Part shown: one piece after another, positions 1-64,000 of the stretch
How the letters are laid out: every line of letters starts with the position of its first letter
How positions within the stretch are numbered: the first letter of the stretch is position 1
Source of the DNA: Bacillota bacterium
Lineage (GTDB): Bacteria; Bacillota_I; Bacilli_A; RFN20; CAG-288
Assembly: GCA_023459795.1 (NCBI GenBank)
Contig: JAEWSP010000018.1
Span: 30,946-94,945, forward strand
Length of the DNA stretch: 64,000 nt
Reading direction: 5' to 3'
Made by a program: the position numbers and the translations under genes
The notes under the pieces: model-generated
What the model was told of the DNA's origin: nothing
The model's input: only the letters and a program-made list of their open reading frames with translations
Database searches by the model: none

Positions 1-334
1 TATTTTTTCAAACAGTTAAAAGCCAAAACTATTTTTAATATTTATTTCTATATATATATACTTTGAAAACTAAATACGTCAATGGCTAAATTAAAATTAT
101 ACAGTATTTAAAAAAGCTACTCTGACATGCCTTTTTCTCTTCCCCTTTTTGCCACTTGTTTTCTTCCTATATCCAAGCAGTGTATAAGAAAGCAACACGT
201 TAGCCGTTCTTTGACGTTTTCTAACTAAAATGGCGGTTATTTTCTTGATTCTTTTCCCCTTTGTTGTAGAATAACCACAATGAGAGAAACTTTTCGTTCT
301 CCTCATCAATTCCAAAAGGAGGAATTCGATTTCT

Positions 335-850
335 ATGAAAAAGTCTATCAAGATTGTATCTTTATTTGCAGCTTCTACTCTTCTTCTTGCAGGATGCAAG
401 AAGGCTATGACCCCGGAGCAGGCCAAAGACTATGCCAACAAGAACTACAGCCAGGACACCGTTGATGAGAAGTACAGCGGCTGCTCCTTCACCATGACCA
501 CCAAGGTCAACAAGGCTACCGGTCTATTCGAAGGTCTTGTAAAGGATGACACGGGTTCTGCTCAGACTGGAAACCTTCTTGTCTTAAGTGCCTCTATCAT
601 CACCGACTATACCGATGAAACCGGCATCCAGTTTGCTATCAAGGGAAGCAACATGCTCGTCGATTATACCTACACTGCTACCCTTGGTTCCGCTACTGTC
701 AACTACACCATGGAAGTCACCTACAGCAAGGAAGGTCTTCTTTCCAAGACCGTTTCCAACGGCAAGGCCGAAATCAAGGACAACAAGGTCCTGAAGGATG
801 GAGTCCTCGACATCACCTATACGACCGATTACACCTACACCACCAAGTAG
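335..850 (+). CDS. putative lipoprotein, function unknown
   Basis: 171-aa ORF. N-terminal signal peptide ends in lipobox LLAGC. AAGGAGG lies about 12 nt upstream of the ATG. A hairpin terminator follows. Confidence 0.7.
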   Translation: MKKSIKIVSLFAASTLLLAGCKKAMTPEQAKDYANKNYSQDTVDEKYSGCSFTMTTKVNKATGLFEGLVKDDTGSAQTGNLLVLSASIITDYTDETGIQFAIKGSNMLVDYTYTATLGSATVNYTMEVTYSKEGLLSKTVSNGKAEIKDNKVLKDGVLDITYTTDYTYTTK

Positions 851-868
851 CTGTTTCTTAGAACACTG

Positions 869-894
869 GCCGCTGAGAAATCAGCGGCTTTTTT
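869..894 (+). terminator. intrinsic terminator
   Basis: GCCGCTGA-gaaa-TCAGCGGC stem-loop followed by TTTTTT. Confidence 0.75.
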
Positions 895-952
895 GTTTCG
901 GAGATAGGTTTTCGGTTAGAATAAAGAGAACGAGAAAAGGAGAAGACGGAAA

Positions 953-2593
953 ATGGAAACAGATATTCTTAGAAGCCATGCTGTCTATCAGATCTACCCG
1001 ATTTCCTTCTGCGATTCGAACAAAGACGGAAAAGGAGACTTGAAAGGCATCATCAGCAAGCTGGACTATCTTCAGAAGATAGGCATCCATCTTCTGTGGC
1101 TTTCTCCTATCTACGAATCCCCGATGGCCGATATGGGATACGACATCAGCGACTACAGGAAGATCAACCCGATGTTCGGAACCATGGAGGATTTCGATAC
1201 CCTTCTAGCCGAAGCAAAGAAGCGAGATATCCGGATCATCATGGATCTGGTCGTAAACCATACCTCGAACCAGCACCGCTGGTTCAAGGAGGCTTTAGCA
1301 GATCCGAATTCCAAATACCGGGATTACTACTATTTCCGGAAAGGCAAGGAAGGAAAGCTTCCGAACAACTGGATGTCGACCTTCCAAGGCCCGGCATGGG
1401 AAAAGGTCAACGGAGAAGACGACACCTACTATCTCCATATCTTCACGAAGGAACAGCCGGATCTGAACTGGCATAGCGAAGACCTCATCAAGGATGTGGA
1501 GAGCATCCTCTCCTTCTGGCTGGACAAAGGCGTATTCGGTTTCCGCTGCGATGTCATCTCCGGAATCTACAAGGAGAGCCTGGAAGACGGAAAGAAGACC
1601 AAGCACGGACAGAACCAGGGAAGCGAACACTATATCGCCACCCCGGGATGCCATAAGATCCTGCAGAGGCTGAGAAAGGAAGTCATCGATCCCCATCACG
1701 GAATCCTCATCGGAGAATGCATGGGAGCGACCTTGGAGAACATCCCTCCGTTTATCGCTACCCAGGAACTGGATACCTTCTTCTCCTTCGACCATGTTAA
1801 TCTAGGCTCCTCCTCTCTCAAGGAGCTATGCGACGTCAAGAAGTTCAAGAAGATCGTAATGGATTGGCAGACGAAGGTCGAGAACAACGGCGTCTACCTG
1901 GAGAACCATGACCAGCACCGTTCCGTCAACAAGCTTATAGAACCCGGATACGAGAAGGCCGGAAGCAAGATGCTTCTGACGATGATCTATACCCTGAAAG
2001 GCATGCCTTTCATCTACCAGGGGCAGGAACTCGGGGCGATGAACTACCCTGCCGGCTACTTTACGATGGAGGAAACAAACGACGTCGTCGTCCGCAACGT
2101 CTACAAGATGATGATGGGGCTTCACGTTCCGGAAGGATATGCGAAGAAATTCGCCCTCAAGTGCGGAAGAGACGATGCCCGTGCTCCGATGGCCTTCAAC
2201 GGAAGCAAGGGATACGGATTCTCGGATCCCTCTGTCACCCCGTGGCAGAAGTACAACCCGCTTTGCTCCTCCCTCAATGTCGAGGACGAGGAAAAGGATC
2301 CGGATTCCACCCTCTCCTACTTCGAGAAGATCAATCCTCTGAGAGAGAACAATCCGGTCCTCTGCTTCGGGGATATCCAGTTCCTGAAGACCAAGGGAAA
2401 GCTGATGGCTTATACCAGGACCTACAACGGGAAATCCATCCTCGTTCTTCTGAACCTTTCCAAGAAGCAGATGAAGCTGAAGAGAAGCATCAAGGAGTAC
2501 GGACGCCTTACTCCTCTTATCGACAACTACTCCAGTCTTCCTACCGCTGATATCCTTCGTCCGTATGAAGCCAGAGTCCTGGAAATCAATTAG
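953..2593 (+). CDS. GH13 alpha-glucosidase / oligo-1,6-glucosidase family protein
   Basis: 546 aa. The N-terminus (YQIYPISF...DGKGDLKGI..KLDYL..LGI..LWLSPIY.SP..D.GYDISDY) and the DLVVNHTS and GFRCDV motifs are typical of GH13 subfamily alpha-glucosidases. Confidence 0.85.
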   Translation: METDILRSHAVYQIYPISFCDSNKDGKGDLKGIISKLDYLQKIGIHLLWLSPIYESPMADMGYDISDYRKINPMFGTMEDFDTLLAEAKKRDIRIIMDLVVNHTSNQHRWFKEALADPNSKYRDYYYFRKGKEGKLPNNWMSTFQGPAWEKVNGEDDTYYLHIFTKEQPDLNWHSEDLIKDVESILSFWLDKGVFGFRCDVISGIYKESLEDGKKTKHGQNQGSEHYIATPGCHKILQRLRKEVIDPHHGILIGECMGATLENIPPFIATQELDTFFSFDHVNLGSSSLKELCDVKKFKKIVMDWQTKVENNGVYLENHDQHRSVNKLIEPGYEKAGSKMLLTMIYTLKGMPFIYQGQELGAMNYPAGYFTMEETNDVVVRNVYKMMMGLHVPEGYAKKFALKCGRDDARAPMAFNGSKGYGFSDPSVTPWQKYNPLCSSLNVEDEEKDPDSTLSYFEKINPLRENNPVLCFGDIQFLKTKGKLMAYTRTYNGKSILVLLNLSKKQMKLKRSIKEYGRLTPLIDNYSSLPTADILRPYEARVLEIN

Positions 2594-2625
2594 CCAACCC
2601 GTTGCATAAATAAGAAATTGTTATT

Positions 2626-2661
2626 GAAAAAGAACCAAAGCATAAGGCTTTGGTTCTTTTA
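2626..2661. terminator. bidirectional intrinsic terminator between convergent genes
   Basis: GAACCAAAGC / GCTTTGGTTC stem with an A-run on the 5' side and a T-run on the 3' side. Confidence 0.7.
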
Positions 2662-2663
2662 TT

Positions 2664-4568
2664 CTACTTCTTGTTTTTATTCAGCTTTCCAAGCATGAAC
2701 AGGGCCATGGAACGGAGGACGAGAAGGAAGGTAAGGCCGGTGTCTCCAAGGACCGAGATCCAGAGAGGAAGAGACGGGATGACCAGGTTCAGGATCATGA
2801 TCGTCACCTTCACTAGGATTGCAACAACGACGTTGGAGATTGCCATATTCTTCGTCTTCCCGGAAATCCGGATAAGCTTCTCCAGCTTGCCGGGGTTGTC
2901 ATCCAGGATGACAACATCGGCATTCTCGACAGCCAGGTCGCTTCCAAGCCCTCCCATAGCAATGCCGACATCGGCAAGGGACAAAGAGGCTGCATCGTTT
3001 ACCCCGTCTCCGAGATATGCCATCGTTCCTCCCTTCTTCTCCTTCTCGATCACGTCCGTCTTCTCCTTCGGGAGAAGACCGGAGTAGACAGCATCAATAG
3101 ACAGAGCAGAAGCCAAGGCCTCGGCATTCTGTTTCCTGTCTCCGGAGATAAGGACAGTCCGGATACCTTCCTTCCGTAAAGAAGAGATCAAAGCAGGGAC
3201 TTCTTCCCGCATCGTATCCGAAAGGAGCGCATATCCGGAGTACTCCCCGTCTACGGAAAGATAGAGAGCCGTCCCCTCTCCTTCGCTTTCTTCGATGCTC
3301 TCATCCTCGAGGAAGGATTTCTTTCCTACCTTGAGCTTGTGTCCTTTGTAGGTGCACTTGACTCCCTTCCCTTCGACTTCTTCGTAGTCCGATACAAGGG
3401 AAGGGTTCCCTTGCCTTGCCTTTTCTACCGCAATAGCAATCGGATGGCTGCTTTCCGACTCGGCAGCGGAGAGGTAATCCATAAACGTATCTTCATCAAT
3501 ACCGCGCGGCTTGACCAGGGCTAAAGACATCTTCCCTGTCGTCAAAGTACCGGTCTTGTCGAATCCGACTGTCTTAAGGGAGGCAAGCCTATCGAAGTAG
3601 GTGGCACCCTTAACCAGGATTCCGTACTTCGAAGCCAGGCCTATCCCGGATACATAGCTTAAAGGCACAGAGATAACAACGGCGCAGGGGCAGGAGACGA
3701 CTAGGAAGGATAGGGAGGTATAGATCCATCTCGACCAGATATCCTTGTTTCCGGCACCCTGGATAAGAGGAGGAAGAACCATGACAACGAGGGCAAGAAG
3801 CATAACGATAGGGGTATAGATCTTCGAGAACCTGGTGATGAACCTGTCCGCCTTGGACTTCTTCCCCTTGGCTTCTTCGACTAGCCGGCTCATCTTAAAG
3901 ACGGCAGAATCGGCATATGCTTTTTCTACCCTTGCCTTTGCCTCTCCGTGGGTAAGGATGGTTCCGGATACGATCGGATCCCCTTCCTTCTTTTCCACCG
4001 GGATCGGTTCGCCGGTAAGGGAGCTTTCATCGAACAGACCGTTTCCGGATAGTATCGTAGAATCGCAGAGAACCTTGTTTCCGGCACAGAGAGCAAACAC
4101 ATCTCCGACCTTCATCTCTTCCGGACCGACTTCTGTATAGGTTCCGTCCTTGCCAAGGACCTTTGCCTTCTCCTTCTTTAGATCAAGGGCAGAGGTTACG
4201 GCGTTCCTGGATTTCTCTTCCGCCATCTCGCTGAAGAACTCTCCGACCTGGTAAAGGATCATGACGAGTACCGCTTCGAGGTACTCGTTATGATCCTTTC
4301 CGAAAGCACGAAGAAGGAATGCACCAATGGAGGCAATAGTCATCAAGGAATACTCGTTGAAAGGCTTTCTTTCGGCAAAGGTTTCTTTTAAGGCATTCCA
4401 TACTACATCGTAGGAGATGATAACCCAGGAGGAGAGCATTACAATCAGGTTCACATAGAACGGGAAGTTCTCTTCGTTAAGAAGAAGACTCCCCAAAAGA
4501 GCAAGAGCTAAGGAAGCTGCAATCCTAAGGCAGAGAAGGAAGAGTTCCCTCTTGGTTTCCCCGGCCAT
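2664..4568 (-). CDS. heavy-metal-translocating P1B-type ATPase (Cd/Zn/Co-type), no N-terminal HMA domain
   Basis: 634 aa. It has the CPC transmembrane metal motif (SCPCAVV), the DKTGTLT phosphorylation site and the GDGVNDA hinge. No GMxCxxC domain is visible at the N-terminus. It lies immediately downstream of an ArsR-family gene. Confidence 0.85.
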   Translation of the reverse strand: MAGETKRELFLLCLRIAASLALALLGSLLLNEENFPFYVNLIVMLSSWVIISYDVVWNALKETFAERKPFNEYSLMTIASIGAFLLRAFGKDHNEYLEAVLVMILYQVGEFFSEMAEEKSRNAVTSALDLKKEKAKVLGKDGTYTEVGPEEMKVGDVFALCAGNKVLCDSTILSGNGLFDESSLTGEPIPVEKKEGDPIVSGTILTHGEAKARVEKAYADSAVFKMSRLVEEAKGKKSKADRFITRFSKIYTPIVMLLALVVMVLPPLIQGAGNKDIWSRWIYTSLSFLVVSCPCAVVISVPLSYVSGIGLASKYGILVKGATYFDRLASLKTVGFDKTGTLTTGKMSLALVKPRGIDEDTFMDYLSAAESESSHPIAIAVEKARQGNPSLVSDYEEVEGKGVKCTYKGHKLKVGKKSFLEDESIEESEGEGTALYLSVDGEYSGYALLSDTMREEVPALISSLRKEGIRTVLISGDRKQNAEALASALSIDAVYSGLLPKEKTDVIEKEKKGGTMAYLGDGVNDAASLSLADVGIAMGGLGSDLAVENADVVILDDNPGKLEKLIRISGKTKNMAISNVVVAILVKVTIMILNLVIPSLPLWISVLGDTGLTFLLVLRSMALFMLGKLNKNKK

Positions 4569-4571
4569 AAC

Positions 4572-4868
4572 CTACTTCGCCTCCGTGGCGTGGGCATAGA
4601 CGACAGAGAGCAGGGAGCTGACATGGTCATCGGCAAGAAGGTAGAACACCTTTGTTCCGTCCTTCCTGGTAGAGACAAGGTGTGCTTTCCTAAGCACCTG
4701 GAGCTGATGGGAGATCAGGGACTGGCTGGCTCCTACTTCTTCTACCAGCTGGGAGACGTTCTTCTCCTGGCCGATCAGGCAATAAAGGATCTTGAATCTT
4801 GTGGAATCGCTGGCGACGCTTAGAAGCGTCTCCATCCGATCCAATGTTTCTTCATCCGGTAGATTCAT
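4572..4868 (-). CDS. ArsR/SmtB-family metalloregulator
   Basis: 98 aa. Winged-HTH pattern RFKILYCL...VSQL...GASQSLISHQLQVLRKAHLV. It forms an operon with the P1B-ATPase, separated by a 3-nt gap. Confidence 0.8.
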   Translation of the reverse strand: MNLPDEETLDRMETLLSVASDSTRFKILYCLIGQEKNVSQLVEEVGASQSLISHQLQVLRKAHLVSTRKDGTKVFYLLADDHVSSLLSVVYAHATEAK

Positions 4869-4882
4869 ATATCTGCCTCCTT

Positions 4883-4936
4883 TATGAATGGTGATTCATA
4901 TTTACGCTATTAGTATATATGAATCGTCTTTCATAT
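4883..4936 (-). promoter_or_regulatory. promoter plus two TGAA/TTCA inverted repeats (candidate ArsR operators)
   Basis: On the minus strand: -35 TTGAAA (4936-4941), an 18-nt spacer, and -10 TATACT (4912-4917). IR1 ATATGAA-n6-TTCATAT (4917-4936) fills the spacer. IR2 TATGAAT-n4-ATTCATA (4883-4900) sits just upstream of the RBS. Confidence 0.55.
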
Positions 4937-5012
4937 TTCAAGATATTTCTTTCTTTTTTTGAAAAACCCGAGGTATTGCCCTCGGGCCTTTTCTCCTATG
5001 TCTTTTCTGCTT

Positions 5013-5510
5013 CTACTTTCTAAACAATGTCTTCTCGGTGTCCCCGTCCGTCTTGATCCTAGCAAAAGCGAATAGAACCAGGAAGAGAAGAGACAGACCG
5101 ATATAGACATAGCTTCCCCAGGAAGCTTCGATGTTCGTATTGGCCTGGCTTAGGAAGATCGGGAAGGCGACAAGGCATCCTAGATGGGCCACGTAGAAGA
5201 TATAGAGAATGACAGCCATCCTCTTTTCATACTTCAGCTCCCTCTGGAAAAGGAAGGAGAGCGGGAACAGAAGGAGAAGAAGGGCAAGACCGAAGGCAGT
5301 ATAAAGAAGATTCGTGGCAATCGTCAGATTGCCTCCCGCTTCCGAAAAGCGGTAGACAGTAAATCCGGCAAGGAAAGTCTTGCCTTCTTTCGTGAAGGTA
5401 TCCATAAGGGGAGCAAACATCCAAAGCATCAGAAGAACAGAGAACAGAAGGGAGAGGTAAAAAGGCAGTCTTCTTCTTTCCCTGAGATAGCTGAAATCTT
5501 TCTTTTCCAT
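5013..5510 (-). CDS. hypothetical polytopic membrane protein
   Basis: 165 aa with 4-5 hydrophobic segments; no recognisable motif. Confidence 0.5.
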   Translation of the reverse strand: MEKKDFSYLRERRRLPFYLSLLFSVLLMLWMFAPLMDTFTKEGKTFLAGFTVYRFSEAGGNLTIATNLLYTAFGLALLLLLFPLSFLFQRELKYEKRMAVILYIFYVAHLGCLVAFPIFLSQANTNIEASWGSYVYIGLSLLFLVLFAFARIKTDGDTEKTLFRK

Positions 5511-5574
5511 ACGGTCTCCTCCTTAGGGTGGTATCTACGATATAATAGTATATCGTAAGAAAGGCCACTATCTT

Positions 5575-6591
5575 ATGGAAGAAAAGCAGAAGAATGACTC
5601 GGTGTTCATTAACCTTTTCAAGGGAGCTCTCTCCGGGCTTCTTTCGATGGTTCCCTTCCTGGACAGCAAAAGAGCAAGAGAAGACGTCTTAGTCACCTAC
5701 AGTTCCCGTACCTGGTCCTATATCCTCGGGTTTGCCATTGCTTTCTTTGTCTTCTCCCTCCTTCCCATCTCCGTCATGGAGAAGAACTTCTCCTATACGG
5801 TAAGGCTATTGGAAGCCGGATTCCTGTTTGGATCTCTGGTCGTGCTTCTTCTTCTGGTCTTTTTGGACAAGAAGGAGAAGATCGATCTTCTCCCATTTCT
5901 TCTCTCCCTCATAGGCGGAATAGGGATTGCTCTTATTTTCTATTTTGCCTTTACTCCGGCAAAGCTCTTAAGAGATGAAGAGCCGATTGCAGGAGCAGGA
6001 TTCTACAGCGTAATTATTGCCGTTGGTGGATTTTTATGCGGATACGCCGGGATCTCCATCGGATCCCTTCTAGCCGTCTCCGGTTCCTATGTAGGGCTTA
6101 TCGGAGTGATGTATCCGGCCGTCAGCTTTACGAACACGGATAAGAAGTCCGGAATCCTGATTATGGGAATCCTGTTCCTGGCTCTGTTCTCGGGACTGTT
6201 CCTCGGCCTTTATGCCGAAGGCAAAGACAGCAGAAAGAAGAACAAGGAAGCGATGCAGATCGGTTTCCTTCTTCCGATGCTTGTTATCCTGATAGTCTAC
6301 TTCGCCAAGAACAAGCCCCAAGCTATGGCTGACTCCGTCATGGTCCGGAAGCTGGTGAATTCCTGCTCCCTTATCTTCTTCTTCCTGATTGCCTTGATCC
6401 TTGGCTTATCTTCCCTTCTTCCATTATGGAAGGAACATCCTGCCTTCAAGATTTGGAAAAGGAAGAAGGATCTGGTAGACGGGCTTCTTGTGAAGAATGT
6501 AAAAGAAGAGAAGAAAGAAGATGAAAAAGAAAATGCCAAGGCCTTGGATGTCGATAAGCTGAAGAAGGCTTTGGAAGAAGAGGATAAATAG
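5575..6591 (+). CDS. hypothetical polytopic membrane protein with Lys/Glu-rich C-terminal tail
   Basis: 338 aa with many TM segments. The C-terminus is KKEDEKENAKALDVDKLKKALEEEDK. Confidence 0.55.
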   Translation: MEEKQKNDSVFINLFKGALSGLLSMVPFLDSKRAREDVLVTYSSRTWSYILGFAIAFFVFSLLPISVMEKNFSYTVRLLEAGFLFGSLVVLLLLVFLDKKEKIDLLPFLLSLIGGIGIALIFYFAFTPAKLLRDEEPIAGAGFYSVIIAVGGFLCGYAGISIGSLLAVSGSYVGLIGVMYPAVSFTNTDKKSGILIMGILFLALFSGLFLGLYAEGKDSRKKNKEAMQIGFLLPMLVILIVYFAKNKPQAMADSVMVRKLVNSCSLIFFFLIALILGLSSLLPLWKEHPAFKIWKRKKDLVDGLLVKNVKEEKKEDEKENAKALDVDKLKKALEEEDK

Positions 6592-7314
6592 ATGAGGTTA
6601 GATCGGTTTCTGGCAATCCACGGCTTCGGTTCCAGGAAGTCGGCAAAGAAGATGGTCCATAACGGGCATGTCATGGTAAACGGAGAGAAGACGCTCCTTA
6701 ACGACATGCAGATTTCCGGTACCGATAAGATCACGGTCGACGGAAAGGACGTCGAGAACGTTCCTTTCGTCTGCCTGGTCCTGAACAAGCCCCAGAACTA
6801 TGTCTGTTCCATGCTGGACGACCACTACCCGTCCTGCATGAAGCTGATTCCGGACGAATACCAGAAAAGGGTCCGGATGGTGGGAAGGCTTGATGCCGAC
6901 ACGACAGGACTCTTGATCTTCACGGACAACGGAGTCCTCAACTCCCGGCTTGCCAACCCGAAGTTCAAGGTCACCAAGACGTATGCCGTCGAAGTGAACC
7001 ATATCCTGAAGCCGGAGATGGTGGAAGAATTCCAGAAAGGAAATCTCGATATCGGCCAGGGAGACATCGCCGATTCTGCCGTTCTTGTGATCCAGGACGA
7101 ATACCATGCCGAAGTAACCGTCCACGAAGGCAAGTACCACGAGATAAAAAGACTGTTCGGCAAGTTCGGATACGATGTCATCAAACTGAAACGTCTCTCT
7201 CTAGGGCCGGTGAAGCTCGGGGATGTCGAAGAAGGGAAGTTTAGAAAGGTGAGCGAAGAGGAATACGAATCCCTGTTAGAAGCTACCCACCTTATCAAGG
7301 AGGATCAATTATGA
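6592..7314 (+). CDS. rRNA pseudouridine synthase, RsuA/RluB family
   Basis: 240 aa. N-terminal S4 domain (MRLDRFLA..G.GSRK.A..V..G.V.VNG) and catalytic motif GRLDADTTGLLIFTDNG. Confidence 0.85.
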   Translation: MRLDRFLAIHGFGSRKSAKKMVHNGHVMVNGEKTLLNDMQISGTDKITVDGKDVENVPFVCLVLNKPQNYVCSMLDDHYPSCMKLIPDEYQKRVRMVGRLDADTTGLLIFTDNGVLNSRLANPKFKVTKTYAVEVNHILKPEMVEEFQKGNLDIGQGDIADSAVLVIQDEYHAEVTVHEGKYHEIKRLFGKFGYDVIKLKRLSLGPVKLGDVEEGKFRKVSEEEYESLLEATHLIKEDQL

Positions 7315-7829
7315 ATACTCTCTGCCCGAAATGCGGAAAGGACAATACTTCCACCTTTGTGGATACGAAGCTGAAGACACATGGTTTCTTCTGCGAAGAC
7401 TGCAAGAAGGATTTCGGTGTCGATGACGGCACTGCTTTGAAGAAGAAGGAAGAAGACCTTCTTTCTTTCACATATGACCGGTCCCATGACGGAGAGAAGA
7501 AGACTTTCCGCCTAGTAAGGGATGCAGGCAAGGCAACCCTAACTATCGAAACGGAGAAGGACAAGAAGCGGGACGTATATGAACCTATCGACTTCACTCC
7601 TTATGTCGATTCCTTCCTCTCCCTGCTCTTCGAGAAGCTCTTTGTTTTGGACTGGCCTGAGACAACCAACGGTTTCCTTGTCGGGAAGGATCCCGATACC
7701 TGCACTCTTACCCTCCTATTCAAGGATAAAAGCAGCGTCAGGAAGTCCGGTTTCGTCCGCCTTCCTGTCTACAGCAAGGCACTGGACGAGATCCTCGATT
7801 CCCTTCTCTCCAGCACGAAGGAGGAGTAG
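7311..7829 (+). CDS. hypothetical protein with N-terminal zinc ribbon
   Basis: 172 aa with CPKCG...CEDC. Its ATGA start overlaps the upstream stop, suggesting translational coupling. Confidence 0.55.
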   Translation: MNTLCPKCGKDNTSTFVDTKLKTHGFFCEDCKKDFGVDDGTALKKKEEDLLSFTYDRSHDGEKKTFRLVRDAGKATLTIETEKDKKRDVYEPIDFTPYVDSFLSLLFEKLFVLDWPETTNGFLVGKDPDTCTLTLLFKDKSSVRKSGFVRLPVYSKALDEILDSLLSSTKEE

Positions 7830-8207
7830 ATGAGAACCGACTTCACGAAGATCTCCTTCTGGAAAAGGAATCCGGACAATGTTGCGGATATCCTGAGGCT
7901 GGAGATCGAATGCCTCGTCGACAAGACTTACCTTCTGAACGTAAACGGAAAAGACCGTTCCCTTCCCAAAGAGGAAGGAGACAAGCTTATAGAAGGTCTT
8001 ATTGCTCTGAAGCTGGGCGAGACGAAGAAGGAAGAGAAAGCCTACCTATACGAAGACAGGCCTCAGGACTACCGGATCAAGTTCTTCCTGGTCTTCTCCT
8101 ATCCGGAAGCCACTTATCTAGCCGTAAAGGGAATCGATCCCTTCGGCCAGAAGAACTACAAGGAGATCCAGGCTCTCTTTGCTCCGCTGTTCAAGAAACA
8201 AGACTGA
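7830..8207 (+). CDS. hypothetical protein
   Basis: 125 aa. The ATG directly abuts the upstream TAG. A strong terminator follows. Confidence 0.5.
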   Translation: MRTDFTKISFWKRNPDNVADILRLEIECLVDKTYLLNVNGKDRSLPKEEGDKLIEGLIALKLGETKKEEKAYLYEDRPQDYRIKFFLVFSYPEATYLAVKGIDPFGQKNYKEIQALFAPLFKKQD

Positions 8208-8240
8208 AAGAGGAAGCCCCCAGAAGGCTTCCTCTTTTTC
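8208..8240 (+). terminator. intrinsic terminator of the rsuA-like operon
   Basis: GAGGAAGCC-cccagaa-GGCTTCCTC followed by TTTTT. Confidence 0.8.
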
Positions 8241-8248
8241 AAGGCATT

Positions 8249-8289
8249 AAAAAGAGCCCGGTTACTTGATTCAACAATCAAGGCCGGGC
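8249..8289 (-). terminator. intrinsic terminator for a minus-strand transcript
   Basis: Minus strand reads GCCCGG-cc-TTGATTG-ttg-AATCAAG-taa-CCGGGC then UCUUUUU. It stands back-to-back with the plus-strand terminator. Confidence 0.75.
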
Positions 8290-8351
8290 CCTAACGTATC
8301 TGACCCATGGGTTGTTCCATATCTTGCCGCCCCTTCACCGCGGTTTCCGAA

Positions 8352-8572
8352 TCATCCCGGATCGTATCGCGGTCCCTTCTCGTATCGCCATATTTGCTCA
8401 TATCTCAGTCCCGAACCGTATCGCCGTATCTTAACGAATCGCCTTACCTGATCGTACCTCCGTATCGAATCATATCGCCGTACCTTATCGAATCGCCTCG
8501 TAGAATCTAACCGTATCGCCATCCCTTAACGTATCGCCGTATCGAATCGTACCTCCGTCTCTGCTCATATCG
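8352..8572 (-). repeat. 12 degenerate tandem copies of an 18-nt unit (minus strand consensus CGATAYGAT-NNG-ATA-CGG)
   Basis: Units were read directly: 8572-8555, 8554-8537, 8536-8519, 8518-8501, then a 5-nt insert CGAGG, then eight more units down to 8352. The pentamer TATCG occurs 10 times on the plus strand in this span. Confidence 0.85.
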
Positions 8573-9059
8573 TTGACTCGGCTAGTAACGGAACGTTGTC
8601 TCAAACCGTTTCGTACCGCCGTACCTTCTTGGCGAAACACCTTGCGTCCCGGACTTCGAGAAACTAAGACTCACTCATTGACTCGTCTTGCCTCGAAGCG
8701 ACGTAGCTCGTTCCGTCTTTCCGGTTCCACTCATCCGGAACCTTTCCGTATCTAAACAGTGCACTGGCTACTCGAAGACTGACCGGCTCGTCTTGCCTCC
8801 CGGATTTGTATCTCTGACCTTCTTCCCGTATTGCAGAGAAGACCTAAACCAGAGTGGGGATAACGCCTTTAGTCCCAGGAGAGCCGAAACAGCTAGCCTT
8901 CCCTTACCTGCTCGGATGGGTACCCGACGAAATAACATAGTCTCGAAGCGACTATATCATGGCCAATGATATACATATTGAGAGTATCCGACAAAAGGAG
9001 GAGATTATTGCATCCCTTCTAGAAATTTATAGATATTTGACTTCTAATAGGTTAACGAA

Positions 9060-9326
9060 TTAGAAGCTGTACTCAGAAGCTAACTTCTTGAAGCCGGCAA
9101 CTGCCAGATCTTCATCTGCTCCGTCGCAAACAATCTTGAGGGATTCCCCCTGGCTGATCGTCGAGATGGCGAAGACATTCATGATAGACTTGAGATCGCA
9201 CTCGTCACCATTCTCAAGAACCATCTTGATGTTGCACTTATGATGATTTGCTTCCTCTACCAGCTCTGCACTAGAGCGAGAAGAGAGACCATTCATGGCA
9301 TTCACTTTGATTTCGAATGTTTTCAT
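9060..9326 (-). CDS. HPr-family protein lacking the active-site His (Crh-like paralog)
   Basis: 88 aa with the HPr fold pattern. The canonical G-[IL]-H-A-R-P is replaced by G-L-S-S-R-S, while the regulatory serine motif K-S-I-M is retained. Confidence 0.75.
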   Translation of the reverse strand: MKTFEIKVNAMNGLSSRSSAELVEEANHHKCNIKMVLENGDECDLKSIMNVFAISTISQGESLKIVCDGADEDLAVAGFKKLASEYSF

Positions 9327-9350
9327 AGGTTTATATCTTTCTGCACCTTT

Positions 9351-9379
9351 ATTATAGAGAATTTGGTAAGCGTTTACAA
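9351..9379 (-). promoter_or_regulatory. sigma-A-type promoter of the HPr-like gene
   Basis: On the minus strand: TTGTAA (9374-9379), a 17-nt spacer, and TATAAT (9351-9356). Confidence 0.6.
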
Positions 9380-9763
9380 GTGAGGCGGGAAATTTAAGGT
9401 TTTTCTGTGCGTCTTAGCGTAACTGAAGGGTGGCTAACTTCAGGAAGCGCCCATCCAGTCTTTTGGCTTAGAGAGCTCTTCTTAGCTATTATAAGCTATT
9501 AATTACTTTTTGCGGTCATTTCTTTTTCTTTTTTTGCGTATTCTGACATTTTCTTTTTCTTATCGGTTCGTTCCTCATCTTTCCCCTTTCATTCTTAGGT
9601 CGTTTCTGCATGCCTTTTATATCCCCTTTCTTCTTCTTTTTGGTTGCAAATCCAATCAAAAGCCGTCATTTTCGCTGCTTCTATTTTCGTAGCGGATTAA
9701 TGCCTGTCGAAACAAAGCCTAAAGAGTTATCATATAAAGGCAAACGAAGGAGCTATTCCCCCA

Positions 9764-10948
9764 ATGGATGAAACAGCGAATAAGCCGGAAGAGAAGAAAC
9801 AGATAGTAATGAACGCAATGCGTCCGACAGGAAAGCTCCATATCGGGCACTATGTCAGTGCATTAAGACTTACCCTGGAACTCCAGAATTCCGGAAAATA
9901 CGACGAAATCTATGAGATGATTGCCGATACCCAGGCCTTGACAGATAACTTCGGCGTTCCCCAGAAAGTCCGGGACAACGTAATCGAAGTCGCCCTCGAC
10001 TATCTTTCCGCCGGTCTTGATCCGAACAAGACCACCATCTTCATCCAGTCCCAGGTCCCGGAACTTACGGAACTTACCTGCTACTATCTCGATCTGGTCA
10101 CTCTTTCCCGTCTGGAGAGGAATCCGACCGTCAAGTCGGAACTTGCCCAGAAGGATTTCGGTGATACCATCCCGGCCGGATTCCTCTGCTACCCGGTCAG
10201 CCAGGCTGCAGATATCACGGCATTCGATACGGATCTGGTTCCGGTCGGAGAAGACCAGGCTCCGATGATCGAACAGGCGAATGAAATCGTCCATAAGTTC
10301 AATTCCCTTTACGGAAAAGGAAAAGAAATCCTTCATCCCTGCAAGATCCTTCTACCGGAGAACAAGGCTTCCTTACGCCTTCCCGGCACGGACGGAAAGG
10401 CTAAGATGAGCAAATCCATCGGGAACTGCATCTATCTTAGCGATGACAAAAGAACCGTTGACAAGAAGGTCTCCACCATGTTCACGGATCCTACCCATCT
10501 CAACATCACCGACCCCGGCCATACGGAGAACAACCCGGTCTTCATTTATCTCTCCGCTTTTGCTACCGATGAATCCTTTAAGAAATACTGGCCGGAATAT
10601 AAGAACCTGGACGAACTCAAGAAAGCCTATGAGAAGGGCGGACTCGGAGATGTACCGGTCAAGAAGTTCCTGGCCTCGGTACTTAACGAAGTCCTGGATC
10701 CGATCCGGGAGAAGAGAAAGTACTACGAAGCCCACATCGAGGATGTCTACAAGATCCTGGAAGTCGGTTCCAAGAAAGCAGAGGAGAAGGCTCTTGCTAC
10801 GGTCTACCGCGTCCGGAGAGCACTCGGCGTCAACTTCTTCCATGATCCGAAGCTGATCGAAAAGCAGTCGAAAGCCTATCGCAAGAAGCTTGCCGACGAT
10901 GCGGCAAGAGAAGAATACCTTGCCAAGCAGAAAGCCGGCCAGAAGTAG
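9764..10948 (+). CDS. trpS: tryptophan--tRNA ligase
   Basis: 394 aa. Class I signatures GKLHIGHY and KMSKS, plus YPVSQAADI. The C-terminal tail is basic. Confidence 0.8.
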   Translation: MDETANKPEEKKQIVMNAMRPTGKLHIGHYVSALRLTLELQNSGKYDEIYEMIADTQALTDNFGVPQKVRDNVIEVALDYLSAGLDPNKTTIFIQSQVPELTELTCYYLDLVTLSRLERNPTVKSELAQKDFGDTIPAGFLCYPVSQAADITAFDTDLVPVGEDQAPMIEQANEIVHKFNSLYGKGKEILHPCKILLPENKASLRLPGTDGKAKMSKSIGNCIYLSDDKRTVDKKVSTMFTDPTHLNITDPGHTENNPVFIYLSAFATDESFKKYWPEYKNLDELKKAYEKGGLGDVPVKKFLASVLNEVLDPIREKRKYYEAHIEDVYKILEVGSKKAEEKALATVYRVRRALGVNFFHDPKLIEKQSKAYRKKLADDAAREEYLAKQKAGQK

Positions 10949-10974
10949 AGAGAAGATCAGGGAAGAACAGCACC

Positions 10975-11006
10975 GGCCTTTTCCTATCCTGGGAAAAGGC
11001 CTTTTT
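10975..11006 (+). terminator. intrinsic terminator after trpS
   Basis: GGCCTTTTCC-tatcctg-GGAAAAGGCC followed by TTTTT. Confidence 0.8.
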
Positions 11007-11119
11007 CGTGTGTTCCGCTTTACTATCTTCCTCTCTTCCGTTATCCTTGAAGCAAAGCGGGCAAGGCTATTTTCTTCTTAATCCAGAAATAGGTTTTCTG
11101 CCGGAAGAAGGACCAAGCT

Positions 11120-12830
11120 ATGAACAAGAACAACGGGCGCCGTCTAATGGCCTTCCTCAACGACCATCTTGCCAAAGTAGGGAAAAAGTATCTCTCCGTC
11201 TTCGATGCCTTCGGAAAAGAGCCGGAGAGAATCAGCGAGAAGACGCTTCTTTCCATCGTGAAGAAGAACAGGAATACGGAATTCGGAAGGAAGCACCATC
11301 TCGACCAGATCCATTCCCTTTCCGACTACCGGAAGGAAGTCCCTGTTTCGGACTACGAAGACTATAGGGAAGCAATCCTTAGGATGCAGGACGGGGGAAA
11401 GGATGTCCTCTTCCAGGGAAAACCGGTCTACTATACGGATACTTCCGGATCGACGGGGAAGAGCAAACGGATTCCTATCTCTGCTACCCAGCAGAAGGCA
11501 ATGAAGAAGAAGAAAGGAAATCCTCAGATCATCCCCTATCTGGAGAAGAAGAACGGATGCTATGACAGGAACCACCGGAAGATCCTCGCCCTGATGGCGA
11601 ATGCCGACATCACCTATACGAAGGACCAAACCCCGATCGGGGATGTCGTCTCCCTGATGCTTTCCAAGGTCAGCGGATTGATGGGGCTCTTCTTTACCAC
11701 CCTTTGGCAAGCCTCACCTCGAACGAGATCCATGACCGCCTCTATGTCCACCTTCTCTTCGCGCTTCCGGAAACGGACATCTATCTCATCATGAGTGCCT
11801 ATCTCAGCGAAACCTGCGGAATGGTGAACTATCTCTTCCAGAACCAGGAACTCTGCTCCATGATCTTGCAGAAGGGAAAATATCGGACTGCGTAAAGCTT
11901 TCCCCCGCCCTAAAGAAGGAACTTGAAAAGAAGCTTGTCCCGCACCCGGAAAGGGCTGAGGAACTAAAAGAAATCCTGGCTTCCGGAAGAGACGGGATCC
12001 TGACCAGGATCTGGCCTAGCCTCACCGTCGTAAGCGGGGTCGGCAGTACAGAGAACAGGCTGCGCCCGTATACGCTTCTTGTAAAAAGGTATCTAGGAAG
12101 CAAAGGACATATTTATTATGCCGCCTATAATTCCTCGGAATCCTTGATGGGGCTGGCAACGGACTACGACACCTTCCTCTATGCACCGGTCCTGGATATG
12201 GCTTATCTGGAATTCCTTCCCCTCGATGAGAAGGAACAGCCGATCCCGGGGAAGATCCTTTCCGTATCCGAGCTTACGGACGGGGCAAAGTACGAGACTG
12301 TCCTGACCAGCCTCTCCGGTCTCTATCGTTATAGGATGGCAGACATCGTCAAGGTCAGCGGACGGAAAGGAAGGCTTCCTCTATTCGAAATCCTAGGACG
12401 GAACAAGGTCCTCCTCGATGTCATGGGAGAGAAATGCACCTTCCATCAGGCAGATGACGCGATTGCCCTCCTAGGAGAAAAGATCGGGGAGAAGGAACAT
12501 CCCATCTATGCCTACTGTGCCACGGAAGGGAATAAGGAAAACCGGTATACCTTCTTCCTGGAAATCAAGGATTCCTCTTCCCTGGATCCGAAGAAGACTT
12601 CTCTCCTTCTGAAGGATTCCCTAGCCCTTGCTTCCCCGGATATCCGGTATGCTTTCGAGGAGGAAGGGCTCCTTCCTCCCGAAGTCTTCTTCGTGAAGGA
12701 AGGGACTTTCCAAAAATACCTCCACAATGAGAACCGGGAAGGAGAAGAAACAAAGCACTCCATCAAGGAGATCAAAGTCCTGAGGACCGAAGAGCAGAAG
12801 AAGTTCTTCAGGGATCATATCGAAGGATAG
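11120..12830 (+). pseudogene. GH3-family (acyl-acid amido synthetase-like) gene interrupted by two -1 frameshifts
   Basis: The N-terminal part (11120-~11700) carries FGRKH...YRKEVPVSDYEDY...YTDTSGSTGKSKRIP. The GH3-like sequence continues in a second frame (~11700-11880) and a third frame (11880-12830). The three pieces together span about 570 codons. Confidence 0.7.
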
Positions 12831-12891
12831 GAAAAGAGGCGTCCCCTAGAGGATGCCTTTTTCTTGCCAATAAACAGTCTTCTCTTTTTTG

Positions 12892-13929
12892 TCAGTCTCT
12901 ATCCGGCAGTTTTCCCGGCGCTTTGGATATGCCTTCCAGATACGAGTCGAAGGACTCCTTCCTGAAAGCATCGATTGCAGCTTCCACTTCCGGGTCCAGA
13001 TCCTTTATCCGGCCTCTGCCGATTACAAGAGGATCGATATACCTCCTCTTGGAATAGACCTTGATCGTATGCTCCTTCTCCGTCTTTTGTTCTTTGACTT
13101 CGGTTAGGTTTGTGAACCATTCCCAGTTATTCTTTGTCTCTTGGTTACCTAGAATTTTCTTGATAACAACCTCTTCCGTAGAATAAAGGTCGTTTTCCGA
13201 AAGAACGGACAAGGAGAAAGCTCTCCTAATTCCTCTGGCCAGGGCCTCCATCCCGTACCTGTCTTCTGGAGTCACATATACTTTGGAGTTCTGTATGGTT
13301 GCAAGAGCAAACTTCCTGGCAAGCTCCTTAGAAGAAAAAGCAAGCTCTTCGACTCCGTCTTCGTTTACCGTAACGGAAAGATCCCGGTACATTGCTTCTA
13401 CTTCTTCTCTAGAGGCATGGGAATAGTTCAGGAAATTGGAGAGGGTGTATTCCAGCCTGTCGGCAGAAAGCCTGGGAGAATCGTTGTCTGCAATCGGATA
13501 GAGATGGTAGTTATCGACATCCTTGGTAGATAGTCCAAGCTTCATAAGCTCTTTCTGGATTACGGGATCTTCTTCGATGATGCAGGTTGTCCTCTCCTCC
13601 GTTGCTTCCTGGGTAAGGTAATCCCCTTTTACGAAGTCGACGACGTGGGCAAAGGCCGGGGTTGCTATATCATGGAACAGACCGGAAAGGCTCTCCTTCT
13701 GATTCTTCCGGAAGTGATAGACGATTAGAGCAACTCCTAGAGAGTGGACGAACCTGGAATAAGGTTCGAAATCCTTATAGAACGGGAAGGAGGTATATTC
13801 CATTCCGCAGTGCATCCCGACATGCTTTATCCGTTCCAGGGAAGGAGCAGGAAGGAAGCCTTCCAGAAAGGAAGGGATATCCTTGCTGTAAAGAGAAAAC
13901 AGGAACTGCTCTTTTTCTATGTGGGACAT
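12892..13929 (-). CDS. HD-domain phosphohydrolase family protein
   Basis: 345 aa with H...HD pattern (HSLGVALIV...LFHDIATPAFAH). Confidence 0.65.
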   Translation of the reverse strand: MSHIEKEQFLFSLYSKDIPSFLEGFLPAPSLERIKHVGMHCGMEYTSFPFYKDFEPYSRFVHSLGVALIVYHFRKNQKESLSGLFHDIATPAFAHVVDFVKGDYLTQEATEERTTCIIEEDPVIQKELMKLGLSTKDVDNYHLYPIADNDSPRLSADRLEYTLSNFLNYSHASREEVEAMYRDLSVTVNEDGVEELAFSSKELARKFALATIQNSKVYVTPEDRYGMEALARGIRRAFSLSVLSENDLYSTEEVVIKKILGNQETKNNWEWFTNLTEVKEQKTEKEHTIKVYSKRRYIDPLVIGRGRIKDLDPEVEAAIDAFRKESFDSYLEGISKAPGKLPDRD

Positions 13930-14017
13930 GTTTTTTCCTCTGTTAAAAGACCATTATAGCAAAGAAGAGCAACGGAAATGAGGTTGCCCTTGCCCCTCCC
14001 TTTTTGTATAATAGATT

Positions 14018-14100
14018 CACCATCGCGGTGTATACCGTCGAACTTGGTCAGGACCGGAAGGTAGCAGCCATAAGATCGGTGTCCACGTGCGGTGGCTTTT
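14018..14100 (+). ncRNA. ffs: small (4.5S-type) signal recognition particle RNA
   Basis: Conserved domain IV core GGTCAGGACCGGAAGGTAGCAGCC. The closing helix pairs CCATCGCG with CGTGCGGTGG. TATAAT lies at 14007-14012 and a T-run at 14097-14102. Confidence 0.8.
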
Positions 14101-14111
14101 TTATTAAAAGA

Positions 14112-14558
14112 ATGAATAAAGAAGACCTAGCTATAGCTTTATCGGAACTAGAGAAGGAGTCCTCTCTCCTGTTGCAGAAAGGAGAGGTTCCTGTTTCCGC
14201 AGTCCTTGTTCTTGAAGACGGGACAAGGATCGTTACCGGAAACAAAGTCGAAGAAAAGAACAACCCTTTTCTGCATGCCGAAATAGTTGCGCTCGAAGAA
14301 GGAATGAAGAAAACCGGGTCGAGGTATCTGAAGGGTGCCACCCTTCTTGTCTCTCTGGAACCCTGTCTTCTCTGCATGGGAGCAATCCTGAAAGCAGGGA
14401 TAGAGGATCTTTATTACTGCCAGGACGACAAGAAGAAAGGCGCTCTTTCCTACTACCATGTCTTTGTCGATGACGTACTCCGTGTCCACACCATAAAAGA
14501 CAGGGTCCTGGAAGACAACCTTAAAGCTGCTTTTGCATCGCTACGTAAGGACCAATAG
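14112..14558 (+). CDS. tadA: tRNA-specific adenosine deaminase
   Basis: CDA-fold zinc motifs HAE and PCLLC. The start is moved to Met37 of the listed ORF because the upstream part overlaps the SRP RNA. No clear SD sequence. Confidence 0.75.
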   Translation: MNKEDLAIALSELEKESSLLLQKGEVPVSAVLVLEDGTRIVTGNKVEEKNNPFLHAEIVALEEGMKKTGSRYLKGATLLVSLEPCLLCMGAILKAGIEDLYYCQDDKKKGALSYYHVFVDDVLRVHTIKDRVLEDNLKAAFASLRKDQ

Positions 14559-14575
14559 TCTTTTTCTATAAGTTT

Positions 14576-15262
14576 CTATTTCGTCTCGTCTTTCTTCTCT
14601 TCTTTTGTTTCTTTGATCTTTTTCAATGAATCTTCTGCTTTTCCTTCCGGGAAGATTGCCTTGAAGGCGAAGAAGAAGACAATAGTCGTGATTCCGGAGG
14701 TAGCAAAGGTCTGGCAGACCTGATAGAGAGTTCTGGACATGACTTCCGATGCCGGTTTCAGCCAGAGGGAGTTCAAGGCATTGGAAAGCAGCGTTACCAG
14801 GATATTGGCAAGCGTATAAAGCAGAACCTGGGGAAGAACCTTGCGGCGGGATTTATAGGTGATATTTCTTTGCAGAGGGAAATTGATTGCCTGGGTCGTG
14901 AAGTAGGTGATAAGCCAGCTGAAGAAATACCCTAAGCCTCCTCCGTAGATTACGTTTCCGGACTGATCCCTAAGGACATCATATCCGAGGATTGCCCAGA
15001 CAAAGCGTCCGTTTCCGTAGGGAAGCGTAATTCCGGGCCAAAGCCATTCCGTTCCGGCAAGCCGCATACCGAAAGCAAGCGGCAGGAAAGTATAGCCAAG
15101 ATACTGGAAAACAGTCAGGACCCATCCGATAAGGCCGAACTTGATGAACTGCCAGATTGTCTTGTTTAGATTCGGGTGGTGGAACGAGAAATGCTTCCAC
15201 CATTTTGGCGGAAGAAGCTTCTTTCGTTTTTCCGTCGGGTTGCTGTTCTCTTCCATAAGCAA
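14576..15262 (-). CDS. GtrA-like membrane protein
   Basis: 228 aa. Pattern FIKFGLIGWVLTV with about 4 TM segments. The C-terminal tail is Lys/Glu-rich. Confidence 0.5.
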   Translation of the reverse strand: MLMEENSNPTEKRKKLLPPKWWKHFSFHHPNLNKTIWQFIKFGLIGWVLTVFQYLGYTFLPLAFGMRLAGTEWLWPGITLPYGNGRFVWAILGYDVLRDQSGNVIYGGGLGYFFSWLITYFTTQAINFPLQRNITYKSRRKVLPQVLLYTLANILVTLLSNALNSLWLKPASEVMSRTLYQVCQTFATSGITTIVFFFAFKAIFPEGKAEDSLKKIKETKEEKKDETK

Positions 15263-15448
15263 GAAACATTATATAGTTTTTCCCTAGGTTTTGTAGGGAA
15301 AAGAAGATCCTTTGTGATAAACTTAATCCCGATATGAGAAAAATTTTTATTTCCTTCCTGTCATCGCATTCCTTTTCCGGCCTCTAGCGGGCTTTTTTGC
15401 TATAGACGGAAGATACGATCCATAAAACAGTAAAGGATAAACATTAAA

Positions 15449-16558
15449 ATGCCAGAAGATTATATGATGGCCCGTTTGAAGGCCATGAAGAAGAGACTAA
15501 CCGATATCGACGACCTCTTAAGCGGTGGTTCGATGGATGTTCCTACGATGACGAAGCTTAGCAAGGAACGTTCCGGCCTGGAAAAGCCGGTCGAGCTTTA
15601 TGACGAAGTAATGAAGATGGAGTCCGACAAAGCGGATGCCGAGGAGATGATGAAGGATCCGGATCCGGAGATCAAGGATCTGGGCAAATCCACTTTCGAT
15701 GAGATGGCCAAGAAGATCGATGCCATGGGAGAAGAGATCAAGCTCTCCCTGATTCCTAAGGATGCCAATGACGACAAGAACATCATCATGGAAATCCGCG
15801 GTGCAGCCGGAGGAGATGAAGCGAATATCTTCGCCGGAGATCTTTTCCGTATGTATTCCCATTATGCAGACAGGGAAGGCTGGAAGATCCAGCTTCTCGA
15901 CAGCGAGCCTACTCCGCTTGGCGGATTCTCCCTCGTTTCCTTCCGTATCAAGGGAAAGGGCGTCTACTCGAAGCTGAAGTTTGAAAGCGGCGCACACCGT
16001 GTCCAGCGTGTTCCGGTCACGGAAGCAAACGGCAGGATCCAGACATCGACGGCTACCGTCCTTGTCATGCCGGAAATCGAGCATGTCGACATCAAGATTA
16101 ACCCTGCCGATCTCCGTATCGATACCTACCATTCCTCGGGCGCCGGAGGACAGAACGTCAACAAGACGGAGTCTGCCGTCCGTATCACCCATATCCCGAC
16201 GAACATCGTTGTCTCCTGCCAGATCGAGCGGGATCAGCTTGCCAACAAGGAAACATGCATGCTGATGCTGAAGGCTAAACTCCAGGCTCAGCATGATGCC
16301 GAGATTGAAGAGAAGGTCGGAGGCGAAAGAAGACTGAAGATGGGAACCGGCGAGAGGAACGAAAGAATCCGCACCTACAACTATCCGCAGAACCGTGTAA
16401 CGGATCACCGGATCGGCTGGAGCACCCTGAATCTTCCCAAGTTCATGAACGGGGAACTGGATGACTGCATCTTTGCTTTAAACGAAGCCAACCAGAAGGA
16501 TCTTCTGGAAGAAGAGACGAAGAAGCTGAAGGCAGAGATGGAGCAGCAGGAAAAGTAG
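15449..16558 (+). CDS. prfA: peptide chain release factor 1
   Basis: GGQ motif (SGAGGQNVNKTESAVRITHIPT) and PxT-type tripeptide (PVT). Confidence 0.9.
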   Translation: MPEDYMMARLKAMKKRLTDIDDLLSGGSMDVPTMTKLSKERSGLEKPVELYDEVMKMESDKADAEEMMKDPDPEIKDLGKSTFDEMAKKIDAMGEEIKLSLIPKDANDDKNIIMEIRGAAGGDEANIFAGDLFRMYSHYADREGWKIQLLDSEPTPLGGFSLVSFRIKGKGVYSKLKFESGAHRVQRVPVTEANGRIQTSTATVLVMPEIEHVDIKINPADLRIDTYHSSGAGGQNVNKTESAVRITHIPTNIVVSCQIERDQLANKETCMLMLKAKLQAQHDAEIEEKVGGERRLKMGTGERNERIRTYNYPQNRVTDHRIGWSTLNLPKFMNGELDDCIFALNEANQKDLLEEETKKLKAEMEQQEK

Positions 16559-16602
16559 GAATCAGGCGGAATGGAAAACCATTCCGCCTTTTATCCAAAC
16601 AA

Positions 16603-17409
16603 ATGACAGCCGCCGAGGTCGCAGAACAATTATCGGAAGAGAACATTCCGCTTGCCGATATCCGGACTATCCTTTCCGGTGTCTTCTCTTTTCCTTTCGA
16701 CAGGCTCGGAATAGACGGGGACAAGGACATTGCCACCAAAGAGGAATACAAGCTTGTCCTTGCTAAGCTTAAGGGCGGCGTACCTCCCGTCTATCTTGCC
16801 GGATACGACATCATCCGGGGACTGAAGATCTACCTATCGGAAGATGTCCTTATCCCGAGGACGGAGACGATTTCTTTTCTATACGGAGATATCCAAGGGA
16901 ATTACGATTTTTCCAACAAGAAAGTCCTGGATCTATGCACAGGGAGCGGCATTATCGCCTTGTCGGTAAAAAAGCTTTTCCCTGCCAGTATTGTCACTGC
17001 AAGCGATATTTCTGATAAAGCATTAGCTCTTGCAAAGAAATCCGCAGAAGAGAACTCTCTTTTTATAGTTTTTAAGAAAAGCAACTTCTTAGAAGATATC
17101 CAGGATAGGTTTGATGTAATCCTCTCCAATCCTCCTTATATCGAAGAAAGAAGCAAGGATGTTATAGCCCCTTATGAGCCTCCTCTTGCTCTCTATAGCG
17201 GCAAGGACGGAATGGATAGCTACAGAGCTATCTTCTCCCTTCTGGACTCTAGGCTTCTTAAAAAAGGCATTGCTTTCTTCGAACTGGAAGCAAGCAATGC
17301 CGACAAGGTAAAAGACCTGTTCCTCTCCTTCTATCCGGAAGGATATGACTGTTCCTTTATCCTCGATATGGAGAACAAGAAAAGGTATCTTGTAGCCAAG
17401 AAGAGATAG
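16603..17409 (+). CDS. prmC: release factor glutamine N5-methyltransferase
   Basis: 268 aa. It has an NPPY motif and SAM-binding DLCTGSG, and lies directly downstream of prfA. Confidence 0.85.
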   Translation: MTAAEVAEQLSEENIPLADIRTILSGVFSFPFDRLGIDGDKDIATKEEYKLVLAKLKGGVPPVYLAGYDIIRGLKIYLSEDVLIPRTETISFLYGDIQGNYDFSNKKVLDLCTGSGIIALSVKKLFPASIVTASDISDKALALAKKSAEENSLFIVFKKSNFLEDIQDRFDVILSNPPYIEERSKDVIAPYEPPLALYSGKDGMDSYRAIFSLLDSRLLKKGIAFFELEASNADKVKDLFLSFYPEGYDCSFILDMENKKRYLVAKKR

Positions 17410-17410
17410 C

Positions 17411-18346
17411 TTATTTGCTGTCCGGCTTTGCTCCCATCCAGGTTCTCCCTTCCGTGATGAGCGTCGTCATCAAGGCGACGACATCAAAGAAGAGAAGCAG
17501 GATCAGGGCAACCGGTGTGATTTTCAGTTCCGAAGTGCAGAGCAAAGAGGTGAAGGTGAAGAAGATCAGATTGAAGTAATACAGGTATTTGTAGTCCCCC
17601 GGATAGAAGATGCTGAGGATTCCGCTGATGGTAATGAAGATCATTCCCATTAGCAGCGGGAAGTACATGGCCGTCGAGGAGACCGGATTGTATTTGGCTC
17701 CCAGATTCAGAAGATAGATGGCGGCGGTAACGAGATAGAAGACGAAGGAAAGAATACGGCAGATCCGGGAAAGCTTGATCCCGGATATGATCTTCATCCT
17801 CTTGTCTCCGCTTTCCTCGCTGATCTTCTCTACCCTCTTTTCGACGTCCTCGTTGATCTCCATGCCGTTCGTGACATTGAAGACCGTGTTTCCGTTTCCC
17901 TGCTCATCGAAGGCCGTCCTTCCCTTCTGGAACCTCTGGTAGTAGAGAAGAAAGAAAACCAGGTTCAGGGCAAAGCCGAAAAGGCAGAGGGAGAACTCCG
18001 TCCAGTAGATAGCCCCTAGATCCAAGGTACTGTCCAACGAGGAGATAGGTGTAACCAGGAAGTCTTCCCTGTAGAAGAGAAGGGCAAGAAGAGTTTCCAG
18101 GAAATAGAAGACGGCTGTCTTTATCGGTTTGTAGAGGGTAAAGAGCCCTGTCCCGATGACGATACCCAGGATCATCAGGCTAGGCATGACATTCTTCATC
18201 GTCGAATAGTCGTGGGTGTTATAGAGGATCAAAGACGGAACCACGACAAAGAAGACCTGGGAGAGGAAGACCATAATCCGGTTGTAGATATCGACCCTGG
18301 AAAGAAAGGATGCCAGAGTCTTGAAACGGGCTCGGATTTGTTTCAT
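17411..18346 (-). CDS. hypothetical polytopic membrane protein
   Basis: 311 aa with 8 or more hydrophobic segments; no motif recognised. Confidence 0.5.
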   Translation of the reverse strand: MKQIRARFKTLASFLSRVDIYNRIMVFLSQVFFVVVPSLILYNTHDYSTMKNVMPSLMILGIVIGTGLFTLYKPIKTAVFYFLETLLALLFYREDFLVTPISSLDSTLDLGAIYWTEFSLCLFGFALNLVFFLLYYQRFQKGRTAFDEQGNGNTVFNVTNGMEINEDVEKRVEKISEESGDKRMKIISGIKLSRICRILSFVFYLVTAAIYLLNLGAKYNPVSSTAMYFPLLMGMIFITISGILSIFYPGDYKYLYYFNLIFFTFTSLLCTSELKITPVALILLLFFDVVALMTTLITEGRTWMGAKPDSK

Positions 18347-18437
18347 GCTTCAATTATACCAATACCGGAGAAGAGAATCCCCATAAGCCGAAAAAAGAGA
18401 AACCCCGGAAAGAGAAAGCAAGGCTCCCTGTGGTAGA

Positions 18438-20132
18438 ATGATAAGGAGGAATAAAGAATTGGCTTATCAAGCTTATTACAACAAATACCGCCCTCAGACC
18501 TTCGATGAAGTCGTAGGCCAGAAGGCTATCGTCTCCACCCTTAAGAATGCCCTCCGCGAAGGAAAGATTGCCCACGCGTACCTTTTCTGTGGTCCGAGAG
18601 GAACAGGAAAGACGACCATGGCAAGACTCCTTGCCAAAGCCCTCAACTGCAAAGAAGGAATCGGAAGGCAGTGCAACAAATGCGACGACTGCACGAAGAT
18701 CAGCAAGGGCGAGCATCCGGATGTCATCGAGATCGATGCCGCTTCAAATTCCACCGTCGACTCCGTCAGGGCACTGATCGACAACGTCTCCTACCAGCCG
18801 ATCATGGGCCGCTACAAGGTCTATATCATCGACGAAGTCCACAACATGTCCAACTCCGCATTCAACGCCCTTCTGAAGACTTTGGAGGAGCCGCCGTCGT
18901 TTGTCGTCTTCATTTTGGCAACAACCGAACCCCAGAAGATTATTCCGACCATTCTCTCCCGTGTCCAGCGCTTTGATTTCTCCAAGGTCACGGACACGGA
19001 TCTGATCGAGAACATGGAGCATATCCTGAAGAGCGAGAATATCTCCTACGAAGAGGAAGCCCTGAAGCTGGTCGCATCCCTTAGCGACGGCGGAGTAAGA
19101 GACTCTCTTTCTCTGCTCGATCAGCTCGTCTCCTATTCCGGAGACAAGGTTACCGCGGAAGATGCCAACAATCTTTTCGGACTCTTATCTACCGGCGAGG
19201 AACTGAAGCTAGTCGAAGCAATCGAGAAGAAGGATTCCGATACTCTGATCAAATCCGTTCGGGAACGTTACCAGAAGGGAGCCGATATCCCCCGTCTCCA
19301 TAACGACCTGATCGCTATCTACAAGGACCTTCTGATCTACACCGCTACCAAAGACAAGACCCTTCTAGAAAAGCTTAGCGAAGAAGAAGCAAAAAGCTTC
19401 TCCATCCCCGCTTCCAACTTGGAAGTTTCTTTGCGCTGTTTAATCGATGCTGCAAGGGATTACCGGACTTCGGACAATGTCCTTTCCCACTTCGAGCTTT
19501 CCCTTATGAAGCTCCTATATGCCCCTGTAGATACCCATATCGTCGTCTCTTCCAGAAAACCGGCTGCTAGTTCTTCCCCGGTTTCTGTTGCTCCTTCCGA
19601 AAAGGTCCTAGCAACCAAACCTATTGCCGTAGCCTCCAAGAAGAGCGGAGAAGTCTTCAAGCCCAAGGATGATCCCAAGGCATCCGGGAAGATCGGATAT
19701 ACGATCAACGATCTGGCCAACCTCATGAACCTTGCCGTCACCAAGGAGAATGTGGTCTTCCGGAAGAACATCGATACCGCCTGGGAACAGATCAAGCTCT
19801 TCTTCCAGGGCGATGACGACTTCTTTGCTGTTCCTCTCTACGGAAGCAAGGCAAGGTTATATGCCAACAATATCCTTGTCTGCACGAATCCGGTTCCGAT
19901 AGAGCTCGACAAGCTGAACGACAAGAAAGCAGAAGCCTCTCTGATGAAGATCGCCTTAGGCGCCTTCAAAGAAAACATCCATGTCCTTGTCGTCTCCGTA
20001 CCGGACTTCAAGGAAGCCTATGACTGCTTCCGGAACAAGAAGTTTGTGGAAGGGCCTGTCAACATCGACTTCGGCGAATCCAAGGCAAAAGAAAACTCTA
20101 CGGATTTCTTCAACGATCTGATGAAGAAATAG
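18438..20132 (+). CDS. dnaX: DNA polymerase III subunit gamma/tau
   Basis: Walker A GPRGTGKTT, zinc module CNKCDDC, box VII SRVQRF. Confidence 0.9.
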   Translation: MIRRNKELAYQAYYNKYRPQTFDEVVGQKAIVSTLKNALREGKIAHAYLFCGPRGTGKTTMARLLAKALNCKEGIGRQCNKCDDCTKISKGEHPDVIEIDAASNSTVDSVRALIDNVSYQPIMGRYKVYIIDEVHNMSNSAFNALLKTLEEPPSFVVFILATTEPQKIIPTILSRVQRFDFSKVTDTDLIENMEHILKSENISYEEEALKLVASLSDGGVRDSLSLLDQLVSYSGDKVTAEDANNLFGLLSTGEELKLVEAIEKKDSDTLIKSVRERYQKGADIPRLHNDLIAIYKDLLIYTATKDKTLLEKLSEEEAKSFSIPASNLEVSLRCLIDAARDYRTSDNVLSHFELSLMKLLYAPVDTHIVVSSRKPAASSSPVSVAPSEKVLATKPIAVASKKSGEVFKPKDDPKASGKIGYTINDLANLMNLAVTKENVVFRKNIDTAWEQIKLFFQGDDDFFAVPLYGSKARLYANNILVCTNPVPIELDKLNDKKAEASLMKIALGAFKENIHVLVVSVPDFKEAYDCFRNKKFVEGPVNIDFGESKAKENSTDFFNDLMKK

Positions 20133-20146
20133 AAAGGACCAGAAGC

Positions 20147-20494
20147 ATGGACAACAACAGCGACGATCCCAATCTCAACAAGGCCAAGACAGCAGCCGAT
20201 ATGGCAGTCCTTCAGAGCCAGATCGGGGAATACAAGAAGAAACTTGCCGACCTGCAGTCCAAGGTCTACACGGGAAGATACAAGGGAGTGACGATCCAGA
20301 TGCGGGGAGACTATACCGTTGTGGATGTGTCTCTTGACCAGGCTGTATATGAGACAGCCTCCAAATCCATGATGGAGCAGAGCATCCTCATCTGCCTTTC
20401 CAATCTCCATCTGGCGGCCGTCAACGAATCCAAGACCCTTACGGACGAACTCCAGAAGATGCTTCAGAACTACCAGATCCCCGGGCTTTCCTAA
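20147..20494 (+). CDS. ybaB: YbaB/EbfC nucleoid-associated protein
   Basis: 115 aa located between dnaX and recR. The C-terminus IPGLS is typical of the family. Confidence 0.8.
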   Translation: MDNNSDDPNLNKAKTAADMAVLQSQIGEYKKKLADLQSKVYTGRYKGVTIQMRGDYTVVDVSLDQAVYETASKSMMEQSILICLSNLHLAAVNESKTLTDELQKMLQNYQIPGLS

Positions 20495-21115
20495 ATGGAA
20501 GAACTCAAGACCATCTCGGCTTTGATCCTCTGCTACAAGAAGCTCCCCGGAATCGGAGAGAAGACAGCAGAGAGGCTTGCCTACGGCACGCTATCCCTTA
20601 CTCCGGAAGACAGGGAGGAATTCATCCAGGCCTTAAGCGACAGCTCCCTGAAGGTCCGGCCCTGCCCGGACTGCGGGCTTTTCTGTGAAGACGGGAACTG
20701 CCCGATCTGCAAAGACCCTGCAAGGAACCATAAGGAGATGATGATCGTCAGCAACCCGAAAGACATCTACACAATCGAGAAGACGAAAGGGTATGACGGC
20801 ATCTACTTCACGCTTTCGGGAACTCTCTCCCCGCTTAGGAACAGAACCCCGGAAAGGATCGGTATTCCGAAACTCAGGGAGAAGGTCGAGAAAGAAGGGA
20901 TCGAAGAACTGATCCTCGCTCTTCCGACAGACCTCGACGGGGAAACGACATCCCTGTACCTAGCCAACCTGTTCAAAGGAACGAAGACGAAGGTTACAAG
21001 GCTTGCATACGGAATCCCGATCGGAACAAACCTGGAATACCTCGACAATATGACCATCTCCCAGTCCATCCGCGGAAGAGTCGATATGGAGAGCAGTGAA
21101 AAGAAGGAGAAATAA
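20495..21115 (+). CDS. recR: recombination protein RecR
   Basis: HhH motif LPGIGEKTAERLA, a C4 zinc finger, and a Toprim region. Confidence 0.9.
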   Translation: MEELKTISALILCYKKLPGIGEKTAERLAYGTLSLTPEDREEFIQALSDSSLKVRPCPDCGLFCEDGNCPICKDPARNHKEMMIVSNPKDIYTIEKTKGYDGIYFTLSGTLSPLRNRTPERIGIPKLREKVEKEGIEELILALPTDLDGETTSLYLANLFKGTKTKVTRLAYGIPIGTNLEYLDNMTISQSIRGRVDMESSEKKEK

Positions 21116-21117
21116 TC

Positions 21118-21768
21118 ATGAATCCAGAATATCCCGGACTGTTCGTCTCTGTCGAAGGCTGCGACGGATGCGGAAAGACGACCGTCATCGCCTTATTGAA
21201 GAAAGCCCTCGAAGAGAAGGGAGTCACTCCTCTTGTCACCCGGGAGCCGGGAGGAGGAAGGATTGCGGAAAGCATCCGTGCCATCATCCTCGACAAGGAG
21301 AATACGAACGAAGACAAGAGGACGGAAGCCCTCCTTTATGCTGCCAGCAGAAGGCAGCATCTGGTCGATGTCGTGATTCCTGCCCTCCAGAAGGGGACAT
21401 TGGTTATCTCCGACCGGTATCTGGACTCCTCTCTGGCTTATCAGGGATATGCCAGAGGCATCGGCATCGAGGAAGTTTATTCGATCAACGCTTTTGCTAT
21501 CGACGGCTATATGCCGGAGATTACTTTCTACCTGGATCTTCCTCCTAAGGAAGGTCTTGCCAGAATCGCTGCCCATCGTTCCGATAAGGTGGACCGCCTG
21601 GATGTAGAGAAGCTCAGCTTCCATGAGAAGGTCTACGAAGGATACAAGATTGTCAACGAGAAGTACAAGGACAGGATCGTCAGGATCGACGCCCATAAGA
21701 CTCCGGAAGAGGAAGTACAGGAGATCCTTCCGATCCTCCTTCTGAAATACCAGGAGAAGAAGCAGTAG
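21118..21768 (+). CDS. tmk: thymidylate kinase
   Basis: P-loop EGCDGCGKTT and DRY motif. Confidence 0.9.
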   Translation: MNPEYPGLFVSVEGCDGCGKTTVIALLKKALEEKGVTPLVTREPGGGRIAESIRAIILDKENTNEDKRTEALLYAASRRQHLVDVVIPALQKGTLVISDRYLDSSLAYQGYARGIGIEEVYSINAFAIDGYMPEITFYLDLPPKEGLARIAAHRSDKVDRLDVEKLSFHEKVYEGYKIVNEKYKDRIVRIDAHKTPEEEVQEILPILLLKYQEKKQ

Positions 21769-21771
21769 TCC

Positions 21772-22758
21772 ATGGATGAGAAGACCCTTGAAGAGAAGGA
21801 GGGAAGAGCTTATAAGCTCTTCCTCAATTCCAGGAAGAAGAACCGCCTAGCAAACAGCTATCTCCTTGCCGGGGAAGAGAATTCCCCGCTTAAGGAGGTA
21901 GCCTTGTATCTTGCCATGTCCCTCAACTGCGAGACTTCTCTTTTCGGTTGCGGGCATTGCCCTAGCTGCCTTAGGTTTCAAGCCGGGGTAAGACCGGACT
22001 TCGTGCTTATTGACGGAAGCACGGAGCCTATCAAGAAGGAACAGATCCAGGATCTGGAGAAGAAGTTCTCCCTCTCCGCTCTGGAGAAGAACCACCGCCT
22101 TTCGTATGTCATCCACCATGTCGAGAACATCACCGAGGAAGCTGCAAACTCCCTCCTGAAGTTCCTGGAGGAACCGAAGGCAGGGCAGATTGCTTTCCTG
22201 ACGACGACTTCCCCGGCCCGTGTCCTCAATACGATCAAGAGCCGCTCCATCCAGGTTCCGATCGATCCTTACGGGACCAAGGAACTGGAAGAGGAACTAA
22301 GCAAGACGGAATTTCCTGTCGGGAAGAAGAAAACCCTTCTTCCGGCCGGGGAATGCTATATCCTCTCCCACCTTACTCCGTCCAAGGAAGAGGCGTTCTC
22401 CCTTTTCGGAGAAGACAGTTTCTTCCACCAGGGATACCAGATGGCGGAAGCCGTCCTATCCGATTACCTGGTCTCCGACCTATGTATGTCGAACAGCCTT
22501 CTTCTGCAAACCAGCCGGTCCAAATCGAGTCTATGCTATAATTGGATGATTCAAATTCTCCTCTTCGTTCTGGAAGAAAGCCTGAAGAAAGAAGAAACAG
22601 ATTCTTCTTTTGCCGATATCGAGAAGAAGCTAAGCCAGGATCCGGAAAGGACTCTTAGGGGCGTGGAACTCTTAAGGGACATCCTTTCGAACAGGAACCT
22701 AAACTACAATCCCGCCCTCTCCTCTGCCCGGCTTCTTCGTGCCTTGAGGAAGGAGTAA
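21772..22758 (+). CDS. holB: DNA polymerase III delta' subunit
   Basis: 328 aa. AAA+-like with a C-x2-C...C-x2-C module and SRS motif. It follows tmk, the conserved position. Confidence 0.75.
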   Translation: MDEKTLEEKEGRAYKLFLNSRKKNRLANSYLLAGEENSPLKEVALYLAMSLNCETSLFGCGHCPSCLRFQAGVRPDFVLIDGSTEPIKKEQIQDLEKKFSLSALEKNHRLSYVIHHVENITEEAANSLLKFLEEPKAGQIAFLTTTSPARVLNTIKSRSIQVPIDPYGTKELEEELSKTEFPVGKKKTLLPAGECYILSHLTPSKEEAFSLFGEDSFFHQGYQMAEAVLSDYLVSDLCMSNSLLLQTSRSKSSLCYNWMIQILLFVLEESLKKEETDSSFADIEKKLSQDPERTLRGVELLRDILSNRNLNYNPALSSARLLRALRKE

Positions 22759-22764
22759 ACAAAG

Positions 22765-24162
22765 ATGGCAACTACTTTATTAGGAATCCCTTTTGATTTC
22801 AGCGGAATGAACTACTATCAGACCAACAGGGATGTTTCTCTCGGTTCCGAGGTTGTAGTCACAACCCCTCACGGGACCTTTTTAGGGACGGTCAAGAAGA
22901 TCCGTCTGGCAACGGAAGAAGAACTGAAGAAGCCGGATTTCAGCCGTCTTTTCCCTCGGATCGATAGGATTGCTACTTTCCAGGATGTCCAGTTTGCTAC
23001 AGACAACCAGGCAAAAGCCAAGGACATCGTCCATAAGTCCCAGGCCCAGGCCAACTCCCTGAAGCTGGATATGAAGATCCTGAATGCCTACTTCGACCTC
23101 GACGAATCGAAGGTGCTGATCACCTTCGCTGCCGATGCAAGAGTCGACTTCCGGGAACTGGTCCATATCCTCAACGGAATGTTCCATTCCAAGGTCGAGT
23201 TCCGTCAGATCGGAACCCGCGACCAGGCAAGAGTCATCGGCGGTATCGGCCCCTGCGGATTACCCCTCTGCTGTGCTTCTTTCCTGACCAAGTTTGATGT
23301 CATCAGCATCTCCATGGCGAAGAACCAGCTTCTCTCCCTCAATATCCCGAAGATCTCCGGACAGTGCGGAAAGCTTATGTGCTGCCTGAAGTATGAAGAC
23401 AAGGCCTATAGCGAGATACGTCCCCTCTATCCTAAGATGGGAACCAAGTTCGCTTACCAGGGAAGCACGTATTCCGTCTCCGGATTGAATCTGCTTACGG
23501 ATACGATCACGGCCTATAACGGGGACAACTACGAATCCTTCTCCAGGGAAGAGTTCAACAGAGTAAAGCAAGGCTTAACTAAGTGTGACCCGACTGCTGT
23601 ACCTGTCCTTAAGGATATCAACTCCGGTGTCGATCTTTCCGGAAAAGGCATCTCCGAAACCAACAGAAGAATTGCAGCTATCAAGGAGAGCGAAGAAACC
23701 CACAAGGAAGAGATCCGGAGAACCAGCGACCACTACGGAAGGAACAGGAACGGACAGCATCAGAACAGTTTCCACAGCCAGCATCAAAGCCACGGAAACC
23801 CGAATCCGTATTCTCCTTCTGCTGCTGCGCCTTCTACCGCAAAGCCGTCTACTCCGGAAATGGATATGCCGACTACTGCCTGTTCCTTCTCCCAGTCGAA
23901 TCCGAATAACCAGAATCATTCCTACCACGGACAGAACAACAACCATGGAGGAAGTTTCCACGGCTCCAACAACAGCTACCATTCCCATAACGGCAACAAC
24001 CATCAGAGAAGCTACGGAAATCCTTTCCATGCCTCTCCGAAGCCTTCTACCTCCGCCCCTGCTACCAAGAAGGAGTCCGGATATATCTCCGTCAGTTCGA
24101 TTGCCGACCGTTCGGTCCTCGATGTAAAGCCAGGCAGCAAGAAGAGCAATGATAAGAAATAG
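22765..24162 (+). CDS. ricT: PSP1-domain protein RicT (YaaT) with long His/Asn/Ser/Pro-rich C-terminal extension
   Basis: Conserved PSP1 core with cysteine clusters GLPLCCASFL and CGKLMCCLKYE. The last ~170 aa are low-complexity. Confidence 0.8.
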   Translation: MATTLLGIPFDFSGMNYYQTNRDVSLGSEVVVTTPHGTFLGTVKKIRLATEEELKKPDFSRLFPRIDRIATFQDVQFATDNQAKAKDIVHKSQAQANSLKLDMKILNAYFDLDESKVLITFAADARVDFRELVHILNGMFHSKVEFRQIGTRDQARVIGGIGPCGLPLCCASFLTKFDVISISMAKNQLLSLNIPKISGQCGKLMCCLKYEDKAYSEIRPLYPKMGTKFAYQGSTYSVSGLNLLTDTITAYNGDNYESFSREEFNRVKQGLTKCDPTAVPVLKDINSGVDLSGKGISETNRRIAAIKESEETHKEEIRRTSDHYGRNRNGQHQNSFHSQHQSHGNPNPYSPSAAAPSTAKPSTPEMDMPTTACSFSQSNPNNQNHSYHGQNNNHGGSFHGSNNSYHSHNGNNHQRSYGNPFHASPKPSTSAPATKKESGYISVSSIADRSVLDVKPGSKKSNDKK

Positions 24163-25015
24163 TCCCTACGATCATCCGGAAGGTCCGCTTGTCTCCTTGG
24201 TGGCAACACCGATCGGGAACATCAAGGACATCACTCTCCGGGCATTGGATGCCTTCAAGGAAGCCGATGTCATCGCCTGCGAGGATACCAGGAATACTGG
24301 TCTCCTTCTTTCCCGTCTCGGGATAAAGCCTAAGAAGCTTGTCTCCCTCTATGCCCAGACGGAAGCCAAGAACGCAAAGCTTCTTGTCGAGGAAGCCAAG
24401 AAGAAGAACTGGAAGGTCTGCTACTGCAGCGATGCCGGAATGCCCGGAATCAGCGATCCCGGTGCTCTCCTGGTCCAGGCCTGCCAGGAACAGGGCGTAC
24501 CCTCTACCATCCTTCCCGGGCCAAGCGCATCCCTTTCCGCTTTGGTTTTAAGCGGAATCGACAGTGCCGACTTCTCCTTCTACGGTTTCCTTCCGACCAA
24601 GGCCGGACAGGAGAAGACGATGCTAAGTAAGCTAGTAGACCGGGAAGAAACCCTGATCTTCTATGAATCCCCGAAGAGAGTCTACAAGACTCTTGCCGTC
24701 ATGGAGGAAGTCTTCGGACCGAAGAGGGAAGTTGCCCTTGTAAGAGAGCTTTCCAAGATCCATGAGGAAGTCGTCCATGGGACTATGGAAGAGCTTGTGA
24801 AGAACATCACGGAAGAAGTGAAAGGGGAATGCGTCATCCTCGTGAAAGGTTCCTCTTTGAAAGAGGAGCAGGCCCCTGAAGAAGACGTTCTCTCCCTTCT
24901 GAAGAAGGGAATGAAGGAGAAGATTCCTCTTACCCAGCTAGCCAAGGACGTCAGCAAGAAGACCGGCAGAAAGAAAAGCGACGTTTATTCGCTTGCACTA
25001 ACGCTGAAGAAGTAA
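24149..25015 (+). CDS. rsmI: 16S rRNA (cytidine1402-2'-O)-methyltransferase
   Basis: Tetrapyrrole-methylase fold N-terminus LVATPIGN..DIT.RAL......DVIACEDTR. Confidence 0.85.
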   Translation: MIRNSPYDHPEGPLVSLVATPIGNIKDITLRALDAFKEADVIACEDTRNTGLLLSRLGIKPKKLVSLYAQTEAKNAKLLVEEAKKKNWKVCYCSDAGMPGISDPGALLVQACQEQGVPSTILPGPSASLSALVLSGIDSADFSFYGFLPTKAGQEKTMLSKLVDREETLIFYESPKRVYKTLAVMEEVFGPKREVALVRELSKIHEEVVHGTMEELVKNITEEVKGECVILVKGSSLKEEQAPEEDVLSLLKKGMKEKIPLTQLAKDVSKKTGRKKSDVYSLALTLKK

Positions 25016-25020
25016 AAAAG

Positions 25021-25049
25021 ATGCCGGAGCCCTGTGCTCCGGCATTTTG
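25021..25049. terminator. bidirectional intrinsic terminator
   Basis: ATGCCGGAGC-cctgt-GCTCCGGCAT flanked by an A-run and a T-run, between convergent genes. Confidence 0.7.
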
Positions 25050-25050
25050 C

Positions 25051-25914
25051 TTACATCTCTTCTTCCTGAGTCTTGCGGATATCGGCAAGCGAATCGCAGA
25101 TCGCCATCTTCTTGATTTCGTTCTTGATGATCTTATCGAAGGAACCTTTCTCCCGGTAATCGGCAGGAGTCAGGAAGTCGACTCTTCCGTCCTGGAAGAG
25201 CTGTTTGGCAACCGGCTTCTTCCCCTTGCCGTAGACGGCGATAGAGACACCGCCCTTTTCCCGGACAAGCTTCATGCAGGGAACATCCGTAAGACCATCG
25301 GCGATATAGACCATATCCCGGAAAGGAATCGGCTTCTCGCTGTCCGGAACGGACTCGTTCAGTCTCCGGCTGTCCGAGATATCGAGCTCTCCCTTGCAGA
25401 CACGAAAGAGGAACTGGGTCTTGGTCGTATAGTTGACAGCAGACTTCGGCCAGACGGCTTCTCCGTTCTGGTCATAGAGGAATTCGCAGGCAAAGATCGC
25501 CTTGAAATACTTGGCAATCGAAGAACCTTCGATGATCTCCTTGTTTCCGGAACTGATGACGTAATGCTGGATCTCGACTCCGTTCTGAAGTCCGAACGCA
25601 TTGATCCTAGGGAACCACTCTTCGACGCCGGGGAAGAAACGGATTCCTTTCCCCATGGCAACGAAGGCATCCCTGGTAATAGGAAGATTCTTCCTCCTCG
25701 ACATCTGCAGCATCAGATACATATAGGCAAGCTGCCCGTCCATCCCGTTGTCATGGGCCAGTTTGTTCGTTTCATTCCAGAATTCATCCGGTTTGATCTT
25801 CAGGGAAGGGATGAAGCTGTAGTTCTGCATATCCGTAGTGCAGAGAGTTCGGTCGAAGTCGTATAGGAGAGCGATGATCGGTTTTCTTTCTATGGCATTC
25901 ATCCTTGCCTCCAA
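25051..25914 (-). CDS. HAD-superfamily hydrolase-like protein
   Basis: 287 aa with motif I DFDRT and a later DG.TD motif. Confidence 0.55.
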   Translation of the reverse strand: MEARMNAIERKPIIALLYDFDRTLCTTDMQNYSFIPSLKIKPDEFWNETNKLAHDNGMDGQLAYMYLMLQMSRRKNLPITRDAFVAMGKGIRFFPGVEEWFPRINAFGLQNGVEIQHYVISSGNKEIIEGSSIAKYFKAIFACEFLYDQNGEAVWPKSAVNYTTKTQFLFRVCKGELDISDSRRLNESVPDSEKPIPFRDMVYIADGLTDVPCMKLVREKGGVSIAVYGKGKKPVAKQLFQDGRVDFLTPADYREKGSFDKIIKNEIKKMAICDSLADIRKTQEEEM

Positions 25915-26052
25915 TCCAGAAACCTATGTTTCCAATTATTTCTTGCCTTTATTCTAATGTTTCCCAATAGGCAATGCTAGATTGGGAGGCCTAAAGAAGA
26001 GAAGAAATGCCCTTCCTCTCCACCGGAAAAGAAAAAGCACTATAATAGCGGT

Positions 26053-26334
26053 ATGAAAAAATGTCCACATTGCGGGAAAGAAATCCCGGAAGAAGACTGG
26101 CTCTGTCCGTTCTGCCATTCCCCGGTTCCGGTCACCGGAAAAGGAACCGGCCATAGCCGGAGCGACAATTATAAAGAAGAATACGAGAAGGAGCCTATAA
26201 GCGGAGAAGACAAGGAGATGCTACTGGACAGCAACACAGCTTCTTCTTCCGATGATGACGGGGTTGCACCGGCAAGTCCGTATCCGGACAGCGATACTGC
26301 CTACAGCGATCTGACAAAGCATTTTGACCAATAG
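26053..26334 (+). CDS. zinc-ribbon protein with acidic tail
   Basis: 93 aa with CPHCG...CPFC. Confidence 0.5.
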   Translation: MKKCPHCGKEIPEEDWLCPFCHSPVPVTGKGTGHSRSDNYKEEYEKEPISGEDKEMLLDSNTASSSDDDGVAPASPYPDSDTAYSDLTKHFDQ

Positions 26335-26442
26335 AGTGACCTCTGTTGGTCTTTTTTATAGAGCTTTGCTGCTTTTCCTGTGGAAAAGAAAAACGGCAGT
26401 CTTATAAGAAACTGCCGTATCCGAATCTATCCGTTTCAAGGA

Positions 26443-26847
26443 CTAGGCTTTTTGCTGGGATCTATTCTTTGCTTCCTTGGCTCTTTTCCAGAAGGGAACA
26501 GTCATTCCGATCAGAAGGAAGAGGAAAAGAAGAACGATCCAGAATCCGTAATACCGGATATCCCAACTCGAGGAATCAAAAAGAAAGCAAAACAAGCCTA
26601 GATAAATCGCCTGGCTCACGACAGCAAGACCAGGAAATAGTTTTGTAGGAGATCCTTTCTTCCACTCCAGAAGGAAGACCAGAACCAATAAGACAAGACC
26701 TAGAACCAGCGGCAGGACTCCGGCTATCAGAATGCCCGAAGCCGTGAGGGAATAGTCTTTCATGAAAACATCCGGGTAGGAGCCGATCAGAAGGAAGAAG
26801 GAAGCTACAGAAAACAAGACGAAATCAACCAAAGAAATTCTTTTCAT
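26443..26847 (-). CDS. hypothetical membrane protein
   Basis: 134 aa with 4 hydrophobic segments. Confidence 0.45.
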   Translation of the reverse strand: MKRISLVDFVLFSVASFFLLIGSYPDVFMKDYSLTASGILIAGVLPLVLGLVLLVLVFLLEWKKGSPTKLFPGLAVVSQAIYLGLFCFLFDSSSWDIRYYGFWIVLLFLFLLIGMTVPFWKRAKEAKNRSQQKA

Positions 26848-27161
26848 GCTTTTACAGGTCTCCGGCCTTCGGTTTCTGCTTTTTCTAAATAGTCTAGCTC
26901 CATATAAGGATACATATCCGTTTGTCTAATTCTATAAGATTTTATACCCACCCCAATAAGAATGCAAACAATTGCAGCTTTTGGGCTTTCTGTTTATCGG
27001 CTGTTTGTTTTTTTGCAGGCATCATATTTTAACGTTTAGTATTATCTCCTTGTCCATAACCTACATAAGGCTCTTGGAGCAGAGGGCAAAAAGAAGCCAA
27101 CAAAAAGGCCTTCCCTGCAATCGCAGGGAAGGCTGTTTTCTTCTCTTCTAGGAAGGATGGA

Positions 27162-28799
<1,638 letters not shown>

Positions 28800-28812
28800 T
28801 TACCTCTTTCGT

Positions 28813-29094
28813 TTAGTCGACAACGGCCAGGATATCCTTATCCTGGATCAGCATGTACTTCTTGCCGTTCTGATCAACGTCCGTTGTCGAATACTTCTTA
28901 TAGATAACCTTCTCGCCGGCTGCAGCCTGAACAGTAATCTTATGGCCTTCCGAATCTGTATAGCCAGGTCCGACAGCGACGACGGTAGCGACAGCGGAAT
29001 CATTCTCGTGAGTGCTGGCAATGATGATGGAACCAACCTTCTTCTCTTCCGGAAGCTTCTCTAAAACGACATAATCGCGTAATGGCTTGATCAT
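28813..29094 (-). CDS. groES: co-chaperonin GroES
   Basis: The start is set at MIKPLRDYVVLE, 93 aa, because GGAGG lies 8 nt upstream. The longer listed ORF adds non-homologous residues. Confidence 0.93.
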   Translation of the reverse strand: MIKPLRDYVVLEKLPEEKKVGSIIIASTHENDSAVATVVAVGPGYTDSEGHKITVQAAAGEKVIYKKYSTTDVDQNGKKYMLIQDKDILAVVD

Positions 29095-29151
29095 AAATAA
29101 CCTCCATTTTTCTTTGTGAAGTCGAACAGCAATGTTATTATAACCCGACAA

Positions 29152-29178
29152 TTAGCAATTTCAAGGGCCAAGTGCTAA
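29152..29178 (-). promoter_or_regulatory. CIRCE-like operator (HrcA site) overlapping the groES promoter
   Basis: Minus strand reads TTAGCACTT-n9-AATTGCTAA, against the consensus TTAGCACTC-n9-GAGTGCTAA. TTGAAA lies inside the spacer and TATAAT lies 16-17 nt downstream. Confidence 0.75.
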
Positions 29179-29280
29179 CTTTTCTTTTTAAGTGCCGAAA
29201 AGTGCCTTTGTTATCGCAATAAATAAAAACGCATCCAACCCAATTTGAGGCTGGCTGCGTTCTTTTTTGACTCTATTTGA

Positions 29281-30270
29281 CTACTTGTCGAGGGAGAACC
29301 TATAGGTTGCAAAATGTTTGTATTCCTGCCCTGCCTTCAAGAGCAGCCCCTCGAGCGGGAAATTGCACTTCTCCGGTTCGATGGCAAGAGCTCTTCTCTT
29401 CATAAGGCCAAGCCGGTTGTTGAACTCGATTCTCTTCATAGACTGGTCGCAGTAGCAGTTCACGCCTTCATAGTCGGTCAGGATATCCATCTTGAAGCCG
29501 TTGCCGGAGAAGGTAACCTGCGGAACACGGGGATCCATAATATCGAAGGCAAGGAAATGATCGAAGTTGTGGACAAGCGGAATTTCTTTTTCCGTGGCAT
29601 CCATTCTTTCTCCCATTCTCGGGTTGTCATGGAAATCCAGGGCTTTGCAGACCGGAACAATACCGTTTGGAAGTTCCGTTCCTTCCTTGAAGCTGGCCAT
29701 ATTGGAAGCATCGATATGGAGATGATAGTCATTGATATCCAAGGATCCGGCGAAGTTGAAATACATATGGTTGGAGAGATTGACGACGGTATCCTTGTCG
29801 GAAAGAGCACGGAAGGTGATTGTCATCTCTTCCCGGTCCACCGGGAAGAAATAGGAGATCTCTACTTTCAGGTTGCCCGGGAAGCCGTTTTCTCCGTCCT
29901 TCGACTCCTTCATGAAAAAGACAGTCGTACCCTTGCTGTTGGAAACAACCTCGGAATGGAATTTCTGGTAGGTAAGGGAAGTATCGCATCCGCCATGGAG
30001 GCAGATTCCGGGGGCTTCTTCCTTAAGATGGACATCTTCTTCCCCAAGACGGAAAGAGGAAGGGATTCTTCCGGCAACTCTTCCCATAGTCTTTCCGAAG
30101 CACATCGGGCAGGAGAGGTACTCCTCTCTGTCTGCAAGCTCCAGGATCATCGGAACTCCCTTGTAATGAAGGGAATAGACTCCGGCTCCAAGAGTAGAAA
30201 GAGTGGCTTCGACTCCGTCCTTACGGCCGATGGTCAAGAACTCCGACTCCAGCTTGTTTTCCTGTTTCAT
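29281..30270 (-). CDS. aldose 1-epimerase (galactose mutarotase) family protein
   Basis: 329 aa with the LHGG motif and typical mutarotase beta-sandwich length and pattern. Confidence 0.7.
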   Translation of the reverse strand: MKQENKLESEFLTIGRKDGVEATLSTLGAGVYSLHYKGVPMILELADREEYLSCPMCFGKTMGRVAGRIPSSFRLGEEDVHLKEEAPGICLHGGCDTSLTYQKFHSEVVSNSKGTTVFFMKESKDGENGFPGNLKVEISYFFPVDREEMTITFRALSDKDTVVNLSNHMYFNFAGSLDINDYHLHIDASNMASFKEGTELPNGIVPVCKALDFHDNPRMGERMDATEKEIPLVHNFDHFLAFDIMDPRVPQVTFSGNGFKMDILTDYEGVNCYCDQSMKRIEFNNRLGLMKRRALAIEPEKCNFPLEGLLLKAGQEYKHFATYRFSLDK

Positions 30271-30330
30271 ATTGTTTTCCCTTTGAAAAACAAGCGACCC
30301 TTCGGCCGCTTGTTTTGCTGTCTTTCGTTT

Positions 30331-31332
30331 CTACTTGGCTTCCGGAGCAGCCGGTGCAGCAGCCGGAACGGCTGCCTTGAGTTTTCCAGACTTGTAAGCG
30401 GCATAACGGAAGTCCAGATCATCAGCAAAGAAGCTGACGACATGCTTCTGGAATTCTTCCGGCTTTTCACGCATCAGTTTCTGAACGTTTCCGACTTCCT
30501 TGGTCTGTTCAGGAGTCCAGGAAGGAGAAAGGAGAAGCTTGTTGTTGTCGAAGAGATCATCGACAAGGATAATTCCCTGCTTCGGATCCTTGGAGTTGGC
30601 AAAGAAGGCATAACGGGTCTGGTCGACCGGATCATCGTAGCAGAACGTGGAATCGAACTCATCCACCTGACCTTCCTTGTTCTTGAGCTGGATATGGGCC
30701 TTCACCTTGCCGCCAAGAAGCTGGCCGGCAGCGGAGATGGTCTGATAAGACGGAAGGAGACGGGCCTGGAGAAGCTCGTTGATCATATTGATACGGTTGT
30801 GGATTTCCTGGTTGTTTCCGAGGATAAGACGGATATGCTTGCTATCCGGAGTGACGGAGAAGAGATACTGTCCGCCAAAGGAAGTTCCGATGCAGGAAAC
30901 AAAGAAGATCTTGGTGACATAGTCGAAATAACGATAGATTTCGACCATTGTGACAGAACGTCCGATGGAAGAACGAAGCTTGACTTCGACACCGCCGTTC
31001 TCAAGATGGTTCTCGACGAGAACTTCGTACTCGGTTCCTTCTTCGATCGACGGAGGAACAAGCTTGAGGGAAGGCTTGATAGACTTGTTGAATTCAGCAG
31101 TCTTTTCAATAGCCTTGCGAACATCTCCGTCTTCCTTGAACTTTCCATCAAGTCCTAAGTTGAATATACGGAAAACAAGCAGCGGCATATCGGATCCGAG
31201 GACATAGTAGTCAGTAGTTCCATCCTCGAGGGCCTTCTGATAGATAATCTCCATCTTGGCCGGACGGATGAAATTCTTGGCATTGGCATCAGCAACAGCC
31301 TGAATTTGCACTAAGGCTTCTTTGTCTTCCAT
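30331..31332 (-). CDS. hypothetical protein with Ala/Pro-rich C-terminus
   Basis: The start is set at MEDKEALV because AAGGAG lies 9 nt upstream. 333 aa; no motif recognised. Confidence 0.5.
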   Translation of the reverse strand: MEDKEALVQIQAVADANAKNFIRPAKMEIIYQKALEDGTTDYYVLGSDMPLLVFRIFNLGLDGKFKEDGDVRKAIEKTAEFNKSIKPSLKLVPPSIEEGTEYEVLVENHLENGGVEVKLRSSIGRSVTMVEIYRYFDYVTKIFFVSCIGTSFGGQYLFSVTPDSKHIRLILGNNQEIHNRINMINELLQARLLPSYQTISAAGQLLGGKVKAHIQLKNKEGQVDEFDSTFCYDDPVDQTRYAFFANSKDPKQGIILVDDLFDNNKLLLSPSWTPEQTKEVGNVQKLMREKPEEFQKHVVSFFADDLDFRYAAYKSGKLKAAVPAAAPAAPEAK

Positions 31333-31422
31333 AAAATTGTTCTCCTTGATTTGAACGCTAGCACACATTAGCAAAGATTATTATACCGAATTTCGTTCCT
31401 TAAAGCGACAACGTTTTTGGTT

Positions 31423-32127
31423 TCAGCGACTATCTTTGATCTGCCACTGGATCGGATCGAGCTTATTATCGGAAAGGAATTGGTTTGCTCTTTTGAAGCA
31501 ATCGGAGCAGAAGAAGCCCCGATAAGCGCTTAACGGAGAGGGGTGAGCAGTCTTGATTATGCAGGCTTTCTTGCTATGGATCAGAGCTTCCTTCTTCTGA
31601 GCATAAGCACCCCAGAGGAGATAAACGACGGGCTGATCCAGCTTGTCGATAGCCTGAATCACATCATCCGTGAAGTTGGCCCAGCCAAGTTCCGCATGGG
31701 AATTAGGTTCCAATGCCTTTACCGTCAGGGAAGCATTGAGAAGCAGGACTCCCTGCTTTGCCCAAGGCTCCAGGTTGCCGGTCTTCGGAATCGGATATCC
31801 GTATTCATAGAAGAGTTCTTTGTAGATATTCTGCAAAGATTTCGGAAGAGCGACATTGTCGTTGACGGAGAAGGAAAGTCCGTTCGCCTGCCCTTCGTTG
31901 TAATAAGGATCCTGGCCGAGGATTACGGCACGGACATTCTTAGGGGAAGTCTCGCTAAGGGCGTGGAACACAAGATTGTAGGGAGGATAGACCGTCTCTT
32001 TGAGATAACGGTCAGAAACCATATCCACCAGTTTCTGGTAATAGTCCTTGTTCTTCTCGTCTTCAAGAAGCAATTCCCATTCGCCTGGGAAAGTGGTAAG
32101 CGCCTTAACAAGTTCTTCTTTAGTCAT
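31423..32127 (-). CDS. ung: uracil-DNA glycosylase
   Basis: GQDPY water-activating loop and HPSPLS motif. Confidence 0.9.
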   Translation of the reverse strand: MTKEELVKALTTFPGEWELLLEDEKNKDYYQKLVDMVSDRYLKETVYPPYNLVFHALSETSPKNVRAVILGQDPYYNEGQANGLSFSVNDNVALPKSLQNIYKELFYEYGYPIPKTGNLEPWAKQGVLLLNASLTVKALEPNSHAELGWANFTDDVIQAIDKLDQPVVYLLWGAYAQKKEALIHSKKACIIKTAHPSPLSAYRGFFCSDCFKRANQFLSDNKLDPIQWQIKDSR

Positions 32128-32377
32128 GATTATTCTTCCCGGACTCTTTATCCTTCTTCTCCTGCTTCTTGGTCAGGAACATGGAAACACAAAAGAAAAC
32201 CAAGGCAGCGGCAGAAATGCCGATAGCCGCAAAGCAGGCCGGATGCCACTTCGTGATAGCGCCGATACCGATAGAGATGCCAAGCATTACAAGCGCCATT
32301 CCGATCATGATCTTCAAAGTTCTAACATTATTCGACATAGGGATATCCTCCTTGGAAAAGAAAGGAGGCGGAGCCAT
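32120..32377 (-). CDS. small membrane protein
   Basis: 85 aa with 2 TM segments; overlaps the ung start by 8 nt. Confidence 0.45.
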   Translation of the reverse strand: MAPPPFFSKEDIPMSNNVRTLKIMIGMALVMLGISIGIGAITKWHPACFAAIGISAAALVFFCVSMFLTKKQEKKDKESGKNNHD

Positions 32378-32412
32378 CGCTCCGCCTCTTGGACTCAGGA
32401 CTAGAGAGAAGA

Positions 32413-32661
32413 CTACTTCTTATCGTCTTCTTTGTGACTGAACCACTTGGACTGGATGAAATCCAGAGTATCGTCAAGGTTCTCTTCTTCCATAGCCGCA
32501 ATAGCAAACATATAAGACGGCATCGGAAGAGAATCATCAGAATCAAACGTAACCGTATCTCCGTCTTCGGCATTGCCTTTGGTGATGTAATACTTGTTGT
32601 CCGATAAAAGAAGAAGTCTTCCTTCCTTTACCATCAGAACTGTTCCTTTAATCTGTGCCAT
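32413..32661 (-). CDS. hypothetical small acidic protein
   Basis: 82-aa ORF in the same orientation as the downstream genes. Confidence 0.4.
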   Translation of the reverse strand: MAQIKGTVLMVKEGRLLLLSDNKYYITKGNAEDGDTVTFDSDDSLPMPSYMFAIAAMEEENLDDTLDFIQSKWFSHKEDDKK

Positions 32662-32813
32662 AAAACGATCTCCTTTCTGGCTTCGATACCCATATTATAA
32701 TAAATTTAAAGCTAAATGAAAGAGGAACAACATTGGAATGAGTTGGAAATATATAAGGAATGACGTAAAATAAGAACGCATTCTTTAGTTCAGTTTTTTA
32801 ATGGAGATAATTA

Positions 32814-33395
32814 ATGAAATTACTTGCAATTGTTTTCCCAGGCCGACGCTACAGCAGTGATCGTTCGCTGCTCTATTTTCCTTCCAAGGTCATGGAAGCA
32901 AAAGGCTTTGAAATGAAGTATCTCCACTACAACTTCGAAAAAGAGGTGGAGGACAACAGGCCCATCGACCAGGCCATAGAAGAATCCGATGCCTATGCCC
33001 AGAAAGCATTGGCAGGAATCGACTTCAAAAGCTATGACCATATCGTGTTCCTCGGAAAATCCATCGGAACTGCCGTCAGCGGCAGAATTCGGAAAGAACT
33101 GGCCATCGACAACGTCATCGAAATCTACATCACTCCTCTTCCCCAGACCGTCCCGTATTTCCAGCGCCAGGATCTGATCATCGTCGGAGACCAGGATCCT
33201 TATTTCCCGGATCCGAACCCGATCCTCACGAACTATCCGAACAACTACGTCTTCCCGTCCAGCACCCATTCCCTGGAAAACAAGAAAAATTACCACCGTT
33301 CCATCCGCGTCATCGATGATGTCACTTCCATCGTCGACAGATACCTTACCGTCACCCTCAAGCTTCCGGAGGAAGCAGACATCCAAACAAAGTAA
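32814..33395 (+). CDS. alpha/beta-hydrolase-like protein
   Basis: 193 aa with nucleophile-elbow-like GKSIG. Confidence 0.45.
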   Translation: MKLLAIVFPGRRYSSDRSLLYFPSKVMEAKGFEMKYLHYNFEKEVEDNRPIDQAIEESDAYAQKALAGIDFKSYDHIVFLGKSIGTAVSGRIRKELAIDNVIEIYITPLPQTVPYFQRQDLIIVGDQDPYFPDPNPILTNYPNNYVFPSSTHSLENKKNYHRSIRVIDDVTSIVDRYLTVTLKLPEEADIQTK

Positions 33396-33401
33396 ATCAA
33401 A

Positions 33402-34121
33402 ATGGCAGAAAAACAAAAGAAAAAGCCTGCAGTTCCGGTTGCGGAGACCCAGTCCACGCTGGAGATCCAGAAGATCCAGGCTACCGTCAATAGGGACTAC
33501 TATTTCCGCAAGAAGCCGGTTTTCGGCTTCTTCAAACGTTTTTTCGATATCCTGAATTCCTTTATCGCCATCGTGCTTCTTTCCCCGCTCCTCCTTGTTC
33601 TCTCCCTCCTGGTGAAGCTGACCTCCAAAGGCCCTGTCTTCTACAAGCACAGGCGTGTCGGAAAGAACGGAAAGATCTTCGGGATGCTGAAATTCCGTTC
33701 CATGAAGTGGGATCCCCGTCCGATCGAGCAGCAGCTCAATCCGGAACAGCTGAAGCAGTACTACACGGAATTCAAGGTCGACAACGATCCCCGTATCACC
33801 AAGATCGGAAAGTTCCTGAGGAAGACTTCCCTCGACGAGCTTCCGCAGCTCTTTGATATCTTCGCCGGGAAGATGTCCTTCGTCGGTCCCCGTCCGGTCA
33901 CGGAGATCGAGACGGAGAAGTACGGCCTTACCAGGGATATCCTTCTGTCCGTACGTCCCGGACTTACCTCCTACTGGGCAAGTCACGGAAGAAGCAATGT
34001 GGACTACCAGGAACGTGTCAACATGGAGCTTTACTACATCAAGCACCGCTCCCTCTGGATGGATTTCAAGATCATCTGCAAAACTGCCGTCGGCGTATTC
34101 AAAAGAGAAGGCGCCGAATAA
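33402..34121 (+). CDS. polyprenyl-phosphate sugar phosphotransferase (bacterial sugar transferase family)
   Basis: One N-terminal TM segment, then KGPVFYKHRRVGKNGKIF.MLKFRSM and PGLTSYW motifs. Confidence 0.8.
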   Translation: MAEKQKKKPAVPVAETQSTLEIQKIQATVNRDYYFRKKPVFGFFKRFFDILNSFIAIVLLSPLLLVLSLLVKLTSKGPVFYKHRRVGKNGKIFGMLKFRSMKWDPRPIEQQLNPEQLKQYYTEFKVDNDPRITKIGKFLRKTSLDELPQLFDIFAGKMSFVGPRPVTEIETEKYGLTRDILLSVRPGLTSYWASHGRSNVDYQERVNMELYYIKHRSLWMDFKIICKTAVGVFKREGAE

Positions 34122-34133
34122 AGGAGATTATTT

Positions 34134-35627
34134 ATGGAAGAAAACAAAAAAGACGGATCGAAGATCATCGTTATTCAGGACGGAAACGCCAAAGAACTGG
34201 GCCAGGGTCTTACTTTACCCCGTTACGGAAGAGGATTGAAGAAGTATTGGCCGTGGTGGGCAGGCGCCACCGTTCTTATGGGCCTTGTCGGATTCCTCGT
34301 CACGAAACTTGCCATCAATCCGAAAAAGGAGAAGCTTACCGCAACTTTTTCATACGATATTCCGACCATTGCCGAGAAGTCCGATAACGCCAAGGTCTTC
34401 TACTTTGACGGAACTCCTTTTGATTATAGGGATATCATCAGCGCTTCCTCTATCAACGGATTCCTTGCCAAAGATAAGGGGGGAGCGAAGAAGTACACAA
34501 ACCTTTCCACGGATATCATCCTCAAGGACAACACTTTTGCTATCTCCCAGAGTGTGGATGCAAACGGAGCTGCAGTCGTTCCGGCAACTTATACCATCAA
34601 TGCTGGTGTTGCTCCTTTCTCTTCCACGGAACAGGCTTCCTCTTTCACAAGAGATCTTATCGACTACACGGCAGAACTTGCCAAGGCCAAGGTAGAGTCT
34701 TATAAGATTTCGGATTCCACTGGTTCTATCGATTCCAGCACGTCTTTCAAGAAGTCCACTTCCATTCTTTCCACCCAGTACCAGAGAGTCTCCGATGCCT
34801 ATACCTTCCTTCTCTCCAATTTTTCCGAAAGCGCAGCTGTCTCCGACAGCGGGACTACCTTGCAGGAATACCACGATCTGTTCCTCTCGAATTTCAGCAA
34901 CGGATCCGAGAACGAATTTACGAAGCTGAGCCGTGAACTGCTTTCCAAGCATTATGTCAACTTCACGGATTCCACTCTGGATAGCAATCTGGAAGAACTG
35001 AAGAGCCAAGGCAAGACGGATCTTGTCGGCCTTACCCAGATCAACGGAACCATCACCAACCTGAAGACCGTCATCGGTACTTCCGATCGCCCGGACTCTG
35101 CTTCCTATGCAACTTATCTGGAGCAACTGAATACTGCTCTGGAAAGCCAGGAAACCCTGAAGACGGATCTTCTCCAGTTAGGATATGTCTACACCGGGGA
35201 TGCTTCCGACCCGAAGAACTACACGCTTCTGGAGACCACCCAGGAGAATTACGACAAGGGAGTCTTCGGACAGATCCAGCACCTGGAGTGGTACAAAGGC
35301 CACAAGGATACGGACAGCTGGGGCAAGGAAGTGGCAGGTTTCCGGGATGAGATCAGCTCGATGACTGCACAGCTTACCAGTTGGACTTCCTTTACCGCCG
35401 AAAAGACAAAGTATCTCTACCGCAATTCTACAAACGGCGTCCACTACTCCACCTCGAGCGGAATCCTCTCCTCCGGCCATGTCTCTTCCGTCTTGGTTCT
35501 TTTCCTTTCTGCTATCCTAGGTTTTGCCGTTTCTTCCCTCATCACGGGAGAAATCGTTGTTGTTGCTGACAGAAAAGCTAAAAACGAAGAAACGAAGAAA
35601 GAAGATAAACCGGTTTCAGTCCAATAA
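34134..35627 (+). CDS. bitopic envelope protein with PCP/Wzz-like topology
   Basis: 497 aa. One TM segment sits near each end, flanking a Ser/Thr-rich helical ectodomain. It is adjacent to the priming transferase. The assignment rests on topology only. Confidence 0.35.
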   Translation: MEENKKDGSKIIVIQDGNAKELGQGLTLPRYGRGLKKYWPWWAGATVLMGLVGFLVTKLAINPKKEKLTATFSYDIPTIAEKSDNAKVFYFDGTPFDYRDIISASSINGFLAKDKGGAKKYTNLSTDIILKDNTFAISQSVDANGAAVVPATYTINAGVAPFSSTEQASSFTRDLIDYTAELAKAKVESYKISDSTGSIDSSTSFKKSTSILSTQYQRVSDAYTFLLSNFSESAAVSDSGTTLQEYHDLFLSNFSNGSENEFTKLSRELLSKHYVNFTDSTLDSNLEELKSQGKTDLVGLTQINGTITNLKTVIGTSDRPDSASYATYLEQLNTALESQETLKTDLLQLGYVYTGDASDPKNYTLLETTQENYDKGVFGQIQHLEWYKGHKDTDSWGKEVAGFRDEISSMTAQLTSWTSFTAEKTKYLYRNSTNGVHYSTSSGILSSGHVSSVLVLFLSAILGFAVSSLITGEIVVVADRKAKNEETKKEDKPVSVQ

Positions 35628-35740
35628 ACCGCTACTCTTACTAGCCGGGAAGAATGAAAACAATTTACAAGGCCCAAACGGGCCTTGTTTCTTTTATAAT
35701 GTTAGCCGTCAGTAAAAAGCGGATGGAAAGGACAGCATCT

Positions 35741-36340
35741 ATGTATCAAGAACTCCAGAAGGGTTGGATCGAAGTCATTACGGGACCGATGTTTGCAGGC
35801 AAGACGGAAGAACTGATCCGTCGCCTGAAGACTCTCTCCTATACGAAAGACAAGATCCAGGCTTTCAAGCCCGCCATCGACAACCGGTACGACAAGAGCG
35901 ATATTGCTTCCCACAACGGAAACAAGTTCACCTCTTATCCGGTGAAGGATGTCAAGGACCTGGCTTCCAAGATCCTACCGGATACGGAAGTCATCGCTAT
36001 CGACGAGGTACAGTTCTTCGACAACTCCATCGTCGGTCTCTGTGACGAACTTGCTGACAAGGGAATAAGAGTGATTGTCGCCGGACTCGACACGGATTTC
36101 CGTGACGAGCCTTTCGGCCCGATGCCGACGCTTCTGGCAAAGGCCGAGATGGTGACGAAGCTTACGGCTGTCTGCACGATCTGCGGATGCGCAGCAACTA
36201 AGACCCAGCGTATGATCAATGGGAAACCGGCGGATTATTCCGGCAAGGTCGTTCTTGTCGGCGCCAAGGAGTCTTATGAAGCCCGCTGCCGGAAGCACCA
36301 CATCGTTCCCGGAAAGCCTCAGAAAGAATATCTGAAGTAA
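35741..36340 (+). CDS. tdk: thymidine kinase
   Basis: P-loop GPMFAGKTEEL and a C-terminal zinc cluster. The start is set at MYQELQ, downstream of a hairpin terminator at about 35664-35695. Confidence 0.88.
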   Translation: MYQELQKGWIEVITGPMFAGKTEELIRRLKTLSYTKDKIQAFKPAIDNRYDKSDIASHNGNKFTSYPVKDVKDLASKILPDTEVIAIDEVQFFDNSIVGLCDELADKGIRVIVAGLDTDFRDEPFGPMPTLLAKAEMVTKLTAVCTICGCAATKTQRMINGKPADYSGKVVLVGAKESYEARCRKHHIVPGKPQKEYLK

Positions 36341-36352
36341 AGAACCGAATTC

Positions 36353-39307
36353 ATGTTCCGAAAGAAAAAGCAAAACAAAGCAGAAACCATTGAAAAGGCT
36401 CCTGCAGAAGAAGAAAAAAAGACGGAAAAGGTCCTGGCTGCAAAGCCGGAGACTACTGTTTTCCGCAAGAAGGATAAAGGCGAGGAAGTACCGGACTTCG
36501 ATGCCGAAGCCCAGGAACTCCCGCAGCGGAATACGACCGAAGAAAAGAAAATCTCCCTGGATGAAACCCAGGAGATCAAGATGACCTCCAAGGCCACTGA
36601 TTTCCTGAAGAGCGTCGATGAGAAGGAAATGAGGAAGAGGCAGAGAAAGGAATGGTGGCAGTCTGTTTTTGCTGTCTTTACCGGCAGGAAGAACAAGAAG
36701 CCGGCGGAGTCGAAAACCATTCCGGATGATACCATCCGTTTCAACCCCAGTGTCACGGAAGGTCTTTCGGATGACCAGGTCGCCCAGAACGTTGCCTTAG
36801 GCTTAGTCAACCATACGGAAGATACGACCGGAAGAACGTTCCGCCAGATCATCATGGAGAACATCTTCAGCTACTTCAACCTTGTCACAACGGCGATAGC
36901 CGTCATCCTTTTCATCTTCAAGCGTTATACCGAAGCTCTCTTTATGTGGGCGGTCATCGCCAACGTCATCATCGGTATCGTCCAAGGCGTCAAGGCCAAG
37001 AATACCATCGACAAGCTGAAGCTCGTCACTGCCCAGAACGTCAAAGTAGTAAGGTCCGGGAAAACCAAGATCATCCCTGCCGACAAACTGGTCCTGGATG
37101 ATATCTATGTCCTCAACAACGGAGACCAGATTCCGACCGACAGCTTGGTTGAGAACGGCAGCATGGAAGTCAATGAGTCTTTGCTAACAGGCGAATCCCG
37201 CCCGGTCAAGAAGGGCATCTGTGATACCCTCTATGCCGGAAGCTTCGTTGTCTCAGGGTCCGCAATCGTACGGGCATCCTTAGTCGGTCGGTACAACTAT
37301 GCCATGGGCATCCAGGCCCGTGCCAAGGAGTTCAAGAAGCCGCAGTCCGAAATCGTAACCTCCCTAAACAAGATCATCAAAGTCATCGGTATTGCCATTG
37401 TTCCGATAGGCCTTGCCCTTTTCCTGACTCAGTTCTACCTTTCCGGAAGCAACATCAACGGCCTTTCCACAATCGAAAGAGCCTCCAATGCTATCTCCTA
37501 TACGGCAGGATCCGTTGTCGGCATGATTCCGACTGGCATGTATCTTCTTACTTCCGTCGCTCTTTGCACCGGTGTCATTGCCCTCGGCAAGAAGAACACG
37601 CTCGTTCAAGACCTCTACTGCATCGAAATGCTGGCAAGAGTCAATACGCTGTGCCTGGATAAGACCGGCACATTGACGGACGGCACGATGAAGTGCACGG
37701 AAGTGCTCCGTATCGACAAGTCTGCCGACCTTAGCAAGATCGTCGGTTCCTATCTTTCTTCCTTCCGTGACACCAACCAGACCAGTATCGCTTTATCCAA
37801 AGCCTACCCGTTAAGAAGCGATTATCAGGCCCGGGATACGATTCCTTTCTCCTCCCAGAGAAAATACTCCGTGGTTACCTTCTATGATGTCGGCACCTAT
37901 CTCCTCGGCGCTCCGGAATATATCTACAAAGCAAAGGACAGAACCCTTGCGAAATACATCGCCGACAAGCAGACAAGCGGCATGCGTGTCGTCATGCTTG
38001 CCAGAAGCGATACACCGATCGCCAACAATGAAATCACCGGAAAGATTACTCCGGTCGCTATCTTCGTTCTGCAGGACCACGTAAGACCTCAGGCTCCTGA
38101 AACAATTCGCTGGTTTGTCAATAACGGCGTACAGATTAAGATTATTTCCGGAGACAATCCTCTTACTGCAAGCGAGATTGCAAAGAAATGCGGAGTTCCT
38201 CATGCCGAAAAGGCAATCTCCTTGGAAGGACTATCCATCCCGGAAGTCTCGGAACTCGTGAGTCAGTACAGCGTCTTCGGAAGAGTCTCTCCGGAGCAGA
38301 AGGCTGCTATCGTCAAAGAGCTGAAGAAGGAAGGAAGAACGGTCGGAATGACCGGAGACGGAGTTAACGACATCCTTGCCATGAAGAACGCCGATTGTTC
38401 CATTGCTATGGCAAACGGTGCCTCCTCTGCTAGAAACGTCGCCCACCTCGTGCTTCTGGATTCGAACTTCTCCCATATGCCGGATGTCGTCGGCGAAGGC
38501 AGAAGAGTCATCAACAACATCCAGCGAAGCTCGGCAATGTTCCTGATGAAGACTATCTTCACAATCGCCTTCACCATCATTGTTCTTCTTACCTACCTCG
38601 GTCCGGGACACCACGGAATGACTTATCCTTTCCGTACGAACAACATCGCAATCATGGAGATCTGCGGTATCGGAATTCCTTCGACGCTTCTAGCCTTGCA
38701 GAAAAACGATTCCGAGATCAAAGGCCACTTTACGGCAAATATGTTCTCCCGGGCAATCCCTGGTGCCATCTGCCTCCTTCTTGCCATCGGCATCGACTAT
38801 ATCCTCAAAGGCTTCAATGTCCTGGATCTGGATTCCATAGCGTCTCTTGGAGTCTTCAACGGAGCCTCCCTTTCCGGAGAAGCCCTCCTTGCCGCTCAGC
38901 AGGAAAGCTTCACGACTCTCTGTGCACTCAGCATGGCTGTCGTCTCCCTTACCATGGTCTTCAACTGCTGCGTACCGTTCAATTCCTACCGCCTATGCCT
39001 ATACGGAGCCTGCATCGTCCTGGCTTTGATTCTCATCTTTGCTCTTCCCTTCATCCCTGCCATGAGCGATAAGCCGACAAGCCTTTCAGACTCCATCGCC
39101 TGGAATATGTCCATCCAGTTTACAGGCATCGACTTCCGGTATCTGAACAAGACGGGGCTTCTGCTACTAACAATCTATATCGTCGGAGGAGCCGGGCTTC
39201 TCAACTTCCTTATCGATTCCTTCTCCTTCATGCGCGGCGAGAAGCCGAAGAATTCCCTCTATGCTTCTCTCCACGAACTTCCGCAGCATCATCTGAAAGC
39301 CAAGTAG
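36353..39307 (+). CDS. cation-transporting P-type ATPase (P2/P3-like) with ~150-aa Lys/Glu-rich N-terminal extension
   Basis: 984 aa with TGES, DKTGTLT and TGDGVNDILAMKNADCSIAM motifs and 10 predicted TM segments. Confidence 0.85.
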   Translation: MFRKKKQNKAETIEKAPAEEEKKTEKVLAAKPETTVFRKKDKGEEVPDFDAEAQELPQRNTTEEKKISLDETQEIKMTSKATDFLKSVDEKEMRKRQRKEWWQSVFAVFTGRKNKKPAESKTIPDDTIRFNPSVTEGLSDDQVAQNVALGLVNHTEDTTGRTFRQIIMENIFSYFNLVTTAIAVILFIFKRYTEALFMWAVIANVIIGIVQGVKAKNTIDKLKLVTAQNVKVVRSGKTKIIPADKLVLDDIYVLNNGDQIPTDSLVENGSMEVNESLLTGESRPVKKGICDTLYAGSFVVSGSAIVRASLVGRYNYAMGIQARAKEFKKPQSEIVTSLNKIIKVIGIAIVPIGLALFLTQFYLSGSNINGLSTIERASNAISYTAGSVVGMIPTGMYLLTSVALCTGVIALGKKNTLVQDLYCIEMLARVNTLCLDKTGTLTDGTMKCTEVLRIDKSADLSKIVGSYLSSFRDTNQTSIALSKAYPLRSDYQARDTIPFSSQRKYSVVTFYDVGTYLLGAPEYIYKAKDRTLAKYIADKQTSGMRVVMLARSDTPIANNEITGKITPVAIFVLQDHVRPQAPETIRWFVNNGVQIKIISGDNPLTASEIAKKCGVPHAEKAISLEGLSIPEVSELVSQYSVFGRVSPEQKAAIVKELKKEGRTVGMTGDGVNDILAMKNADCSIAMANGASSARNVAHLVLLDSNFSHMPDVVGEGRRVINNIQRSSAMFLMKTIFTIAFTIIVLLTYLGPGHHGMTYPFRTNNIAIMEICGIGIPSTLLALQKNDSEIKGHFTANMFSRAIPGAICLLLAIGIDYILKGFNVLDLDSIASLGVFNGASLSGEALLAAQQESFTTLCALSMAVVSLTMVFNCCVPFNSYRLCLYGACIVLALILIFALPFIPAMSDKPTSLSDSIAWNMSIQFTGIDFRYLNKTGLLLLTIYIVGGAGLLNFLIDSFSFMRGEKPKNSLYASLHELPQHHLKAK

Positions 39308-39430
39308 AAAAAGAATGGAAGCCCTCCGGAGGACTTCCATTTTTCTTTTGCCTGTTTTCATAGAAGAAAAGAATCGGACAGGAATTCCGCATCAGGATGC
39401 TATATCTACTCTTTAATTTTTTTATTTCTA

Positions 39431-39459
39431 TTGCAAACAATTTTTTCAAGTAATATAAT
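39431..39459 (+). promoter_or_regulatory. sigma-A-type promoter of the tRNA gene
   Basis: TTGCAA (39431-39436), a 17-nt spacer, and TATAAT (39454-39459). Confidence 0.6.
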
Positions 39460-39483
39460 TAACAAGCTACAAGTTAGCGAGCT

Positions 39484-39559
39484 GGATCTTTAGCTCAGTT
39501 GGTAGAGCAACTGACCCTTAATCAGTGGGCCAAGGGTTCGAGTCCCTTAAGATCCACCA
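39484..39559 (+). tRNA. tRNA-Lys (anticodon CTT) with encoded CCA
   Basis: Hand-folded cloverleaf. Acceptor GGATCTT/AAGATCC, D arm GCTC/GAGC, anticodon stem ACTGA/TCAGT with loop CCCTTAA, T arm AAGGG-TTCGAGT-CCCTT, discriminator A. Confidence 0.85.
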
Positions 39560-39569
39560 GTGGAAACAG

Positions 39570-39595
39570 AGAGCTCCCGGAAGGGAGCTCTTTTT
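39570..39595 (+). terminator. intrinsic terminator after the tRNA
   Basis: AGAGCTCCC-ggaa-GGGAGCTCT followed by TTTT. Confidence 0.75.
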
Positions 39596-39676
39596 GCTGC
39601 TGTCTATAGAATGCTTAGACTCTTCCAAAAAACGATTTTGAAGGGTAAGGTCTTTGGAATAAGGTATAATTTCAGT

Positions 39677-41035
39677 ATGCTAGTTTTTGATACCATTGCA
39701 GCCCTTGCTACAGCAAATACCAAGGCTGCCTTAAGCATTGTCCGATTGTCCGGAGAGGAATCCCTCCGGATTCTTTCCCATCTGGTAACAAGAGATCCCA
39801 AGACCATCGAACCAAACCATATGTACTACGGCATCCTTTACAGGGATGCAGAAACGAAGGAAGAGATGATCGACGAGGCCGAATATGTTTATTACAAAGC
39901 GCCCCGGTCCTATACCGGTTTTGATGGCGTTGAATTCTTCCTGCACGGAAATCCCCTGATTTCGGAGTCCCTCCTTTCCGCTCTCGTCTTCTGGGGTGCC
40001 AGAAGAGCAGAGCGAGGAGAATTCTCGGCCCAGGCTTATTTCAACGGAAAGATGGATCTCCTCAAGGCGGAAGGAATCAACGACCTTATCAATGCCACCA
40101 GCAAGAGGGCAGTCGATATTGCAAGCAACACTCTTTCCGGCAAGAACTCGGAAGCGATGTCCGGTCTCAAGGCGAGGCTTCTGGAGTCTCTCTCCCAGCT
40201 CGAGTATTACGTCGAGAACCAGTACGAAGACGATGACAGCGATCATTTCCATACGGAGCTGGATAAGGTTGATCTGCAGCTTCAGAAAGAAACAAAGTCC
40301 CTTTTGGAGACTATCCGGAAGACGAAGCAGTCCAACCGGGAATACCAGGGCTTCAAGGTGGCAATCGTCGGAGAGCCCAACGTCGGTAAGTCTACGCTCC
40401 TGAACAAGATCGTCGGAGAAGACAGGGCTATCGTCTCGCCGATTCCGGGAACGACAAGGGATGTCGTAACGGGAGAGAGGGAGATCGACGGAATCCGTTT
40501 CTCTTTCGAAGATACAGCCGGAATAAGGAAAACCAAAGATGTCGTTGAGAACCTGGGGATCGAAAGATCCTACAATACGATCCGGAATGCAGACCTGGTG
40601 CTTCTTTTAAGCGAGTCCGGATTCAAAGAGTTCGAATCCCTTCCGGAAATCCAGGATGCCATCCAAGGCAAACCGGTATTAAGGATTGCCACCAAGAAGG
40701 ATCTCCATGGAGAAAACAAGGAAGCAGACCTGACGGTCTCCGACAAGGAAGACGACATGGCTTCCCTTATTTCCCTGTTCCAGAAGAAGCTAAGCCTGGA
40801 GAACAAGGAAGCTTCCTCCTTCCTCGGAGAAAGGGAAGAGGATCTCCTTATCGAGATCGAAGAACAGCTGGAGAAGACAAGGACTGCTATCCAGGAGACC
40901 CATTCCATCGATGTGGTATCGGATAGCCTGAGAGAAGCGGTCCATACGATCAACTCCCTGATGGGGAAGGACGAGAATGCGACTATGGAAGACATCTATC
41001 AGACTCTCTTCTCCCATTTCTGCCTAGGAAAATAA
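39677..41035 (+). CDS. mnmE: tRNA modification GTPase MnmE
   Basis: The start is set at MLVFDTIAALAT. G-domain GEPNVGKSTLLN and DTAG motifs, and a C-terminal C-x-GK motif (CLGK). Confidence 0.88.
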   Translation: MLVFDTIAALATANTKAALSIVRLSGEESLRILSHLVTRDPKTIEPNHMYYGILYRDAETKEEMIDEAEYVYYKAPRSYTGFDGVEFFLHGNPLISESLLSALVFWGARRAERGEFSAQAYFNGKMDLLKAEGINDLINATSKRAVDIASNTLSGKNSEAMSGLKARLLESLSQLEYYVENQYEDDDSDHFHTELDKVDLQLQKETKSLLETIRKTKQSNREYQGFKVAIVGEPNVGKSTLLNKIVGEDRAIVSPIPGTTRDVVTGEREIDGIRFSFEDTAGIRKTKDVVENLGIERSYNTIRNADLVLLLSESGFKEFESLPEIQDAIQGKPVLRIATKKDLHGENKEADLTVSDKEDDMASLISLFQKKLSLENKEASSFLGEREEDLLIEIEEQLEKTRTAIQETHSIDVVSDSLREAVHTINSLMGKDENATMEDIYQTLFSHFCLGK

Positions 41036-41036
41036 T

Positions 41037-41816
41037 ATGGAATACATCGATACCCACTGCCATCTGAACGACGACCAGCTCTATCCCGATAGAGAAGGAG
41101 CTGTAGAGCGGGCCAAGAAGAATGGCTGCCTGGCTTTTTTCAATGCCGCAGATTCCTTTTCCTCCTTCGGAAGGATCTTTTCCCTAGCCAAGGAATTCCC
41201 TGGCTTCTGCTATCCGGTTATCGGCATCCATCCGGAATATGCTTCCCTGCCAGAAGAAGAATTCGAAAAAGCTCTTCAGGCAATCGAAGAAAACAAGAAG
41301 AACATCAAGGCTATCGGAGAAATAGGACTGGATTACCATTATTCCAAGGACCCGGAAATAAAAGAGAAGCAGAAGGATAGGTTCATAAGGCAGATCCGGC
41401 TTGCCAAGAAGTTGTCCTTGCCGATAGTCATCCATTCCAGGGATGCCGATCAGGACTGCTATGACATCCTGAAGGAAGAACTACCGGACAAAGCCGATAT
41501 CCACTGCTACGGACAGAGCTATGAGATGCTTAAAAACTATCTCCGGCTTCCGATCCAGCTGAAGATCGGAATCGGAGGCGTTGTCACCTTCAAGAACAGC
41601 CGGGTGCTTAAGGAAGTCGTAGAGAAAGCACCTCTTTCTGTCCTGCTGACGGAAACAGACAGCCCGTATCTTTCTCCTGTTCCGAACAGAGGAAAAAGAA
41701 ACGAACCTTCCTATATTCCTTTTGTGCTTAAGGAGATTGCTCTCCTTCGCAAGGAAGAGGAAGAAGAGACTGCCAAAGCAATCCTGAAGAACGGAGAAGA
41801 TTTCTATGGATTATGA
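41037..41816 (+). CDS. TatD-family metal-dependent hydrolase
   Basis: DTHCHL N-terminal motif; 259 aa. Confidence 0.85.
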   Translation: MEYIDTHCHLNDDQLYPDREGAVERAKKNGCLAFFNAADSFSSFGRIFSLAKEFPGFCYPVIGIHPEYASLPEEEFEKALQAIEENKKNIKAIGEIGLDYHYSKDPEIKEKQKDRFIRQIRLAKKLSLPIVIHSRDADQDCYDILKEELPDKADIHCYGQSYEMLKNYLRLPIQLKIGIGGVVTFKNSRVLKEVVEKAPLSVLLTETDSPYLSPVPNRGKRNEPSYIPFVLKEIALLRKEEEEETAKAILKNGEDFYGL

Positions 41817-42348
41817 GAAGAAGTACTGCTATGTCTGCGAAGGCAAGACAGACGAAGACAGGCTGAAGAAAGCCGGTTGTCTGTTTGTCGTTGTCTCCGG
41901 CGGAAAATTCATCCGCCCGGAGATTTTGTCCTTCCTGTCTCTGGTCTCCAAGAAGCGGAATATAGTTCTTGTCACGGATCCGGATACACCCGGAGATATG
42001 ATCCGGAAGAAGATTGAATCCGTTGTCGGCCCATGCATTAATCTTCACGGGAAGAAGGAACAGGCAACTTATAACGGAAAGCTTGGGATTGCAGAGATGA
42101 GGCAGACCTCTGTAGATGCTCTCCTTGCTTCTTGCATAGAGCATGACAAAGCCATTGAGGAAGAGAGCGGATTCAGCCATGACGACTACCTGGATATGGG
42201 ACTAGAAGGTCTGGGAAGCAAGGAGAGAAGAGAAAGACTTATCAAGAAGTACAGCCTACCTCTTGCTTCCGGTAAGAGCGTCGAAGAAGAATGCCATATC
42301 CTTTCCTTGACCAAGGAAGAGATAAAGGAGGCAATTGCACATGAGTGA
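41806..42348 (+). CDS. rnmV: ribonuclease M5
   Basis: Toprim pattern VCEGKTD...VTDPDTPGDMIRKKI. Its position between tatD and rsmA matches Bacillus. Confidence 0.8.
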   Translation: MDYEKKYCYVCEGKTDEDRLKKAGCLFVVVSGGKFIRPEILSFLSLVSKKRNIVLVTDPDTPGDMIRKKIESVVGPCINLHGKKEQATYNGKLGIAEMRQTSVDALLASCIEHDKAIEEESGFSHDDYLDMGLEGLGSKERRERLIKKYSLPLASGKSVEEECHILSLTKEEIKEAIAHE

Positions 42349-43159
42349 GCAGGATAGAATCCAAGGACTGTTGAAGGAATACGGCTATATCGCCAAGAAG
42401 TCCTTCGGACAGAATTTCCTTATCAACGAAGGAATCATAAGAAGAATCGTCGACCAGATGAAGCCGGAGACTTTCGAGACCGTAATCGAGATCGGTCCTG
42501 GCCTTGGAGCACTGACTCTTCCTCTTTCCCAGAAGAGCAAAAAGCTTTATGCCGTCGATGCAGACAGGGATATGATCACTATCCTCCATGAGATCTTCGA
42601 TTCCAAGAAGAATGTCACCTTGGTCCAGTCCGATTTCCTCCGCTTCGATCCGGACTCTGTCTCCCGGAAGGAAGATAGGCTGCTCATTGGGAACCTTCCT
42701 TACAACATCACTTCCGAGCTTTTTGAATATATGCTTGAAAAAGGGTTTGCTTCTGCCGGTGCCATGGTCCAGAAGGAAGTCTATGAGAAGCTAAGCTATA
42801 CCCCGGGGAAGTCAACCAACACTGCTCTAGGAGCTTTTATCGAAAGCATGGGAAAGCTCTCCCTGCTGACACTTGTCGACCACTCCTCCTTCGATCCTTC
42901 CCCGAAGGTGGAGTCCGCCTTCGTAAGGATTGATACGGATCCGAAGAAGTCGATTTCCTTCTCCCTCTATCCTGTCTATAAGGCACTCTTCCGGAATCCG
43001 AACAAGACCATCCACAACTGCCTCAAGGAGGTGCCGGAATATAGGGACTCCCTTCCTACGCTAAGCCAGGAAAAGCCGGAGCTTCTTTCTTCCAGGGCAC
43101 GGCAACTGGACGTGAAGACACTGCAAAAACTAGCCGAAGAAATCCAGAAGCTTTCCTAG
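42335..43159 (+). CDS. rsmA: 16S rRNA (adenine1518/1519-N6)-dimethyltransferase
   Basis: KKSFGQNFL motif, SAM-binding EIGPGLGALT, and NLPYNI. Confidence 0.9.
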   Translation: MHMSEQDRIQGLLKEYGYIAKKSFGQNFLINEGIIRRIVDQMKPETFETVIEIGPGLGALTLPLSQKSKKLYAVDADRDMITILHEIFDSKKNVTLVQSDFLRFDPDSVSRKEDRLLIGNLPYNITSELFEYMLEKGFASAGAMVQKEVYEKLSYTPGKSTNTALGAFIESMGKLSLLTLVDHSSFDPSPKVESAFVRIDTDPKKSISFSLYPVYKALFRNPNKTIHNCLKEVPEYRDSLPTLSQEKPELLSSRARQLDVKTLQKLAEEIQKLS

Positions 43160-43364
43160 AACTGTTTTTAGGCGCCAAAGGGAATTAATTTTACCGAAAA
43201 AACCAGTTTCAAAACATTTCCTAACCCTTGGGGATGGTTACTACAGCAAAACAGGGTTGCCTTTGTCGGGAATGACTCTACCCAGTTCGCTTTAAATAAG
43301 CTTGAGTAGCCCATTCCATCTTCGGAAATATGTAGATGATTATACTACTCACCTACCAAGAAAA

Positions 43365-44255
43365 CTAATTAAGGAACTTTTCGCAGTTAAATATATTTTC
43401 TTCATAACTTTGTGTTAACCGGTCTTTCATCTCACCCTCTGTAACTTTTCCGTATTTTCTTTCATAAAGAGAAATTATAGAGGTCATTATTGGAGCGGAG
43501 AAACTTGTCCCACTCTTTTCATTAATAACGATTCCATTCTCACATTCGTCTAAACAGATTATATCTAAGCAGGGTAAAAGAAAACAAGAGGAGTTAAAGT
43601 TTGCTTTTTTCCAAACGTTACATTCCTTATCTATTCCTGAAACAGCAATGACATTTCCATACGCGGCCGGGTACAACAAACTATCTGTTCCGGAATTTCC
43701 GGAACTGGCAACAACAATAATTCCTTTGCTTATGCATCTATCGATGGCAGCCCTAATCAAGCCGGAATCGTTCTTTATTCCTAAAGAAATATTGACTATA
43801 TCAATGCCATATTCACAACAACAATACAATGCGGATTCAACTTCTTGAATAGAGGCAATATTATCTTTACCCTCAACATCAAAAATGTAGATATCAGAAC
43901 AACAAGCCAAACCCAAATTATTGTATTCGGAGCAACCAATTATTGAAAATGTACTTAATCCGTGACTGGAATGTTGCTTACGCTCAACAGTGTTGTTAAA
44001 AACAATGTTTTGATTATGATAAACCGAGTTTTGAATTCCGGAATCTAGGACAGCAATTTTCGGAAAATACACAGCTTTTTCGTTACCTTTGGATAAGTTT
44101 ATTTCTTGCAAATAGTAGGCATTGTAGGGGATACTATTACGGTTTTTTGTTAAGCAGAAAAAGAAAGTACAAAAAACAAGCAGACCGGTTACAAGCTTAT
44201 GCCTTCGCATCTTTTTGATTTTCCGGACCCTGCTTTGCCTTATACGCTTGGACAA
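43365..44255 (-). CDS. membrane-anchored subtilisin-like serine protease (peptidase S8), Cys-rich
   Basis: Catalytic triad contexts AVLDSG (Asp), HGLSTFS (His) and SGTSFSAP (Ser). It has an N-terminal basic stretch plus a TM anchor. Local GC is low. Confidence 0.75.
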   Translation of the reverse strand: MSKRIRQSRVRKIKKMRRHKLVTGLLVFCTFFFCLTKNRNSIPYNAYYLQEINLSKGNEKAVYFPKIAVLDSGIQNSVYHNQNIVFNNTVERKQHSSHGLSTFSIIGCSEYNNLGLACCSDIYIFDVEGKDNIASIQEVESALYCCCEYGIDIVNISLGIKNDSGLIRAAIDRCISKGIIVVASSGNSGTDSLLYPAAYGNVIAVSGIDKECNVWKKANFNSSCFLLPCLDIICLDECENGIVINEKSGTSFSAPIMTSIISLYERKYGKVTEGEMKDRLTQSYEENIFNCEKFLN

Positions 44256-44697
44256 ACTTCTTCTTTTTCCGGTATTCGAAAAGAAGAATGATAAAGATAG
44301 CTAATACCGATACGATTTCGACGATATAGCCGGTAACGGAAGAAACGAAGAAGTAGACAAGAGTAAAACTAATCCCTGCCACTACAAAGAAAAAACTGAA
44401 AAGAACGAATCCGTTATTAAAAAGATTCGGATAAGAAAAACTCAGATGGGCATCCTTATTGGATATTTCTTTTGTCGGATACTTTTCTTCTTCTGGCTTC
44501 CCTTTGGAAAAGAAACCAAGTTCAAAGAAGAAGTCTTCATAGCCATAACCAAGAAAGGCAGGAAGGCATAGAATCAGGCTTTTTCCAAAGTACTCCAAAG
44601 ATAAGAACTTTGTGTTTTCCAAGGTAAAACCGTAAACGAGGATTGCCAGGACTACGAATATAGGAGTACAAATCAAACGAAGTTGCCATTTTTTCAT
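44197..44697 (-). CDS. hypothetical 4-TM membrane protein
   Basis: The start is probably MKKWQLRL. It overlaps both neighbouring genes, suggesting coupled translation. Low GC. Confidence 0.5.
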   Translation of the reverse strand: MKKWQLRLICTPIFVVLAILVYGFTLENTKFLSLEYFGKSLILCLPAFLGYGYEDFFFELGFFSKGKPEEEKYPTKEISNKDAHLSFSYPNLFNNGFVLFSFFFVVAGISFTLVYFFVSSVTGYIVEIVSVLAIFIILLFEYRKKKKFVQAYKAKQGPENQKDAKA

Positions 44698-44699
44698 TT

Positions 44700-45530
44700 T
44701 TATTGAAGTCCAAACGCAAACTGACGTTCCCACGAAAATGAGATTGAAATACCATCTTTAATAAAATGAGAATAGATATAGTCGAAAAGCTCAGATAAAC
44801 AAACAGAGACAAAAAAATTCACAACAAACCTTACTAATGCATGTTCGGATAAAACAGAGATAGCAGAAACGACAGCCAAAATGACAGGATTACCAGTAAC
44901 AGCTCCAAAAAGAGCTAAACTAGCCGCCATAACAATAGGCGTTCTGGTTGCCATAAACAATGCCGTAATTCCTTCAACAATAAACCCTGTCCCATAAGAG
45001 AGAATTTTTCTACAGGTGGAGGCATCAATCTTGAAAACAAATTGATCCGGAACATAAATTCCCCACCAAAGTTTTTTCCAAGTTAAATTGAAGGAATTTT
45101 CCCCTTCGCTTTCTTCTTCAAAACCAGAATACTTAATTAGTGCCGATTCATAGGCATCGATGATTGTGTTTTCTCCAACAAGTTCTGCTTCTTCAGCAGA
45201 AAGCCGGTTTTCCAAAGAAGCAATAACGTTTCTAGAAACATCCAAGAAATAGTTGGATCCTTTTTCATCACATTCAGCAAAGACATTATCCAAACTATTC
45301 TTTGCCTTGGAAATGTTAGATAAGATTTCCTTTCTTGACGCAGGTACTTCAATATCACTAATAGAAAGGTTGGAATAGCAGTCTTCAATTTTATCAAGTT
45401 GGTCCTGAACCTCTTCTTCTTTGGCTGAATTTATTCCAACATTAGTTGGACCTTTGGAATTCTTTCCAAAACATAAAAAACTACTCAATACAGTTATGAT
45501 AGTCAATGCTTTTTTTAATGGCACTTGCAT
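44700..45530 (-). CDS. hypothetical secreted/membrane protein: signal peptide, helical acidic ectodomain, Gly/Ala-rich C-terminal TM helices
   Basis: The start is probably MQVPLKKALTIITVL. The C-terminus reads GITALFMATRTPIVMAASLALFGAVTGNPVILAVVSAISVL. Low GC. Confidence 0.5.
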   Translation of the reverse strand: MQVPLKKALTIITVLSSFLCFGKNSKGPTNVGINSAKEEEVQDQLDKIEDCYSNLSISDIEVPASRKEILSNISKAKNSLDNVFAECDEKGSNYFLDVSRNVIASLENRLSAEEAELVGENTIIDAYESALIKYSGFEEESEGENSFNLTWKKLWWGIYVPDQFVFKIDASTCRKILSYGTGFIVEGITALFMATRTPIVMAASLALFGAVTGNPVILAVVSAISVLSEHALVRFVVNFFVSVCLSELFDYIYSHFIKDGISISFSWERQFAFGLQ

Positions 45531-45979
45531 ATTTTTTGCCTCGTTGATAATCATAGTGTGTAGATAACTTAAAGTCAATATCGTGTTTTTTGATTACACC
45601 ACTTTTTTGTTCTTGTTATAAATTGTTTTCTAACACAACTGTTTTTTTATAAGAATCGTCTTTGCTTTGTGTTGCACCATGAGAGCAATTGTAAAGCTCC
45701 TCTTTTGGCTTCAAATGCTTTTCTGAGTTTTGCCCCCAAGAAATTTTGCGGTCTGAAAAGAAGCATATGCTGAACATTTTTCGTCAAAAGCTCTAGACAA
45801 AAACAGATTTGCTTTGGAAAGGGCATTCCGCGAACCATTTTCAAAAAGCAACGTCAATTCCAAAACTTAGATGCCAAAAACTTTCTAAGCTCGTCTTCTA
45901 ATTGCTTCTAATTCATTTGAACGCTTTTGCAACCGCCCCTTCATAAACAACCATTTCCGCTCTTTCCAGTAGCTGCGGC

Positions 45980-46885
45980 TTATTCTTCTTTCTTGTTGTT
46001 CTTCTCTGTTTCTTTTTCTTCTTTCTTCTCCTGCTTATGCTTCTGATGCTCTTTGTAGAAATCCTGATCGATCCAGAGGATCCGTTCCGAGAACTCCGGA
46101 TATTTCTTGAATACGAAATAGCTGGAGAGGATGCCGAGAAGCGCACCGCAGGCATCGGCAATGATGTCTCCGTCCGTATCCGTAACAGCATACCTATAGC
46201 CTGTAAATGTCTTGTAGTAATTCGTCATATCCGTCTCGCTGAGGTGGCAGTTCCCCGTATTCCACATCTCTCCGTTTGCTCCCCCGAGAATCCCCGTATC
46301 CTGATCGATGCAGGCATAAAGATCGTCCGGAATATATTTCTGCATGTTCGTATGGAAGATCAGGTCTGCTCCGCCTTCATACAGTTCCCACAAGGCTTCG
46401 ACGGCAACTCCGAAGAAGAAGCCGAAGAGAAGGCATAAGCCGGTCGCTTGTCTTCCTGTATATCCGTTCTTCTTCATGAGAAGCTTCATCAAGACAAAGC
46501 CTGCCAGGGCAAGCTGTGCCGTTCCTATCGTATGGAGGAATTTATCGAATCCGTAATCCCCGAGGTTGTAGTAGACCTGGCAGGCTTCTCCGAGGAAGAC
46601 GGAGACGAAGAGGTCAAAGGCGATGAACAGATCCACTGGCTTTCCGACACGGAAACCAGTCAGATGTTCGACAATCATCGGTCCCCAGATACCTAGGAAT
46701 GCGCAGGAAGACCCGACGATAACCGTCCTTGCCTGGACCGGATCCCACTGGAAAGGACGATGGGTAGCAATGCCGCCTTCCGGATAGAACGGCCTTACCT
46801 TGCAAAGGGATAGGATTGCAAAGACCATGAGCATGGAGAAAACAGAGGTTTCAATGATATACAGGGTCTTTCGGTAAGATGCCAT
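45980..46885 (-). CDS. hypothetical polytopic membrane protein with Lys/Glu-rich tail
   Basis: 301 aa with about 6 TM segments; GC is back at core level. Confidence 0.5.
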   Translation of the reverse strand: MASYRKTLYIIETSVFSMLMVFAILSLCKVRPFYPEGGIATHRPFQWDPVQARTVIVGSSCAFLGIWGPMIVEHLTGFRVGKPVDLFIAFDLFVSVFLGEACQVYYNLGDYGFDKFLHTIGTAQLALAGFVLMKLLMKKNGYTGRQATGLCLLFGFFFGVAVEALWELYEGGADLIFHTNMQKYIPDDLYACIDQDTGILGGANGEMWNTGNCHLSETDMTNYYKTFTGYRYAVTDTDGDIIADACGALLGILSSYFVFKKYPEFSERILWIDQDFYKEHQKHKQEKKEEKETEKNNKKEE

Positions 46886-47019
46886 ACGCCGCTCCTTTAA
46901 TACTTCTTATTTTAGCGAAAAAAACAGGAATTGGAACCACGATTAGCGGAAAGAGAGTAAGAAAGAAAAAGAGGAAATGAAAAAGGCCCGTTTCCGGGCC
47001 TTTGTGTTGGTTTCTAAAC

Positions 47020-47994
47020 CTACTTGACGTACTTGGAGATAATATCGGAGACAGACTTGTTGTTGCTGATGGCATCGATGCAGGCAGCAATGGTCGGAGC
47101 AAGGGAGACAACCGTGATGTTGAGATCCTTGTTCTTCTTGAACCGTTCATCCAGCGGGATGGAGTCCGTGACCCAGAGACGATCGAACGGGCAGGCGCTG
47201 AGACGGGTATAGGCAGGATCGGAAAGGACAGGGTGGACAACAGCCATCATGACCTTCTTGGCACCGAACTTCTTAAGAGCGGCACCGGCAGCAATCGCAG
47301 AACCGGCAGTATCGATCATATCGTCGACGATCAGGCAATCCTTATCCTTGACGTCTCCGACAATGTTCATGACTTCCGGCTGACGGGAGCTGTTACGTCT
47401 CTTATCGATGATGGCAATCGGAGCATCCAGGATCTCCGCAAAGTTGCGGGCGCGGACGACTCCGCCATGATCCGGCGAGACAACGACAAGGTTGGCCTTG
47501 TCGACGCTTTCGTCATGCTTGACGGTATAGCCGAGAAGCGGAACGGCAGTAATGTCATCTTCAAGGCAGGAGAAGAAAGCCTGCTCCTGGGCTGCATGAA
47601 GATTGAAGGTGAGGATACGATCGGCACCGGCAGTGACATAAAGATCAGCAACGAGCTTACTGGAAATCGGCTCACGCGGCTTGGACTTTCTATCCTGACG
47701 GGCATATCCGAAGTAAGGAATGATGACGTTGATTTCGCTGGCAGATGCTCTCTTGAGAGCATCAATGAAGACCAAAGTCTCCATAATATTTTCATTGACC
47801 GGCGGGCAGGTAGATTCGATGATAAATACCCTCTTGCCCCGGACACAGGTCTCTGGGCAGGCCATCACTTCTTTGGACGGAAATACTTCCAGATGTACCT
47901 TCCCTAATGTCGTCCCCAGCTCCTTCGCAACGGCTTCGGCCAGATCGACGTTGGCGCTTAACGCATAGAGAATGGCATCATTACCAAAATTCAT
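47020..47994 (-). CDS. prs: ribose-phosphate pyrophosphokinase
   Basis: YFGYARQDRK and PRPP-binding DCLIVDDMIDTAGS. Confidence 0.93.
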   Translation of the reverse strand: MNFGNDAILYALSANVDLAEAVAKELGTTLGKVHLEVFPSKEVMACPETCVRGKRVFIIESTCPPVNENIMETLVFIDALKRASASEINVIIPYFGYARQDRKSKPREPISSKLVADLYVTAGADRILTFNLHAAQEQAFFSCLEDDITAVPLLGYTVKHDESVDKANLVVVSPDHGGVVRARNFAEILDAPIAIIDKRRNSSRQPEVMNIVGDVKDKDCLIVDDMIDTAGSAIAAGAALKKFGAKKVMMAVVHPVLSDPAYTRLSACPFDRLWVTDSIPLDERFKKNKDLNITVVSLAPTIAACIDAISNNKSVSDIISKYVK

Positions 47995-48225
47995 ATCGAA
48001 AGGTTCCCCCTAACGGAATTATTCTAACACTCTTAGAGTTGGTTTCTAAGACTAATCCGCAAAAGGAGGGAAGCAATCGCTTTCTTTTCCCAAGGGACTT
48101 GAAAGGCAGCTTTTCAGGGAAATAGAATCCGGATCCAGGGGAAGAGAAAAAAGAGGCTTAACAGCAAGAAAATATCTGTTTTGATTTTTGAAAAACGAAA
48201 AACAGCCTCCCTTAGGAGGCTGTGC

Positions 48226-48879
48226 TTAATTCAGCTTGTTTTCTTTTTGAAGGATAGGAAGGATATCGGAAATGCCGACAAGCGGGTAATCTGTCTGATA
48301 GTAGGATGCTGCTTCTTTTACTCCGGCAGTCTTATACCCGCCTTCCTTGGCGGCTTTGATAGCAGAGAACCCATCCTCGACGACCAGGATATCCTTCGGA
48401 GAGAGGACAAGAGCCTTGGCAATCTTGTCGAAGATAACGGAATCATGTCTTGCGACATCAACGTCGTTTCCGTCGACGACCACATCGAAGACATGTTCCA
48501 TCTTGATCTTGGAAAGAATGGTTTCGCAGTTCGTAGATGCTGTTCCGATAGCTACCTTGATTCCGTTCTTCTTCAAAAGCTCAATGGTGGAACGGACTTC
48601 TTCCGGACAGTCCATCTCGGTGAGCTGGGTAAGAAAATTCTGGTAGATAGCATTCTTTTTGTCGGAAATGGCAATTTTCTCTTCTTCCGTGTAGTTCTTG
48701 TTGGCACGCTTTGCCATCAAGGCGACACAGTCCATGCGGTTGGTTCCCCGCATCTGATTATAAACGGAACGGTCAAAAGGGATTCCTTCCTCCTCGGCTA
48801 CGGATTTCCAGGAACGATAATGGTATTCGTCAGTATCGGCAATTACACCATCGATATTAAAAATAACCGCTTGGATCAT
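48226..48879 (-). CDS. beta-phosphoglucomutase-like HAD protein with Asn in place of the nucleophilic Asp
   Basis: 217 aa, alignable by eye to beta-PGM (VIF-N-I-D-GVIADT..YH..W). Motif I reads NIDG instead of DxDG. Confidence 0.65.
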   Translation of the reverse strand: MIQAVIFNIDGVIADTDEYHYRSWKSVAEEEGIPFDRSVYNQMRGTNRMDCVALMAKRANKNYTEEEKIAISDKKNAIYQNFLTQLTEMDCPEEVRSTIELLKKNGIKVAIGTASTNCETILSKIKMEHVFDVVVDGNDVDVARHDSVIFDKIAKALVLSPKDILVVEDGFSAIKAAKEGGYKTAGVKEAASYYQTDYPLVGISDILPILQKENKLN

Positions 48880-48961
48880 ACCCGATTCCTCCTTCTGAGG
48901 ACCTCAAATTGAGCGACAAATAGATATTTTATCAAGCAAATTGTTGCAACTCAACTTATGT

Positions 48962-49846
48962 TTACTTAACCCAATCCGTAGCAAACTGGGTGAGATAAGC
49001 AAGATTTCCGTCTTTGGAGAAGTTATGCAAAGCATGCTCCAGAAGCTTTTTATCCGTGCTTAAGGCAAAGCAGGCACTTCCGGACCCGGACATTCCGCAA
49101 AGGGGAAGCCCCATCTCCTTCATCTGATCCAATATTTTCTGGATGAGAGGAAGTGCTTTAATTGCCGGGATGGCAAGAACATTGACAAGGTTCTTTTCGA
49201 TAAGGGACTCGTCTCCCTTCTTCAGTCCTTCGATAAGCTGCGCGATATCCGGATGCCGGACAGTGGCAGGATCAACAAGGTCGTATGCCTGATAGACGCT
49301 CTTGGTAGAGAGTCCGTACGGAGGTTTCACGATAAGGACATAATACAGGGTCTTCACGGAAATCGGAGAAAGCACTTCTCCGACTCCTCCAACCCGGGAA
49401 GGGAGATTGCGGAAGCAGTAAGGAACGTCCGCACCGACAGAAAGAGCAAGCTTGTTGATTTCCTCCTTGCTGCTAGCAGACTTCGGGAAGGCAGGCTCAA
49501 AAGCCCGGAAGATTGCAGCCGCGTCTGCACTTCCTCCGCCAAGTCCGGCTTCCACCGGAATCTTCTTATAAATAAAAATCTTGAACCTTCCGGTGTCGCT
49601 GCAATGTTTCTTCATGACATCGAGTGCCTTGTAGGCAAGGTTCGATTCATCGCAGACAATGCTAGGATCGTCACAGTAAAGATAAGTATCCTGGGTCTCT
49701 CCCGGGATCCTGGAAATTTCAATCGAATCATGGAGCTTGAGAGGAATCGTCACCATATCGATGTTGTGGTATCCATCTTCTCTCTTGCCTAGAACGTCCA
49801 GCGCTAAGTTAATCTTTGCTAAGGCACGAATCACTAGGGTATTCAT
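48962..49846 (-). CDS. ispE: 4-diphosphocytidyl-2-C-methyl-D-erythritol kinase
   Basis: The start is set at MNTLVIRALAKINLALDV. GHMP kinase motif PVEAGLGGGSADAAA. Confidence 0.88.
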   Translation of the reverse strand: MNTLVIRALAKINLALDVLGKREDGYHNIDMVTIPLKLHDSIEISRIPGETQDTYLYCDDPSIVCDESNLAYKALDVMKKHCSDTGRFKIFIYKKIPVEAGLGGGSADAAAIFRAFEPAFPKSASSKEEINKLALSVGADVPYCFRNLPSRVGGVGEVLSPISVKTLYYVLIVKPPYGLSTKSVYQAYDLVDPATVRHPDIAQLIEGLKKGDESLIEKNLVNVLAIPAIKALPLIQKILDQMKEMGLPLCGMSGSGSACFALSTDKKLLEHALHNFSKDGNLAYLTQFATDWVK

Positions 49847-49953
49847 AGATTTATGTCCTTTTCGGGTTTTCAGCGTACCTATTATAACTTTTTTCTTTCT
49901 TGGTAAGTAGAGTACAAGAAACAAGAAAGAAAATAGTTATAATAAAAGGGACC

Positions 49954-50517
49954 ATGGAAAAGAAACTAAGCTCTTACCAGCTTCTAAGGAACCTCGTCCT
50001 TGCCGCTTCTGACCCGTTTGCAACGGATCAGAAGCTTTTCGATATCCAGCATATCCTGGAAGTCAGCGATTCTTTTCAGGGGGTAAACCATCTTCTCCTA
50101 GTCCAAGCCTATCTCAATGAAGATACCCTTCCTTTCTCCGTTACCAGAGAGAAAGCTTACGAACAGGCAAACAGAGCCCTAGAAGAAGGGAACCGGAAAG
50201 CTTGCTACTATCTCTATCTTCTTACCAAAGACGAGAACAAGCTCAAGGCAAGGCGCTACCTCAATGAAGGAGAGTTTTTTCAGGATCCTACGGCTCTTCT
50301 TGCCAAAGGGTTGGAACTCAAATACGGAGGCCTTTTTAGGAAGAACAGGAAGCAGGCAGAACAGATATTCCTGAAAATGATCTCCCTGAAATCCAGGGAA
50401 GGGTATTACCAGCTCCAGCTGATGAAGTCGGAAGACGGAGATTTCTCCTCGGCAAAGATCATCTATGAAGAAGCAAAGAAGAACGGATTCGAGCTTCCGG
50501 GGTATATCTCCGAATGA
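49954..50517 (+). CDS. hypothetical helical-repeat (Sel1/TPR-like) protein
   Basis: The start is set at MEKKLSSY; weak repeat pattern only. Confidence 0.35.
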   Translation: MEKKLSSYQLLRNLVLAASDPFATDQKLFDIQHILEVSDSFQGVNHLLLVQAYLNEDTLPFSVTREKAYEQANRALEEGNRKACYYLYLLTKDENKLKARRYLNEGEFFQDPTALLAKGLELKYGGLFRKNRKQAEQIFLKMISLKSREGYYQLQLMKSEDGDFSSAKIIYEEAKKNGFELPGYISE

Positions 50518-51173
50518 AACGGGCATGGATCTTCGGTGCTGCTCCCTTCGATTATTCCTCTTTGAACCCGAGTCTCTTTAAAGGAGACACTTCGGTAGCC
50601 GCCGATGGCGGCTACCGTTATTTCCTTTCTGCCGGGTTAGAACCGGACCTCTTTGTCGGTGACTTCGATACGCTGAAGAAAGGCGAACTGCAGAAACCGA
50701 AAAGGATTCTGCCTCTGAATCCGGTCAAGGATGACACCGATACTTTGTTCGCTATCAAAGCTTTGCTTAAAGAAGGATACGACACCTTCGTTCTGGTAGG
50801 GTGCCTTGGCGGAAGAATCGATCAAAGCATCGCCAGCATCCAGTATCTCCTGTTTCTGAAAGAAAACAAAGGGAACGGAATCCTTTTATCTGCAGACGGA
50901 AAAGAGGAGCTTAGGATCCTGAAGGACAGCTCCATCCTTCTGTCCGGAAAAAAGAAGTACCGCTATTCCCTCTTCTCCCTTAGCAAAACTTCAATAGGAG
51001 TAACGGAAAGCAACTGCTTCTATCCGCTAAAAGATAAAACACTGACGGATTCCTATCCTTTAGGAGTCAGCAATGAATGCCTGGGAGAGGGCAAGGATAT
51101 CCCTATTTCAGTAAAGAAGGGAACCCTTCTTCTGGTTCTCCCTCTGATTGCCTTAGAAGACCCTTATAAATAG
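50514..51173 (+). CDS. thiamine diphosphokinase
   Basis: ADGGYRYF....PDLFVGDFDTL pattern; 219 aa. Confidence 0.75.
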   Translation: MKRAWIFGAAPFDYSSLNPSLFKGDTSVAADGGYRYFLSAGLEPDLFVGDFDTLKKGELQKPKRILPLNPVKDDTDTLFAIKALLKEGYDTFVLVGCLGGRIDQSIASIQYLLFLKENKGNGILLSADGKEELRILKDSSILLSGKKKYRYSLFSLSKTSIGVTESNCFYPLKDKTLTDSYPLGVSNECLGEGKDIPISVKKGTLLLVLPLIALEDPYK

Positions 51174-51181
51174 AAAAGCAG

Positions 51182-51832
51182 TTATTTTTCTTTTGTTTTC
51201 AGTTCATCAGGAATCGGAACGGATGTCGTCCCCACTTCATCGATTGACCAGCGAGTTTCCCAATTAAAATAATCATTTTTGCTCGTCGAACTCCATAGGA
51301 TTTCTTTAATTTCCCCGTCCTCGGCATAATAAGAATACGTCTGCGAGTAATCCTTCCCTTCAAAATAGATTCCGGTATAACACTTGTTCTTGCTGTTGTA
51401 GGAAAGCTTGGAATAATCCAAGAACCAATCCATCTTTGCTCCATTGTAAGGCATACTCACAATACACCAGCCATATCCATTTTTTGAGCAGTAATACACA
51501 CGAGAACCTTGGACCTGAGAATTAGGTTCTTCATTCGGATTTGGCAGCCAAGATATGCAGGAACATGCCTCAGGATTATCCGGTTCTACATCATTCGTAT
51601 AGGAATAATACTGGTTTACGTAATCATATTGGTACAATTCCGGGAATTCAGGATTCGGAGTACGGACTCCATCTTCCACTCCGATATTGTCAGCAAACAC
51701 CCTGCTTAAGGTAAAAGAGGATTTGGTCAGCTCTCCAACAGAGGAATCATATTCCTCTTTGCTAAGCTTTGTAGAGTTCTTTGAACAGCCCGGAAGAAAG
51801 GAAGCACAAAAGGTAAGAAAGAGAATCTGCAT
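51182..51832 (-). CDS. putative lipoprotein, function unknown
   Basis: Signal peptide with lipobox FLPGC; Tyr/Trp-rich. Confidence 0.55.
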   Translation of the reverse strand: MQILFLTFCASFLPGCSKNSTKLSKEEYDSSVGELTKSSFTLSRVFADNIGVEDGVRTPNPEFPELYQYDYVNQYYSYTNDVEPDNPEACSCISWLPNPNEEPNSQVQGSRVYYCSKNGYGWCIVSMPYNGAKMDWFLDYSKLSYNSKNKCYTGIYFEGKDYSQTYSYYAEDGEIKEILWSSTSKNDYFNWETRWSIDEVGTTSVPIPDELKTKEK

Positions 51833-52098
51833 TACTGTTTTTTTTCATGTTTTCCATCATTTTCTCCCTTTTGGTAATTCACCCATTGTAGGAGCGGGAC
51901 CGTAACTTTTAAATGCCGGCCTGCCCTCCCGATTAACTCTTCGTTAGCGTATTCTGCCTCATCAAAAACTGGCCGGGGTTCCTTATTTATTGGTCTTATC
52001 CCGGCATCAAAAAAACAAAACCTGGAAATTGTTCCTTCTTATCTAAAAACCAAGCCTTAATTCCTTTACCAGACACAAAAGATAAACGCTTAAAAAGC

Positions 52099-53799
52099 TT
52101 ATTTCTTTTCCGTAATCTTCCCGTTTTTAACCAGGAGAACCTTGTTGAAGCCAAGCTGATCGCTAAGCCTGTGGGAAATCGATAGAACGGTTCTGCTGCT
52201 GCTTGCAGCAGAAAGGGCCCGGATGACTTCCTGCTCCGTTTCGGAGTCGAGGTTAGCGGAAATCTCGTCCAGCAAAAGAATAGAAGGAGAATTCACAAGG
52301 GCACGGGCAAGGCCTAATAGCTGCAACTGTCCTCTTGAGAAATCGGTCTCCTTGAAGGGGGCATGATAACCACCTTTTATCCTGGTAGAGACATAATCAT
52401 CCAGGAAGGCTTCCTTCATCGCCTTATGGACTGCATCCAAAGAAATCGACTCATCCCCTAAGGTAACCTGATCCAGAACCGTACCGGGAACAGGGGAGAA
52501 CCCCTGTTCGACGTATCCGAAGATCTTCTTCTTTTCCTCGTCCGGAATCTGGATGGTACTGACTCCGTTCACAAGGATTGCTCCCTCGGTTGGAGGAAGA
52601 AGCCCGAGGATCAGCTTGAAGAGGGTGGTCTTTCCGATTCCGGTTCTCCCGGTCAGGGATGCCTGGTCCAAGGAAGAGAGGGAGAAAGAAGCATGGTCAA
52701 AGATATATTCCGTTCCGTCTTCGTAGCGGAAAGAGAGATTGTCAAATTGGAGAATTGGTTTATTTGGCCTAGATAATACATAGGAAGCAGTAAAGGTCTG
52801 GTCTTTTCCGTTTATTTCTTCTTCGTTGAGGAATTCCTCTACCCGGATGACACCAGAGAAGCCTTCCTGCAGGGACTGGAAGTCCTGCCCGAGTTCTTTC
52901 ACCGGAGAGAAAAGATCCTGGATCAGGTTCAGGGAAGCAGCAAAGGAGCCGACGGTAAGACCGACAATCTGGGAAGAGGAATCCAGATTCATCGTCTTGA
53001 CGACAGCAAAGGTAACCAAGGCGATGACGAGGGACTGAAGCAGATCAATAAGGGGCGGATAGAAGGAATCGAACAATGCCGTTCTGTTCTGTGCCTTGTC
53101 GCCATCGATCAGCTTCTCGTTGAATTTGCCTTCCCGATACCCTCTCTTCCCGAGGTTATGGACAGTAACCGCCGTATCGATGGATTCGGAGAGCATATTG
53201 CTTTCCTTGTTTAAGGCAGTCCTTACCTGAAGCTGCGCCTTCTTGCTCTTCCGGCGGAACAGTTCCGTAAGGAGAAAAATCAGCGGAACGGTAGCGAGAA
53301 GTATCAGTCCCAGCACCCAGCTGAAATAGAACACGGAGACCGTAATAGAGATAATCTTCAGGGAAGAAACAAGAATAGAAACCAGTCCGCTCTCAAACAA
53401 GGTTTCGATTGCTGTGACATCATCCATGATGTGGGATGTCATCTCGCCGGTTCCGTGCTTGGTGAAATACCCGGGTTTCATCTTATGTGTCTTCTGGATC
53501 ATCAGCCTCCTAAGGTCTGCAATCATCTCCTGGCCCATCCTATCGACAAGATAGGTCTCCAGGAAGGAGAACATTGCGGAGAGAAGATAGCTTCCGAAGT
53601 AGAGCAGGGTAATGCCTAGGAAGGAGACTCCGACTTCGGCTGCCGTATCAAAGTACTGATCGAAGATGATCTTCAGAAAGAAGGATGGGGCAAGGACAAG
53701 AGAGGATTCCATCAGTATCGAAACAGCAAGAAGGATTGTCTCCTTGATATGTTTCCGGATATATCCTTTCAGGAAGGACCGGACTGTGAATTTTTTCAT
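52099..53799 (-). CDS. ABC exporter permease/ATPase subunit (non-canonical signature FSRGQ)
   Basis: The start is set at MKKFTV, with an ATGA overlap onto the upstream stop. Walker A GRTGIGKTT and Walker B LLLDEIS. Confidence 0.85.
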   Translation of the reverse strand: MKKFTVRSFLKGYIRKHIKETILLAVSILMESSLVLAPSFFLKIIFDQYFDTAAEVGVSFLGITLLYFGSYLLSAMFSFLETYLVDRMGQEMIADLRRLMIQKTHKMKPGYFTKHGTGEMTSHIMDDVTAIETLFESGLVSILVSSLKIISITVSVFYFSWVLGLILLATVPLIFLLTELFRRKSKKAQLQVRTALNKESNMLSESIDTAVTVHNLGKRGYREGKFNEKLIDGDKAQNRTALFDSFYPPLIDLLQSLVIALVTFAVVKTMNLDSSSQIVGLTVGSFAASLNLIQDLFSPVKELGQDFQSLQEGFSGVIRVEEFLNEEEINGKDQTFTASYVLSRPNKPILQFDNLSFRYEDGTEYIFDHASFSLSSLDQASLTGRTGIGKTTLFKLILGLLPPTEGAILVNGVSTIQIPDEEKKKIFGYVEQGFSPVPGTVLDQVTLGDESISLDAVHKAMKEAFLDDYVSTRIKGGYHAPFKETDFSRGQLQLLGLARALVNSPSILLLDEISANLDSETEQEVIRALSAASSSRTVLSISHRLSDQLGFNKVLLVKNGKITEKK

Positions 53800-55580
53800 T
53801 TCCCTGCCTCCCCGCTTGTTGTCTGAAGCTCCCAAAGCCTCTTGTAGCAGGAAGACTTCTTCAGCAGTTCTTCATGGGTGCCGAAAGACCATCTGCCGTT
53901 TCCTTCCAGGACCAGGATTCCATCCAGGTCCGGGAACAGGGAAAGCCTATGGGAGACTAGAAGAATCAAGGACTCCTTCTTCCTCTCTTCCAGAACGGTC
54001 TTCCGGATTTCTCTTTCCGTTGTCACATCGATGCTGGCAAAAGGATCGTCTAAGAGGATCAGATCCTTCGGATGGGAAAGAGTTCTTGCCAAAGCAATTC
54101 TTTCCTGCTGACCTCCGGACAGCTTGACGCCTTCATTTCCAACTATTGTCTTCTCCCCTTCCGGCATACCGGAAAGATCCTTTGCAAAGGAAACAGAGGC
54201 AAGAGCTTTCCCGACATCCACATTATCTCCATATGCTACATTGTCTTTAAGAGTATCCGTCAAAAGGTCCGCCTTATGTCCCATATAGGAGATTGTTCCG
54301 ACAATCTCCGGGTCCGAATAGTCTTTAACTTCTTTTCCAAACAAGGCCATGCTTCCGGAATACGGAAGAACCTTTAGAAGCGTTTTAAGAAATACGCTTT
54401 TTCCAGAAGCAATCTCTCCTGTTATTCCGATAATCTGTCCCTTCTTTGCAGTGAAAGATAAATTTGTAATCCGGTCTTTGTTCGATAAAGTAAGGGTGTA
54501 GTCCTTCAAGACCAAGGAATCGTCCTTCTTCACTTCCTCCGGCGACTCATACGGAGCATAAGGCTTCATGAATGGCTGTATTCTCCTCCAGCTGGCAAGA
54601 CCTTTCTGGACCGTTGTGAAAAGCTTTGCCGTATGGCTCGACTTCTTGGCAAGAAGAATGAAGACCGTAAGGTAAGCTTCGAAAAGTCCGTCATCCCAGA
54701 CATCGGAAGGGAGAAGAGGATTAGGATAGAAAACAGGAGTACCATTCCGGACCATTCCGATTCCGAGGTAAAGGATAGGTATCAATCCGACAAGGGCAAG
54801 GATATCGACAACAGGCATCATGGTATCGGAAAGAACGTTGCTTTTAGTCGTATCCTTCTGATACTGGGAGAGTGCCTTGCTTGCTTTTTCTTCGATTGCC
54901 TTGTCTCTTCCGTATACCCGGTAAAGGAGAGCGTGGTCGAAGGTATCGAAGGCCAGAGAGGAGACTACGGAATAGCTCTTCCGGCTCTTTGCCTGAGAAG
55001 TATAGACCAGTTTTCTCAAGACAAAAGCAACCAGGATCGAGAAAGCAACCGGGATCAAGGCAAAGGCAGTGATCCTTGGATCAAAGAGGAAGAGATAAGC
55101 AATATAAGACAGGAACAGGATGACGGTATCGAAGATCTCGGTCGTAATCTTCCGCATGCCTTCTACGGCTGCTTTGACATCTCCCATTGCTCTGGAGAGA
55201 AGAGCACCGACATTCTCTTTCTGCAGGTCTTCCGGTTTTTCCTGGAGCAGGTTGTTGTAGACATTGAGCCGCATCGCATGGGTTGTCTGATAAGCAAACA
55301 CCCGGATTCCAAATCTCTTTCCGGAACGGAATCCTTGGACTATAAGCATTGCCAGAAGATAGTATACTAGCAATGCCAGGATAGAAGAGACATCGCTCTT
55401 TGCCGAAACAGCATTGATAAGCCTGCCCTGGAAATAAGGGTTGGCAATCATGCCGATGTTGTATCCGATTCCAGTGACCGTGATAAAAAGAAGGAGCCAG
55501 AAATGGTCCTTCCAGTAAGACGATAAATGATCTGGTTTGTCGGTCAGTTTATAACCGCCGGATTCGATAATGGCTTTCAT
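53796..55580 (-). CDS. ABC exporter permease/ATPase subunit (Walker B LILLDD, no catalytic Glu)
   Basis: Walker A GEIASGKSV and canonical signature LSGGQ. Walker B is followed by Asp, not Glu. Confidence 0.85.
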   Translation of the reverse strand: MKAIIESGGYKLTDKPDHLSSYWKDHFWLLLFITVTGIGYNIGMIANPYFQGRLINAVSAKSDVSSILALLVYYLLAMLIVQGFRSGKRFGIRVFAYQTTHAMRLNVYNNLLQEKPEDLQKENVGALLSRAMGDVKAAVEGMRKITTEIFDTVILFLSYIAYLFLFDPRITAFALIPVAFSILVAFVLRKLVYTSQAKSRKSYSVVSSLAFDTFDHALLYRVYGRDKAIEEKASKALSQYQKDTTKSNVLSDTMMPVVDILALVGLIPILYLGIGMVRNGTPVFYPNPLLPSDVWDDGLFEAYLTVFILLAKKSSHTAKLFTTVQKGLASWRRIQPFMKPYAPYESPEEVKKDDSLVLKDYTLTLSNKDRITNLSFTAKKGQIIGITGEIASGKSVFLKTLLKVLPYSGSMALFGKEVKDYSDPEIVGTISYMGHKADLLTDTLKDNVAYGDNVDVGKALASVSFAKDLSGMPEGEKTIVGNEGVKLSGGQQERIALARTLSHPKDLILLDDPFASIDVTTEREIRKTVLEERKKESLILLVSHRLSLFPDLDGILVLEGNGRWSFGTHEELLKKSSCYKRLWELQTTSGEAGK

Positions 55581-55814
55581 CTAGGTTATTATAACGTAAA
55601 AAAGGATTCCTTTTCTCTTTTCCCAAGAAAAAGGAAAGCACTTCCTAATTGTTTCTTTTTTCTTCCTAAAAATAATCCTCTTCCTTTTCCCTTTGTTTTT
55701 TCCTGTTTTCTTCTTGAAAAGGGACTTATCATATTGGATCTATAAGTTAAATATTTGCTCTTTGCCTTAATAACCCATAAAATAGAACCGCCTTTTCCCA
55801 AATGGAGGCTTCAT

Positions 55815-58115
55815 ATGAGTAATAGAAAACGTACCGCCTTTGCCGGGCTTCTCTTTTCTGGTTTGCTTTTGATGACATCCTGCTCCTTAAACGCTTCCCG
55901 AGGCTCTACCTCTTCTTCTACCTCCTCTACTTCTGGCGCCCCTTCTACTTCCAGTAAAAAAGCTTCTGCAATCCAGATCGTTCCACCGGATAAGAAAGAA
56001 TACCGTAGAGGAGATGCCTTTGACATTTCCGGTCTTTCTGTTTCTTTGGTTTACGAAGATGGGACCAAAGAAGCAGCAAGCGACTATACCCTAACTTTTT
56101 CCGAAACGGGAGAAGAGATTGCTAACGGCGATATCCTGGATTACGAGGATGGAACCCATACGATCACAGTAGCCGTTACAGGAGTCGGATTTGCCAGCTT
56201 TGACATCTCGACCTGGACAGCAACTCCAAAGAGCAGATACCTGGATCTTACTTCTCTTCCGACAAAGACCATCTATATTGTCAAAAACCAGGAAGCTTTC
56301 TCTTCGGAAGGCCTGGGCGCTATTTATACCGTAATTTTCCAGGGATACCTGAACGGAGTCAAGAAAACGGAACAAAAGGATACGACTGTTACCGATCTTG
56401 TTACCTTCAGCATAGATGGAAAGACTCTTTCCGAAGGAGATGTTTTCACCGTAGATGATTACGGAACGAAAGCCGTAACCGTTACTTATTCAGAAGACGG
56501 AAAGACGGTCACAGCAGTTTTCTATATCACAATCGTAAGCGGAGACACGGCTCCGAAAAAATATACGGATACAACAAATCCCATCGTCACCGGTTCGAAT
56601 ACGATCAAGCTGACCATCACCAATCCCAACTCCGCTCATACGACCGGAACCAACAACTACATCGCTCCCGATGATGTAGATGCAACGAAGTACAGCATCC
56701 CTAACTACTATGCCAAGAAGAATTATGAAAACTGGCGTTACCTTCCGACAACCGGAAAGGTTCCGCTTTTGATTGTTCCGGTATTCTTCACGGATCAGAC
56801 TCAGTATGATACAACGGCAAACAGGGATCTGATGAAGAAGTGCTTCTTCGGAAAGAGCACGGACCTGAATTTCGAATCCCTGCATTCGTATTACTACAAA
56901 TCCAGTTACGGAAAACTGGATTTCACCGGCTCCATTGCTCCTTCTTTCTATCCTCAGGTCAGTATTCCTGCCCTGCAATCCACTTCTACGGAGTCTTTCA
57001 GCGAGGCATCCATGTTAACTATGCTGACCGCTCTTCCGGATTACCTGAAGACCCTTGGATATGATCTCACTCAATATGATTCCGATTCTGACGGATATTT
57101 GGATAGCGTCTGGATGATATACGGACACAGCACGGAAGCAAGCTCCACCTCCAACTGGTGGGCTTATTCCTCGACCCTTTCTGTGATCCCCGCAAGCGTA
57201 GCTTCTCCGACCGTCAACAACTTCGGATGGACTTCCTTTGATTTCCTCAATGATGACTTTAGCGGAGGTTCCTCTATTGCAAATGCCGGAGGAGATGCCC
57301 ACGTCCTGATCCATGAAACCGGACATCTTCTCGGCCTCTCGGATTATTATTCCTACTATTCCTCGACCTACGATCCTCTTGGCGGATACGATATGATGGC
57401 CTATAACGTCGGAGATCATAATCCTTATTCCAAACTCCTTTATGGTTGGGTGGATCCTTACCTCGTATACGGAAACAGCACCATCACCCTCAGCCTCAAT
57501 ACCAAAAACAATCACCAGGTCGTCCTGATTCCATATGATTCCAAAGACTACAGCGATACAAAGTATCAGGAAACCATCCAAAACGCAGACGGAACAACCT
57601 CAACGAAGACCTGGGTGAATCCCTATGATGAATATATGATTCTGGATTTCTACACGAACGCCAACATGGACAGCCAGTCCTATGACTGCTATGGGTCTGC
57701 TCCGATTAATGGAACCGGCGTTAGGATATACCACGCCGATCACCGCCTTTTCAAAGCCTCCGGTATTATCACCACCGTAACCGAATACTCAAATCCGGAT
57801 GCTCCTCTTTCCACAACGGATCTAGTAAATGCAGCAATCAATAATTCGGAAGGCGGCGATAGAGCCGAATCCGGTTTCGGGCTTCCTACCAGCTACGATG
57901 CCTTTGATGAACTCCGTTTGATAGCTAAGGACAAGTCTATCTTGGACCTGAATGCAACACAGAAAACCTATAAGGGTGATTCCACTGCTCCTTCCGTCCT
58001 CTTCAAAGCCGGCAGTTCCTTCTCTCTTTCTTCCTACTCTGCTTCCTTCCCGAAGACAACGACATTCAACAACGGCAAATCCTTCAGCTACAATATCTCC
58101 TTCTCCAACAACTAA
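55815..58115 (+). CDS. surface lipoprotein with Ig-like repeats and an HExxH zinc-metalloprotease domain (M6/InhA-like)
   Basis: The start is set at MSNRKRTAF, with lipobox LMTSC. Two or three Ig-like repeats (IQIVPPDKKEYRRGDAFDISGLSV...). Motif HETGHLLGLSDYY. Confidence 0.6.
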   Translation: MSNRKRTAFAGLLFSGLLLMTSCSLNASRGSTSSSTSSTSGAPSTSSKKASAIQIVPPDKKEYRRGDAFDISGLSVSLVYEDGTKEAASDYTLTFSETGEEIANGDILDYEDGTHTITVAVTGVGFASFDISTWTATPKSRYLDLTSLPTKTIYIVKNQEAFSSEGLGAIYTVIFQGYLNGVKKTEQKDTTVTDLVTFSIDGKTLSEGDVFTVDDYGTKAVTVTYSEDGKTVTAVFYITIVSGDTAPKKYTDTTNPIVTGSNTIKLTITNPNSAHTTGTNNYIAPDDVDATKYSIPNYYAKKNYENWRYLPTTGKVPLLIVPVFFTDQTQYDTTANRDLMKKCFFGKSTDLNFESLHSYYYKSSYGKLDFTGSIAPSFYPQVSIPALQSTSTESFSEASMLTMLTALPDYLKTLGYDLTQYDSDSDGYLDSVWMIYGHSTEASSTSNWWAYSSTLSVIPASVASPTVNNFGWTSFDFLNDDFSGGSSIANAGGDAHVLIHETGHLLGLSDYYSYYSSTYDPLGGYDMMAYNVGDHNPYSKLLYGWVDPYLVYGNSTITLSLNTKNNHQVVLIPYDSKDYSDTKYQETIQNADGTTSTKTWVNPYDEYMILDFYTNANMDSQSYDCYGSAPINGTGVRIYHADHRLFKASGIITTVTEYSNPDAPLSTTDLVNAAINNSEGGDRAESGFGLPTSYDAFDELRLIAKDKSILDLNATQKTYKGDSTAPSVLFKAGSSFSLSSYSASFPKTTTFNNGKSFSYNISFSNN

Positions 58116-58140
58116 AAAGCAAATCATCCTGACCGGCTGG

Positions 58141-59175
58141 TCAGGATGATTTTTGTTTGTCTTTTTTGTCTCCTAGCTTCACCAGAAGCACAGAGATAAT
58201 TATTCCAAGAGCAAGGAACGGAATTCCAAGAGCGGCATCTACGATTTCTCCCCGGGTAAGTGCACCTGTATCCTGAATCTGGAAATACCATTTCATATAG
58301 GCATCGATGAAGACTTCCCTGGAACAGAACATCATCAGGATAGAACCTAAAGACAGACCGACGATGGCTTCATTGGTAAGCTGCCTGTGCTTGCTGAAGC
58401 AATGATCCACCAGAACATTCGTAAAGAAGAATCCAAGAGCAAAGCCGACACCTAGAAGAGCATATATTACAAAGATAAGAGGATGAATAACCCAGTACCC
58501 AATATGTACTGTGTCTAGAATTCCGGAATAGATTCCGATCATCATGCAGAAGGCACTTCCGCTAAGGCCAGGAACAACCTGGGTAAGACCGATTACCATA
58601 CCGATTGGAGCAATCAATAGATATAGGGAAACAGGATAGGTAGTTCCAAATGCCTGGTCCGCTTTTTCATAAAGGGTAGATGAGGAATCAATGACTGGAC
58701 GCTGGAAGATCTCGCTGCGAGTAAAATACAAAGTCAGGAAACAGATAAGAGCAGGAATCAGGAGTCCTAAAACCATCATCAACCAATCCTTGGATTGTTT
58801 CTTATAACCTTTAATATTCCTCTGCAAAACGGGGAAGGAACCAATCATCAATCCGGCAAAGAGAAGTATGGTCGAAAATGGCAGTACCTTAAGCAGGGCT
58901 TGCAACCCAAAAAGACCGGCCAGAAATCCAATCGCGTTTCCAATATAAGTGGGAAGAAGGAAAAGGAAGCAGCGTTTGAAATCTTTAAAAATATGAGCAT
59001 TGGCATAAACGATCTTGTCGTACAAGCCAAAGACCATCATCAAAGCAGGAGAACTGACTCCCGGAATAATTGCAAATAGCCCCATAGCGACTCCCAAAAG
59101 CATGGCGTGGAAGAAACCTTTCCGATCATATTTGACAAAGTCGAATGTGTTAGAGTTTTCTTGTGGTTTTTCCAT
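58141..59175 (-). CDS. DUF368-family membrane protein (polyprenyl-phosphate transporter family)
   Basis: Duplicated motif IIPGVSSPALMMVFG and VVPGLSGSAFCMMIG; about 10 TM segments. Confidence 0.7.
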   Translation of the reverse strand: MEKPQENSNTFDFVKYDRKGFFHAMLLGVAMGLFAIIPGVSSPALMMVFGLYDKIVYANAHIFKDFKRCFLFLLPTYIGNAIGFLAGLFGLQALLKVLPFSTILLFAGLMIGSFPVLQRNIKGYKKQSKDWLMMVLGLLIPALICFLTLYFTRSEIFQRPVIDSSSTLYEKADQAFGTTYPVSLYLLIAPIGMVIGLTQVVPGLSGSAFCMMIGIYSGILDTVHIGYWVIHPLIFVIYALLGVGFALGFFFTNVLVDHCFSKHRQLTNEAIVGLSLGSILMMFCSREVFIDAYMKWYFQIQDTGALTRGEIVDAALGIPFLALGIIISVLLVKLGDKKDKQKSS

Positions 59176-59277
59176 TACTTTATCTTCCTTTTTTCGATAG
59201 AACTTATTATACATAATAATTCCTTTATTACCACCATTTCAAACTGTGTTTTTGGCAAAAAAACCTTGTCAATAAAG

Positions 59278-59674
59278 TTTTCCACAATTTATAAAAATAG
59301 AAAAGAAGTATACAAACAGTGTTTTCGAATCGATTTACCACCATTTCTATAGTGGTGGAGAACAGAGGTGGATAACAAAGTAGTAAAGTGGATAACTTTG
59401 GCATGTTATCCACCACTTGTCCACCAAAAATAGAGTTATCAACCGGTTGTTTGTAACCCATAATTATTATGGTGGATAAGTGCAAAAAGCCTTTATATAT
59501 AGCAAAGATTTTGTTGTTGATAACTTTCCTTTTGTGGATAACTTATCAACTTATCCACCGTGAAGTTATCCACACCCCGTTTAACCACCGTATATCCACT
59601 ATACACCACGGTGGATAAGTGGTTTTAATATTTTTTATACTTAACGATTTCTTCTCATATAAGTTGGTGGATAA
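59278..59674. promoter_or_regulatory. oriC part 1: DnaA-box cluster upstream of dnaA
   Basis: At least 12 matches to TTATCCACA with 2 or fewer mismatches on both strands. Perfect copies lie at 59533-59541 (minus) and 59566-59574 (plus). TTATCCACC/GGTGGATAA copies start at 59367, 59406, 59471, 59551, 59610 and 59666. Confidence 0.85.
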
Positions 59675-59743
59675 CTTTTTTCTTTCTTCTATCCAGAACG
59701 AATTAGGGTATAATCAAGAGGCTTTGAGTAGGAGGGGTGGAGA

Positions 59744-61135
59744 ATGAAAGAAACAACAATCAACCGGCAGACAGAAAGAATCTTCCTGCTCGTCCTGGAA
59801 AATCTGAAAGAAAAGGTTCCGCAGAATATCTACGACAATGTTTTCGGTGACGGATCTTTTGGCCTGAAATCATTGGATGGCGGAAAGGCTGTTTTTGTTT
59901 CCGATAGTGAGTCTTCTGCTCAGCTTATCAAAGCTCTTTATCTCACTCCTCTTACCAATATTCTTCACGATGTAACATCGGATGAATATGAGGTGGAAGT
60001 GACAGATAGAGCCAGTTATTCCAGAAGAAAAATAGCGGTTGAGGATGCCTCTGCGCGTTTCTTCCAGAACAGCCACCTATCTCCCGCCTTCCAATTCGAT
60101 AATTTTGTAGTAGGATCCAATAATAAAGCTGCTTATCAGGCCGGGTTATTCGCTGTTGCAAAACCAGGCGTCAGCAATCCTATCTTCCTTTATTCCAAAT
60201 CCGGCATGGGAAAGACTCATTTACTGCAGGCAATCGGTAATGCCTACAAGGAGCAGCATCCGGACAGCAACGTCCTTTATATTACATCGGATGATTTTAT
60301 TGAAGAATTCGTTAAATATAGCAAAGGACTCAAAGATAGCGAGAATCTGAAAGACTTTTTCTCTACTATCGATATGCTTCTTGTAGATGATATTCAATTC
60401 CTTGCCGACAAAGACAAAACTCAGACAATGTTCTTCAATGTGTTCAATCTTCTTGTTGGACAGGGAAAACAAATTGTCTTAACCTCTGATAAGTCCCCGA
60501 TGCAGCTCTCGGAAATGGGAGATGAACACCTTCAGGACAGACTCGTCAGTCGTTTCAGCGGAGGACTTTCTATCTCCATCACGACTCCGGCCAGAGAAAC
60601 GATGATCGAGATTTTGAAGATGAAGATACGGAATAACGGATTAGATCTTTCTCTATTTGCTCCGGAAGTCCTGGAATACCTCGCCAACAACTACAGTACT
60701 AATGTCCGTGTTCTGGAAGGAGCCTTCACAAAAGTCCTCTTCGAAATGACGATTGAGAAACCCCAGGGAAAGATTACTCTTCCCTTCGTGAAGTCCATCT
60801 TCGAAGATGATGAATCCCATCGCAAGATGAAAGGCAAGGTCAGCGTAGAAGAGATTATCTCTATCGTATCCGACTACTACTCTTTGACTTCTTCCCAGCT
60901 GAAAAGCAAAGTCCGGACGAGTCAGATTGCCTTAGCCAGACAGATTGCTATGTACCTAAGCAGAAACGTCCTCTCTCTCCCTTATCAGGAGATTGGAAAA
61001 GCCTTCGGCAAGGACCATACGACCGTTCTTGCAAACGTTCAGAAGATTGAATCCATGAAGGGGAAGGATACGAGAGTCGAAACAGCACTTCTAGAGCTGA
61101 AAAAGACGATCAGTAAGGAGAGCAGCCAAGCATAA
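59744..61135 (+). CDS. dnaA: chromosomal replication initiator DnaA
   Basis: 463 aa. Walker A SKSGMGKTHLL, box VII, and C-terminal DNA-binding helix GKAFGKDHTTVL. Confidence 0.95.
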   Translation: MKETTINRQTERIFLLVLENLKEKVPQNIYDNVFGDGSFGLKSLDGGKAVFVSDSESSAQLIKALYLTPLTNILHDVTSDEYEVEVTDRASYSRRKIAVEDASARFFQNSHLSPAFQFDNFVVGSNNKAAYQAGLFAVAKPGVSNPIFLYSKSGMGKTHLLQAIGNAYKEQHPDSNVLYITSDDFIEEFVKYSKGLKDSENLKDFFSTIDMLLVDDIQFLADKDKTQTMFFNVFNLLVGQGKQIVLTSDKSPMQLSEMGDEHLQDRLVSRFSGGLSISITTPARETMIEILKMKIRNNGLDLSLFAPEVLEYLANNYSTNVRVLEGAFTKVLFEMTIEKPQGKITLPFVKSIFEDDESHRKMKGKVSVEEIISIVSDYYSLTSSQLKSKVRTSQIALARQIAMYLSRNVLSLPYQEIGKAFGKDHTTVLANVQKIESMKGKDTRVETALLELKKTISKESSQA

Positions 61136-61138
61136 GAC

Positions 61139-61170
61139 AACAGGCTTTCGGGAAACCGAAGCCTGTTTTT
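61139..61170 (+). terminator. intrinsic terminator after dnaA
   Basis: CAGGCTTTCGG-gaaa-CCGAAGCCTG followed by TTTTT. Confidence 0.75.
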
Positions 61171-61180
61171 CTTTCTTCTT

Positions 61181-61500
61181 GGTGGATTGAGTGGAAAACG
61201 GTACTTTTATCCACAGAAATCTGGGGATAAAAGAGCATATAATTTCATTAGTTTCGCTTAGCTTTTCGATATAAATAAAGGAAATTTTATTAAATTGCTG
61301 TTCAGTCTAAAAAGTTATCCACATTTCCACCGCCCTTATTAATATCCTTATTTCGTATTTGAAGAATGACATTCTATAGCCGGCAAAGCCGGCCCCTTCT
61401 CGGAAAACGGATAACAAAACAAATTTCGGCACGAAAAAGACCAGTTTATCGATTTACCTATAGCACCTACAAATATATATATTTATAATATATATATCGC
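61181..61500. promoter_or_regulatory. oriC part 2: DnaA boxes plus AT-rich candidate unwinding element between dnaA and dnaN
   Basis: Perfect TTATCCACA at 61207-61215 and 61315-61323, and TGGGGATAA at 61222-61230. An almost pure A/T run, largely alternating TA, spans 61469-61497. Confidence 0.75.
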
Positions 61501-61522
61501 TAATAAAGGGAGATCTAAAATC

Positions 61523-62677
61523 ATGAAATTGACAATAAAGAGAACGGAACTTCTACGCCTTCTGACATACGCTATCCAGGCTATTCCGGCAAAGTCTGCC
61601 GAAGCCCAGTATATGAATTTTCTGATCGACTGCGAAGAGGACCATGTCGATATCATTGCCTCGGATGGCAATGTCTCGACCAAGATCAATCAGCCGATGA
61701 AGGATCCCAAAGGCAATGACGTCATTCTCAACATCGAAAAGGGATTGATCCAAACTCCCGCCAGAATGCTTTTAGATATCGTTGCTAAGATGGGCGGAGA
61801 TGTCGTCACCTTAGCATTAGTGGATTCCAATTTCCTGAATATCTCGGATGACACCACGGATTTCAATCTCGTTACCAAAGACGGAAAAGAATACCCGGAT
61901 GTCAATCTTACGGTTCCGGAAGGCAAGAAAGGTTTCGCTGTCTCCCTCAAGGATATGAAATCCCTCTTTGATACTACTAGCTATGCCGTTGCTACCCGTG
62001 GACCGAAGGAACTCTTCTACGGCATCAACGTCAAGGCTCATGGTGGCAAGCTTTATTTCATGGCTACCGATAGTTATAGAATGGCTCAGAATGCTGTTTC
62101 CGAACCGGATACCGAAGCAGAATTCTCCTTCACCTGCCCGATCCATGCTCTCAGCATGGTGACCGGCATCGGACAGACCGGAAACTGCCAGATCTTCATC
62201 GATGATCAGTCTGCTCTCTTCGTCACGGATGGCATTGCTCTTTCTACCAGACTTCTTAGAGGAGACTTCCCGTCTGTTGATCGTCTTATTCCGCCGGAAT
62301 TCCCGTATCAGGTAACGGTCAAGACAAGCGAATTCCTTTCTGCTGCAGACCGTGTAAAGATCATCTCCAGCGTCGAAGACAGGAACTCCCAGGTACGTTT
62401 CACTATCAGCCGCGAGAACGGCGTGACGATTTCCGCCCGTTCCACGAATTTCGGTACCTCCCAGGAAGTACTGAAGAATGCTACTTTCCAGATCAAAGAA
62501 GGAGAAGACGTCTTTGAGATCGGCTTCAATGTCGACTTCGCCATTGCTGCTGTCAAAGCCTTGGCAACGGATTCCTTCACCTTCGTCTTTGCTTCTGCTA
62601 CCCGTATGTTTATGGTAAAGAACGATAACCCTGAGAACATTCAGATTATTACTCCGATCCGTATGTCTTCCTTCTAG
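61523..62677 (+). CDS. dnaN: DNA polymerase III beta sliding clamp
   Basis: 384 aa with an N-terminus typical of beta clamps; directly downstream of dnaA. Confidence 0.92.
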   Translation: MKLTIKRTELLRLLTYAIQAIPAKSAEAQYMNFLIDCEEDHVDIIASDGNVSTKINQPMKDPKGNDVILNIEKGLIQTPARMLLDIVAKMGGDVVTLALVDSNFLNISDDTTDFNLVTKDGKEYPDVNLTVPEGKKGFAVSLKDMKSLFDTTSYAVATRGPKELFYGINVKAHGGKLYFMATDSYRMAQNAVSEPDTEAEFSFTCPIHALSMVTGIGQTGNCQIFIDDQSALFVTDGIALSTRLLRGDFPSVDRLIPPEFPYQVTVKTSEFLSAADRVKIISSVEDRNSQVRFTISRENGVTISARSTNFGTSQEVLKNATFQIKEGEDVFEIGFNVDFAIAAVKALATDSFTFVFASATRMFMVKNDNPENIQIITPIRMSSF

Positions 62678-62802
62678 CTCTCGACAGAAAACCAAGGAGA
62701 GCGGCAAGCTCTCCTTTTTCTTCTTTTTCCTTGCCGGTTTGGTTTCTTTCTTCGGGATGGGGAGAATATAATTAAGGCAACAGCGAAAGAGGAGGGACAG
62801 GT

Positions 62803-64000
62803 ATGGATAAAAACGAAGCAAATGAGTTCTGGGAGAAAATCTTCGGAACTGCAGAGGAAGCATATGACTATGCTTCCAGAAAAATGAAGAAGGAAGATTT
62901 CCAAAATCCTACTTCTCCTTACGGCTGGGATGTAGAACCTGTCCGTCCTTTAAGCCTAGGCGGAAGCGAGAATCAGGACAACCTGATTCCGGCTACTCTC
63001 TATGCCATTGCAAAAAGAGACGGCAAGACTTCTTTCAGCATCGGAAACCTTCATTTCGAAATGCGGAAAGGCAAAGCTTATAAAAATTTCGATCTTTATG
63101 ATGTAACGGATCATGATGCTCCGTTATCCTTGAATCCTTATGATTTATCCCAGGATAAGGATTTCCATCAGAACCGCAGGAATATTGCTTTAGGCCATCC
63201 GGAACAGGAAGAGCGGCTTCAGGCTGCTTCTTTCTCTTCTCTTCCGAATAAGGATTTCTCGACTCCGATTATCAACGATATGAATGAAACCACGAGCTTT
63301 GCCGCTCCTAAGGAAGTGACCTTGGAAGAAATACAAAAGGAACAGGAAGAAGGAGAAGAGACAACAAAAGAAACGGAAGCAGCAGAAACAGAAGAACCTG
63401 CCGAAGAAACAGAAGCGACTACGGAAGAGAACACCGAAGATAATACGGAAGAGACTACGGAAGAAAATACGGAAGCAACTACAGAAGAAACTGCCGAGAC
63501 TGTAGAAGAAACTAACGAAGAGACTGTAGAAGCAGAGCCGGAGACAGAAGCAGTGTCTCAAGAGAATTCAGAAGAGACTACGGAAGCAGAACCAGAGGCA
63601 GAAGAAGCTTCCGAAGAAACAAAAGAAGAAACAACAGAAGCCCCGGAAGAAGAAAAAATCGAAACGGAGACGGAAGAAGCAACCGAGCCTACGGAAGATA
63701 CTGCTGTCGTAGAAGAAACAAACGAAGAAAAACCGGAAGAAGAACAGCGAGAAGCTTCTTCTCCTGTTTTCTTTGCTGTCAATACTCCAACCGATTCCCT
63801 TCCGGACAACCCTAAGCCGGAAACGGATGATTCTTCTGAAAATGCAGAAACCGGGGAAGAAAAAGAAACAGAAGAAAAGACAGGAGAAGTAGCGGAAGAA
63901 GCAACAGAAGCTGTAGATGCCGCCCAGGGAGAAGACAATACGGAGCCTGCTGTAGAAGCAGAAGAAAAAACAGAAGAAGCGGAAGATAATCAGCAAGAAG
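62803..64000 (+). CDS. partial CDS (3' end outside window): degenerate HNH-like N-terminal domain plus very long Glu/Thr-rich acidic tail
   Basis: Not in the supplied track because it has no stop in the window. ATG at 62803 lies 7 nt after GAGGAGGG. I translated 399 codons by hand and found no stop. The minus-strand ORFs at 63190-63996 are shadows of its GAA-rich repeats. Confidence 0.7.
   Translation, partial: MDKNEANEFWEKIFGTAEEAYDYASRKMKKEDFQNPTSPYGWDVEPVRPLSLGGSENQDNLIPATLYAIAKRDGKTSFSIGNLHFEMRKGKAYKNFDLYDVTDHDAPLSLNPYDLSQDKDFHQNRRNIALGHPEQEERLQAASFSSLPNKDFSTPIINDMNETTSFAAPKEVTLEEIQKEQEEGEETTKETEAAETEEPAEETEATTEENTEDNTEETTEENTEATTEETAETVEETNEETVEAEPETEAVSQENSEETTEAEPEAEEASEETKEETTEAPEEEKIETETEEATEPTEDTAVVEETNEEKPEEEQREASSPVFFAVNTPTDSLPDNPKPETDDSSENAETGEEKETEEKTGEVAEEATEAVDAAQGEDNTEPAVEAEEKTEEAEDNQQE

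Follow-up and report, generated by a model that had tools for sequence, protein, structure and literature searches.

Pore-forming colicins have a variable front part and a conserved C-terminal domain that inserts into membranes, in which a short hydrophobic helical hairpin lies between amphipathic helices, and colicin immunity proteins are small polytopic inner-membrane proteins with 3-4 transmembrane (TM) segments. Colicins are made by Gram-negative bacteria and are not exported by Sec, their pore domain contains ten helices and no beta-hairpins, and no protease is involved. In systems of the LanP / cytolysin CylA type, an antimicrobial precursor is matured by a dedicated extracellular S8 protease. 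PAMP of Propionibacterium jensenii is a 198-aa pro-protein with a 27-aa Sec signal peptide, and its active antimicrobial peptide is a C-terminal fragment freed extracellularly by proteolysis (PMC5756557). In bacterial gasdermin operons, often located in defence islands, a neighbouring gene encodes a protease that is proposed to activate a ~250-300-aa protein able to permeabilise membranes (10.1101/2021.06.07.447441). These bacterial gasdermins (bGSDMs) are cytosolic, with a beta-sheet core and an N-terminal palmitoyl-Cys at position 3-4, and become free once a short C-terminal peptide is cut off; most of the proteases are caspase-like (C14/CHAT) (10.1101/2021.06.07.447441). Other genes are known by names that NCBI curators have predicted, including 'SAR2788 family putative toxin' (NCBIfam NF038340) and 'putative immunity/bacteriocin fusion bifunctional protein' (TIGR04450). 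We found no experimental paper on these curator-named putative toxins, and the function of the SAR2788 family is itself a prediction only.

Here we describe a three-gene islet found in a 64,000-nucleotide stretch of DNA (the window) from an uncultured gut/digester Bacilli bacterium. Gene A encodes a predicted exported protein, gene B a predicted four-TM protein and gene C an S8 subtilase. A and B resemble colicins in combining a variable front with a conserved membrane module and in having a small polytopic partner, but Sec export, beta-hairpins and a protease are absent from colicins, and Pfam gave no match at E <= 1 to a colicin pore-forming domain in A or to a colicin immunity family in B. 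PAMP is like the proposed A in being a Sec pro-protein with a C-terminal active part released by proteolysis. It differs in being cleaved by external, non-dedicated proteases, with no cognate protease or membrane partner gene described, and it has no sequence relationship to A (no family match). An earlier reading of the locus from sequence alone (the sequence-only reading) had set it apart from both LanP and gasdermin-protease systems, and both distinctions stand. A dedicated extracellular S8 protease, as proposed for C, is shared with LanP/CylA; a lanthipeptide LanP identity is rejected because the islet contains no short precursor, no Lan modification enzymes (LanB/C/M) and no LanT transporter. 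Gasdermin systems resemble the islet in pairing an adjacent protease with a membrane-active candidate of similar size. Unlike bGSDMs, A starts with a signal-peptide-like segment and is predicted to be mainly helical, and these features, together with the lack of a gasdermin match in Pfam or PADLOC, exclude that identity.

Results

A strain-variable islet with three genes

A, B and C are the only genes of the islet, which lies between rsmA and the DUF2238 gene (Table 1). The GC content is 0.32-0.39 in the islet versus 0.47-0.55 in the flanks (overall ~36% vs ~49%), and the three genes share a single base composition. They form three consecutive minus-strand ORFs, as the sequence-only reading had described, and that reading had further stated that all three overlap and are thereby held at a fixed stoichiometry. 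B and C do overlap, by 14 nt when C starts at ATG 44210 (281 aa), the start used by NCBI and most callers, or by 59 nt when it starts at TTG 44255 (296 aa), but A and B are separated by a 2-nt spacer (A TAA 44702-44700, B ATG 44697-44695). An upstream GTG for B at 44733 would overlap A and is picked by none of the gene callers. Such tight spacing fits co-translation and does not establish stoichiometry. GAGG lies 8 nt ahead of the A ATG, and, among the three genes, a promoter-like site is found in front of A only; this site is a consensus match only, of a kind no commoner in the region than in shuffled sequence. The single composition, the promoter-like site only before A, the 2-nt gap and the 14-nt overlap suggest that A-B-C is a unit of inheritance.

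Table 1 Features of the islet and its flanks, in window coordinates
Feature	Position	Strand	Basis
rsmA/ksgA, flanking gene of the islet	42335-43159	+	
Low-GC accessory islet, ~2.8 kb	43181..45954	.	GC dip and flank comparison with L034/L040
Gene C, 281-aa S8 subtilase with N-terminal signal/anchor segment	43365..44210	-	Pfam PF00082; alignment to subtilisin BPN'
C catalytic residues	D56 44043-44045; H83 43962-43964; S236 43503-43505	-	BPN' alignment
Gene B, 166-aa four-TM protein (predicted), conserved partner of A	44197..44697	-	Hydrophobic segments; locus comparison
Gene A, 276-aa exported protein (predicted), unannotated family	44700..45530	-	ORF; identical protein in independent assemblies; homologues P0020-P0028
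A residues 138-276, conserved C-terminal module	44703..45119	-	Family alignments and low-confidence AlphaFold secondary structure
A residues 1-22, signal-peptide-like N-terminus MQVPLKKALTIITVLSSFLCFG	45465..45530	-	Read from sequence
Promoter-like site, TTGACT - 17 nt - TATGAT	45550..45578	-	Consensus scan, 10/12 matches, directly upstream of A ATG
DUF2238-like membrane protein gene, other islet flank	45980-46885	-	

Among the matches listed, which were retrieved via identical KsgA, the islet is 99.8-100% identical in 8 of 10 contigs. The other two (L034 and L040) carry the identical KsgA protein and flanks that are 98.6-99.5% identical up to 43180 and from 45955, and between these flanks A and C are missing and all that is left is a 481-bp remnant of B. 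The two contigs share identical lesions and represent one alternative allele. In this allele, A and C were removed by two separate deletions that spared B, and the B remnant afterwards decayed, with two frameshifts and 15 nonsynonymous versus 5 synonymous changes, and lacks the family-invariant P46 and F48. If A is a toxin and B its immunity protein, this order of decay, with the toxin lost first and the immunity gene later, is the one expected of a toxin-immunity locus; as the B-only remnant is a pseudogene, it provides no direct evidence for a functional orphan immunity gene. The islet is thus strain-variable, and it is horizontally acquired and organised as one operon. It is not marked by direct or inverted repeats at its ends, by a tRNA or by an integrase. 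A phage or plasmid origin was rejected, as no relatives of A are found in IMG/VR, INPHARED or PLSDB and no relatives of C in IMG/VR.

The A and B proteins

The A N-terminus contains KK followed by ~14 hydrophobic residues, and A homologues carry an equivalent KK with a hydrophobic stretch of 13-15 residues. The N-terminal half is acidic, with 35 D+E versus 23 K+R, and the small-residue-rich segment GITALFMATRTPIVMAASLALFGAVTGNPVILAVVSAISVL occupies residues 183-223; these features agree with the signal peptide, acidic ectodomain and small-residue-rich block noted in the sequence-only reading. Family alignments show that the N-terminal half of A is variable and the C-terminal module conserved. 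According to low-confidence AlphaFold models, the module is composed of a beta-hairpin, an amphipathic helix, a hydrophobic hairpin, a second amphipathic helix and a second beta-hairpin, and the hydrophobic hairpin is predicted to be a short, small-residue-rich helix-turn(TGN-P)-helix. Residues G143, L154, W155, P161, F164, A170, C173, R174, L207, T212, G213, V237, I257, G260 and I261 are invariant, as is the C-terminal Gln (Q276). The AlphaFold pLDDT is 48.9 for whole A (8-sequence alignment) and 62.5 for the module alone, so both models are too weak for fold assignment, and fold searches with them returned generic helical or membrane-bundle matches only. No match to A beyond noise was found in Pfam, NCBIfam, PADLOC, PHROG or PDB sequences, and in sequence A resembles no bacteriocin, toxin or pore-former family.

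B contains four hydrophobic segments (~residues 8-26, 40-62, 95-115 and 121-143) and is basic at the N-terminus, in the middle loop and in the tail, consistent with the four-TM topology suggested earlier. B has no match in Pfam (E <= 1), NCBIfam, PADLOC, PHROG or PDB sequences.

The subtilase C

C matches Pfam Peptidase_S8 PF00082 with E = 1.3e-23 (84.1 bits vs a cut-off of 21.8) and aligns over residues 26-250 of mature subtilisin BPN'. Residues D56, H83, N172 and S236 of C correspond to D32, H64, N155 and S221 of BPN', which places the triad and the oxyanion Asn in subtilisin order and agrees with the intact triad claimed before. The inhibitor_I9 propeptide of classical secreted subtilisins (~70-80 aa) is not present in C, again as the sequence-only reading had proposed. 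Residue 50 of C aligns with residue 26 of mature BPN', and only ~25 signal/anchor residues lie ahead of the mature-like part, leaving no room for a propeptide. A and C were also considered as candidate lipoproteins; the canonical lipobox is absent from the N-termini of both (SFLC and FFFC). We counted 15 Cys residues in C, in agreement with the 'at least 12' of the sequence-only reading, and many of them fall at positions that in subtilisin are buried and small or hydrophobic (e.g. 'alyccceygidivnislg' vs GIEWAIANNMDVINMSLG), so 'Cys-rich' does not necessarily mean disulfide-rich. C scores below the NCBIfam family cut-offs of QhpE (79.5 vs 165), T7SS mycosin (70 vs 279), PatA (57 vs 421) and the defence subtilase IteS (12 vs 900), and PADLOC IetS matches C at E 1e-5 only. 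QhpE, mycosin and PatA, which are sub-threshold NCBIfam matches of C, are substrate-specific maturation proteases.

A-B is a conserved two-gene family

An exhaustive phmmer search with A identified only 4 further 50%-identity clusters and a profile search added 5, giving a family of ~10 clusters. In 6 of 6 lineages examined (>20 loci, L014-L030 and L041-L044), a small B-like gene for a 4-TM protein comes directly after the A-like gene, touching or overlapping its 3' end; in the homologues the B-like gene encodes 119-158 aa. We define the A-B family by an A-like protein with the conserved C-terminal module, followed directly by a 4-TM gene of 119-166 aa; the module motif is W..(KK)FLW..V.LP.GF.IKLSA.TCR ... 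SLLAG.TGN ... terminal Q. This arrangement is seen in alignments A1/A4/A5 and in all loci examined; the two-gene family is small and had not been annotated before. Outside the species, no A-like gene has an S8 protease within 6-9 kb (6 lineages, >20 loci). Co-occurrence of the three genes across genomes had been put forward in the sequence-only reading as a check of the trio. The pair passes this check and the trio does not: since the trio was not found elsewhere and A-B is kept at every locus examined, the conserved unit is the A-B pair. No A homologue outside the species adjoins a protease, so dedicated cleavage cannot be a general requirement of the family.

Some A-B neighbourhoods resemble, by eye, small toxin/immunity cassettes. 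PADLOC-DB 2.0 gave no credible match for A, B, the homologues P0025 and P0026 or two B-like proteins. A reverse transcriptase (RT) encoded at one locus (L017) was considered as part of one system with the A homologue, an idea that we rejected. This RT belongs to DRT4, which stands alone (714 bits), sister contigs have full-length A-B without the RT, and the A on the RT side is N-terminally truncated. We also considered a 124-aa ORF upstream of A in L041 as a SipW-like dedicated signal peptidase, which Pfam does not support.

Relatives of C lie beside putative toxin genes

The best-scoring relatives of C, at 91-111 bits compared with 64 bits (27% identity) for subtilisin BPN', are S8 proteases encoded directly beside exported pro-proteins, including putative toxins. 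They share 30-34% identity with C. C is placed with these toxin-linked S8s by pairwise scores at ~32% identity, and in a crude neighbour-joining tree it falls near the group, not inside it. An S8 gene occurs with an NF038340 gene and a small third gene in B. benzoevorans (L012), B. cereus (L047) and P. megaterium (L049), on Bacillaceae chromosomes and plasmids. The NF038340 model scores 71-197 bits on the Bacillus proteins, and TIGR04450 scores 301 bits on the P. megaterium protein. A matches neither model, with no NCBIfam match at E <= 1, and when the A family was compared by hhalign with the NF038340 member of B. benzoevorans, the probability was 0.3%. Homology of A or B to the partners of C's relatives was rejected, with hhalign probabilities < 2%.

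The SAR2788 cassette is like the islet in having three genes, with small S8s that carry an N-terminal anchor or lipobox and no classical propeptide, and its pro-protein combines, as A is predicted to do, a Sec signal peptide with an acidic ectodomain and a hydrophobic segment. Unlike in the islet, the protease gene comes first, the pro-protein has a single hydrophobic segment followed by a variable, soluble-looking C-terminal domain, and the product of the third gene looks cytoplasmic and is not a 4-TM protein.

A third, unnamed family of pro-proteins (pPOD2000 type) is also S8-linked and combines a signal peptide with a helical ectodomain and a hydrophobic C-terminal peptide rich in Ala/Gly; together with an S8 gene, and in some cases a two-TM peptide of 51-53 aa, it is found on Bacillus plasmids (L045, L050 and L051). 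A TIGR04450 protein is found with an S8 in P. megaterium WSH-002 p2 (L048). Pro-proteins of both types resemble A in their signal peptide, helical/acidic ectodomain and small-residue-rich hydrophobic C-terminal part, which looks helix-Pro-helix, and in their loci an S8 gene invariably adjoins the pro-protein gene, with a small membrane protein encoded nearby. They differ from A in lacking sequence similarity to it and in their hydrophobic peptide, which is ~55 aa long, contains Cys, lies at the extreme C-terminus and has no flanking beta-hairpins. Some of their S8 partners, unlike C, have long N-terminal extensions or propeptides.

Discussion

We favour, tentatively and short of calling it probable, a model in which A is a protease-processed membrane-active effector, B its immunity partner and C a lineage-specific dedicated protease. 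A toxin with a membrane immunity protein is suggested by the variable N-terminal half and conserved C-terminal module of A, the four-TM partner and the accessory contexts of the family, which include the defence and regulatory neighbourhoods listed below. In this model, A would be exported by Sec as a variable, acidic, helical N-terminal domain joined to the conserved module, and would act as a bacteriocin-like pro-toxin on membranes, while B, a predicted four-helix inner-membrane protein with both ends cytoplasmic, would protect the producer. Only in this lineage is the pair joined into an operon with C, a minimal propeptide-less subtilase that may be displayed on, or released at, the outer face of the membrane. 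C would cleave A in a flexible linker ahead of the module (~residues 133-145, beside the family-conserved 'SEG' motif), and the module would thereby be released or activated. We infer that A is exported and cleaved by C, that membranes are damaged and that B confers immunity. The proposal of a protease-matured effector with a cognate membrane protein, already made in the sequence-only reading, is thus retained in part: shared composition, operon layout and toxin-linked S8 relatives of C speak for it, and the trio as a conserved unit has been given up.

The linkage of C to A-B may also be incidental, with A-B a non-antagonistic membrane or surface pair and C an ordinary secreted subtilase, active in nutrition or surface-protein turnover, that arrived on the same foreign DNA. 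We regard this as unlikely, yet worth weighing, because every other A-B locus is without a protease and the similarity of C to subtilisin is about that between many S8s. On the other hand, the B/C overlap leaves no room for a separate C promoter, the three genes share their base composition, C does not have the folding propeptide used by free-living degradative subtilisins, and its best-scoring relatives all adjoin exported pro-proteins of similar general build.

Some family neighbourhoods bear on another explanation, which we consider about as unlikely: A-B would be a cell-autonomous membrane module for phage exclusion/abortive infection or envelope stress, and C a recruited extracytoplasmic protease that activates or regulates it. 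In L017/L018, A-B lies in a defence island with DRT4, Hachiman and restriction-modification (R-M) genes, in L024 a defence-type HerA gene is 4 kb away, LytTR/AgrC-like two-component systems or TetR regulators adjoin several family members, and N-terminally truncated A variants are frequent in three lineages. Furthermore, with ~60-80 hydrophobic residues, a region long enough for membrane retention after Sec export, A could stay in the producer's membrane as an integral protein. However, the majority of family loci are outside defence islands, neither A nor B has a PADLOC or PHROG match, and DRT4 is a self-contained single-gene system whose insertion region in L017 truncated A. A variable exposed N-terminal domain with a conserved module is also explained equally well or better by a split into targeting and toxin domains, as in the pro-toxin model. 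In logic, the cell-autonomous arrangement resembles protease-triggered membrane effectors, but at the outer face of the membrane.

It is very unlikely that A is a surface protein anchored at its C-terminus, such as an adhesin or a protein that masks receptors, with B as insertion/assembly partner and C shedding the ectodomain: a variable, acidic, helical ectodomain and a conserved hydrophobic C-terminal part would fit, but the most conserved part contains beta-hairpins as well as an invariant Gln at the terminus, predicted to be extramembrane, which is unusual for a mere anchor, and the ectodomain is small (~110 aa), without known adhesion domains or repeats.

A wider reading extends the pro-toxin model, and we hold it to be doubtful. 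A-B would be a new family of Sec-exported membrane-active toxins with polytopic immunity proteins in gut Bacilli, and the islet would be a natural three-component form, with a dedicated propeptide-less S8 that sets the toxic C-terminal module free. Seen alongside the SAR2788, TIGR04450 and pPOD2000-type cassettes, the islet would indicate that Bacillota contain a broad, uncharacterised class of large pro-bacteriocins that depend on Sec and have a dedicated subtilase. If the pro-toxin model is correct, the islet would be a compact bacteriocin-like system that needs neither a leader-peptide ABC transporter nor modification enzymes, its only parts being a pro-protein exported by Sec, a tethered subtilase and an immunity protein in the membrane. 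Several 'putative toxin + S8' cassettes that now exist only as curators' names would gain a first functional handle, and the repertoire of inter-strain competition would gain an unannotated gene pair of common gut Bacilli. If the model is wrong, A-B is still a conserved membrane module without known relatives. The presence/absence polymorphism of the islet provides natural producer and target strains.

Structure and alleles of the islet

The genes A, B and C are three consecutive open reading frames on the minus strand (window 45530-43365, read from the DNA), and they form an accessory islet. The GC content drops from ~0.49 to 0.32-0.39, exactly spanning window 43160-45950. Housekeeping genes flank the islet on both sides (see the table), and dnaA and dnaN are 14 kb away. 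No repeats, tRNA or integrase were found at the islet borders. The sequence-only reading had described all three genes as overlapping. B's ATG sits 2 nt past the stop of A, with no overlap, and the overlap of B and C is real, at 14 nt with the C start at ATG 44210 or 59 nt with an alternative TTG at 44255. Gene calls in public assemblies give 276 or 284 aa for A, 166 aa for B, and 281 or 296 aa for C; NCBI records name A 'hypothetical protein' and the organism 'MAG: Bacilli bacterium'.

Coordinates of features in the window and in comparison loci (L numbers)
Feature	Position	Strand	Remark
Promoter-like TTGACT-17-TATGAT	45578-45550, upstream of A	-	consensus-type match
GAGG	8 nt upstream of A's ATG	-	DNA reading
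Gene A	start ATG 45530, stop TAA 44702-44700	-	DNA reading
Gene B	start ATG 44697, stop TAA 44199-44197	-	DNA reading
Gene C	start ATG 44210, end 43365	-	DNA reading
Islet flank, one side			tRNA-Lys, mnmE, tatD, rnmV, rsmA/ksgA (housekeeping genes)
Islet flank, other side			DUF2238, prs, HAD hydrolase, ispE (housekeeping genes)
Three-gene cassette	L012 6001-8258; L047 3231-5630; L049 3336-5501		Bacillaceae
Unnamed exported-protein family, 219-242 aa	L045 2513-5033; L050 2779-5197; L051 2791-5119
105-aa genes	L022 2112-2750; L042/L043 3321-3638	-	pairs or singletons, near A-B
Small bacterial SRP RNA	14017-14101
tRNA-Lys(CTT)	39484-39559		directly upstream of mnmE
786-aa exported protein	55755-58115	+
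dnaA	59744-61135
dnaN	61523-62677
Low-GC spacers	59215-59743; 61136-61522

The products are as first described: a secreted helical protein, a four-segment membrane protein and an anchored, Cys-rich subtilase. A begins with KK and ~14 hydrophobic residues; its first half is acidic and helical, and it carries the small-residue-rich hydrophobic block already quoted in that description. B has four hydrophobic segments, and its basic N-terminus, central loop and tail suggest that both ends lie in the cytoplasm. C matches Peptidase_S8 in Pfam; when it is aligned with subtilisin BPN', D56/H83/N172/S236 are in place and the propeptide is absent. Several of the 15 Cys of C stand where subtilisin has buried residues that are small or hydrophobic, so its Cys richness need not mean disulfides.

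We compared contigs encoding an identical KsgA protein. The islet is present in eight of the ten contexts shown, with 99.8-100% identity to the window, and is missing from two (L034 and L040), which come from separate samples. The flanks of these two are 98.6-99.5% identical to the window up to 43180 and from 45955, and between them lie just 481 bp, 95% identical to B. This B remnant carries a 1-nt deletion in codon 4 and, further on, a 2-nt insertion. Its codon changes are 15 nonsynonymous versus 5 synonymous, and P46 and F48, both invariant across the B family, are lost. Upstream of the remnant, ~25 nt homologous to the 3' end of A are still present. This allele therefore stems from the full islet through two separate deletions, of which one took out A together with its promoter and a second took out C; B decayed afterwards.

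A and B form a conserved pair

Searches of Pfam, NCBIfam, PADLOC, PHROGs and PDB sequences gave no match for A, and a word-indexed search of 5.8 billion proteins returned nothing but A itself. Exhaustive phmmer against 1.84 billion representatives found four other A clusters at 31-36% identity, and a profile search found five further A-family clusters. Two of these clusters, with 95 and 222 member sequences, are frequent in gut metagenomes. A and B thus make up a new family, which is common in some gut Bacilli. In the A-family alignment the N-terminal half is variable, and the C-terminal module of ~135 residues is conserved, running from a conserved (R)SEG motif to an invariant Gln as the last residue. 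Low-confidence models predict that this module consists of a beta-hairpin, an amphipathic helix, two short hydrophobic helices joined by an invariant T-G-(N)-P turn, an amphipathic helix and a beta-hairpin. N-terminally truncated A variants of 197, 189 and 142-161 aa occur on several contigs of three separate lineages (clusters of the A-family proteins P0001, P0025 and P0026). All keep the C-terminal module and have no signal peptide. These short forms may stem from pseudogenes or from internal initiation.

Six lineages and more than 20 A-family loci were covered (L014-L023, L024-L030, L041-L044). In every locus examined, a B-like gene of 119-158 aa with the same four-segment layout follows the A-like gene; the two are at most 7 nt apart or overlap by 1-35 nt. 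The trio had been taken as a fixed unit, and a co-occurrence check counted zero S8 proteases at these A-homologue loci (tblastn with C for L011-L030, Pfam tables for L041-L044); tblastn on L011-L030 matched only at three loci fetched via C's own homologues. What is conserved is therefore A-B without the protease, which is particular to this islet.

The contexts of A-B are accessory and heterogeneous. TetR regulators adjoin the pair in L014, L015 and L024, the last with a defence-type HerA nearby, and LytTR response regulators and AgrC-like kinases adjoin it in L019 and L020. In L017 and L018, a defence island (positions 1-8000 of those loci) with Hachiman HamA and helicase, Dcm and EcoRII, and a DRT4 reverse transcriptase (714 bits) took over the left flank and truncated A, of which the C-terminal 142 aa remain. 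Within the species of P0025, the island lies directly left of A-B in some strains, and sister contigs L041-L044 have a full-length A and other left flanks; this flank is thus a variable hotspot. Searches of phage and plasmid collections did not find A. The 105-aa genes near A-B have no Pfam match and, judged by eye, look like putative small toxin-fragment/immunity cassettes.

Relatives of the protease accompany exported pro-proteins

C is a lone, divergent S8 protease, whose top match outside its own cluster among 5.8 billion proteins has 33% identity (Bacillus benzoevorans). Its best-scoring relatives have informative neighbours. A small S8 carrying an N-terminal anchor or lipobox precedes a protein that matches NCBIfam NF038340 ('SAR2788 family putative toxin') in three species: B. 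benzoevorans (L011/L012), B. cereus (L047) and Priestia megaterium (L049). The NF038340 protein combines a signal peptide and an acidic ectodomain with a single hydrophobic segment and a C-terminal domain that varies. A third gene, after that for the NF038340 protein, encodes a small, cytoplasmic-looking product, and the whole resembles a polymorphic toxin-immunity system that has its own protease. On the P. megaterium plasmid WSH-002_p2, S8 adjoins a TIGR04450 'putative immunity/bacteriocin fusion bifunctional protein', in which a signal peptide and an ectodomain precede a C-terminal peptide rich in Cys, Gly and Ala. No experimental literature was found on these SAR2788/TIGR04450-type 'putative' families.

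The top plasmid match of C (111 bits) is the S8 on B. altitudinis pPOD2000, a mobilisable plasmid of 8.4 kb. Before it lies the gene for a 219-aa protein made up of a signal peptide, an ectodomain that is acidic and helical, and a hydrophobic C-terminal peptide rich in Ala and Gly; this cassette is most of the plasmid's cargo. Homologues of the 219-aa protein at ~30% identity occur on B. thuringiensis and Bacillus sp. plasmids. Members of the unnamed 219-242-aa family end in an Ala/Gly-rich, Cys-containing hydrophobic peptide (...AGAGLCNWN.RGF...C.P.). An S8 protease adjoins the family gene in all three divergent members (L045, L050 and L051), as does a 51-53-aa two-TM peptide in L050 and L051. 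C scores 91-111 bits against these proteases and 64 bits against subtilisin BPN', and a crude NJ tree places it near the SAR2788-linked S8 group, outside it. A has neither sequence nor profile similarity to the partner pro-proteins, and the resemblance is in architecture and gene neighbourhood only.

A candidate toxin/immunity pair

On the best-supported reading, A and B would be a toxin/immunity-type pair. A would be exported by Sec and combine a variable targeting domain with a conserved membrane-inserting module, and B would partner it as a polytopic membrane protein. The role of C, in this lineage, would be that of a dedicated extracytoplasmic subtilase, which may cut A in a low-confidence linker (residues ~133-145) before the conserved module. 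We favor this reading because A, B and C are inherited as one unit, the A-B pair is kept in all lineages examined and has accessory contexts, A was lost before B decayed in the alternative allele, and the closest relatives of C are found next to exported pro-proteins built like A. A documented precedent is PAMP of Propionibacterium, an antimicrobial peptide cut extracellularly from the C-terminus of a Sec-exported pro-protein (PMC5756557).

Against the toxin/immunity reading, no known toxin fold is tied to A, and the protease phylogeny is weak. The absence of the protease from every other A-B locus also counts against it and favors the view, unlikely in our judgment, that C is an ordinary protease with incidental linkage. 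The toxin/immunity reading is also weakened by a hydrophobic region of A long enough for integral membrane retention, which could keep A in the membrane as part of a cell-autonomous membrane or defence module of A-B(-C), an explanation we consider quite unlikely. That A is a shed surface protein is highly improbable.

The sequence-only reading rightly set two known systems apart. The islet is not a LanP system, since precursor peptide and Lan enzymes are both absent, and it is not a gasdermin-protease pair, given A's signal peptide, helical prediction and absent family match (defining features from 10.1101/2021.06.07.447441). It is also not a colicin, a SAR2788 member, a TIGR04450 member or any PADLOC system. 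In its working it would be closest to PAMP and to the Bacillaceae cassettes of S8, exported pro-toxin and small partner, themselves predicted, but it differs from these cassettes in its new pro-protein and partner families and its gene order. The natural producer/remnant polymorphism makes the protease-processed toxin hypothesis directly testable.

Other features of the window

The window includes both dnaA and dnaN (59744-62677 together) and is therefore located at the chromosomal replication origin. GC dips to 0.40-0.43 at 58-62 kb, probably owing to the oriC spacers and not to another island. The longest mnmE ORF (GTG 39560) abuts tRNA-Lys(CTT), so the 452-aa call probably has the true start. 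At its N-terminus the 786-aa exported protein resembles a lipoprotein (LLLMTSC); it also contains a Ser-rich linker, a hint of an Ig-like domain and a HETGH zinc-metalloprotease motif, and its Pfam matches, Big_3 and Reprolysin_5, are sub-threshold only. The DUF2238-like membrane protein closes with a tail that is rich in K and E and highly charged, KEHQKHKQEKKEEKETEKNNKKEE (3' end of the gene, window 45980-46060). The DNA coding for this tail is purine-rich and repeat-like (direct repeat D1) and lies right against the border of the islet.

Follow-up and report, generated by a model that had tools for sequence, protein, structure and literature searches.

Gene X, next to dnaA and dnaN in RFN20-type gut Bacilli, encodes a large protein with a degenerate HNH-like head, an acidic spacer, a coiled-coil rod and a cyclase-like C-terminal domain

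In Bacillus subtilis, dnaN is followed by the genes of RecF and YaaA/RlbA. In the 64,000-nucleotide stretch of DNA analysed here (the window), the same slot downstream of dnaN is taken by a gene, referred to as X, whose product shows no sequence or domain similarity to RecF or YaaA/RlbA in the scans performed. The protein contains, in order, a head domain, a short linker, an acidic spacer of ~270 aa, a coiled-coil rod of ~300 aa, a short helical segment, a second HNH-like copy and a cyclase-like domain (C-domain) of ~195 aa. The folds of these parts are known; what is undescribed is their architecture and the protein family, which has neither a Pfam entry nor a name. The long family is not represented by any model in Pfam, NCBIfam, PADLOC or PHROG, and a limited literature search on inactive or degenerate HNH domains returned Cas9 engineering papers alone, with nothing relevant to X.

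The described proteins most similar to the head are the small stand-alone HNH endonucleases of Bacillota (PF13395 HNH_4 and PF01844 HNH; represented here by P0079, P0065 and P0091). The head shares with them W..FG....A.DFAGR.....Y.N..S..GW.ID.I.P.S.GG.....NL and the β-hairpin that comes next. While the small endonucleases keep the pattern D-H...N...(H)..N..K, E-P and AIAKR stand at the corresponding places of the window head, which also possesses an extra conserved C-terminal extension with a helix (aa ~100–130). Identity of the head to the HNH domain of Cas9 (PDB codes 7enh, 8f43, 7mpz and 8d2k), to Gme HNH (4h9d) and to McrA (6ghc) is only 8–14%, and in contrast to Cas9 HNH and other ββα-metal nucleases the head has lost the catalytic residues and stands in no RuvC or guide-RNA context. 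Foldseek against the PDB gave nothing significant for the head, with a best E of 0.63, and its top rows, mostly HNH nucleases, are to be read as rank order only.

In its architecture X is analogous to proteins of the SMC/Rad50 type, which likewise have N- and C-terminal globular modules flanking a long coiled coil. Unlike SMC, Rad50 and RecN, the full-length orthologs of X gave no SMC_N or AAA hits in Pfam and lack ATPase motifs (Walker A/B, ABC type), and X carries its disordered acidic spacer; neither a hinge nor a zinc hook was identified. The terminal modules of X may meet in the folded protein, since they are adjacent in compact relatives.

The reading frame of X within the window comprises 399 codons with no stop, and its translation begins MDKNEANEFWEKIFGTAEEAYDYASRKMKKEDFQNPTSPYGWDVEPVRPLSLGGSENQDNLIP. 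The gene is missing from the mechanical list of open reading frames only because the frame runs off the end of the window. An earlier note on this DNA had described the unlisted frame after dnaN as still open at the window end, and the sequence that it quoted agrees with this translation. The full length of the protein comes from its relatives. When aa 1–181 were compared by HMMER with 1.84 billion representative proteins, 191 relatives had E<=1e-3, and 21 of them reached E<=1e-30; the 41 long proteins among the best 150 of these 191 are called here the long family. The best match, P0001, is a full-length ortholog of 1,157 aa encoded on contig L003, which is 98.1% identical to the window across 9 kb and contains the complete gene at positions 10001–13474. 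Extension to the stop, which the earlier note had proposed, is thus supplied by this contig, and the parts of the protein past aa 399 described below are those of the 98%-identical L003/P0001 and of the family, outside the window.

Over the 399 codons common to the window and L003, the differences are nine synonymous and five non-synonymous changes and one in-frame 3-nt indel. The cluster of P0001 at 90% identity has 12 members from independent assemblies (JGI, ENA, NCBI and Logan); the frame is uninterrupted in the nine that are 1,156–1,157 aa long, and the other three are shorter fragments. All six named members are annotated as "hypothetical protein". Since near-full-length members come from separate assemblies, the frame is intact across independent data sets. 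The end of the window therefore holds the 5′ third of a genuine, conserved gene for a protein of ~1,157 residues, well outside what chance would produce, and an artefact is an unlikely explanation of it. The features of the region are collected in Table 1.

Table 1. Features of the gene X region, in window positions and in residues of the X protein
Feature	Position	Strand	Remarks
dnaA	59744–61135		
dnaN	61523–62677		
Terminator-like hairpin	62694–62716	+	9-bp stem and T-run, just past the dnaN stop
TATAAT, -10-like hexamer	62767–62772	+	31 nt upstream of the ATG of X; putative promoter element
Shine-Dalgarno sequence GAGGAGG	62789–62795	+	7 nt upstream of the ATG; read from the sequence
Gene X, first 399 of ~1,157 codons	62803–64000	+	From translation; frame open at the window end
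Head domain, aa 1–135	62803–63207	+	Pseudo-HNH (HNH-like fold, catalytic residues lost)
Remnant of the ββα-metal core, aa 40–75	62920–63027	+	YGWDVEPVRPLSLGGSENQDNLIPATLYAIAKRDGK; alignment and residue census
E45-P46 codons	62935–62940	+	Position of the catalytic Asp-His dyad; translation, alignment and census
Post-head linker, aa 136–176	63208–63330	+	Variable among orthologs
Start of the polyanionic low-complexity spacer, aa 177–399	63331–64000	+	From composition; reaches ~aa 450 in the full protein
Degenerate tandem repeats	63384–63641	+	Periods of 12, 24, 36 and 54 nt; 12-nt unit ACTACGGAAGAA encodes T-T-E-E
Three overlapping shadow ORFs, non-genes	63190–63561, 63558–63938, 63568–63996	-	Phe/Ser/Cys/Arg-rich

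The hairpin after dnaN suggests that X is transcribed apart from dnaN in the window organism. A TATAAT hexamer is found at a similar distance upstream of X in the orthologous loci L001, L004 and L006 as well, while a consensus promoter scan returned no matching -35 element for that of gene X. A one-mismatch DnaA box that covers the start codon of X (62802–62810) is absent from the orthologs and is probably due to chance.

Upstream of dnaA there are twelve DnaA boxes with 0–1 mismatch, and a further three lie in the dnaA–dnaN interval; the window as a whole holds 28 against 10.3 expected, and the cumulative GC skew has its minimum near 60–62 kb. These box clusters, located 1.5–3.5 kb upstream of X, and the skew minimum place the start of X ~1.5 kb from oriC. 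That X fills the slot after dnaN, as pointed out in the earlier note, is a property of the lineage: the order dnaN, X, M20 peptidase was observed in nine of ten species-level loci (the species of the window and L003, and L001, L004, L005, L006, L010, L011, L012 and L013), across which the heads are about 32–47% identical to that of the window. L001, the locus of Ca. Enterosoma merdigallinarum, was found together with L002 by a dnaN search. L002 is the exception, with two genes between dnaN and X, and with X 3.2 kb downstream of dnaN. In L011 only 4 nt separate dnaN from X, and there is an overlap between X and the peptidase gene, in contrast to the window, where the terminator and the -10 element stand between dnaN and X. 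The nearest named relative of the window organism is Ca. Enterosoma, with 66% identity in DnaN; it is a member of the GTDB order RFN20 and family CAG-288 (PMC8035907), and this family is predicted to be peptidoglycan-deficient (PMC10868615).

The linkage of X to dnaN may merely reflect the inherited gene order of small genomes. A regular-expression search for the canonical clamp-binding motif (QL[SD]LF type) over the 41 members of the long family gave scattered, non-conserved matches, with none in the window protein.

The weaker HMMER matches are proteins of 100–140 aa that carry GWNIDHI.P.S.GG....NL...H..TN.EK. Such intact relatives exceed the Pfam cut-offs for HNH_4 and HNH (P0079 scores 29.6 bits against a cut-off of 21.4 for HNH and 30.1 against 22 for HNH_4, and P0052 scores 32.5 against 22 for HNH_4), and they match phage HNH families as well. 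The head is related to intact HNH proteins with phmmer E values of 1e-7 to 1e-12. By hhalign, a profile of 32 dead heads and one built from 19 intact small HNH proteins align at a probability of 99.85% (E 1.1e-30 over 125 columns), with E45-P46 of the window opposite the D-H of the intact group. When heads and intact relatives were combined in one profile, this matched Cas8f-HNH fusions in the PDB with an E of 5.9e-4, and the match spans the same motif. The AlphaFold2 model of the head, built from an alignment of 69 sequences, has a pLDDT of 93.8, and the head has the ββα core fold. The head itself has no Pfam, NCBIfam, PHROG or PDB-sequence match, and the NHS and RecA_C rows in domain scans of the head and of full proteins were below the cut-off and composition-driven. 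A word-indexed homolog search with the head returned no match, although that collection contains the family, and a scan of genome contigs with the head returned no relatives. The HNH-like head of the earlier note is thus supported by hhalign; as to the profile comparisons suggested there, this one brought out the similarity and the direct Pfam scan came back empty.

The core of the head retains W42, P49, G54 and the structural N60, whereas D-H is now E45-P46 and TN.EK is now AIAKR. The position of the general-base His is Pro46 in the window, and that of the last metal-ligand Asn is Ile69, with K, I, Y or M found there across the 41 N-terminal copies of the long family. A residue census of every domain copy within the best 150 of the 191 HMMER matches found the catalytic His in none of these 41 copies, the last Asn in none, the dyad Asp in 36 and the structural Asn in all; among 76 single-domain relatives, the corresponding counts are 56, 47, 58 and 72. 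By alignment and census, the head is a true HNH derivative in which the catalytic loss is ancient and family-wide. Metal-dependent nuclease activity is predicted to be absent, since the catalytic residues are lost. The replacement of the D-H dyad by E-P, noticed earlier in this one protein, accordingly belongs to a wider pattern in which the His is missing throughout the family and the last metal-ligand Asn, which had not been remarked on, is gone too.

An active HNH nuclease, whether for homing, restriction or defence, or else a mobile-element remnant in decay might be suspected, since the distant relatives with an intact motif match phage HNH endonuclease families and Pfam HNH models. The chance of this is next to negligible, given the complete loss of the general-base His and of the last Asn from the 41 copies, a head with no PHROG or Pfam match, an intact frame with strain differences that lean synonymous (9 versus 5), and a conserved chromosomal position. 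The net charge of the head is -6 and all other globular parts are slightly acidic as well, and generic DNA binding is for this reason not suggested. The description of the head as a dead nucleic-acid-binding fold in the earlier note assumed that DNA binding had been retained, and it does not sit well with this charge.

The spacer is strongly polyanionic. The earlier note had described the sequence from about 63330 onward as rich in E, T, A, P and N, and these residues indeed make up 76% of aa 177–399, with 37% Glu, 7% hydrophobic residues and a net charge of -82. Among the 223 codons of this stretch, GAA occurs 70 times. The shadow frames on the minus strand are Phe/Ser/Cys/Arg-rich because they mirror a coding strand rich in GAA and ACN, which is the explanation that the note had offered for them. 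In the full protein the spacer (aa 181–450) has a net charge of about -96, and no heptad signal was detected in it (P0001 aa 169–336). The note took this stretch for a C-terminal tail; it is instead the first part of an internal linker between the two HNH-like copies, which measures 388–878 aa in proteins of ~1,000–1,300 aa and is acidic in 41 of 41 members (net charge -36 to -197). In most of the 41, the third of the linker with the strongest acidity is the one next to the head. The comparison of tail lengths among orthologs, proposed in the note, shows a spacer of low complexity that is repeat-derived, poorly conserved, and variable in both length and sequence. A motif after the head, F.[LIV]P....I...V[LF], occurs in ~15–18 of the 41 members and is absent from the window protein; its model was built from the same sequences, and it was rejected.

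The high negative charge density of the spacer is a feature that it has in common with the HMGB1 tail and with Ocr and ArdA. This raises the possibility, which builds on the earlier note, that X is a polyanionic DNA mimic whose dead HNH domain keeps its binding of nucleic acids or partners, and which takes the place of yaaA/recF and sequesters or regulates DNA-binding proteins such as DnaA, DnaN or those of the nucleoid. The extreme charge, the presence of an acidic segment right after the head throughout the family, and the conserved position beside dnaN and oriC are in line with such a role. However, DNA mimics that have been characterised, among them Ocr and ArdA, are folded proteins with ordered arrays of charges, while the spacer of X is internal, of low complexity and derived from repeats, and has no neighbouring basic DNA-binding domain. 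Neither homology to RecF or YaaA in the scans nor the clamp-binding motif in the 41 members was found, and a mimic would leave two thirds of the protein unexplained. We consider this explanation improbable.

The rod that follows, aa 450–756 of P0001, shows a strong 3.5-residue heptad periodicity (z up to 6.2 versus shuffles). The head profile matches each long protein twice, with the second match ~300 residues from the C terminus; according to the residue census, this second HNH-like copy is more eroded than the first and lacks the Asp, the His and the last Asn. The last 310 residues of P0001 were modelled with a pLDDT of 93.4, and in the model the second copy is packed on a β-α-β-β-α-β domain with further helices. 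This C-domain has the fold of the cyclase homology domain, as in class III nucleotidyl cyclases. Its identity to class III cyclases (PDB codes 4clf, 2w01, 7r65 and 8jsz) and to the cyclase-like ATP-binding protein 6yii is 5–10%, with no sequence-level match. P0001 and the L001 and L002 orthologs gave no Pfam hit for the C-domain, a profile of the module had no match among PDB sequences, and a word-indexed homolog search with the C-domain profile returned one unannotated fragment only.

The first strand of the C-domain reads [IL]F[VI][KR]..G, with K or R in 41 of 41 long proteins where cyclases have F.D..G, the register of the metal-binding Asp being taken from motif spacing and predicted secondary structure rather than from superposition. 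The hairpin between strands 2 and 3 is variable and has no GD or GGDEF-type motif, unlike that of the class III cyclases. An Asp in the first strand of P0051 and P0052, suggested by eye, was dropped, for the profile alignment omits that segment. The Asn and Tyr of an LLN[ST]Y motif are almost invariant in long and short relatives alike. From this motif register, we read this part as a putatively non-catalytic cyclase-like domain in which the first metal-binding Asp has been replaced.

The near-invariant Asn and Tyr would also fit a C-domain that is active in catalysis or ligand binding and makes or senses a nucleotide second messenger, in which case X would be a signalling or defence protein and its HNH-like parts would be regulatory. 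Such a function is very improbable. The C-domain has K/R at the expected first metal Asp and lacks the GD/GGDEF-type motif in its variable hairpin, and Pfam and PDB sequence matches were not found; no PADLOC hit was obtained for the window frame or for two full-length orthologs, and the locus is a single-copy, core, syntenic one that lies outside any defence island.

Compact relatives of ~400–760 aa (P0051, with 403 aa, P0055, P0059, P0129 and others) have an HNH domain, an HNH-like copy and the C-domain back to back, in the same globular domain order as the long family and without the spacer and the rod. The C-domains of compact and long proteins are homologous (jackhmmer E 1e-27 to 1e-33), and in several of the compact relatives, including P0051 and P0055, the first HNH is intact. 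All of these compact relatives are uncharacterised, and the two whose surroundings were inspected are not near dnaN. In the simplest history, the two HNH copies would have been separated by an inserted spacer and rod, and the nuclease site lost, to give the long form.

We propose that X is a large cytoplasmic protein, most likely a non-catalytic scaffold and possibly linked to the origin or the replisome, and put the probability of this reading at roughly 0.55. The rod would serve for dimerisation or higher-order assembly, and the head and the C-terminal module would be binding modules and not enzymes. The spacer may be a flexible, self-repelling tether and possibly an electrostatic decoy for basic partners.

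A serious rival, though on balance an unlikely one, is a scaffold of the cytoskeleton or cell architecture in a probably wall-less cell, with no link to DNA, akin to the large acidic coiled-coil proteins of Mycoplasma, that would organise the membrane or the interior of the cell; the adjacency to dnaN would then be accidental. This analogy draws on the combination of a coiled-coil rod with an acidic low-complexity region, on the globular parts not being basic, and on the placement of the nearest named relative, Ca. Enterosoma, in CAG-288 with its predicted lack of peptidoglycan (PMC10868615). Against it speak the N terminus, which as read from the translation has no signal peptide or membrane anchor, and the tight linkage to dnaN, including the 4-nt gap and the overlap with the next gene in L011. 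The terminal modules, moreover, both derive from enzymes of nucleic acids or nucleotides.

For the non-catalytic scaffold proposed here, a place of action at the origin, replisome or nucleoid is suggested by the fact that X directly follows dnaA-oriC-dnaN across a diverged clade, and this part of the reading is tentative, a possibility that we would not call likely. In its most specific form, which we regard as quite improbable, X would be a hitherto unrecognised factor for replication or the chromosome, specific to a lineage of RFN20-type gut Bacilli that are probably wall-less. The pseudo-nuclease head and pseudo-cyclase module of this coiled-coil scaffold would dock on the replisome or origin (DnaN, DnaA or DNA), the spacer would resemble DNA and serve as a decoy to tune initiation or the organisation of the nucleoid, and the protein would functionally replace the missing yaaA/recF neighbourhood.

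If the scaffold reading is true, X would be a natural case of exaptation, in which two nuclease folds and a cyclase fold gave up their chemistry and, once a disordered spacer and a coiled coil had been inserted, became parts of a large structural protein. The analysis defines three unnamed domain families, namely the extended HNH-like domain, its degenerate second copy and the cyclase-like C-domain, in proteins now annotated as hypothetical. Should the synteny prove purely historical, X would still be a new protein family, of modest interest. Located beside dnaA-oriC-dnaN in a clade that is known from metagenomes only, X is a concrete candidate for replication or chromosome biology that is particular to a lineage of gut Bacilli with reduced genomes.

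The table collects features of the window, most of them around dnaA and dnaN, together with two junctions from L011, a locus carrying a distant ortholog of X (the ORF that follows dnaN and is open at the window end). The two clusters of DnaA boxes and the AT-rich stretch look like a bipartite oriC arranged around dnaA. Matches to the box number 28 in the whole window against 10.3 expected, and the cumulative GC skew has its minimum near 60-62 kb of the window.

Coordinates of the features discussed (window positions unless L011 is given)
Feature	Position	Strand	Remarks
DnaA boxes TTATCCACA (0-1 mismatch)	59278-59674		12, upstream of dnaA
DnaA boxes TTATCCACA (0-1 mismatch)	61207-61323		3, between dnaA and dnaN
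(AT)n-rich stretch	about 61460-61500		just 5' of dnaN, after the dnaA-dnaN boxes
One-mismatch DnaA box TTATCCATA	62802-62810	-	overlaps the X start codon
dnaN-X interval	62677-62803		terminator hairpin and a TATAAT of X's own
dnaN-X gap	L011 3297-3302		4 nt
Overlap of X and M20 peptidase gene	L011 6571-6574		
Low-G+C segment	43365-45578	-	G+C 0.36 vs about 0.48 in the remaining window; three ORFs (296, 178 and 292 aa)
786-aa ORF	55755-58115	+	N-terminal hydrophobic segment ending ...LLLMTSC

The single box at the start codon of X is probably a chance match, because it does not recur where X starts in five orthologous loci (L001, L002, L004, L005 and L006).

The spacing of dnaN, X and the M20 peptidase gene in L011 looks like that of an operon, unlike the dnaN-X interval of the window with its terminator and promoter-type element, and the transcriptional coupling of X to dnaN therefore seems to be lineage-dependent.

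Elsewhere in the window, the low-G+C segment is a possible acquired island, picked out by the composition bin 44001-46000; its 296-aa protein contains a subtilisin-like GTSFSAP motif, and the 178-aa and 292-aa proteins are hydrophobic-looking. The N terminus of the 786-aa ORF looks like a lipoprotein signal. This ORF also contains a HETGH metalloprotease-type motif, and its ortholog in L003, a contig 98.1% identical to the window over 9 kb, is without Pfam annotation.

A word-indexed homolog search missed the whole X family, though exact look-up finds its proteins in the same collection; negatives of this search should not be taken as absence for rare or low-complexity-rich families. About 15-18 of the 41 long proteins related to X carry the motif F.[LIV]P....I...V[LF] (for example RFMIPTPSSIIKNVF) 1-10 residues past the head, at residues about 135-155, and only this fixed position is informative, since the search model was built from the very sequences that carry it. 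The carriers are P0005, P0019, P0021, P0023, P0026-P0030, P0033, P0036-P0038, P0042 and P0043; the window protein lacks the motif.

In some proteins the extended HNH-like domain that forms the head is repeated in tandem, giving three or four copies; others contain two inactivated copies, then the cyclase-like C-domain of the long family and further sequence without known identity. Such multi-copy architectures occur in P0045 and P0046 (335-351 aa), P0080 (306 aa), and P0053, P0057, P0064, P0066, P0081 and P0127 (560-890 aa). Proteins with this domain constitute a diverse superfamily that has no name, within which the catalytic Asp-His dyad has been lost repeatedly.
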